NCBI GenBank assembly: GCA_030704615.1
Contig: CM060732.1
Coordinates: 11,656,001 to 11,720,000, forward strand
Reading direction: 5' to 3'
Length of the DNA stretch: 64,000 bases
From: Takakia lepidozioides
Taxonomy: Eukaryota > Plantae > Bryophyta
Below the pieces are notes generated by a model that searched no databases, had not been told where the DNA came from, and saw nothing but the letters and a program-made list of their open reading frames with translations. Numbering within the stretch: the first letter of the stretch is position 1; each line of letters begins with the position of its first letter. Both the position numbers and the translations under genes were made by a program. Below, one piece after another: positions 1 to 64,000 of the stretch.

Positions 1-322
1 CCCATTATAATGGGTCAGCTATCCCCACCATCATGCCCCCCATATTGGGCACGGCACAATTGTTTTCTTTCGCACAGGGAGAGAGGAGGGGAGGGTTCTC
101 AGGAGAGGTGGATGTCTCCCAAACCTTGCTGCTGAGATATTTCATGCAAAGGTTGTAGAAATTCCATTCCCAAATTGTGGGCTACTAGCATAACCTTAAC
201 ATCAATCTGCATAGTCTTCATAAAAATCAGACTTGGGGTTTCCTACATGGATTAAAATCGGTTTAGACCTTGCTTTCCAAGAAGCACTCCGCAAAAAACA
301 TATGGACAGGAGCAAATGGAAG

Positions 323-580
323 TTACCATATCCAGTTCCCACGGTCCTGCTGCAGCCCCTCCAGCGATCGACTGAGCAGCTTCACAGTCCGTGCAAACCC
401 CACTCCCAGAGCCGCCCGGTTGACGGATTCATAGGCCAGGCTATGAGCTTTATTTTCTTGGATGATCCTTTCGGCGAGAGAACGTGCAAAAGCATACTTA
501 TTGGAGGAGGCAGGGATGTCATTCACCAATGCCAACACCTGAGCACAGAAATATGCATCAGCCGAGAGAGGAGAGATCTC
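323..580 (-). CDS. Probable internal exon of an uncharacterised plant gene that continues off the left edge
   Basis: Open, protein-like stretch (DAYFCAQVLALVNDIP...FARSLAERIIQEN...VNRAALGVGFARTVKLLSRSL) ending at a plausible GT donor (ATATG|GTAACT). Family not identified. Confidence 0.35.
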   Translation of the reverse strand, partial: EISPLSADAYFCAQVLALVNDIPASSNKYAFARSLAERIIQENKAHSLAYESVNRAALGVGFARTVKLLSRSLEGLQQDRGNWIW

Positions 581-853
581 AAAGCACATAAATGTGAGTA
601 AGTCTATGTTACAACTGTTCCAAATTGATAGAAAAAAGGAATGCCTCATTCGATAGTTCCCGCGTCAACAGATCAAAGAATTTTTTAGACAATCTTGAAC
701 ACATTGTCATTATAGTCAATCTTACCTTGAAACTTAATAGTTAGAGCACTGGTCAAATGACAAACATCTAAAAGCCGATTCCACAGATGCAGTTTTAATG
801 ACTCTTATTACTTGCGTCAATAACTACTATGAAGTTATGAAGGTATAAGTTCT

Positions 854-1780
854 TTAGAACCTAACCTGAGAAAGGGCCCGGCCAATTCCGCTGCTGTTGA
901 GCTTCACACTTCGAAAGCTGCCATCACGCTTCTCCACAGCCCTACGTGGGAAACTCTCTCCACCATGATAACTGAGGGTCTCGAGCACGCTCGTCAGACC
1001 ATGCAAAGGGAAAGGCTTGGGTAGAAAGACAAGAACAAGGCGAGCGAAGCAGGCCATCATCCACCGGACTACCATACTCAAGGTTCGAAGCTGGTCGAAT
1101 AGAAGACGGAAGCTCTCCATCTCCGCTCCCCGCGACCGTGCGCCGGAGAACGTGTTTGAAATCCGGGCACTGAGCACTGCGGGGTCGACTACAGCCCCAC
1201 AAGTACCTGTCATCGTTGCCTCCCGAAGCATCTTCCTGTCAACAAAATCGGAGAACCTCAACTTATCCTCAGACTGGCTGATTCTTCCCTTCCTGAATCG
1301 AACTCCTCAACCCATTTCCATGACTTCTCCCAATCTACCAACGACGTCCCACTTTCAAACCAATCTCCTCTATCTCCTTCCCTCCCAAGCCCACCAAAAC
1401 TTAGCGAGACCGCTAGGGCGATACCTTCCAAAGACTGCCATCACACTTGGCGCTCTCTAATGCCAAGTCGTTCCCATAAACAGGGGAACTTAGACCATAC
1501 CTTCCTCAAGAAGAGGGCAACTGCTATGACAACTCTCAGTCCCCACCACAAGACACTTGCATGCGAACTGTTCTGACCTTCCCCCAAGGAGATGCAGACA
1601 AGATTTCCTGGGTTTCCAGACACATGGCCGAAAAATCTTCAACGCCCAGAAAAGAAATGTGCCGATGAGGCAGTCTTCCACCATCGCTTCCTCGTCGACC
1701 GACTCCAGTCCGACCTCCATGGGATCTTCGTTCGTTTGCTGGCGCTACAGTGATATCAGGACTGTATGATGCAATTTTCA
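854..1780 (-). mobile_element. Degenerate LINE ORF1-like remnant (tentative)
   Basis: Interrupted frames with an L1-ORF1-like flavour (EDCLIGTFL..., ALFLRKVWSKF). No diagnostic motif is intact. Confidence 0.25.
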
Positions 1781-2523
1781 CTCATCAACATGTACCTATG
1801 ATTATGCAATGAGAAACAATCCATACAAAATGTTGCCCCTCCTTATGGAACCAAGAGATGATGACGGTCTTCCTAAAGGCATGCATTCACTACGGTTAGG
1901 AAGACCGTCATCATCTCTTGGCTGCATTACATGTTTTCTTACAAGGCTTGGTTGTCCAAGTTTAGTATGTTTATTGGCTCCTCTTTATTCTAAAAGGGAG
2001 ATTATGCATCAATGTCAAAAATTGCTAGGCCCCTCTTGTGCCTTTATCACCTTATTATCTCCTTTGTTGAAACCTACTTCCTTATTTGCTTTCTCCAGGT
2101 AACACCTCCATCAGGTAACATCTCTGTTATTGAGCAACTTACCAAAAATAAATGGATGAATGTATAAGATTATTATGGATGAAAGTAGATTTTATTAATC
2201 ACAAAGAGGAGCCATTACTCGACTAAGGTAACCTCACCAAAATCACACAAATAAGAAATACACCTAAAAACATGTTTTCTGGGTTATTTCGAATTAGGTT
2301 ATTTCTTCTATATGTGCAATGTAATTTGGAACCCATCCCAAGCTGTTTCTTAAATTTTGGAGCAGTTAAACTCATCCATTTCCATCATCCATCTACGATT
2401 TTTCATCCAATGATGTTGAAACATGTGTTTGTGTGAACCCTCGGACATCACTATATGACGGATTTGCAACGCTTTGATGTTGGAAATGGGGGGCTTTTGT
2501 AGGTGACGGTTATAGGTGGGGTG

Positions 2524-5500
2524 TTTTTTTTCTTTTTCTTTTTTTTCTTTAAAGGGGGACAGGGCCCTTGTAATCAAACTAAATGAAATAAAGGTTCACA
2601 TTAAGGTGGAAAAAATAACCGCCATGGAGGCCGTAGAGGCTCACTGAGGGGGAACTTCCCCGTGACCAAGCATACTAGCTAAGAGCAAAGCAAGCGGAGG
2701 AGCAGGATAAAGATGAGTGCAGCTAGTGCATGAGGAGAGATAAAGCAAGTGAGCCTAAAGAGCAAGGCTGATAAGCAGCCAAAGAGGATGATAACAAGTA
2801 GAACAGCTGCCTGGTGGCAAAAGTAGTACCCAAGTCTGGAGGAGGCTAAAAACGCAGCTGAGTCCTAGACTTGGCAACGCGAGGCTTCTTGTGCCTCCAA
2901 TTGAAGTCCACATCGCCCCCATCACCAGGAGATATCCCATGAATTGGGAGTGGAGACTTTCCAGCAGTACTGCATGTTGGAAAGACATGTTTCGAGAATG
3001 TCATTTTTGCCCCAGGACTGCTGAAAGTTGTTGATGAGCTGCCTGCCACGTTGTTCTGAAGATCTGAAAACAGCTACACACAAAATATCCCAAGCCTTCC
3101 TTCCCTCAATAAGCAGGTCTTGATAAATGCAAAAAAGCACAGACCTGCCCCTGGGGGGTCTCCCTTAAAAAACAAGAGCACGTCTAATCTTCCAAAGGTT
3201 CCATAAGGTTAAAGCTCTAAGACTTGCCCACACAGGGCAAACAGATGGCAAGTGAGCAGGCAAGAAATTCAAGAGCAAAGGAGAGGAGGGGGCTGGGGAT
3301 GGAAAAGACTCCCAACATGAGTAAAATCCTAACACAACTTTCCAAACTCTAGCAGGAAAGGGGCAGTCTACCATGCAGTGGTCGATGGACTCAGGGTGTG
3401 ACATGCATAAACCGCAAGCATCATTGTTGAATAAGGTCTTGGCATTGACAGACAAGATTCTATGAGCCAGTTTTCACAAGAAGCCTGAGATTTTGGCAAC
3501 CCTCTATTTTTTCCATATATCTTTCCACACCGAGTCCCAATTGGCTGATGACAGATTCAAATGCCCCCACTTTTCGGACCACCTAGAGAAGAAGGTTGTT
3601 ATGGGTCTCAACAACGAGTAACCTAACTTCACCGAATAAGCAAAGAAATGGGAGTGGTGCTCATCCTTCCAGCTCCATTCCCCGGGGTCAAACTGTAAAG
3701 CAGTCGAGAGGTAGCTTAGAAACCAAGTGAAACTGGAGTGCAAGGCCCATTGCAATCCCCGCCCCCTGCGGTGGGGCTGGGTTTGCATTTCCTTTGTCAT
3801 CAAGCACCCTTATGGGGTACAGTGATTGATTGTGCAAATCCGCATAGCCTGTCAGCTGCAGGTTTCCCTCACAGTCTGAAATGAACTGAATTCTAGAGGC
3901 TATCTGATCATTCATAGAAAGGACCAGCATGATAGTACCACCTCCGTTGGTTGTTGCAGCTGTCCAAGTTGGCAAGGCCTCCAAGTCACCTCCATTTCTC
4001 AGGGAAGTTATGGAATCTGGCACGACCGCAAGAAAAGAAGGCCATGCAGTGGCTCGTCTGGCCCCTACACTCTGTGACACTGCAGTTGGAAAGTGTCATG
4101 CTCCCAAGTATTGCCCAGATGAGTAAGACCTTTGTGCTCCTAGAAGGCCCACTTTGGTCTTTGCAGGGACACTGTTTGCGAGTTGAAAACATTGTTCCAA
4201 AACAGAGGTTGTCGCCAGGCCTGTGCAAAGTTTCCTGGTGGTCTTTGGGTAAGCTTATCCCTAAGAGAATGCCAATCAAGCAGCCCATATGGATTGCCAT
4301 GGGCGGGATCCCAAATACACGTTCACATTTTTCCCTTGAATTCAGTGACCCAGGCTGAGCGAAAGCCTTCCCCATCCTCCGGAAAGCAAAAGTTAGTGTA
4401 ATCGTCAAAGAAAGTATAGACGAGCGGGGTCACACAGATTGCTGCTCTGTCTCTCGCATAAGCCGATCCTGGGGCCCAGCCAGTCAAAGGCCTACTTTTG
4501 AAGGAGTGCAGCTCGAGGAAGCGCTAGGCTGATGTTGTCCAAGAGTTGCAGCTCTTCTTGCGAGAAATGGAATGAGGCCCATGCTTCCTTCATTCTGACT
4601 GGTGAAGATCATATGGCCGGTTGGGATTAACCCATTTGGACATGTCCTCACTTCGTTTCTTTTTTTTGGAGGATTGGCCTGCCTGAAGCCTTTTTGCATC
4701 CGATTCCAGGGAGACTTGCACTGTAGTACCTGGAGCTACCAGGTTAAATGAAGAGCCTACTTTGTCATTTGGCATGCAAGGGGGCTTGGAGGATTCAGAG
4801 CCGTTTTGCCTGCTGAGCTTTGGGCAGTTGGAGCGAATATGGCCTTCTCCATTGCAGATGAAGCATATCGTAGAGATGAGTTCTTCTTTGATTGAAACGA
4901 CTATGAACAAATCATCTAGAGTCGGCAGTTTGATCGAGGAACCAATGCGCTCAGTCTCCGGCATTAAGACAACCAACTTAGGTACTCCACTGTCTTTGGA
5001 GTAGTCGTAATTTGTAGCTTCGTTGTCAACGCTCTTGATGTTGTCTTGAATCGGCTCATAGACATTCAGCGAGTCAATGAAGGTGCCGAAGCTGGCGCCA
5101 ATTTCTGGTAGGGAAGTCAAGTAAGTGGCAGGTAGGTAAGGAATGGCGATGACCCTCGGTTTCCACATCACACCCTCTTTGTGACCCAAAACGTGGATTC
5201 AGGGCGTTTTGAGTTTTTCCTTGTCCAATTGCAGAACTGGCTAACTTGTGACCATCTGGGGTATGGAGTCGTCCCATATTGCATCCTCTGCCCTGGGAGA
5301 TTGCACATATGTGGATGGGCTTGGGCCTTTGCCCAAAATGGAATCCCCCGAACCGTTGGAAGTTGGGTAATTTTTAATAGTCCATTTTGCCTTCCCTCCG
5401 CTTACTGCCAGAGCTGAACCAGGTCGTCTTGCAGAGCCTCCTCTGCTTCCGCGTCTGCTTGAAGTTCCCTTAGTACTCATTGTCTTAGCTTGAAGGTGGG

Positions 5501-5900
5501 GAAGTTGTGTGCTACGTAGAATCGGACAGCCTCACGATCACTAGCCACACACCAGGCACAACTAGGATTAGTGAGAAAAGCCCTGCATGGAACAGGCACT
5601 TTACAGATGGAGACAAGAGATGGCAGCAATTGAAGACGGAAGAGAGAGGGGAAATGTCGGTGTGGTGGTTGCAGGCTCTTCCAGCGGGAAGCAAACTTAA
5701 ACTTGAGATAAAACACCAGATAGGTTGTGAGAGAAATGGAGCCACAACATATCAATGCAGGCTGGGAGAGAAGGCAAGCAAGAAACCGAGCTGTATGCAA
5801 TTCAAAAATAAGGGCTAGAGTGAACACTTCCCTCCACTTCACCGTCATAATGAGAGAAGGGCATTATGGAACGCAGGAGAAACTATGCGGCGCTTTCAAT
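2524..5900 (-). mobile_element. L1-clade LINE relic, internally deleted (ORF1 plus ORF2 C-terminus, no EN/RT core seen)
   Basis: ORF1 CCHC knuckle CFICNGEGHIRSNC (4590-5189). ORF2 C-terminal zf-RVT CGLC..HPESIDHCMVDC..ARVW and LWNLWKIR (3165-3455). A-rich 3' tail on the minus strand at 2524-2550. Multiple frameshifts. The 5' limit is approximate. Confidence 0.65.
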
Positions 5901-7815
5901 TTCAGTGCATCAGGCTTTCACGCTGCGCAAGGATGGAGGTTTGCAGACATTAGCTGGAGTCGCAGAGAAGCTAAAAGGAGTCCATCAGCTGGAAAAGGAA
6001 ACGCTGTGCTTGCACGGAGCCATAACTGCGAAATGAGCAATCTTGGGGAGGCGTGCCGCAGCCTAAGGAAGGCGGCCCATCAATGCATAGGGGAGATGGA
6101 GCATCTGATGATAAAGGGGGAGATTACCAAGGGAGGTAGAGAAAGGAGAGAAGTGGGGAGACGAAGAAAATTCTGTTAGTTCATGAGTTGGGAGGGCAGG
6201 CCCATAGAGATGTTTTTGTTCGTCTTTAGGGGATACTGAAAGTTGTGCCTAGCTTCAGTATACCTTAGCTTAGCCGAGGAGGTGCAAGGAGGACGAGATG
6301 GCCCGATCGTTGACAGAGAGAGCCAAAAACAGCTAAGTCCCTACTCTCCTCACCGCAACTTGCGGACCGATCTACATCGCCCCTCTCATCACTTTTGCCT
6401 CTTCGTTCAAAAAAGAAAAGAAAAGAAAAAGAAAAAAATCGGGGTGTTGGAATTGGGTGAGGTTACTTTAGCGGCTTGCTTTTTTTTTCTTTTTCTTTTA
6501 AATTGTTTTTTAAGCGGCTTGTTTTCAAACTATTCATTAGCCCCAGTGGTTGGGTATAAACCTAGGTGATCCTGGGTTCAATCCTTCAACATGTGCCTTC
6601 AGACCTTCTATTGGGCCCTCGATGGCTTGTGTGTTGAGCAGTAGGCTCTGTAAATTCACTGGACGTTATAGAAACTTTAATTTAATTTAATTTAATGTCA
6701 TTGATTTTTCACAGTCTACAATGCAGTTTTTACAGTCCCGTGCACGGGCATTAAGCAAATCAGCACTTTGCCACCTTTATATTTTAAGAAAAAATTGGAT
6801 CTGTTGTTTGAAAATCGGAATGGTCCCAATGTTTTCAATGAAGTTAGGAAGGTCCTCACAATTTTTTGATTGGTCCCATCCATGCAATCCCTCAGATGAG
6901 GTTTGTACTAACCCATTGTTTCTTAAGGCTCGTGCAATGGCCCCCTCCAATCCATGCAATAAACCCCTATCCACTTTGCCCTTGTCGTTCTCTCACTTGC
7001 CAAACAGCCCTTTGCATCAGAGTAGAAACCCTGGTATAACAGATCTTCCCATAGATGCTACATGTTGTGCATGCCGCTCTTGCATGACAAGAGGAGATAG
7101 TTGGAAATACCAGTAAGGGCATTGGAGAGATTTATCGTGCTTGGTAGGGCAGAGCCTGTCACAACCACCCCATGTGGATGGATGCAAGAACTTGCAATGC
7201 CCTAAAGACCCAGCCAGGATTTCTTAGTTAGAGAGGATGGCACCTTACACCACATAAGGTTCGAGAGGAGGCACCTTACGTCGCATAAGGTTCCTGCTCT
7301 TGTGAGCCACCTGATCAAGGAAATCCCAGCCATCAAATTCCGAAATCCTTGCTGTTTCCTTACGCAGGGGGAGGCCCTGGGACGGGGGCCTTCCTGAAAC
7401 TTGGAGGCCTGGCATTCGGCGGTCCATTTGTGTTGCGAAATGGAGCCAAGAGTCACCAACATTCTACATACAACTTCATACTGTCATCCCGTACTCACAG
7501 AACTCAAATTCTCTGGGAGACATGGTTGAGCCAGCAAGAGTTCGTCTGCCAATTGGTAGATGATCACGCACGCATTTTCAAAGATATGACGAGTTTCATA
7601 CTTCCTCAGCCACAACTCATCACAAGCTGAACATCTTAACCTAGAAGTCATTATCCACAACGGTGCTGATGAATATCAGGTCGTAAACTAGGATTGCTCT
7701 AAACATTTTTGGGGACAACGTTGCCTTAACAATTGTGTCGTTGCTTTACCATTTTGAATATAGGCTATTCTAAATTGTAAGTGTACATTACAGAGGTGGT
7801 GGACAGCCGCATGGT

Positions 7816-20985
<13,170 letters not shown>

Positions 20986-23900
20986 GGATGCGCTCCAAAC
21001 AGACCTCAAGAATGCGCACCAAATTAAACCCGAGCCACACACCGTGGAAATCCAGAGAGAGAGAGAGAAACGAAAACGAATACAGTACCGAAATAACGAA
21101 ATACGAAGACGGAATACGAACGAGAACTGGAAAGCATTTGGGCTTGGCTAACTGAAAGTGGCCCTCATGAGACTCGCTTAACTTATGTTTGTTCATTCAA
21201 TCTTGCTGTGGGGTTGGAAGGGAATGGATTGCAGGGGCCAAAGCTCTTGACTTCCCTGAAGCAGGTGGGTTATAAGCCCCCTATCTCACAGATGCTTGTA
21301 CAGCACATTGATACATTTGTGGAGTTGCGGACCTTGTGAACAATTGCTGCTGGCCTGTATGACTACTGCTCACAATATAAGCTAGATGTCCATCTCATTA
21401 CATGCAAAGACAAGTGGTAAGGTACATAATCAAGCAGGGAGCATCACCTTCGATCCAAAAAGCACCTTTCACTGTCTAGATTTTTTCAGGGGTGTACGTG
21501 GTCAGAGAGTATGGTGATTCTGTCTTAATTTGATGAGGGTTAGGTGTGGTAATATCGGTCTTAAAAAGGCCCGGGGAATTGAGAGGTGTGCTGCCCATGA
21601 TCTGGAATGGGCTCCACTGTAAATTGACCCAGATAGTAGGTTGTTTATATGGTGGTGAGAATATGAAGCACCAATGAGGTGCTTGCGCAAAGGATGGTTG
21701 CTTTGCATATTGCCCCCTGTGGACTTCACAAAGATTTCTTCCCCCACCCCCCCGGCCCCCTTTCTTACCTTGCGGGGTTCCGTTGGGCTTCGTGCATGTC
21801 ATCTCTTTCTCTGTATGCAGATATGCATATATATACTCACCTCATAATGCTCTGCAAGAAGTAAAATGACATGGTCCAGGTACTCGCTTCTAAATATGTA
21901 ATTTAATGTGTCTCTCGTCTCACCAAAGGATGGACTCATGGTGCACAATTGTAGTAGAAAACCGACTCCATTGTCTGGTAGAACTACAGTTGTGAACAAT
22001 TGCTTTCTATGCATGTGAATCATGGAAGGAGTTGTAAAGATGTGGGGATGGCAGAGTGCTCCTGCCCTGACCAAAGGTCCTGTCGGCTCCTTGCGGTGTA
22101 CCTATGGAAGGTCTGATATCACGCAGCATATTGATGGGCCAGGCCAGGCGGTGGAGCCGAAATGGGTATGCAGTCTGGCAATGTGGAGACGGAAACACTT
22201 GCAAGCGATGGCTATGACACCTCCCCATCCTCCAGGGAAAACAAAGGAAGGTATCGAGATGTAATTCTTTACTTGTATTTCTGTGAGTCTTTGAGCTTTG
22301 GCCGTCGGAGTGATCCATGCTCCATATCGGCATTGATCCACCCCATCAGAAACTCCAAAAAGGTTTTATTGTAGTACAGGGGCTGTGGATAATGTCAGCG
22401 TAATGGACACCCTTGTATTCTGATCCTCGTAAAATGACACATCTCGCGTGTAGCCCATAGAAATCCCGCTGAAGTTCCAAGAGGCATCAGCATGTTGAGC
22501 TCATTAAGCTTAGTGTAGAGGGCAAGTTACCACAGATATGGCCCACTTCGCTGTGCTCCCTGAGAGCGACAACTGTCAGCCACACTGAGGAATGGAAACT
22601 CATCAATCTTTGGGGAGCCAGTTGTTAGCGTTTTCACCTACCAGGATTATGGATACGCAACCCAAGATGACATGGCGATTGTTCACATCTAATGGTAATC
22701 TGGCTTAGAACTGGAGACTAGAGTCACCTAACACACCTCTGGCTTTATGTAGTTGCACGTGGACCTTCGTGGTTTATCGGCCTGTTCCTGTTCTGCTTTG
22801 TGACGATAACCTCCAGGGTGGGCCAAATGCTGGCAGGTGTTCCATGGGCAGTCTGTCCGACAGGAGAGTTTTTTAAACCAGCATGTTTCTGAGCCCGTGT
22901 TCTGGGAGGTACAGAAGTGCTCTTCGTTCATGTAGCCAATGGATCTGAGCTGTCAAGATAGATTATGATACTGGAAAAGGCCTCAAACTCCGATCAGACT
23001 TCCAAACTCAGCCAAAAGAATTTCGAAGGGTGTGGTGCTTCGCACCCCTATCCGATTTGCAAGAAAAGAGATCTGGGATGGCACTATCTATAACTGACCC
23101 CCTATTCTCACACCTAGATAATTTTGTGGGAGTGACAACTGAGGTAATAAGGCACTTATGCAGGGATGGGCCGGTGAGGTGGAACTGGCTGCATCTCCCT
23201 TGACACTGAATGATGCTGCGAAGCCTCTACTGATTCTGTCACTTGCTGCAAGCTTATATCTGATAGAGGATGCGCCAATCCACCCCAGATATGTGTAGAT
23301 TCCGCTATCTCAATCTCAAGCCTGCATAGTGGCAGTGGTCTTTTCTCATCTGGGCTTTGGAATGTGTTGTAGACCAGGATCTTGGTTTGGTACAGTTTCA
23401 GGATAGTCTACACTGCAGCCCAAAATTCTTCAACAGATTGATCATCTGCCTATGTGTGTATAGGTTGAGGGGGGCATATCCAGACCGCGGATACACTATA
23501 TTTCAAATGAGTTCCTTGAGTATGTGGACTTAGATCACAAAGATGTGGGGGATAGTGGGTAGTATCACCCTGATGTTTTGTGCACCTCTTGAGGCCAAAT
23601 CTCCTGACAGTTGCACCTTGCTTATTGATATAATGGCATTTAGAGAGAGGGAGAGAAAGAGGTTATTTTCATGAAAATCCTCCAATAGCATTCCTCAATG
23701 AGACTCCCTCAATTAGGCTGCCAAAGATCTCTGCTGACTGGTCTTTGCATGCAGACCACGGCATAAGTATAGGACACCATGGGCAGGGCTTCATGTCAAA
23801 TCCTTTGCAGCAGCGGGACGACAGGTCCAGTAAGGTATCTCCTCGCCCAATCATGTTTAGTTCCTGGAACAGAAAGAGACACTGATCTTTTTTGGCTGAA

Positions 23901-24351
23901 ACTGGTATCCATATGATGCATTTCTGGGACCTGACCACGGTTTTCAGTTTCTTTCATCAATGAACACTGAGATAGTTAACTGTAACACCTGCCATAGTTT
24001 ACAGTTGGATGAGTTGATGGTCAATCCACAATGACTGAAGTTTATGCAAAGTTGTGGCCTGTTGTCGCTGTGGTTTTTACAGGAAAGTCCAAGACCACGA
24101 GACTTTAGACATACGCACACAAAGGAAGTCACTTGGATCAAAAGTCGGTCAAACCCATGGTGGGTGAAAGCAGAGCTAGCTGCCATGATTCCAGGTCGAG
24201 CCCAACCTGGTGATGTTTCTAATGTTAGTGTATACCGTGGAGGTGCAGAATACAACGGGTATTGTAAGCTCCGCAAGCAAATAGAATGGTATAGTTTATT
24301 GCAATCTGCAGCCAGAAGCCTGTCTTTCGGGATAGATCTTTCTTTCCACAC

Positions 24352-24463
24352 ATCCCAGAGCTTTGAGATGTGGTATGTCTTGTAATTGTAATTGAGCCAT
24401 GCTGGATGGTAAGGTTGAATCACTCACAGATGATGCCATCAAATTGGTGGTAGGGTAGCTCCT
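24352..24463 (+). repeat. Diverged duplicate of the 5'UTR/N-terminal coding segment of the PPR-DYW gene (25229-25368)
   Basis: Shared blocks ATCCCAGAGCTTTGAGAT, GGATGG.AA.GTTGAATCACTCACAGA, CATCAAATTGG and TAGCTCCT occur in the same order in both copies. Confidence 0.8.
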
Positions 24464-24589
24464 CCACTGTTGCAGCATAATTGGTTTTGTTTTTGGTGTG
24501 ATTCATGGCTGCATTAATAACAATGCCTGCAATCTGTAGCAAGAAGCCTATCCTTATGGACAGATCTGTACGTTTTTTTCAATCTAACA

Positions 24590-24943
24590 CTAATATGAGA
24601 ATGACATATTGTTAGAGGTTCTAAGAGGGAACCTATAACTATTTCCCAGCCATGAGGCGCGAGCGCAGTGATCCATCAGCAAACATGGCTGATGATGTCC
24701 AAGCATGGGCGCAGTGTCTAACGCCCCACCCATTTATGCTCCATCCGTTACACGGAAAGAGACGGACGGATCCAATAGGGTGACTTAGTCACCAGAGGAT
24801 GACCACCCTTTAGTTAGAAAGTAGAAAAGACATGGTGGGAGGAAATTCAGGCAAATGAGTTTTCGGGGAGCTACAGTCATTACAAGCTCAGCTAGTGCAA
24901 TACCTGTAGTAGGAGACACTATAGCAACTCGGCCTTGGGGTGG
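24590..24943 (+). pseudogene. cob: NUMT: mitochondrial cob exon fragment (24852-24943), preceded by the probable 3' part of a group I intron
   Basis: [31 protein letters not shown] versus the conserved [31 protein letters not shown]. Similarity starts exactly at Gln, after a terminal G. An S-element-like AAGACATGGTG lies ~25 nt upstream. The left boundary is approximate. Confidence 0.85.
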
Positions 24944-24944
24944 C

Positions 24945-24978
<34 letters not shown>
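24945..24978 (+). pseudogene. Organellar SSU rRNA fragment (34 bp) fused to the cob piece
   Basis: CACGGCCCAGACTCCTACGGGAGGCAGCAGTGGG matches the conserved bacterial/organellar SSU rRNA region around the 338F/341F primer site. Confidence 0.85.
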
Positions 24979-25280
24979 TTATAGTAGCAAAAGCCATTGG
25001 AATCTTTATTTTCTACATCAGAACGGGTTGTAACTCACGCATACGTTGTATTTGATTATAATTGTCGGGTTTTTCCACAATTCGTGGCATAGGTATACAC
25101 ATGTCTCTACATGTATCCCGTGAAAGTACCGATTCAGCTCGTCTCTGGGTGCCTAGGTATCCACCCGGAGTCTATTTGGAGTGAACATAAGTTGGCTGTG
25201 TTTTTTGTATTTTAAGGTCTTTCGAAGTATCCCAGAGCTTTGAGATATGCTATTTCAGTTTTCAGTTTTTAAGGTTTGTA

Positions 25281-27851
25281 ATGAAGAGCTTAGAGCCATA
25301 CAGGATGGCAAAGTTGAATCACTCACAGAGTTTTCTGGGACATCAAATTGGGGGCAGGAATAGCTCCTTTGCCATTGCCACTTCTGTTGAAAGAGGACCA
25401 AGAGATGGAGTCAACAAGAAACCTTCTGGTGCTTGTCGGGATGTGAGGACACGACGTAACGCCCAACGACCAAAAGAGGTGCTGCACATGTTGAATCAAC
25501 AAGGCATCCAGCTAGACTCCAATACATATGTATGTCTTTTGGAGGAGTGCATTAGCATGAAATCCCTAGCAGAGGGAAAGCAGGTGCATGCACACATTAT
25601 CGAAAGCGGATTCAAGCCAAAGATATTTCTACTCAACACCCTTGTCAACATGTATGCCAAGTGTGGGAGTGTGATGGATGCACGCCAAGTATTTGATAAG
25701 ATGCCCGAACGAAGTCCGTCGACATGGAACATTATGATGGCAGGATATGCGAAACTCGGGTATAGTATGGAAGCTTTCAACATCTACGAGCAAATGCAAC
25801 GGGAAGGAGTGTCACCCAACAGAATTTCCTTTGTTTGCATTCTTAATGTGTGTGCCAACTTAGGAGCCCTGGAAAAAGGCAAGGAGGTTCATGCTGACAT
25901 TCTCAAAGCTGGAGTTGCACCAGATGTCATTCTGGAGACTGCACTTGCTGACATGTATGCCAAATGTGGTAGCATGAAAGGTGCACGGCATGTGTTCGAA
26001 AAAATGGCTGATCGAAATGTGGTCTCATGGAGTGCAATGATTGCAGGATATGTTCAGAATGGGTGTGGTAGGGAAGCTTTCGAGATGTATGAGCAAATGC
26101 AACAGGCAGGGGTTGTGCCCAATGAGGTTACGTTCACAAGTGTTCTCACTGCCTGTGCCAACCTAGGAGCCCTGGAAAAGGGGAAAGAGGTTCATGCTGA
26201 CATCATTAAGGTGGGGATTGTGCCATATATAAATTTGGAGAATACCCTTGTCAACATGTATGCCAAATGTGGCAGCATGAAGGATGCGCATCAAGTTTTT
26301 GACAATATGATTAAACGAGATGTGGTCTCATGGAGTGTTATGATCAGAGGAAGTGCCCAGCATGGGTGCGGCAGGGAGGCTTTTGAGATCTACAAGCAAA
26401 TGCAGAGTGAAGGGGAGACGCCCGACATGGTCACATTCACTTGCATCCTCAATGCATGTGGCATCTTCGGAGACTTGGAAAAGGGCAAGCAGGTGCATGC
26501 TGACATCACCGAAAGTGGAATTGTGAGAGATATTATACTGGAAACTGCTCTTATTGACATGTATGCAAAATGTGGGAGCGTAAAGGACGCACGGGAAGTG
26601 TTTGACAGTATGGACAAACGAGATGTGGTATCATGGAATGCCCTGATTGCAGGATATGTTCATCATGGAAGTGGTAGGGAGGCTTTTGAGATTTATGAGC
26701 AAATGCAACAGGAAGGGGTGATGCTTGACAGGGTCACGTTCATTTGCATTCTCAATGCATGTGCTAGCGTAGGAGCCCTGGAATTGGGCAAAGACGTCCA
26801 TGCTGACATTGTCAAAGCTGGAATTACATTAGATGTTGATTTGGAGAATAGCCTTCTCAGCATGTATGCCAAATGTGGGAGCAGGAAAGATGCATGTCAA
26901 TTGTTCAGCGATATGGCTAAACGTGATGTGGTCTCATGGAGTGCAATGATCACAGGATGTGCACAGCATGGGTATGGTAGGGAGGCCCTGCAACTATTTG
27001 AAGAAATGCAACAAGAGGGCCTGAAGCCGGATGCTATCACCTTTACATCTATTCTCTCTGCATGTAGCCATGTGGGCCTAGTGGATGAGGGGCATCATTA
27101 CTTTGGGTGTATGAGTGAAGTTTATGGCCTCACTCCTACGGTGGAGCATTTTGGCTGCATGGTGGACCTTCTTGGCCGGGCAGGGCAATTGGACGAGGCA
27201 GAGGACTTCATTAACAAAATGCCAATTCAACCAGATGCCAGGGTGTGGAGGGCTTTGCTTGGCGGCTGCAGAATTCATGGTGATGTGGAGATAGCAGAAC
27301 GTGCAGCGAAAAGCATTATAGAATGTGATCCACATCACACTGGAGCTTATGTTCTGCTATCAAACATCTATGCTGCAGCTGGTAGATGGGACGACAAATT
27401 GACGGTGAGAAAGATGATGGAAGAGAGAGGTGTCAGAAAGGAGCCAGGGCACAGCTGCATCGAGGTCAACCGACGGGTGCATACATTTGTTGTAGAGGAC
27501 AAATCACATCCACAAATTGAGAAAATCCATTCTGAACTTGACAGATTGTCTCGGCGAATGAAGGAGGCCGGGTACGTGCCTGACACTAGCTTTGTGTTGC
27601 ATAATTTGGATGAGCAGCAGAAGGAATTATCTCTTTCCTACCACAGTGAGAGGCTGGCCATGGCTTTTGGGCTCATTAGCACACCTTCTGGGACACCCAT
27701 CCGCATCATCAAGAACCTCCGTGTATGTGGTGACTGCCACATTGCCACAAAGTTCATCTCAAAGATTGTTGAGCGAGTAATTGTCGTACGGGATGCCAAT
27801 CGCTTTCACCACTTCCAAGATGGGGTTTGTTCTTGTGGGGATTACTGGTGA
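25281..27851 (+). CDS. PLS-class pentatricopeptide repeat protein with E1-E2-DYW deaminase domain (C-to-U RNA editing factor), single exon, 856 aa
   Basis: 17 PLS motifs (L-S-[P-L-S]x4-P2-L2-S2), PG box [16 protein letters not shown]...CGDCH zinc-deaminase signature and C-terminal CSCGDYW. The N-terminal extension is transit-peptide-like. Confidence 0.97.
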
Positions 27852-28780
27852 AACAAGCAAAATACATGAAAGAAATGGTGCCACTCCAAATGTGAAAAAT
27901 AAATCTCATTATTTTTTGCAAGCAAAGTGACTTTTGAAGAACCAACGTTGTCATCGAAGGTGACAGTGGGTACTACACCTCTGAGCTGCCCAAGGTGATG
28001 GTCACAATTATCACATGTGCTAGGCTGCTTTCAGCACTCTGAAATTATTGATATGAGACCACGTAGCGGAAGATCCTAGCGCCTTCCGTCACATTGTGCC
28101 CTCCTCAGGAACACCTTCAGTTTGGGTCTCACAGCCTTTGCCAATGCCATCTCCACGAGTCCCCTTGCAGCTTCAAAATCAGGTTTGTATGGACCAGAGC
28201 TACTCTCCAGTAATCACTCCTGTGTGGGTCCTTTTTTGAAGTGTCATTGTCACAAATTCAATGCACTCAACACTGCACAAGAAAGTGTTGTAGAGCACCT
28301 GATGTGCTGCAGGGACTAGGGAATAGAGATTGCTAGATGTGTGTGGGCCGCACAAAAAAGTGCTTCTAAGACAAGAATTTTCCTCATGCCTTTGATGTAA
28401 TCCGGTAACACTGAATGCTTTCGGCAGCAAAAGCTACAGATCCTGCAGGCCTGGTATTGAAATCTATACTGAGGGTTATCATGCTTGAGCAGATGCCAAC
28501 CTGTTACTGATCATGAGTGGTTCTTGGACTCAGACGTTCTTCAGCTAGACATGATGGGATGAGCATATTACATAAGCTGGAGCAGGCACATGCAAACTAG
28601 CTACCCAGTCCACAATGTACTTCCAAGTAATAAATTCTCATTCCAATTTTACAGCCAATTTTACAGTCTTGTAGTCACTGTCCCATGCAGTAGAGCAGCC
28701 ACAAGAACAGTTGAGGCGCCAAAAACTTGCATCATATTCTCTCAGACATGTCCGAAATGCAGTCATCTTGCATGTGAAAT

Positions 28781-31700
28781 TCAATGTCTTTTGTTCTCGC
28801 TAGAGAATCGAAGGACGAGATAAAACAAGCACCTGAAGAAAACACCATACCCGATTGTGACTCCCAGGCAAGCCCATTTGCCAAGCTGCGTGATCTTCTT
28901 GGCTTGGAGCACATCGTGGCCGGTGAGTACACAAGAAGAGGGGCTCAAATCACCATAAGGGGTGCCTTTCAAAGCATCAGAAGACGTCAGATACATGAGC
29001 AAAGAATCCACCAGGCTCTGGTCCAAAGTGGCCAGGGGAGTCCCATACAGAATCTCACTCCCGGTTTCATAGCATGTGTCCCGCTCAAACTCATTGATCA
29101 AAACTGCCTCATAGGGATACTTGATTATGGAGAGATAGTGGAACCATAACCAGTACTCGGGGATGCGCTCTCGAGAAATGAAAAACCCACTGAGCAGGAG
29201 AAAGTAGGCGAGTAAGGCCACAGTCAGAGTGTACCCAAGCATCACATTAGGCATCACTGCAGAAAGCAGTGTGACAAACGAGTTTCCTGCCCAGAAAGAT
29301 GCCCAGACTATTAGAAAGAAATAGAGAAATCCCGGGCCTCCACCAGCAAGTCCAACCGCCCACCAGATAGTAATGACAAACGCCATCGACAAGAGAGCTA
29401 GAAATGGAACATAGATGATGGCATGCGCGAGGGTGTATGACGACTTGCGATATGCGTTGTGGGCCGTCTCTCTTATGAAAATGTATCGCTCCTGCAGAAA
29501 TATGGGTAGCGCGTCCGCACAAGTATAATACGTAGTCGACATGGCAAACGCAAAGAATCCAAGACGCTCCTGCACGCAGCCCACTTAAAATGAATTACGA
29601 GAGGCGTTCCCACAGTTGGTCAAGCCGATCACGGTGCTAGCCAGAAAACTGCAAGCTCAAACTCAGTTTGGGGTGACGCTAATGAAGGGAAGGTGTACAT
29701 CAGGCAGCCCTTTATCCACCTCTCAGATCAGTTCAATCCCCTCTCCAATAGCTTTAGCATTAAATTCTTTCACGAAATGAACCACCCAGTTCCAGACCTC
29801 ATCCTTAATATCGTACTCCACATTCAGCTGAAATAACATTCTTCAGATTGAGCTAGAGCTAGTACCTGAACCCCTTTTGGGGTGTGGTCGAGATTCCAGA
29901 AAACAGTGGCTAGTAGAAACCCAGTAATCACGACGGTGCCCAGGCGCATGAGGAAAAGCTCTGGTGTCCGACTGATGTTGATCACGGACCTACGAATCAG
30001 CACAGCGATTTCTTCCCATCCAGGATTTGCAAATTTGGACAACAATTCACTACTATCCTTTGGGGAGTGAAGAGAAAACTGGGAAGTGGAGACGAATGCC
30101 GAGGGTCGAGCAGCCACGAGCTTTCCTCTCGAAATAGATGCAGTGATTGCTCCACGGACATCCGTGAAGCTAACCAGCCTTTCAGAATCCCTGGAGTCAC
30201 TGACCCAGTTTTTGCAAAACTCCGCAAGTTGTTCCACTCCCCCCTGAATGAACCAACATGTGCGTCAATGTTAGCACCAGATCTCGTTTCTGCAATGTTT
30301 GAAATTTTATGAACAATATTGCCAAGATTCCTATGATGAACTGGACTGCATGTTCTAGTGCAGCTGTCGGGAATGCACTGGGATTTTCGTGCCCACTTGC
30401 ATCAGCTAGAAGTCTCACCAAAAGAGGTAATACCAAACCAAGGGGATGGTCCTCAGTGGGTAGACAACGCACCTGCGAAATGTTTAAGTCCTGGATGAGG
30501 TCAAGGGCGTGCTCGGTGCTGTTCTCATGCTCCGGCACTGGCCGCCCAAATGCCTCAAAATACGTGTGGAGTTCCTTGGGCGGGCCACCGTAGACTTTCT
30601 GTCCAAAGGCCAGGAGCATGAGGCTGTCGAGAAGGCCCAAAATCCTGTAACTTGGTTGATGGATGGATAAAATTACTATGCTGCCAGTGTGTGCAATATT
30701 TTGTAGAGTTCGAACCTGTCGCTCAAGCCCAAAGTGCAATGTTAGATGCTACTCCTCTCACGTCTTGATGATAGAAATATAAAAGCAGGCACACATTGAA
30801 CAGTGGTATTGTGCTTGAGATTCGGCTGATAAATTAGAAACATTCGCATTCAAATGTTGAGGCTGTGTTGGACAATCACTGCCTTAGGTGTGATTCGGAG
30901 AAGAATCTCAGACATTATTCAAGCCAATGGAAGGAATGAATACAGCAGTTGAGTTAAAGCAGTCAGTTTGTTCTGAACGTGCTCGTTTCCATCTGTTTGT
31001 AGTCAGGTAGCAAAGTTATCCGTGACACACTCATCGAGAACAAGAGGGAGACTTGCAGTTGAGATCTAGGAGTAGAAGGTTGAGGGCTAGTTTACATACC
31101 ACCATGTATGCGCTTGTTGAATCCAAGCCAGAAGTGGGCTCATCCAGAAAGAGGAGAAGCGGGTCATGGATTATGTCTATCCCTATAGAAACCCGCCGCC
31201 GTTCACCGCCAGACACTCCCCTGCGGCCCTCGTCCCCGATGATGGTGTTGGCCACTCTTCGGAGGCCCAACTGCTCAAGCAGACTGTCCACCCGTGCCTG
31301 CTTTTTGGCCTTGGATTGCGAGCGGGGCAGGCGGACATCCGCAGAAAACATGAGAGTTTCTTCCACCGTGAGCATGGGAAACAATAAATCATCCTGCGGA
31401 TATGAGCACCCCTCAGTTGAGCATGGGCCTGGAAATTGAGAAACATGAAGATCCTAGAAAGAGATTTAAACTGCTGTTTCAACAGATTCCACTACAGCTT
31501 TTCTATATGAAGCTGCCAGAGCCCTCACATGTTGGGAGATGGACCTCGCTACACTCCATGCTACTTATGCTTAGCATATGAGTCCAAATATTCTGATTCA
31601 AACGATGTCCAAGATTCGTTCTCTCCAATGACAGGCTGATTCACACAAGCTGTATTTATCATTCACCACAAGACGTTTCTTCTGTAAACACGCAATGCAT

Positions 31701-33032
31701 TGCACATCGAGAAATTGGATCCCTCTCCTGAATCCACTACATTCTCGGATGTTCTGTAGTGCATCAGTGCTGCAACTTGAACCATCTCTCTGTACTTACA
31801 ATCACATGAACAGGATCTCCACCAGAAGGCAGCCTCCTGGCACTGTCTATCAGTGTTCGTTTGACCAATTTCTGGCTCGGGAGGTAGTTCGAACAGCAGA
31901 TAGTTTAGTGTGCACTTTTGTTTGTCCACATAACTCTATGTATGGTGTATGCATTTTGACAAAGCTTCCAAATGCTTATTTGTATTGGGTGAATCCATTT
32001 TCAGGAGGGGTCAAATTCAAGTCATCTTTGCCACAGGCAAGATCTGTTTCTTTATCATTCGAAAGTTTGCATAAACAGCTCAGTAGAAGCTAACACATGA
32101 GGGGTTTGGAAGTCTGTCAGCCTATCCATAGATCTTGACTGTTTCCCTCCAACAAGCTGCAATATTCAATCTACAACAGAACAGTTGGGGGGAGGTTATT
32201 GTACCTGCATGACATAGGCAGAAATGTTTCGGAGAAGTCGATTGCTAACTTGTTCTCCATTCAAAGTGATTGTTCCTTCCAGACTCTCAATTCTCTGTGC
32301 AAGGGCGTCAATGAGTGTTGACTTCCCTGAGCCACTGGGTCCCATGACTGCCAAAATTTCTCCATCTCTCGCCTCTCCTGAGATATTATCCAGCAGGCGC
32401 GAAGTAGAAACATCTGTTTGATCGGAAGTCAGATCACGTTTAGTCCACCTAGATGTCTTTTGCTTGACTGTGTAGGTAAGTTCATTGAACTCTAAAAGAA
32501 GGAGGGGCTGCCGCACATCTTCCTCATCTACAACATTTTTTAATTCTATCACTTTGTGGGGGGGCTCGGAGGGTTCAGACATCATGAGGGACCCAACATC
32601 TGGAGTCTCACTCTCTGTCCCCAGTGATCCCTGTATCTTGTGCAAAATTTCCCCCACTCCAGGGGAATTCTCTGCCGTAAGCTCGTCCGTAGACCCTGAG
32701 AGTCCATTGATCCCTGCTGATTCTGGTGACTTTCCCAGCTGGCTCCTAGAACTTGATCCTTGTACAACATCAGTTGAAGACGAAGCTTCCGAGTAACTAC
32801 TCTGGGCGCTGGTGGACTGGAGAGGGGAGTCTGAAAGAGCTAATGGGTCCCCTGTAATCTCAGTTTCGAAACTTGAAGATGCTTCTGCTGACTCGGGCTT
32901 CCCTTTTTGCCTCTCTGCTATTGCCTGTTCTAAAGATCTATGCTTCTCTGCTGCTGCTGATTCTAAAGATTTATAACTCTCTGCCAGTTCCTTTCGGCGA
33001 GGTACCCGTGGCTTACGGGACACATTTTCCAT
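28781..33032 (-). CDS. Half-size ABCG (WBC) transporter, AtABCG1/2/6/16/20-like clade, ~5 exons
   Basis: Walker A GPSGSGKS, signature VSGGERRRV, Walker [12 protein letters not shown] and H-loop SIHQP. TMD motifs [10 protein letters not shown] and [19 protein letters not shown], ending in SENKRH. Approximate exons: 33032-32205, 31393-31100, 30714-30473, 30244-29866, 29570-28781. Confidence 0.93.
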
Positions 33033-34659
33033 TGCTGAGTCTCAATGATGCTTACAGTCTGGTGATGGCTGGCCCCAGTGTAGGAGCTAAGGTGGGCAAC
33101 GTCTTAGCAAGAATTGGACAAGTCTGAGAGGGCATTGTGCTGAATTCCATGCTGAGGAAAGAGAGCTGAGGCAGGGCACAACCAAAGGGAGGAGATAGTA
33201 CAGACCGTAAAAGGGCCCAAGTGCAGGCTCATCTGGGCCTTGGAAAAGAAGAACTGAAGTTCTGATTTTCCGAGTTCCCTTCCTCTTACTAGGAACAGGA
33301 AGCAAACAGGTTGCAAGTGTATCTAAATTGATGTCCCACATGGGACTGAAAAGTCCAAGAAGGACATGAGACCGAGAGAGGGGGATGACGACTGACTGTT
33401 TGATCGCAAAGGTGAGGGCAAAAAGTCTAAATTTTGCCTCGTCTGCAAGACGATATATTCCAATGCTAGCGCTGATCAGGATGTCAAAGCTCCCAGAATA
33501 CTATGGCCGAGAGACGGGGGGAGAGAGTGGGAGATCCATAGACATGGCTGTGATGGTGTGCGTGCATGATAACGAGAAGAATAGCAAATCAAGAAAGTGG
33601 GGACGAGGGTGTAAATTCAGGGCAACTTGGCTGGGGCTTCGGCACCTAATTCCCTCCCTCAAATCCAGAAAAACGAAGAACCCAGAAGACTAAGGAGGGA
33701 CAGAGGGACGTCCGTGCACCTCTGTGTGTTTATGTGTGTCTTCTGTTTGGGAGAGACAGATTACAGCACCGGCCAAAGGGAAGGCGGCGAAGCAAGAAGA
33801 AGAAGAAGCCTGTCAACAATCTTCTCTCCCATTCCTACCCTCGTGACCAGACCGTTAGTCTTGGCCTACAATCTCTTCTACGCTCCTACCTTCGCTGTAC
33901 TCTACAAGAATACCTATCGTACCAATATGTAGGCATATCACGACGGATGACGACTCCGATTACGGATGAAGACGAGAAAGCTAAGTATCATCCTGACAAT
34001 AGCCAATCCTAGAAAGAAGTGCCTACCCTTGCCCTGTCCAACACCTGTAGACAAATGTTTTGTTGGCACTTGCCTAAGCATTCTTAATGCTTGGATGACT
34101 TATTGCTGGATGAAATACATACTAGTATAATAATTAATAACATATTATTACTTAATGTAATAATAATAGACTCACAGTTCCTGGATTACGTCTCCGCGTA
34201 AAGCAGTGTTTAATTGTGTATTGACAAATATAAATGGATGAAAGATGAATGGGAAAAAAAGGTTAATTTGTGTGGGAAGCAAGCCCAAATTATAGCCAAT
34301 CACCCCAAAAAAGGGCAGCGACCCCTCTTTGTAGTTGGGTTGGCTATGGTAATCATCCTACATAAGGTCTTGTCTGTGCCCTAATCATGGGGGGTGAATA
34401 TATAATAATACCATGAATGATGTGGATGGATGTGCATACACATGTTTGGATGATGAGAATTATTAATTAATTAATAGGTGGATTATATTTTTTTTCAAAA
34501 AAGTAAAAAATGGATGACGCCTCCCCAAGGAAGCATAAATTATGGTGTCTCTTGACCCCAAAGGACTACTGCCCATCGATGGATTGGACACACGACCACT
34601 TCGGAGCTGGTATGTGCCCATTATCATTGGGCTATAACTCAGTTGTCATTTTCATATTC

Positions 34660-36710
34660 ATAACAAATAGGCAGTTTAGGGCCCTATTCTTGGAAACTGG
34701 ATCATAGTTTAGAAGAAGGTCTGTATCAGTGAGCTGTCTGGGACCTCCCAACATCTATAAAATGACTTAACATAAGGCCAGATCTTGGCTGGAGCTTGAC
34801 ATGCATGAAGACACTGTTCGAGGGATTCCAAGATTGCAGTGGAGCAGCAAACACACAACAGAGCTCCCTAGAACTGTAAACATTCTCCAACTTTTAGTAC
34901 TCTATTGACCACCTGCCATAGAAAAGCTGCTATCTTTGACGGACGGGGTTTGATCCACACTGAGCCCCAACTAGTTTTCCAGTTCTTATCGCAGAAGTTG
35001 TACAACCCCACTTTGATTCCCATTTTTTGTACATAGGCTGGATGACTGACAGAGCCTTGTAGCCCTTTTTGGTTGTATATGCAAAGAAGGGCTCTGGGGA
35101 GTTGTTGAATTTCCACAACCATTCGGAGGGGTCAATTTCCATTTCTGCAAAGCGGCTTGCCCATAATCCATACAAAGGAGTTGGTTGTCAACCATGCCCT
35201 AGTAGTAATAGTGAGGGGAGGTTGGGATTCATTCTCTTATCTGTGGCTGTCCAACAGCAGACACGGACTGGAGTGAGAGCCATAATATGTATTGTCAAAG
35301 GTTCTGGAGAGGTAAGTGTGAGTCTTAGGGAGGTGGTGTTGATGGCGAATGTATAAACAGAAATGTCGTTTATGGATGTGTCTTCTACGAATACAATAGT
35401 AAGCTGGTTATGAAGCATGACGAGGGCCCAGGAGTTTGGGGCTAGCTCCGGAGGGCCTGTGGAAAGGGTAGCCAACCAATACAATGGTATGGACTGAACT
35501 AGTTGTTGATGGCCTTTAGTGGCCCTTGCAACGGCCACAGCCTGAGCAACCGATTCTAGAGATCTGAGACCGTTTCCTGACCATATATTATAAATCTGTC
35601 TGATGCCAAGGCAGTCCAATTTGGACCACCTTTTTGCCTGGTTTTTTTGAGAAGGGGTCAGAGGGGTGGAGTTTAGAAACAAGTGTTGTCTTTTGACTTC
35701 ATAGTAGGTACTTGGCTGGGCTTTTACGAGCAGTTTCCTCAGCCTCCCCCAGGCTAACTAGATGTTAGACCATAGGGCAGATCCCACTGTCTTGAGGTTA
35801 AATCCTTGAGTGAGCCAACGTAGGGAAGGGCTCCACTGGGTAGTCTTGAGGGGGGAGGAGTTTGTAATGTGGCGATAGACCAAGAATTTCCACCATCCCC
35901 CCTCCAGCCCTAGAAACCTAGGTATCCACTTGCCAAAGAAGGGCTACAATCTGCGTTTCTGGATCGAGAATCCCCAACCCATCTTTTTTTTTTGGTAAAC
36001 AAATTTGAGCCCAGGCTACAAGCGGTCGTTTGTTTTGGGATGAGGTCTCAGCTCCCCAGACAAAGTTCCTAAGAAGGCGCTTAATTTCCTGAATCCGTTT
36101 GGAGTTTGGGCGCCAAGAGGAAGCATAATACCATAATCCAGCAGAATGAATCTGATTAGCTACAAAGGCTCTGCCGATAATTGAGAGATGTTCTGACCCC
36201 CAGTAAGTCAATTTCCTCTTCAAGTTGGCCACTGTGGCAACAAATATCTGTTGGTCTGACAGGCTGATTCCGTAGGTATAGCCCAACAGTGTGGTGGTCT
36301 CCCCAGGTTGGAGCTACTTGAGTTCTTGATCCATTCCCCATGTGGGCGGGGATCCCATTGTGGATGTTGAGAGGTCACCTACCAGTAACCCTGAAGTTTT
36401 GTTCCAGTTATTTTGAATCCAGATGCTGCACAAAATTTGTTCAAGGTAAACCCTGCCTGGTCCAAGTTTTCCGGTGTGGCTTGCAACATCAAAAATGTAT
36501 CATCAACGAACATTGAATCAACCAAGAAATTGTACCGCCTGGTAATGTAGTTAGTGACCCGGAGGCCCTTTATAAATTGATTTTGTTGCAGCATATAGCC
36601 CAGTGTATTTGCTACCGCCAGAAAAAAGAAAGGTGAGAGGGGACACCCTTGTCTCACAAAGCGTTGTAGAGGGAACGAAGCAGATAAGCGACCATTGACT
36701 GAGACTCTGC
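34660..36710 (-). mobile_element. 5'-truncated L1/Tx1-like LINE ORF2 relic (RT domain to zf-RVT)
   Basis: VRQGCPLSP, FVDDT, FCAASG, LSIIGR..VAN, LVAWAQICLPKKKDGLGI and KIAAFLWQVVNRVLKVGE, with frameshifts and stops. Confidence 0.85.
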
Positions 36711-36858
36711 TGGATTTTTTCTTGTTGCCCCCTGTCTCCCTCTGTCTCCCTCTATCTCCCACTCTCTCCATCTCTTTTGTCTTTTTCTCTCTCCCTCTCT
36801 CTTTTTAACTTTTTCTGCACCATCTCTCCCTCTGTGGTTTGTTTATTTTTGTGAGCAA

Positions 36859-36859
<1 letters not shown>

Positions 36860-36895
<36 letters not shown>
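36860..36895 (+). repeat. Poly(A)36 tract within CT/GA low-complexity sequence
   Basis: Directly visible mononucleotide run. Confidence 0.9.
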
Positions 36896-36898
<3 letters not shown>

Positions 36899-39800
36899 AC
36901 AGAGGGACAGAGAGAGGGAGTGAAAGGGAGAGATCAGGAAACAAAAAAAAAAAATCTGGAATCTACTTCCAGTGGCGCTCCGGGAGGAGATAGCGCGGGC
37001 ACATCCGATAACGGGGCCTCCTACCACATCGGGTGACACCGGGACCGAGTCAGCCAAGCTTCACAATGTACAACTGTTACACCTTGTTCCATGTTTTACA
37101 ATCATTTCCTTGGCATGCATGATTTTCTTTGTCGTTAGTTTCTTTTTTTGAAATTGGGGGGGTTATTTGTCTTCAGGAGGCAGCAACATGGCTAGCCTCG
37201 TTGGTGCAGTCCGGTGGGGTTGCCAATGAGGGAGAGCATGTGGTGTTCATGAAGGACCCGGACACCAAAGGTAAGAAGAAGAGGCCTCGACCTCCCGAGG
37301 TAGTGGTATGGGATCCAAGTTATCCTAAGGGCCGATGGGTATATTGGAATCATTTTTTTGCCTAAGATAGATTCCTATCAAGATTTTGTGTCATAGGGTC
37401 CAGTTAGTTGTATATTTATGTGGACAATATGTATATATAATACATTATATATTTTCATTTTATTTTTGTACTGATTGGACAACTGCCCGAACAACGAAGG
37501 AGCGAAGCTAGGGGTTTTTGCAAAGGGGCAATCTAATTTGACGAGGAATGAGAGAGGGATATAGATGTTAATGGAAAGCCTAGAATTGTTTTCCTCTCAG
37601 ATCATCAAAATAGGAGCAATCAAATGCAACCATAGCTAGAGTCCTTGCAATGCAATACAACAGCGATTGTCTATGCAGTCTTTTGAGGACCTCTCATGTT
37701 TACTCCCCGACTATAACACTAGTCTGCCATTTGATAGACGAGGAGAGTATGTGAAGTGATTTTGTACCTCAATAGTATTTATATTGCTTTTCGTTACACA
37801 TGACAGCTCAATATGGACTCATAGATTGTACTCGTGGTGCACGATCATGGACTTGGAAAGATGGAAGGGGTTTGAAGGAAGATTAGAAAAATAGAATATG
37901 AAAGATTAGAACATCCAATAGATTAACACACACAAAGTGTAGAGTACGGAGTTGCTGCAACATTTGTAACATTCTTTCAATATTGACATATACTTAAACC
38001 TTGGGTGTCTTGCTTGTTCTACAAAAAGACAAAGATACGAAGGGGTTCAAGTGCGGATTGAGGATCTCAACTTGAGCCATTCCAGCGAAATGAAGGCTCT
38101 CTATTTGGATCGTTGTTTGCAAATAACAATATAATCTATTGCAATTTCAATTTTCATCTAATTACATTTGGAGATTACAAAGTCCAAGTGCCTCGTGGCA
38201 GATCATGTACTCAACGAGGAACAAGGTGAGGATTCATTTGAAGAATTCATGGCAATCCCTCGTCTGAGAGATGCATTGTGGACTACACCTCAGTAACTTG
38301 TTTTAGAATATTTATCTACACTGCCATGAGGACTATCTCTATAGGAACACACAAGCATTCCCTCTTTAGTTGAGATGGACAACAAGAAAGAAACTTTACC
38401 TTGCATTTCGCAAGGCTTTTATTTTTTTTCATATGCTGATAGTTCGAAAACTGATTTTCAGCATTGCATAGCAAACTCCATCTACAGACATAAACATCTT
38501 TTCAATTATGATGAATTGATACATATGCATACATATATATCGAATGATGCATACATTCACACTTAATATATACTTCACAAAATCTAAATACAATGTTTGA
38601 TTTCCATTATGCAAAAAATCACATTTTCATTCACAACTAACTAAATAAATGTGATTTATGTCGACTTACCACACGGAGAAAATAATCTTGTCTATTCGAG
38701 TGTGACTTCAACAAGCTCGTCGTCTTGGTGTGGGTCTTTCATAATGATAGCAATTGCAGAAAGAACAACATCTAAATCGAAAGGATCACTGCCTCTAGTG
38801 CGCCAAACATCATTTTCCAATAAAATATTTAGTCATATTTTCCAAGACAACCATTACTCTTTAGTAACTCTCTTTTTCAGTTTTGAAAGCTTCATCTTGT
38901 TACTGGGCAATCACACACAACATATTGATGCTTGTGTGAAGGGATTTCTAGAGGATATCTGGAAAATCCAGATTATGTGTTATATAAAGGTAAGTCTTAC
39001 TATCAACGTCAACCCCTGACAGAGGTAGGTTCCCAACTTGCAGAATTCAACCTGAAAATTTAGGACCGACTCTGATAACGGGGAAAATCAGGCTGAAATG
39101 TGTTTAAGAAGGTGCCTTCATTAGCAGTACCTAATGCAGATTGCCATTTGTGCAATCTATACAATGCTGCCATAATCTGTACAATGTTGTCATCACAACA
39201 TTTTATTTTGGTTTCTTGCCAGAAATATTCGAATGACGAAAGGTGGGCGATTGGCGCCATGATAGGTATTGCATGTGCCCTAATGACAGGCTTGAACCTG
39301 TCTATGGGAAACCTTTTGAAGCTTCCAGTATCTCATATTTGGCAAGTGCCGGAGGACGAAATTTGGGCTCTTATCCGTAGCCACTTGTTTAGCATGATTG
39401 AGGAAAGAAACGTAATGAGAGAAGGTTTATCCTTACTATTTCCCAAAGAAACAACATACAGATGAAAGAATCCCAATGGAGGATCTCCGCATACGTTCTT
39501 TGTGTAATATTCAATGGCACGAGTTCAATACAATCCAATGACTTCCTAGTAAATTTCATGTACATTTCAAGATACTGAACCCAAGTAAACTAAGTTCTTT
39601 AAGGGTTGTTGTGAGAACGTATGAATTAACTAATCGATTGTGATTGGTGGTCTTCATCATCGGAGTGAAGTGCTTTGGAGGCAAATTATCAATTTTAATT
39701 TAAAGACTAGTTCGTGTGGATGACAGATTTCCACATGTGTTCATCTGTTTTTCTATCATGTATTTGCAGTTTTTTTGTCAGGACGAGGATACTATGCTTT

Positions 39801-40396
39801 GCAAAGTACACTGTGCTACTCTAGACATTAACTATGGACTAGCATAGCTGTAGATGAGAGCTTTAATCGTCGATGGATCTGCAAGGGCAGTTGCAGGGTT
39901 GAGTGGACCAAAAACGGCAAATCCTACTCCATGAAAGTCCATGACCAAAAAACAAGTTGAGGATACTATCCCAAAATATTTTTTTGGTGATAGATAATGG
40001 TATACTGAACATATTTAGTAAAGAGTACTACCCCAAATATTAAAGATATAATTCTTTAAACATTTTAATATATTATTTAAAGAAATTATGAAAAACTAAA
40101 AATTAGAGTTTACAAAAAAAATTCAATATGACACCTAGCCATTGAAGATTATAGGTTTTTATACTTCTAGAAAAAAAATGACACCCAAAATCCAAAAAAC
40201 AAGATGAGCCTTTTCAAAAAACGCCTATTTTTTTGACATATATTAGTCCATATGAGTCAAATGACATATGATTTTGCCACTTCAAATCCATACCTATGAT
40301 GTGGACCAAAATGGCCACCTTATGTCCAAATTTCAATGGAATTCACCAATGGCACATATGAGAACTTGAGTCCATTGTAATTCCATTCATTGCGGT

Positions 40397-40584
40397 TGTC
40401 GTGCGCATACATATCGCTACACAACTACATCGCTGTCCAAAACCACACAACACATGTGCACACCACACACTAGTATACCACCAGTCTACCACAAGTCCAG
40501 CCACTAGTCCAACCACTAGGCTACAACTAGTCAGTCACTAGGCTGCCACTACGCTGCCCACTATGGCAGTCACTAGTCCACACA
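40397..40584 (-). repeat. LTR segment A, terminal copy (U3-like part)
   Basis: Direct repeat of 40915-41102 with 2 mismatches, rich in CACTAG motifs. Confidence 0.95.
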
Positions 40585-40585
40585 A

Positions 40586-41102
40586 TGATAAAGAAGAAGA
40601 ATACAAGCACAAGCTCATGCGAGCTCACAAAGCTGAAGCATAAACTCATGCATATATAACCTCATCACTCAAATACAAGTCAAGCCAAGTGCACCCCACG
40701 CCATGGGGAATCCACACTACGGCGCCATAGCTAGGCGCGGTGAGGCTCAACTCGAGAAAGATGAGCCTCCCGCGCTTGCCGTGAAGATAACCACTCCAGG
40801 GCCTAAATCTGCCTTGACCCCTGGATTGACACTTGGGCCAATCCCAAATGTCAATATGTAAAAGATAGCTATTTCCTAGCTAGTTTCACACTAGTGGTAA
40901 AATAACTTGACAGTTGTCGTGCGCATACATATCGCTACACAACTACATCGCTGTCCAAAACCACACAACACATGTGCACACCACACACTAGTATACCACT
41001 AGTCTACCACTAGTCCAGCCACTAGTCCAACCACTAGGCTACAACTAGTCAGTCACTAGGCTGCCACTACGCTGCCCACTATGGCAGTCACTAGTCCACA
41101 CA
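40586..41102 (-). repeat. Complete canonical 3' LTR (517 bp; A-AC-B on the element strand; TG...CA)
   Basis: On the minus strand it begins TGTGTGG just after the PPT and ends TTTATCA. B part = 40586-40912, A part = 40915-41102, joined by GACA-AC-TGTC. Confidence 0.85.
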
Positions 41103-41104
41103 AT

Positions 41105-41113
41105 CGCCCCCCT
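41105..41113 (-). promoter_or_regulatory. Polypurine tract (plus-strand primer)
   Basis: Minus strand reads AGGGGGGCG-AT-TG directly upstream of the 3' LTR. Confidence 0.7.
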
Positions 41114-41362
41114 AGCTGGTGCTTAGGTCCCTCTAAGTCCAGGTAGCCACAAGATGTGATAGTGACCATAGCCTCACTAAGTCCTCCACCACTATCCCTA
41201 CTACACTCAAACTCGATAGATCAAGAGGCCGAGTGCAAGAGTTGCCCCATCGTTAGTCGCCGTCTTGCAACCTGTGAACTTGAGCTTGGGATCTCATGTA
41301 TTGACTCCTATGAGCTTGGCATCCCATGTCTTGTTAGCTGCCTCCAGTCATGTCCACTGTCA

Positions 41363-41503
41363 CTATCCCAAGCAGTGTGGACACAACCAATCTCCGTCAG
41401 GAACCTTCTCAAGAGGTGGTGTCAAGCATCCCATATGTCAACCCCTTGAGCACCGATCACACACCAGCATGGTGGCTGCCCCTTTGGCAGACCCACAGAG
41501 CAT
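41363..41503 (-). other. PHD finger (C4HC3) at the integrase C-terminus, interrupted by a TGG>TGA stop
   Basis: CMLC...LVCDRCSRG*HMGCLTPPLEKVPDGDWLCPHC, in frame through the stop at 41438-41440 to TAG at 41363. Confidence 0.9.
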
Positions 41504-44400
41504 GCACCTCAAACCTGCAGGTACCACTGCCAAGTTTGGGTCAACTCTGCCATCGACATTGGGAAGGTGACATGGCGCACAATTACGCACATGGTCTTTC
41601 CAAGTCATGCCATCCCGACCCTCTAAGATCAGGACCCCTGAGGGCAACACCTCTCGAACCCTCAAAATAACACGCCCTGCAGTAACATCCAGAGTCGTAG
41701 GAGCAGTCTGTTGCAAATAAACATAGTCACCAGGGCTAAACCTCCGAACCCCAGGACGATATCCTCCACCACGTATAGTGGCATACCTCAACGTATCACG
41801 GTGCTGTGCAATGGCAAGGTTCTCAAAAGCCATGGGCATGACTTTCTTGAACAACTCTGCACGCTGATCACATGCACGTACCCACACGTCCGGATCGTCA
41901 AGGTTAAGGACTTGAGCAGTGTCCCTACGAATGGCTGCAGGCAAATCCGGCTCTCGGCCAAAGAGAAGGAAATATGGTGAGAAGGAGGCAAGTGATGCTT
42001 GTTTGCTGAACATGTAGCCCATGGCTAACCAAGGAACCTGAAGATCCCAATCTCCTAGGTGTCCCTTCTGCAAGCCATACTTGCGCAAACCCCTCTTCAC
42101 CGTCTGAACAACTCTCTCTGCTAAGCCATCGGCCTCAGGATGATCCTGAGAAGTGGTGCGGTGGTCTATCAAGGCTTTATCACACAAAGCCTGAAACTCC
42201 CCCAAGAACTCTCTCCCTTGGTCCGTGAGTACCTCAGCTGGAGCACCAAATCGGCTAAGCACACGATCCAAGAATGCATACGCAGCCCCCTCACTAGCCT
42301 TGTCAGGCAATGGAACCAACTCAATCCACTTGGAGAAGTGCTCCACCATCACCAACACATATCTGTGGTGGCGCATAGTCAGTGGCAACGGTCCTGCGAA
42401 GTCAAGACTCCATCTGTAGCCCAATCCCATGATAGGTAAAGGATGCAACTGTGGTGTAGGGGCGTTAAACGAAGCACGCACCCTGTCACACACCATGCAC
42501 CTAGCCACAAACTGTTGCACCTCTGTATGCATACCACGCCACCAATACTGCCCCTGCAGTAAACTGTGAGTGCGTCGCACTCCAAAATGCCCCAACTCCT
42601 CATGGGCATGCCGCACTAACCGTGCACGCTGTGTGGGGTGAGGCACAATCCTCACCCGACCACCCTCCCACACTCGAAGTAGGTGTATCCCCTCCCACTT
42701 GAACCTCTTGGCTCGTTGTAGGATCCGATCCCTCTCCCTGGCAGTCACAATGGCTGCCGTGTCTCCCGTGCGGAGGTAGTCCAACACAGCCAAATCCTCA
42801 TGTATATCTCTGGCACCACCTAGCTCATCACTAGCCTCAGGGTCCTCAGACACTCCGTCTACAGTCATCCCTGTTGTAGGTCCAATCTGACCTCCCGATG
42901 CCAAGATACACAAAAATGCAGATGCGTGCCATCCCGGCACCATCTCCTCGTCCGTCTCACCATGCCACCGAGCTCCAGTGTCATCCTGCTGGCTCATGCA
43001 TGGATTGCGACTCAATCCATCCGCATCCCGATTGACCAAACCCGGTCGATGCACAACCTGAAAGTCATACTCCTGGAGTATAAGTGCCCACCGTGCAAGC
43101 TTCCCCGTAAGCTTGTCTGACTCCATCAACCACTTGAGTGGCTGGTGATCCGTGACAAGGGTGAAAAGATTGCCGTATAGATAGCACCTGAAGTGTGCCA
43201 CGGCCCACACTGCAGCTAAGCACTCTCCCTCATATGAGCTGTACTTAGCCTCTGCAGCGTTGTTCGAGCGGCTAGCGTAAGCCACTACGAACTCTCTTCC
43301 CTCATCATCCACCTGTGTGAGCACCGCTCCAAGCCCCAGCATGCTCCAATCCGTATGCAGCTGAAAGGGACGCCCCCTGATAGGTCGTCTCAAGATAGGC
43401 GCCGAGGTCAACCTCGCCTTGAGCTCTTGAAAAGCTCGTTCCTGCTCATCTTCCCACTGCCACTCCTGGTCCACCTTGGTCAGCTTGGTTAGAGCCTTTG
43501 CAATGGTACTAAATCCCTTGACAAACCGTCTATAATAGTTTGCCAACCCCATGAAAGCTCGAACTCGGCTCACATCCGTGGGGCGTGGAATTTGTGCAAT
43601 GGCCTCTACCTTAGTCTGCTGTACCCCCAATCCTCCAGGATATATCATGTGACCCAGATACTCAATCTGGTTGTGGAAAAACTTGCACTTCCCCGGATGC
43701 AACTTCAATCCGTGCGCTCTCAAGCGCTCCAATACCACCTGAAGGTGTCTCTCATGCTCCTCCATCGTAACACTAAAGATGATGATGTCATCTATGTAGC
43801 ACCGAGCAAAGTCCACCCCTGCTAGAATCCTATCCATGACTCTCTGAAACTCTGCAGGAGCATTCTTAAGCCCAAATGGTAAGAACCGCCACTGATATAG
43901 GCAATCCTTGCCGTGCTCATTGATCCCCCAGAATGCCGTCTTCTGCTTGTCCGCCTCCTTGATTGGCAACTGGTGATATCCGGATCGTAAATCCAAAGTG
44001 CTAAAGGCCTTAGCATGCCCGATGGCATCAAAGATCTCCTCTGGTGTTGGCATGGCATACTTATCGGACTTGGTCTGACGATTTACAGGCCGGTAATCAC
44101 CGCACATACGTCTCTCCGTCCAATTGCCATAGACATCCTTCTTGGCTGGCATCACTGTGGCTGAAGCATACTCTCCACCAGAGAGCTCCACCAAACCTGC
44201 CTCCCAGAGATCTTGAGTCCTCATCTGAATCAAAGACCTCTCCATGTCATTGTATCTATAGGGTCTCCGAAAGATTGGCGTGTCAGTGGCCAACTCAATA
44301 CGGATCTCTTGACCCTTCAGTGCTCCCAAGTCCTTCAAACTGAAGGCAAAGCAATTCCTGTAAGCCCTCAGGAACCGCCGTATACGTCGTCTCTCTCCTC
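41438..44400 (-). CDS. Gypsy pol: reverse transcriptase, RNase H, DDE integrase and start of PHD finger (uninterrupted 966-aa ORF)
   Basis: RT: RMCGDYR, LDLRSGYHQ, PFGLKNAP, YIDDI. RNase H: LHTDWS, ECLAAVW, TDHQPL. Integrase: HHCC (HAHEELGH...CMVC), SLDFAGP, TDQGREF, GLAERVV. Confidence 0.95.
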
Positions 44401-44789
44401 CGGTGACAATGGGTCCAATGTCAGGCTCCCAATTGTCCTCCGTAACTACAACCTTAAGTCCAGTGGGCTTAGAGGTAGAGGACGCGTCCCGTGGTTGCTA
44501 TGCTGCAACCTCTTGAGCAGTACTCCCTACCTGCTCAGTCAATGACAAGGCATCATCCTGCCCCATCATCTCATCCTTGAGGACCTCCTCAACTCGAGAA
44601 GAATCCCCAACCTCATCCATCACAGCCGCCTTGGCTGCCAACTCCCTCTGAACCTCGAGCACCTCCCACGTGTGCCATGGATGCATGCACCCCGTGGTCC
44701 TCATATGCTCGCCCCCACTCACTGCCTGTACCGTCTCGGTAGGCAGAGAGACCATTGAGGGAAGTGTATTCCGCACTCTGCGTTGCTCA

Positions 44790-45750
44790 GCTAGAGCCAA
44801 GCTGATAATCCAGGTCAAGCAATTGAGATCCATTGCTTGCCCCACACACTTGACGACGTGATGCCTCAGAAAGAGACGACACCGCCGTGGTACCAGTGGT
44901 AAAACCCATTGCCCGCTCACGCTCGTCAGCATTAGGCTCCACTAACTGCTGCAACTGAGCATCCCACAGGAGGCCAGGTCCACTATCCGGAAAGCATGCG
45001 ATCCTGGGAAGCTGAGCAGTGTAGGTAATGCTGCTCGTGGTTGACCCACCTTGTTGACCACTGCCAAAGGCGAACGGTCATCGTGTCTCACACGTTGAGA
45101 CTGCCTCCCTGTGTCCAGAATGTTATCCACTGTGAGATGTGCTGGCCGCTGCACCCCATCAAATGCACGCTTGAGCAGTGCGGGTGGCATCATGTTAGTC
45201 CACCATAGCCGTGGACGATGAGCCCGTGACCCCACTGTAGCTGCATCTAGCAACACTGCTGACCCAAGCCACGACCGGACTTGATGCACACTGGCCATCA
45301 CCCTGGCCCGAGAATCGCCCATCAGTGGCACATTCTCCAAGATGTATGCTGGAGATACAGCTTGATGAAGCTGCAAGTGGCGCAAAACCCGCACCATCTC
45401 CCAAAACAGACCCGACCTCGAGTCTCGCAATCCATTGCCATGCCCGGCTGATGAATGCCCTTGGCAGGGCCAACCTGCCACTACCAGATCAATGGAGCCA
45501 ACCCGCTCCAAATCCTGCGCCCCCAGCAACGAAATGTCTGCTGGCAAGGCCTGCTGATATCCACGAATTGCAGACACCGACAACAACTCAGGGTACCGCT
45601 GCACCAACTGAGCAACATGGCGAAGTGAAACGCGTCGTGCTGTCTCATCCCTCTCCACATACAGGTAACGCCGAACTCGTACACCTGCCTGTAACACAGC
45701 AGCCAATCGTGCTGATCCCGCCAAACAAGTCCAGAAGACAAATGCCTTCA
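44790..45750 (-). pseudogene. Retrotransposon-encoded C5 cytosine DNA methyltransferase domain (DNMT3-like), frameshifted in this copy
   Basis: Motif I LLDLFGGIS (~45710-45746), II YLYVE, III DI, IV DLVVAGWPCQ (PCQ at 45461-45469), VI YILENV (ENV at 45329-45337), VIII AHRPRLWWTN, IX ERERAMGF (~44900-44925), X GQAMDLNCL (~44820-44845). Confidence 0.9.
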
Positions 45751-46099
45751 TCTGGAGACTGCCACAACAATAGGTGTGGTGTCCAATGGAGACAATTGAG
45801 GTGGTCCTGGTGCAATCCCCACACTCTCCTCCTCTCCTGACGGTACAAAAGCCTCCACCCAGGCTTGTTGCACCCGTCGATCAGCATCCCGCTGCAAATC
45901 CTTGCTCGTGCCCCACAATGGAGTCTGAGCAACCATGGTAGGCAACTCCGCCATACCATACATGTCATCCTGCTCTCCAGGAGGTGGTACATCCTCTGAA
46001 TGAGCATTGCCCTCAAGCAACTCTCTAGGCCAACTCACTGCCGCTGTGAATGCTGCTAGTGTCGGCATCTTGCCTCGCTGGGCAACCGCAACTCCTCCT

Positions 46100-46470
46100 A
46101 TGAACGTCACAGGGAGCTGCACACGCCGGCCCTCCCCTGACTGCCATGCAGGCCTATAGGAAGCTGACTCCTCCCAAAAATCCAGGGTGAAGCCCATGGG
46201 GTACAACACTGCCCCACCAACCAGGACATCATATGAGACTGCGTCTGTCACAATGGCCTTGGCTCGCATCACTGAGCCATCTGTAGGGTGATCCGGCCGT
46301 AGTCTGATAGCCAACTCATGCCATGTCATGCCCCAAGCCTGCTCCGATCCTCCCAGAGACGTCTGTATCTGGAAAGGACAAGGCTCCATATCCGCCTCTG
46401 TGAGCCCAAGCCTGCAATAGCAGCTCTGCCCAGCATCATGGCTGAGCTCCCGAGTCCAACAAGACTCGCA
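46100..46470 (-). pseudogene. Aspartic protease domain of the Gypsy element (frameshifted)
   Basis: RVLLDSGAQP catalytic motif at ~46440-46465, and YDVLVGG..L..MGF downstream in another frame. Confidence 0.8.
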
Positions 46471-46899
46471 GTGGCCGGTACCTCTTGCCTGCCGGTCCAC
46501 TCAAACAGAAAATGCCATCCTGATTGTCTAACATGACAACTCCAGGTGTCACCATGGCGCGCTCAATGGCTGGCCTAACTGGCAGCTCCATCAATCTGGC
46601 AGCTGCAGCTTGCCATGGCGCCGCCGTGGCAGTCTTGACCCTCAAATCCGAGGATCCCTCCGGCACTACACCTCCCACTATCTCCGCAGAAGATGAAGTA
46701 ACCTCCCCACTCTCACAGAGTGTAGCTGCCAGCCTGAACACCTCAGCTGGAATTATCCCCGGCGTCGCAATCATGGTAGCCGAGAACAATGGAGCCTGGC
46801 ACACAGATGTGGCCGCTCCTAAACAGCACACTAGCTGCCGTAGCCTTGGCAACACTAGGTAGTGGTGCTGCCGTGTAGCTCTCCCCAATGGCATAGTAA

Positions 46900-48650
46900 C
46901 CTCCGCCTCGGTAATAGTCGGGCGAGAACTAGGTGCCATGGATGGCGTCGACACTGTCTCCGCCAATGTGAATGACTGAGGAAGCCTAGCCTGACGGCTT
47001 GCCTCCCCACGCTGTGGATCCAACTCCACCTCTGCACCTTGTGGCTCAGGAACTCGTGCTGCTCCTCGAGTCACGGCTGCAGCAGACTCCACCTGCACTA
47101 GTGGTAGTGCTGCTCCACACATGAATCCCATGCCTCCCATATCTCCTCCCTCAGGAGCAGGAGGTGGACCATCCGCATTAGAGCCGGTACCACCTGAGCT
47201 GTAGTCCATGGCAGCGAGCCTCTGCTCTAGCTGCTGAAGCCGGTTGGCCATGCCTTGGTCAACACCCGGACCTCCGCGTCCTTGGCCACGTTGAGCTTGC
47301 CCTTGGCCTGCACCTCGTGGCTGGCCACCTCGTCCTCTCTGGGCTGCTCCACCTCGCCCCCGGCCACCATTGTTCCCTTGGAACTGGCCTGGCGCAACTC
47401 AGGATGCAAACTATAACACTGGGCCTCTCCATGCCCGTGCTTGCCACAATGCCCACACTGCAACTGTGCAGCTGTGCATGTGCCGACCCTTTGCCTCCCT
47501 CTGGGCAATCCTTCTTGACATGGGGTCCTCCACATGTCCAGCACACCACATCCGCCCGTTGTTGGCCAGCAATGAAGGGAGAGACCCCTGCATCTGAGGT
47601 CCTCTCTGCCCTTCCCTGAGCTTCACCTGAGCCCCCTTGTTGCCTTGAGCACGTTGAGGTAGTGGTTGGCTAGAGCACCACTACCCCGTGGTGTCTCCTT
47701 AGCAAATCCCACCATGACCACTCGTTCCTTCCACCATGTTGAGCTCTATCCGCTCTGCCAGCAAAAACACATTTGCTAAGGTGGGTTGGGGCCGCTGTAG
47801 GAGAGTTGCATCCCCGCACCCTTCTCCTCAGCTCCTTGTCCAATATCCCATACCAGAATTGGACTGCCTGAGCTTCCGTAACCCTTGGGTTACATTTATC
47901 AAGCGGCCTCATGCAGTGAAAGCTACCTCAAGCTCTCGGTCGGCTTCCGTTGGAACTCTTGCAAGCTCCGCAACTTCTCTGTCCTCACCCCTTGGTAGTT
48001 CCCTCTCAACTCTTCGAAGAACTCCACAACAGGGTTGAAGGCAGGCACGGGTGCTAGTGCTGGTGCGGTAGTGGCTTGGGTGGACGTCGTAGCTACTGTA
48101 CCACCAGTCCCACTGCTACTTGCTGAAGCTGCCGGTGCAGCGGCAGGTGTAGCCACTGCCCTCGTGGCTCTAGTGCCCCTAGTGATGGAGACATAGTCGG
48201 GTGACCAGTACATCCTCCACTCCTCGATCTCAACCTCATGCCCCCGCCTGAACTCATGGTAATCATCCATAGGCGGCCCCTCAAGGTGCTGAAACAGCCC
48301 TTCCATGCCATGAACGGCGTAAATAGTTGTGGATTGCGCATTTGCTGCTCATCAACTCTTGGATAAAATCATCCAACTCAATGGTGCCCACCGCCCCAGA
48401 GTACCTTCGTGGCCCCTTGGTAGCTCCATACATCTCCTCCATTGTGTCCCACAACAATGGCAAAAAAACACTTGCACCGCCGGTATGAGCCCTCCTGATT
48501 CACAATCCGAATCAGAACCTTCCGTGGAAGACACAGGAGGTGAAGGTGGCCTAAACCGCACACCTCGTCTCGTGTACCCACTAGTATCGCTAGTGCTCGA
48601 ACCGGCACTGTCCCCAGCAACTAGTGGCACCTCCGTGTTGACACTCAACC
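46900..48650 (-). pseudogene. gag region with two zinc knuckles (frameshifted)
   Basis: YSG...ELDDF, LQEFQRKPTESLR and VQFWYGILDKELR capsid-like blocks. Knuckles CWTCGGPHVKKDC and CGHCGKHGHGEAQC (~47410-47545). Confidence 0.75.
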
Positions 48651-48914
48651 GGTCATGAACATGTCCCTAACCCCCTCTCCACAAGGTAACCGGGTAGAGA
48701 ACCTGTTGCGGCTTATGGTTTGGAATACTAAGTTCCTAACATAGCCTACACCTGAACTTGCATGACCATGGGAATATCATGAAGATACTCCTCAACCGCC
48801 CTCCACGAGCTTCAAATTCGGCCTTCCAGACCACATGCCAGTCCTCCACCAGTGCCTCCCGAGTCAGCACAGGCCATCCACAGGTCAACACGGGCCACCA
48901 CAGACCAGCACAGG

Positions 48915-49360
48915 CCCACACAGCTCACTGGTCACAGCGGGGGCACGTCACAGCCCCTCACAGCACGGGGGGGGGGGGGGCCCGTCACAGCCCCAAAGGC
49001 CAACAGTCACAGCCTCAAAGGCCTCAGGCACGGCCTGTCACAGCCCTCACAGCCCGGGCCCACAGGTCATCACCCCCTTGTCACAGCCCCTCACTCACTC
49101 ACACGGGGGCAACGCCGGGCCCCAAAGGCCTCAGGCACGGCCTGTCACAGCCCCTCACAGCCACAGCCCCAAAGGCCCACGGCCTGTCACAGCCCCTCAC
49201 ATCACAGCCCATTGTCACAGCCGCCCGTCACAGCCCCACCTTGTCACAGGCCCCACAGCCCCAAAGGCCTCAGGCACCAGCCGCCTCAACAGCCACAATT
49301 GGGGCAGGCCCCACAACACAGCCTGTCTTTTTACAGCCCTGGGGTCACAGGCCCCACACA
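48915..49360. repeat. GC-rich tandem repeat array (TGTCACAGCCCC-type units) in the element's 5' leader
   Basis: More than 15 degenerate (G)TCACAGCC(CC) units, plus the longer repeated block CCCCAAAGGCCTCAGGCAC. Confidence 0.85.
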
Positions 49361-50875
49361 TGGCCGCTCTGGCAGTTTAGCCATTTCTCCAAGGGGTTTA
49401 GCCACGCCAAGCTAGGGTTTGTGTCTCTTGGACTCTAGGCTTCTTTCCACCGAGCTATGGTGGCTGTGAGGAAATCAGCAAGGTATCCTTGCTCTTTCGG
49501 CTCCCACACACCACCATAGTAGCCCTAAGCCATGAGGTGGTTGCCACAAACCAAGCCTTCTTTCTCACTTAGCCTCCCCAAACACGCCACTAAACTCAAT
49601 GGCAAACAACCAAGCCCTGCTGGTTCCCAGCCCTTGTGAGCACTCATTCAAGCACTCCCCTCATTGGCCATAGCATCTGTCTTAGAGCCTATTCCAGCCC
49701 TCTACACCTGTTGCTTCAAGTTGCGCTCCCTTCAAGCTTGAAGTTGAAACCCCAACTCACATAGGCCCTACAAGTGCTGTTCTTTCACTCCAAGTGGAAA
49801 CCAGCCCTAGACCTTCCGTTCTAGCTCTCTAAGGCTTGAAAACAAGAGCCTCAATGGGCTGAAGGCATGCTCCACACATGCCCCACTCTCACCATAAGAG
49901 AATCAGCTCCTTTGCTTCATTTCTTGCACCCACAAACCTGAAATACAAGCTTCAGCAGGCTGAAAGCATGCTCTACATGCCCTACAGGGAAACCAGCCCC
50001 TTCCTTCCTTTCTTGCACTCCCACACCTAAAAGTGCAAGCCTTCACCAGGCTGATAGCATGCTCCACACATACATTGCCCTCACATAAGGGAAGTCAGCC
50101 CTTCCCTCTTCCTTGCTTGCCCTCCAAGCTTGAAGATGGAAGCTTCAATGAGCTGAATACATGCTCCACACATGCAACCTCTTCACACAAGAGATATCAG
50201 CCCCCTATCTTGGCTCCTTGGCTCCTTGATGCTCTCTAAGACAAGACTAAGCACTCCATAGCCTTTGCCAAGCTCCTGAAACCCTAAGGCTTACATTTCC
50301 AGCCACAAGACACTTCTCTTGTGGTGCAAGAGCTCTTCTTCCAAGCTCTGAAACCCTAGGTGCACATTCCATGGCCTTGCCGCACCTCTTAGCTCCTGTT
50401 CCAGCCCTGCTCTTGCCATGACAAGAGCCCTCAATGCTGAAGCTCGAGATTGAAACCCAATCTCACCATACTCCACAAGTGCACTGATTTGCCCCAAGCC
50501 AAATCAGCCCTTTCGCTTGGTCTTGCAATCCTTCACACAATGAAAGCTCGCATTCCCAAGTCCAGTTCTCAGCTTTGCCACCAAAGCCACTATAACCTGC
50601 TCTTGACTGGTCCTCTTCCCAATCGTGCTTGCTCATGCATGTACACAATCTGAAACCATCAAGGTGCTCTGGAATTACCTGCAGCATGGTGCTTTCATCT
50701 CTGAAGCTGAAGATCGAATGCCAAGGTCTACCACCTCGTAACCCACATCGCCTCCGCTTCTAACAACCAAGAGCTCCACGGTGCTCCTTGCATAACAACT
50801 TGGTTTCTCTCATTCTCAAGCAAAAACCACAAGTGCTACAACTAACTCGTATCTGGCACTCACAGATACGAGCTG

Positions 50876-50888
50876 ATCTTTCTCGAGT
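50876..50888 (-). promoter_or_regulatory. Self-priming primer-binding site
   Basis: There is no TGG-type tRNA PBS after the LTR's CA. Instead 50876-50888 is a perfect 13-bp inverted repeat of 51052-51064 inside the 5' LTR segment. Confidence 0.75.
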
Positions 50889-51214
50889 GATAAAGAAGAA
50901 GAATACAAGCACAAGCTCATGCGAGCTCACAAAGCTGAAGCATAAACTCATGCATATATAACCTCATCACTCAAATACAAGTCAAGCCAAGTGCACCCCA
51001 CGCCATGGGGAATCCACACTACGGCGCCATAGCTAGGCGCGGTGAGGCTCAACTCGAGAAAGATGAGCCTCCCGCGCTTGCCGTGAAGATAACCACTCCA
51101 GGGCCTAAATCTGCCTTGACCCCTGGATTGACACTTGGGCCAATCCCAAATGTCAATATGTAAAAGCTAGCTATTTCCTAGCTAGTTTCACACTAGTGGT
51201 AAAATAACTTGACA
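50888..51214 (-). repeat. LTR segment B, 5' terminal copy (327 bp)
   Basis: Direct repeat of 40586-40912 with 1 mismatch. It ends in CA immediately before the PBS. Confidence 0.95.
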
Positions 51215-52739
51215 CGGTAACAGTCCACAATGACGGTGTTCAAAAGTCCATAGCGGAGTCATTTCTTATCGGATTCATGATTGGAGAGTTGCTATGGGTG
51301 CGTATTGAAACTAGGAATCCAATGACATATATAGTTGCTGGTTTTAATGAGTTAATTCAATTTCAATTGATGACACCATCAATTGCAGTCATCTAAAACT
51401 GTACTGGTAACGTCCATTTTGGTCCAGTCAACCCTGCATTCACACGCAAACCTATATTGGCTTCCATTTTTTATTTTAATGCTTGAGTTAGTTATAGTAA
51501 TATTGATTGATCTCCATCTGTTGCAATAATTAACCATACACACACTAATACTCTATCATTAATTCAGAGCAAACGTAGATAAGTGGAAGGGATGATGAAG
51601 GTGAACAATAACCGAGGTTGCACGAAGAGGGTTGCATTAATTATGTTTTGTTTTGATATCTGTGGTTTCCACTAGGAAAACCTTCACCTAAAACAAATAC
51701 TGAAATTTGCCTACCTTATTGGAATTCCTAAAGGTTGATACAATGTTTTATATGACTGAGAGAGAGAAAGGGGGGGAGGGTTGTGTGTAGGTTTACTTTA
51801 AGTTTTGCTTCTCTTGCTAAAAAAGAAAGTGCAATATTTTATCGTTGGCTATAGGCGCTGAAATCCCACAACATAGTATCCCACTATATTGCATAAAATA
51901 AATGTGGTGGTGATCCTATGATACAATCTGTACAATAAAGACAACAGAAAAGAAGATATGAAAAAAACACATTATCTCGCTAGAGCCAGAGATTGTTTCA
52001 TCCCCTCAATTGTGTAGTCCACAATCTGAGACTATTTCAAAACCAGCCAAGTATTCAGTCGGACATCGAACATAATGATATCATTGGCACCATCTAGATA
52101 CATAAAAACTCTAGATACTCCTCCATCGACCTTGTTATCAAATGTGCCTAACGTAAGATTTAGTTAGTTTCGAATTAATGTTGGAAAAACAAAACGAGAC
52201 TTGGGAGGATAGTCACGTTTGAAATGGAGTAAATTCCGACTTTAGTTGTTTCACACTGCCAACAACATTTCGCGAACAATACCCAACACATAAAAAATGC
52301 AATGTTTTTCTCTTTCTTTCTTAAACTGGTATGGTCTTAGATGAGCTTCTACTGGATGTTTTAATCTTCCTTCATCCCTTCCATCTCCTTAAATCCATGA
52401 CCGTGCACCACAAATATAGCATATCTAGCCCAGGGTGGATTTTTAAATATGCTAAATATTAGGATCGATCCCATATGAAGTCATCTTACACATAGCATTT
52501 TTCCTATTAGGTAGGTGTCTTTGGTGGGGCCCACAGTCAAATACCCACCCTATGGACATTTTTATATAATTCTAGCGACGACCGAAGGTGGGGAGAGCTA
52601 GTTTAGCGTAGAGCAGGAATAGGGTGCCGTAGTGCCACATCGTGGGTACAGACAGATGTAATCCAGCAAAATGTTCATGGTCATATTTATGGAAGGGTAC
52701 AGAGGTTAGAATGCTGGCTAGCTGCGAAGTGAAGAAGTA

Positions 52740-55700
52740 CAAACGTGATGTGGTCGGGCTTCACCCCTTCCCCCATCATTTGCTCATAGGTCTCCAAAGC
52801 CTCCATCCCGCGCCCTTGCTGTGCATACCCTACAATCATCGCACTCCACGGTCACACCAAATCTCATTCAGCCATACTGTCAAACACTCCCTCCGCATCC
52901 TCGATGCACCCACATTTTGCATAGTGTTGAGAACTCCCTTCATATCCTTGGCATGAATCCACTTTGGATAATGTGTGTGTTCACCTGCTTTCCAGTTTCC
53001 AGAGCTTTCATCTTGATGCACTTAAGCAAGAGACAGACAAACGTATCTGAATCTGCTGAAATGCCTCCCATATTTGGTATACATGTCCACGAGGGTAGAG
53101 TTCAGAATGACATGTGGTACAATCCCAGCTTTCGTGATGCAACCATGCACCTCTTCGCCCTTTTCCAGGGCTGCCAGGCTTGCACATGCACAGACGTGAT
53201 GTGGTTGGGCACCACATCTTGTTCAGCCCTAGTGTCGAAAACTCCCTTCGCATCCTCCGCGTGAATCCACTTTGGATAATGTGAGTGTGCACCTGCTTTG
53301 CAGCTTCCAGACCTTTCATCTTGATACACTTAAGCAAGAGACAGACAGACGTATCTGAATCTGCTGAAATGCCTCCCACATTTGGCATACATGTCCACGA
53401 GGGAAGAGTTCAGAATGACATCTGGTACAATTCCAGATTTGACAATGTCACCATGGACCTCTTTGCCCTTTTCCAGGGCTGCCAGACTTGCACAAGCATT
53501 GCAATCACACACAAACATGATGTGGTTAGGCTTCACCCCTTCCCCCATCATTTGATCATAGGTCTCCAAAGCCACCAACCCACATCCTTGTTGTGCATAC
53601 CCTGCAAGCATTGCATGCCACAACACCACATCTTGTTCAGCCATAGTGTCGAAAACTCCCTTCGCATCCTTGCACTTTGGATAATGTGAATGTGCACCTG
53701 CTTTCCAGCTTCCAGACCTTTTCATCTTGATGCACTTAAGCAAGAGACAGACAAACGTATCTGAATATGATGAAATGCCTCCCACATTTGGCAGACATGT
53801 CCACTAGGGTATTGTTCAGAATGACATCTGGTACAATTCCAGCTTTCGCGATGCAACCATGGACCTCTTTGCCCTTTTCCAGGGCTGCCAGGCTTGCACA
53901 TGCATTGCAATCACACACAAACGTGATGTGTTTGGGCTTCACCCCTTCCCCCATCATTTGATCATAGGTCTCCAAAGCCACCATCCCACGTCCCTGCTGT
54001 GCATACCCTGCAAGCATCGCGTGCCACGACACAACATCTTGTTCAGCCACAGTGTTGAAAACTCCCTTTGCATCTGGTACAATTGCAGCTTTCGCGATGC
54101 AACCATGGACCTCTTTGCCCTTTTCCAGGGCTGCCAGGCTTGCACACGCATTGCAAATGCATACAAACGTGATGTGGTTGGCCTTCACCCCTTCCCACAT
54201 CATTTGATCATAGGTCTCCGAGGCCACCATCCCACGTCCCTGCTGTGCATACCCTGCAAGCATCGCGTGCCACGACACCACATCTTGTTCAGCCATAGCG
54301 TTGAAAACTCCCTTCGCATCCTCAATGCACCCACATTTGGCATACATGTCCACCAGAGCAGTGTTCAGAATGCTTTGACGATGTCACCATGGACCTCTTT
54401 TCCCCTTTTCCAGAGCTCCCAGGCTTGCACACGGTTGGGCTTCACCCCTTCGTGTAGCATTTGCTCATAGGTCTCCAAAGCATTCCTACCACACCCATGC
54501 TTGGTAAATCCTGCCGACATTATATTCCACGTGATCAAAGATCGATCATTGAGGCATTCGGTTGAACACTTGGTGAGCATCCATGATGCTCCCGCACTTA
54601 ACACATACATGTTGACAAGGGTGTTAAGGAGAAAAACACTTGGCGTGAATCCACTTTGGATAATGTGAGTGTGCACCTGCTTTCCAGCTTCCAGACCTTT
54701 CATCTTGATACACTTAAGCAAGAGACAATGCGTGTGCAAGCCTGGCAGCCCTGGAAAAGGGCAAAGAGGTCCATGGTGACATCGTCAAAGCTGGAATTGT
54801 ACACTGCCCTGGTGGACATGTATGCCAAATGTGGGTGCATTGAGGATGCGAAGGGCGTGTTCGACAATATGGCTGAACGAAATGTGGTGTCGTGGAACGC
54901 GATGATCGCAGGATATGCCCAGCATGGTTGTCATAGGGAGGTCCTGCAACTATTTGAAGGAATAAAGAAGAATGGCTTGAAGCCAGACAGTCTCACCTTT
55001 ATATGTGTTCTCTCTGCATGTAGCCACACTGGCCTACTGAATGAAGGAAATCAAGATCATGGTGTCACTCCAACAGTAAAGCACTTTGGCTGTATGGTGG
55101 ACCGTCTTGGACAACTGGATGAGGCAGTGGATCTGATTAATAAGATGCCAATCAATCTAGATGTTGTGGTGTGGAAGGCCTTGCTTGGTGCTTGCAGAAT
55201 CCATGGCAATGTGGAGATGGCTGAACGTGCGGCGACATCTATCCTCAAATGGGATGAACAGGATGCCGCGACTTATGTGTTGCTATGCTGGCAGGTGGGA
55301 TGATACTGCAAAGGTGAGAAGAATGCTGAAGGTCAGAGGGGTTAGAAAGGAGCCAAGTCGCTGCTGCATTGAGGTTGGCAACAGGGTGCACACCTTCGCT
55401 GTAGATGACAAGTTGCACACATGTTTTGTATTGCATGATGTAGGGGAGGAGGAAAAGGAATTTTGTCTTTGCCACCACAGTGAGAAGCTGGCCATTGGTT
55501 TTGGGCTGATCAGCACGACCCCTAGGACGCCTCTCCGTCTCATCAAGAATCTTCGAGTGTGTGGTGACTGCCACACCTTCACCAAATTCATCTCAAAGAT
55601 TGTTGGTCGAGCAATTGTTGTATGCTACGCTAACCGCTTTCACCACTTTGAAGATGGGATTTGTTCTTGTGGTGATTACTGGTGAAAGGATGTTTTCTTG

Positions 55701-58700
55701 GCAAGATGCAAGTGTCTTGCTTCATTCATTGATCTATGTAGCTACTCAGACCATCCACCATTTCCTGAGAGTCTTGACCATCATGTACTGCCAGAGAGGG
55801 CTGGAGGATCAGATGAGGGTTTGACAGATTCAACATCATGGATGCTCACCAAGTGTTCAACAGAATGCCTCAACATCTTTGATCACGTGGAATATAATGT
55901 TGGCAGGATTTACCAAGCATGTGTGTGGTAGGAATGCTTTGGAGACCTATGAGCAAATGTTGCGCGAAGGGTGAAGCCCAGCCACATCACATTTGTTTGT
56001 GTTGCAATGCGTGTGCAAGCCTGGGAGCTCTGGAAAAGGGGAAAGAGGTCCATGGTGACATCGTCAAAGTTGGAATTGTACCAGATGTCATTCTGAACAC
56101 TACCTTGGTGGACATGTATGCCAAATGTGGGTGCATTAAGGATGCAAAGGGAGTTTTCAAGGATTTACCAAGCATGGGTGTGGTAGGAATGCTTTGGAGA
56201 CCTATGAGCAAATGCTGCAAAGGGGTGAAGCCCAACCACATCACATTTGTTTGTGTTTGCAATGCGTGTGCAATCCTGGGAGCTCTGGAAAAGCGGAGAG
56301 AGGTCCATGGTGACATCACCAAAGCTGGAATTGTACCAGATGTGATTCTGAACAATACCCTCGTGGACATGTATGCCAAATGTGGGAGCATTGAGGATGT
56401 GGAGGGAGTGTTCAACACTATGGCTGAACAAGATGTGGCACGGGTTGGAGTGGACACGTCGTCACGTGTAGCACAGGCTGTTTCTGTGGAGCGACGGACT
56501 GAATAGCACATCAAGTGTTTGACAAGATGGCTGAACGAGATGTGGTCTCACGGAGCACAATAATTGCAGGATATGCACAGCACGGGAGTGGCAGGGAGGT
56601 GTTTGAGATATATGAGCAAATGATTCAAAAAGGTGTGACACCCAACAAGGTCACATTTATTTGCTTCTCACCGCATGTGCCAACTTGGTGGCCCTGCAAA
56701 AAGGCAAAGAGGTTTATGCTGACATTATCAAAGCTGGAATTGCACGAGATATCATTCTGGAGACAACCCTCCTTGACATGTATGCCAGATGCAGGATATT
56801 GAAGGATGTCCGTGAAGTGTTTGACAAAATGGACAAAATGGACATCACGTTTGTGTGATTGCAATGCTTGTGCAAGTCTAGCAGCCCTGGAAAAGGGCAA
56901 AGAGGTGATCAAATGATGGGGGAAGGGGTGAAGTCCAACCACATCACGTTTGTGTGTGCATTTGCAATGCATGTGCAAGCCTGGCAGCACTGGAAAAGGG
57001 CAAAGAGGTGCATGGTGACATCGCGAAAGCTGGAATTGTACCAGATGTCATTTGAACAATACCCTCGTGGACATGTATGCCAATTATGTGGGAGGCATTT
57101 CAGCAGATTCAGATACATTTGTCTGTCTCTTGCTTAAGTGCATCAAGATAAAAGGTCTGGAAGCTGGAAAGCAGGTGCACACTCACATTATCCAAAGTGG
57201 ATTCATGCCAAGGATGTGAAGGGAGTTTTCAACACTATGGCTGAACAAGATGTGGTGTCGTGGCACGCTATGCTTGCAGGGTATGCACAGCAGGGACGTG
57301 GGTTGGTGGCTTTGGAAACCTATGATCAATTGATGGGGGAAGGGGTGAAGCCCAACCACATCACACTGAGGAGGCCAGTGAGGGCTTATTGAAGGCTGAG
57401 CTTTCTTTATTCCGACGCTTTCCCGTTGACAATGAGGAGAAACGTTTGTTTGTGATTCCAATGCTTGTGCAAGCCTGACAGCCCTGGAAAAGGGTAAAGA
57501 GGTCCTTGGTGACATTGTCAAAGCTGGGATTGTACCAGATGTCATTCTGAACTCTGCCCTGGTGGACGCTATGCTTGCAGGGTATGCACAACAGGGACAT
57601 GGGTTGGTGGCTTTGGAAACCTATGATCAATTGATGGGGGAAGGGGTGAAGCCCAACCACATCATGTTTGTTTGTGATTCCAATGCTTGTACAAGCCTGA
57701 CAGCCCTGGAAAAGGGTAAAGAGGTCCATGGTGACATTGTCAAAGCTGGGATTGTACCAGATGTCATTCTGAACTCTGCCCTGGTGGACATGTATGCCAA
57801 ATGTGGGTGCATTGAGGATGCAAAGCAAGGAACTTATGTGTACTCTGCGAAGGGGGGAAGCCCAACCACATCACCCTAGTTTGTGTTTGCAATGCGTGTG
57901 CAAGCTTGGGAGCCCTCAAAAAGGGGAAAGAGGTCCATGGTGACATCGTCAAAGCTGGAATTGTATCCGATGTTATTCTGAACAATGCCCTCGTGGACAT
58001 GTATGCCAAATGTGGGAGCATTGAGGATGCGAAGGCAGTGTTCAACTCTATCGTTGAATGAAATGTGGTGTCGTGGAATGCGATGCTTGTAGGGTATGCA
58101 CAGCAGGTGCGTGGGATGGAGGCTTTGGAGACCTATGAGCAAATGATGGGGGAAGGGGTGAAGCCCGACCATATCACGTCTGTGTGTTTGCAAGCCTGAC
58201 AGCCCTGGAAATGAGCGAAGGGGTGCATGGTTGCATCGTAAAAGCAGGAGTTGGTGAGAAGAATGATGAAGGTCAGAGGGGTTAGAAAGGAGCCAGGTCG
58301 CTGCTGCATTGAGATTTGCAACAGGGTGCGCACACCTTCGCTGTAGATGACAGGTTGCATCCCAGAATTAAGGAAATCCATGCTGAGCTGAGAAGATTGT
58401 CTGGGCAGATGAAAGGAGGCGGGGTGACACGTGCTTTGTATTTCATGATGTGGGGAAGGAGGAAAATGAATTTTCTCTTTGCCACCACAGTGAGAAGTTG
58501 GCCATTGGTTTTGGGCTGATCAGGTTTGTGTGCGTTTGCAGTGCGTGTGCAAGCCTGGCAGCCCTGGAGAAGGGCAAAGAGGTGCATGGTTGCATTGCCA
58601 AAGCTGTAATTGTACCAGATGTGATTCTGAACAATACCCTCATGGACATGGATGCCAAATGTGGGAGCATTGAGGATGCGGAGGGAGTGTTCATGCTTGC

Positions 58701-59690
58701 AGGATATGCCAGCAGGGGCGCAGGATGGAGGCCTTGGAGACCTATGAACAAATGATGGGGGAAAAGGTGAAGTGCAACCACATCATGTTAGTGTGCGTTG
58801 TCAATGCTTGTGCAAGCCTGGCAGCCTTGGAAAAGGGAAAAGTGTGGGTCCAGATTCAGCAGCAGCGACACAATTCATAAAATCAGGCACTGCTAATGAA
58901 GGCACCTTCTTCAAAACATTTCACCTTGTTTTCCCCTTTTATCATAATCGTCCTTAAATTTTCATGTTGATTTCGGCAAGTTACTTGTTGAGTGAACCTT
59001 TAATAGTTTGCAATGCGTGTGCAAGCCTGGCAGCTCTGGAGAAGGGCAAAGAGGTCCATGGCAACATTGTCAGAGCTGCAATTGTACCACATGTCATTCT
59101 GAACAATACCCTCGTGGACATGTATGAAGGGAACAGTATGGCTGAACGAGATGTGGTGTCGTGGAACTCGATGCTTGCAGGGTATGCACAGCAGGGGCAC
59201 TGGATGGAGGCTTTGGCACCAGATGTTGTGCTTGGCACACTATGTAAGCCCAGTAAGACCAGGGAGTAGTTGAGCAGCTCAGTCTCAACCCTTTCCTAGT
59301 GCCAACAAACTTTGATGTGGATTCACGCCAAGAAAGGTCTGGAAGCTGGAAAGCAGATGCACACTCACAAGCATCGCAGGGTATGCATAGCAGGGATGTG
59401 GGATGGTGGATTTGGAGACCTATGATCAAATTATGGGGGAAGGGGTGAAGCCCAACCACATCATGTTTTTGTGTGATTGCAATGCTTGTGCAAGCCTGGC
59501 AGCCCTGGAAAAGGTCAAAAGAGGTCTATGGTGACATTGTCAAAGCTGGAATTGTACCAGATGTCATTCTGAACTCTGCCCTGGTGGACATGTATGCCCA
59601 ATGTGGGTGCATTGAGGATGCAAAGCAAGGAACTTATGTGTACTCTGTTTATGTACTGGGTGTGGTAGGGAGGCTTTGGAGATTGTGAAT
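52740..59690. pseudogene. Scrambled cluster of PLS-PPR/E-DYW gene fragments on both strands
   Basis: Dozens of near-identical pieces ([10 protein letters not shown], DVILNxxLVDMYAKCG, DVVSWHAMLAGYAQQG) with frameshifts. Minus strand 52740-54726, plus strand from ~54727. Confidence 0.92.
54727..55685 (+). pseudogene. PPR P2-L2-S2-E-DYW 3' half with frameshift and internal deletions
   Basis: [27 protein letters not shown]...CGDCH...CSCGDYW. There is a frameshift near 55285 and the HP...ELxRL segment is deleted. A second partial DYW lies at ~58255-58520. Confidence 0.9.
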
Positions 59691-60459
59691 GGGTGATGCC
59701 TGGTAGGTGAACCTCATGTGTATTCTGATGCCTGTGCCAGTCTTTGAGCACTGAAAAAGTGCAGATGGATCTGTATGTATTTGTAAGCCTATACGTTCTG
59801 ATGTGAGGTTCTCTAGTTTTATGACAGGAACAAAACAATTGTGAGCAGGAAGTGAAGGGCCATCTCCTATTGGAATTCCTCAATCAGCATAGCTGGGCCT
59901 AAATCAAACATCAATGGACTAGGCCTTTCGTCTTCACTTACGAACATTGTTATTTCTTCACGGTCTGAAAGGACGTTCCACATGGTGCTGTGGAAGTTTG
60001 TACTGTAGGGCAGACGCTTCCATGTGTTCCCCACCTTTAGGGCATGATGGTCATTGGACATAAAACTGTCGTATATTACGTTTGTCATGTCTTGGTGGGT
60101 TATTTCCTGGATTTGTTGGTCCGTTACTGTGTCTATTGTGTCGGCTATTTCCAACATTGACATGGTTGTTTGTATGTATGGTGCAGAGAGAGAGAGAGAG
60201 AGAGGCAGGGGCAGATTAATGTATATATCGGTGGGTTTTTTAGGAGAATTAAACCCTAACAGTGCGACTTTAAAATTAATCACGCTAATCTATAGAACGG
60301 TGGCTTTCTCTCTCAGACCGAGGTTGATGCTACACCGCTTCGCTGGGAAGTTAGGTGCAAAGTGCGATGTAACAGTATGTTATATTCCTCTGCTTCACCT
60401 GTACCTAGAAGCATCATTAGATTAGGGACCCTCTCACAATTGGTTATTTTTTTAGCAGT

Positions 60460-60967
60460 TGCAAAATTCCCCTACCTTGGCAAAACCGGGAATTACAGAT
60501 TCGTGACTTTCGCCGAAGAACTAAAATTCACAATATTAATGTTAATGTAATTCACAATTCACAACCTGCTTCACAATATTGATAGAAGACAACCATTTCT
60601 TGTTCGACTACAAAAATACAATACAGAATGGTTCGATAATTGGAGGAGGAGAGGCGAGGACATGGCGCGGATGGGTGGAAACAACATGAGCTTCACGAAA
60701 AAGCTCCTAAAAACGAACACAAACAACTCTGGCTCGACATCCGGTAACAACAAACGTCAAAAAACAAACAACGACGAGATGTACAATACAATAGAAGTCC
60801 TTAACGAAAATGGCCAAAAAATGGATGGAGAATCCGTACGTTCAGGGGATCTCATTGCAGTCAAGTGTAACATCCGATATTGGATGAATTTTTGTCACAA
60901 GAAACACGGGCTTTCATTCCAACTAAAAGGGGTCAATTTGTTGGCCAAAGCACGAGAAGAGACATAG
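60460..60967 (+). pseudogene. Candidate gp2.5/DUF2815-type OB-fold single-stranded DNA-binding protein relic (virus-like)
   Basis: C-terminal pattern IEVLNENGQKMDGESVRSGDLIAVKCNIRYW...KHGLSFQLKGVNLL resembles phage/NCLDV SSB beta-strands, and upstream VAKFPYL resembles their N-terminus. Pattern recognition only. Confidence 0.4.
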
Positions 60968-62425
60968 TCGAATGACGAGTGGAGCAAAAGCATAGCTTGG
61001 TAGAGCTTAAATTAGACACATCTAAACGTTCCACGTAAGGGCCACCATATTTTATAAAGACCGTCCTCCTTCTCCTCTTCAAAAAGTTTATATTTTGTCC
61101 CAATGCATGCTCACAACAGGTAATAAAAAAATACTGATTTATCATAGCCCAAATCTACTTGTTGTACCAAGACGACCCATGGAAAACCCCTCCAACTCCC
61201 CCCCCACCAATCGGAACTGCGTGACCGACATTTTGGTAGGATGCATGATCCGTACTCTCTCTCATGATCCTCGAGTAATATGGCATAAAAACGGTGGTAG
61301 TGTAGTTTGATAGCTGGATGCATCTACTAATAGTGCCATGGTGTGGGGTTCTAACCCGTGTTGAGCAAATATACGATTTACATGGATATAACTGTCGGGT
61401 ATATCCGGTTACCCATATATATCTGCACATGTAGGTTTGGTTTACCCTTATCCGGACCCTCATCAAGGGTATATTGTATGGCCCCGGACTTGGACCTGGA
61501 TGAAGGGTACACCACCAGCATTTATGCAATCCATAGGGCGGGTAACGGAATTCGGGTAATAGGGCTTGCTGACCTATGTTCTTGTGCAACGCTACTCCAT
61601 TCCCTTGCTCATTAAATTGTACCTCAAGGACATATCACAAATCCAAAGCACTATGGAGGTACTAGTGTGGCTTCATTGCATTGCACATGTACTAGCGGTT
61701 TTTCTTGGAAATTTGGAAAATAGCACAAGAAATTTACGACATAATATTCCGAATCCATATATTCTGTTCATCCATTGAAATTTGGATAGAATCATCCCCT
61801 ATGTACTTTCATCCATTGATATCATCCATATTTGGTGATTCGTCCATTATTATTATTTTACTTGGAGAAGTTTGGCAATTTCATCCATGAAAAAACAAGG
61901 AATTTACTACATAATATTCCATCTTATTTTTGAGGTCAAAATTTGGCGGTTATGGTGTGCAAAGCGTGCCAAGAATTCATCGTTAAGCATGCCGTTTAAG
62001 GAGAAATTTCTCTTGTAGTATTCCCCGCTAAAAGAATGGGTGACATGTATCTATATTTTGTTTTTATATTGCTTGGAATTGAAACTTAGTTTTCAAGCAT
62101 TTTGAAATATACTCAATTTTAATATCTTGTGGTTAAAATCTGATTGGTTTATTATATTGGTTATGTTGCCAATGAAATCTTTACAGAAATTGCCATTTAC
62201 TCTACCGTCCCTGATCCTACCTAAAGCTGTATTTATCCGGCAGGTATACCAAATTATGATCCGGACCGTTAAATAACCTTACCCTCAAGTTATATTTTGA
62301 TAGTACCCGTTATACCTGACCCGGTGTGTTCTACAAATGTGCATTACCTGGCTTACCTTCCATTTGAAGAATAATAATACCCTGACCTGGCGCCCGCTCT
62401 CGTTCCAACTCCCATTCCAGCCCTC

Positions 62426-62509
62426 CTGTTCCTGCTCCTTGCTCCCCTCTTCCCCTCTATAATATATATATAATCTTATGGGAGGAGGGGAGCAAGGGAT
62501 CAGGAACAG
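62426..62509. repeat. Imperfect inverted repeat (~29-bp arms, AT-rich loop)
   Basis: CTGTTCCTGCTCCTTGCTCCCCTCTTCCC pairs with GGGAGGAGGGGAGCAAGGGATCAGGAACAG. Confidence 0.75.
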
Positions 62510-64000
62510 CTTGGGAGCATGAGCATGGGAGCGGGGAGCGCCTGAAGCGCCAGACCAGGGCTGGACATAACAGGGGGTGGGGATTTGACAGCAGACCCAC
62601 TCAAGGCTCCGGCCAGCTCCGGTGACAATACTCCCACATGCGCATTTCACCTCCATCCTATGTCTAGTGCAAACCGAAAGAGACTATATTCCAAAGAGAA
62701 CTGTAAAATGTAATGGAACTAAAGCGGTGAGCGAAAATGAAACTTAGGGTAAGACGCTATTGAAAATCTAAACATACGACTGGGGGTATCATCATTTTCA
62801 CAGGTAGGTATTAACTGGGGGTAGATACTATACATCAAAAGAAAAGCATCCCCTGAGTGAGGAGCAATGAAACTTTGCTACTCAAACAACTAAACCTTTC
62901 TCACCAAACGGATTTATCCGAGTTTGCATGTATTGATGCCAAATATCTATCCATCTCTTCATGACTGACTACCCTCATCCATCCACTTTTGGAATGCCAC
63001 ATTCTTTTTTAATTTTTTTAATTTTTTTAATTTATTTTTGCCACATTCCGGTACACAATAATATTCATAGACAGCCATCATCCATTGCAGACATTAGGAT
63101 GGACGAACACCCACAAATTCACGGGTCGTCAGTAGTACTCATCCTGCAGACTGAAGGTCCGCGATGCGACATCGTACCGAAGCTACAGATTCCCTAAAGA
63201 ACTCTTCACGTCTTTGGTGCAAGTCAACATTCCCTCGCAAATGGCATGTCCCTTTGCGGATAAAATACATTCACGGTTCATTCACCTTTGCGAGTATGGA
63301 TGACAGAAATGTGACCACCAAAGCACTGTAACATTCATTGGTGAGAAAGTATTCATCTGCCTTTGCAGATGGGAAGTACCAAATTTGGACGAGGACTGGA
63401 TGGAATCCACTTCATCCGAGTGACTCTCTCTTCCAAACGGTCACCTGCTTTTGAACAGTGACACAGTTGTGGGAGAGTGATGGTTGCACTGCAGCCTTCA
63501 AGTCCACACTACATAATTCAATTGCACTTGTTCAGCTTTTTGGGTTTCACCGTTCCATACTATCACAATGATTCACACTTTCCATAGCCAAGTTTAGCAG
63601 GGACGGATGAATACTGGATGTCCGTCCCCTTTCTTTCATGAATAAATAATATACCATGGATGAAATTCATTCGTCTTTTTTTGGCTCTTTCTGCACAAGC
63701 CATGTAATGTTAGCTACGTCAATCAATCATTGAAGGATATGGTATTTAGTACTTACGTACTTTTTCCACATGTAGATAGCTTTTTTTTTCATCCAAGGCG
63801 ACAGATGTAGTGTTTTTTTCTTTTTCTATTTTCCAAAATCGTCTAAGGAGTCACATGTAAATTTTATCCAGCGCCCATGTGGCAAGAATAACGAGGTGGC
63901 AGGGTTAGAGAAGTGGCAATATAACAGGTGACACGTTTTAACGGGTCCACGTAGGCAAAATCCGGCCTCCAGATAACTATTGGCGCTTTCTGGCAAATGT

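Follow-up and report, generated by a model that had tools for sequence, protein, structure and literature searches.

Introduction

Since 2018 it has been a puzzle why some retrotransposons carry an enzyme class that silences them; the cases described so far are from dinoflagellates and from an alga with little genetics. A locus of the bryophyte Takakia lepidozioides raises the question for a land plant. The window analyzed here is the whole stretch of 64,000 nucleotides (contig CM060732.1 of assembly GCA_030704615.1, positions 11,656,001 to 11,720,000), and all coordinates are positions within it. An earlier note, based on the letters alone, had described a DNMT3-like C5 DNA methyltransferase (DNMT) between the protease and the reverse transcriptase (RT) of a Gypsy retrotransposon, related to elements of the charophyte Klebsormidium, and had proposed that the enzyme may be packaged to methylate cDNA or new insertions.

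The window contains an intact PPR-E-DYW editing factor of 886 codons (25191-27848, plus strand) and an ABCG transporter gene (28784-33041, minus strand), whose best single-domain matches are from Ceratodon (76%), Sphagnum (73%), Calypogeia (73%) and Selaginella (72%). Both genes fit a seedless land plant at the bryophyte grade, and the ABCG tree, weakly supported, gives no finer placement. Exons resembling isoleucyl-tRNA synthetase (11088-14216, minus) and frames resembling LINE-type tails (35191-35757 and 23947-24423, both minus; no Pfam match for the former) were recognized by eye. Scrambled and frameshifted PPR-DYW fragments lie on both strands to the right of the element (52700-59650).

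Results and Discussion

A DNMT3-type methyltransferase domain

Translation of the minus strand at 44790-45745 gave a C5 cytosine methyltransferase domain of the DNMT3 type. Its motifs follow the canonical, non-permuted order that had been claimed for it: LDLFGG (motif I, 45734-45717), GWPCQ (motif IV, Cys codon at 45466-45464), ENV (motif VI, starting at 45337), HRPRLWW (motif VIII, arginines at 45217 and 45211), ERAMGF (motif IX, 44918-44901) and GQAMDL (motif X, starting at 44842). The PF00145 profile matched the main frame of the domain with E=3.1e-13 (50.3 bits, cut-off 22).

The proposed closeness to DNMT3 is supported at two levels. In a PDB sequence search the domain matched DNMT3A and DNMT3B best (E 5.5e-6), followed by HhaI. 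For P0002, an unbroken homolog from Calypogeia (73% identical), the AlphaFold model had pLDDT values mostly above 85 across the domain and matched DNMT3A with a target TM of 0.78-0.83 (E 4e-17). A DRM-type identity was rejected, as had been argued earlier, because DRM is circularly permuted and the window domain is not; DRM2 was also a weak match in the PDB search (E 0.08-0.3). Host DNMT3 proteins (PpDNMT3b, MpDNMT3b) share the catalytic fold and motif order, but the window domain is intronless and lies inside a transposon ORF. A search of IMG/VR returned 6 distant phage-type methylases only, and an atlas lookup for the homolog P0004 returned generic DNA_methylase clusters only.

The copy in the window is damaged. 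Three frame changes fall within the domain (about 45710, 44986 and 44845), in line with the roughly three frameshifts first estimated, and one more lies just upstream (about 45770). In a contig comparison other copies show indels where the frame of this copy breaks, so the lesions are either its own or assembly errors. All ~9-13 frame-changing indels of the element lie in Gag-protease-DNMT (44500-48466, 4 kb) and none in the Pol frame (41441-44497, 3 kb), a spread with p about 0.006-0.0006 if random, yet the repeats are 99.4% alike. Two of the indel pairs compensate each other. Uneven assembly error or real decay limited to ORF1 may account for this restriction.

A Ty3/Gypsy element with split repeats

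The domain belongs to a Ty3/Gypsy element of 10.8 kb that spans 40397-51214 on the minus strand, the strand of all features below. In its own sense the element reads A, leader, Gag, protease, DNMT, stop, RT, RNase H, integrase, PHD finger, purine tract, B, A, B. It begins with the first copy of repeat A (50888-51214, 327 bp, TG...CA), which is 99.7% identical to the second copy (40586-40912). The first copy of repeat B (40915-41104, ending in GACA) is 99% identical to the second (40397-40586), which forms the 3' end. The element ends are accordingly TGTC...GACA, with the 4-bp target-site duplication ACCG on either side (5' copy at 51215-51218, 3' copy at 40393-40396). The A copies differ at 1 of 327 positions and the B copies at 2 of 192, which indicates a young insertion.

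Behind the first A lies a long leader with short tandem and local repeats (48700-50875). Gag (47400-48650) was located by tblastn with Marchantia ORF1 proteins; it has several frame breaks and two Cys/His knuckles (about 47543-47505 and 47457-47416), and Pfam zf-CCHC matches weakly (E=0.065). The aspartic protease (46100-46500) carries the motif LLDSGAQP (46462-46439) and a frame break at about 46435. It has no Pfam match in the window copy, and its homolog P0024, 44% identical at the protease, matches Asp_protease_2. Downstream of the DNMT an ORF of 1019 open codons (44497-41441) encodes RT and RNase H (43067-44113; RVT_1 E=4e-33, RT_RNaseH E=1e-35) and an integrase with an H2C2 zinc domain and an rve core (42140-42637; Pfam E=2e-16 and 2e-13). 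A C-terminal PHD finger (41372-41506), interrupted here by an in-frame stop (41440-41438), was recognized by sequence and is unbroken in the homologs L028 and L017 (PF00628, E=9e-11 and 4e-11); Pfam gave no chromodomain match behind the integrase. The purine-rich tract at 41105-41117, directly before the first B, is likely the plus-strand primer.

The order protease, RT, RNase H, DDE integrase (Pfam) is that of Ty3/Gypsy. A tyrosine-recombinase element (DIRS/Ngaro) was considered and rejected given the DDE integrase and the 4-bp duplications; Pfam found no tyrosine recombinase in the frames scanned and an rve and H2C2 integrase instead. That the element is a Ty3/Gypsy retrotransposon copy with a DNMT3-type domain is close to certain. 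With a CpG ratio of 0.47, against 0.43-0.46 in its flanks, it shows no special depletion signature. A sigma-70 promoter scan found none, a model irrelevant to plant DNA.

A conserved stop codon closes ORF1 behind the methyltransferase

The DNMT does lie between protease and RT, as first described, but it does not share an open frame with RT. A TAG at 44500-44498 is in frame with both and is followed by CAA CCA (together 44492-44500). In a survey of 71 rows, 21 were off the place or too low-scoring, including the more distant L046; all 50 covered rows have a stop at the same place (31 TAG, 19 TAA), and CAA follows directly in 49 of them. These rows include repeats of one insertion, yet they span three sub-lineages (window, L002 and peat type). 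Natural ORF1 proteins of several lineages (1248-1427 aa) end without RT, 76-133 aa past motif X wherever motif X could be located. A lesion of the window copy was therefore rejected as the origin of a stop that is conserved among relatives, and the DNMT domain ends ORF1 (Gag-protease-DNMT).

According to PMC3441728, the sequence CARYYA signals readthrough in retrotransposons. It is complete only in the window element, L002 and L023, and most peat-type copies match it at five of six positions. In most peat-type copies the sequence is CAACCC with an ATG behind it, which makes reinitiation possible in them. Given its conservation behind the DNMT, the stop likely acts as a readthrough signal, with Pol made by readthrough and the DNMT made at Gag levels; the stop thus predicts how much enzyme gets made. 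The Klebsormidium gene model and P0029, in contrast to the ORF1 of the window, continue past the DNMT into RT, and the stop may be a trait of the land-plant branch.

Abundance and distribution of the family

Approximately 80,000 contigs from each of two sequencing runs of one sample map to 6.9 kb of the element. In run X3 the depth of the DNMT bins (0.69-1.32 million) was comparable to that over RT and integrase (0.95-1.33 million), contig depth being no copy number. The same resemblance was seen in X1, X3 and X5 (three runs, two studies); a fourth run, X8, contributed 3 contigs, none on the DNMT. The element belongs to a high-copy Ty3/Gypsy family whose other copies carry the DNMT as well, and the domain is not a one-off capture.

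Named homologs come from Marchantia polymorpha, M. paleacea, Riccia sorocarpa, Calypogeia fissa, Sphagnum troendelagicum, S. tenellum and Klebsormidium nitens. No vascular-plant name occurs among the named matches in a set of 38 and in the best 120 of 217, which is no proof of absence. Among metagenome loci, 80 of 90 found were kept. As far as contigs reach and copies are undamaged, the 70 loci of land-plant type have the domain order of the window; in the 10 others the DNMT sits immediately ahead of the integrase or between it and RNase H.

A quick IQ-TREE analysis of the DNMT with SH-aLRT support was run on 62 chosen rows of transposon type only; the homolog searches had returned no host DNMT3, DRM, MET1 or CMT sequence. 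The tree placed the window together with the named bryophyte proteins in a clade of 21 rows (support 100), and Klebsormidium in a separate clade. Sphagnum-type copies grouped with Marchantia (95) and Calypogeia fell outside, in conflict with the species tree, which suggests old parallel lineages or transfer. In FastTree analyses, midpoint-rooted and without DNMT-free Gypsy outgroups, Klebsormidium joined the window group, of the order protease-DNMT-RT, by RT (0.999, 16 rows) and by integrase (0.82, 14 rows). Persistence of the lineage in land plants, which the earlier note had proposed, thus agrees with the homologs in Marchantia, Calypogeia and Sphagnum and with the position of the window in a bryophyte clade. 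The proposed relation to the Klebsormidium elements is likewise consistent with a shared domain order, repeat layout and RT grouping.

In a much larger set of Gypsy elements the same type of DNMT sits between RNase H and integrase, and many of these elements also have a PHD finger. The set comprises 531 clusters at E<=1e-30, and a retroelement domain was found in 98 of 141 new top representatives (P0196-P0336). Its loci L065, L067, L069 and L071-L077 have 51-62% G+C and are perhaps from green algae, which is a guess. Decayed copies or other Gypsy fragments adjoin some family members (L050:1015-4324, L050:17124-18428, L026:14562-15791), which suggests clustered insertion.

The closest described element is KnitGypsy-Dnmt3 of Klebsormidium nitens (de Mendoza et al. 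2018, PMC5890265). It too has a non-permuted, intronless Dnmt3-like domain inside the Gypsy coding region, the order protease-DNMT-RT-RNaseH-integrase (KFL_009030040), Gypsy domains combined with DIRS-like A-coding-B-A-B repeats (PMC5890265, Fig. 4c legend), and purifying selection on the DNMT. The window element differs in its land-plant host, its very high copy number, its separate DNMT clade and an identity of 45% in both DNMT and RT. Self-priming, a junction palindrome and a stop were not found in the accessible parts of PMC5890265, and 'PHD' is absent from its main text. SymbioDIRS-Dnmt3, from the same paper, also combines a Dnmt3 domain with A-coding-B-A-B repeats, but it has a tyrosine recombinase and an unrelated RT class in place of the DDE integrase and 4-bp duplications of the window element.

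No report of such elements in land plants was found in the literature, although genome papers, figures or Repbase/Dfam may mention the family. The name 'KnitGypsy' was found in one paper only, PMC5890265; the accessible portion of its text does not mention Marchantia, and that of its supplement names Physcomitrella and Selaginella and not Marchantia or Sphagnum. The corresponding wording in the available text of PMC12344493 is 'streptophytes and dinoflagellates'. This kind of DNMT-bearing Gypsy element, known from an alga, is here extended to land plants, including the model Marchantia.

Selection on the methyltransferase

Comparison of the window DNMT with 63 related loci gave pN 0.218, pS 0.717 and a dN/dS of about 0.11, a rough value because dS is near saturation. 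The corresponding values were 0.17 for the protease and 0.08 for the integrase. Amino-acid identity in the DNMT remains ~70% at near-saturated synonymous sites. These figures roughly indicate purifying selection on the DNMT between lineages, where neutral evolution in the family copies had been named as a sign of a one-off captured host fragment.

Within the peat-type family pN/pS was higher for the DNMT (0.54-0.65) than for RT (0.36-0.42), but deamination after insertion and one or two divergent rows confound this comparison. From deamination alone, values of 0.73 for the DNMT and 0.60 for RT are expected, so it explains only part of the gap. At most, the within-family ratio leans slightly against selection.

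Predicted self-priming and a proposed integration route

The layout A-internal-B-A-B departs from that of two identical colinear LTRs. It recurs in full in L028, L050 and L066 (second family). A nested or tandem insertion was rejected as its cause because other copies, and also those of a second family, show the same layout and ends. Exact 4-bp duplications flank 7 of the 9 elements with both ends; of the other two, one matches at 3 of 4 positions and one has a damaged 5' end. In each of four runs compared, contigs pass into unrelated flanks at the B end, at 40913-40915 (in X3, 34 contigs, agreement 0.37), and one contig shows an unrelated flank at the A start; loose sequence behind the A end is the primer region. 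Contig depth in X6 was about 2:2:1 for A, B and internal sequence. The B/A junction is an inverted repeat, GACA-nn-TGTC (40909-40918), a predicted integrase cut site to which insertion ends of the family map, and forms a perfect 10-bp palindrome in L006, L015, L028 and most copies of the window family.

Directly behind the first A, a predicted primer-binding site (50876-50888), whose start is not the TGG of a tRNA-primed site, is complementary to a 13-nt site inside A (51052-51064), the predicted self-primer and likely transcript 5' end (13/13 pairs, fold z=-6.9). The peat type has a different sequence, which in 11 of 16 loci still pairs (11-13/13 pairs) at the corresponding position, 172-173 bases from the A end; in the other 5 the best pairing site is elsewhere. 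The pairing geometry is that of Tf1 self-priming. Tf1/Sushi and Tcn1 elements (PMC6317226) also have a primer site complementary to their own 5' repeat, and Tcn1, for which self-priming has been predicted, occurs in mosses and club-mosses (PMC6317226). Unlike these, the window element has a PHD finger, split repeats and a DNMT, and no chromodomain match. Gypsy-7a_cRei of Chlamydomonas (bioRxiv 2022.06.16.496473), compared by its description, shares a PHD finger in the polyprotein and an LTR of subparts, but the domains listed there include no DNMT.

With a primer site behind the first A and a purine tract before the first B, standard reverse transcription would yield the cDNA B-A-internal-B-A. 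The A/B junction equals the expected join of the ends of such a molecule, sharing one A, in both families. Foamy-virus integrase is known to cleave palindromic junctions of 2-LTR circles (PMC1180852), and a similar cut of an end-joined form at the B/A palindrome would give the observed layout. This circle model is incomplete without an asymmetric step: it predicts mirror forms (A-B-A-internal-B, with B upstream), which were absent from all 17 distinct 5' ends, where equal site use predicts ~6 (p 0.0003-0.0006).

The missing mirror forms, and the highly uniform A/B junction, would be explained if A-internal-B-A-B were copied from RNA by an extra template switch and did not arise by end-joining and cutting. 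Such a switch has been proposed for split-repeat tyrosine-recombinase elements. As an account of the repeats only it is possible, though we regard it as doubtful, since the two priming signals already give B-A-internal-B-A by the standard route, the junction matches the join of its ends in both families, and no priming step could be drawn that copies the second B from RNA.

Eleven 3' ends have a single B, which may reflect cutting of a one-repeat form, B-B recombination or assembly collapse. Such A-internal-B forms occur in L017, L019, L021, L023, L026, L034, L049, L059, L078 and others, with exact target duplications in L034, L059 and L078; having no 3' copy of A, they would be dead ends. The runs also contain variant B repeats (window 40959-41099) that share both ends and differ in the middle, with a depth peak at the B end; these may be subfamilies or non-autonomous partners sharing a terminal signal. 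A symmetric CHG pair lies within the junction palindrome of related copies (window 40909-40918; L006, L015, L028). Purely as speculation, the choice of cut site could in principle depend on methylation of this pair. A search of the distant RT-RNaseH-DNMT-integrase loci, most of them on contigs too short to show the layout, found no split repeats. Together with a DDE integrase, split repeats point to an integration route unlike the textbook one. Programs that search for LTRs as an identical pair would likely overlook such elements, which may have gone unnoticed for that reason.

Function of the methyltransferase

The account we favor, and consider probable, is that an active DNMT is packaged and methylates the element's own cDNA before integration; we infer packaging, activity and substrate alike. 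Transcription would start inside A, and the transcript would prime itself behind A as that of Tf1 does. Ribosomes would mostly halt behind the DNMT, and occasional readthrough would add RT-RNaseH-integrase-PHD. Within the particle the protease would free the DNMT, which could then methylate cDNA cytosines, and a new insertion would arrive methylated like host transposon DNA, either hidden from surveillance or damped in its own activity. The ends of the cDNA B-A-internal-B-A would be joined at A/B, and the DDE integrase would open the inner B/A palindrome to give A-internal-B-A-B. The PHD finger may steer integration to a chromatin state.

The foremost alternative is that the DNMT is abundant but acts in the nucleus, on integrated copies or, in trans, on host chromatin, and not on particle cDNA. 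The element would thereby silence itself and spare the host, or chromatin near insertions would be remodelled. Output at Gag level, as we reconstruct it, would exceed the need of one 11-kb cDNA. The slowing of transposition was raised as an option by de Mendoza et al. 2018 (PMC5890265), and in Physcomitrium the host DNMT3 methylates CG and CHH sites de novo (PMC6453930). The architecture of the element nevertheless makes this alternative unlikely. The enzyme is fused to Gag and protease, and the PHD finger sits on Pol, beyond the stop. Such a fusion places an enzyme in the particle by default.

Catalysis itself may be questioned. The fold and motifs could be kept as a module that binds or captures DNA or RNA, for cDNA maturation or for circle-and-cut integration, and that transfers few methyl groups or none; or the enzyme could methylate RNA. 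The Klebsormidium enzyme gave no methylation in yeast, the chief finding against the account we favor, though its authors considered it inconclusive as DNMT3B failed too (PMC5890265). WEC replaces WPC at motif IV in 63 of the 141 representatives of the larger set, and a DNMT and split repeats occur together in both Klebsormidium and the window element. However, the catalytic Cys, ENV and RxR are retained across the unbroken bryophyte proteins, the closest folds are the DNA-acting DNMT3s, and DNMT2 is a weak sequence match only, so we judge a non-catalytic or RNA-directed role improbable. Only 21 of 53 distinct copies have kept motif VIII intact, as is expected of dead copies, and this count gives no support. 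In favor of activity, related DIRS-borne Dnmt3 domains methylate CG in yeast, and SymbioDIRS-Dnmt3 does so de novo (PMC5890265).

That the domain is a captured host DNMT3 fragment, hitchhiking without function, is very improbable: although the window copy is broken and the within-family DNMT pN/pS exceeds that of RT, a host gene fragment is largely refuted by the dN/dS of about 0.1 between lineages, by the amino-acid identity kept at near-saturated synonymous sites, and by a wide range that takes in two liverwort orders, Sphagnum, Klebsormidium and the 531 clusters.

Implications for bryophyte genomes

Taking the preferred reading of a packaged, cDNA-methylating enzyme further, we tentatively suggest, at appreciably lower confidence, that these elements form an old green-lineage Gypsy clade, still alive in mosses and liverworts, in which particles with Gag-level DNMT3 would methylate their own cDNA and integrate not through the cDNA ends but through integrase cutting at an internal palindrome of an end-joined intermediate, and in which thousands of copies would add to the host methylome. 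Marchantia polymorpha has unbroken Gag-protease-DNMT relatives that bear the annotation 'hypothetical protein' (Mp4g09160). Since Marchantia has mutants and methylomes as well as these unbroken relatives, the question of why a retrotransposon carries such an enzyme becomes testable there. DNMT gene counts in bryophyte genomes may be inflated by such copies.
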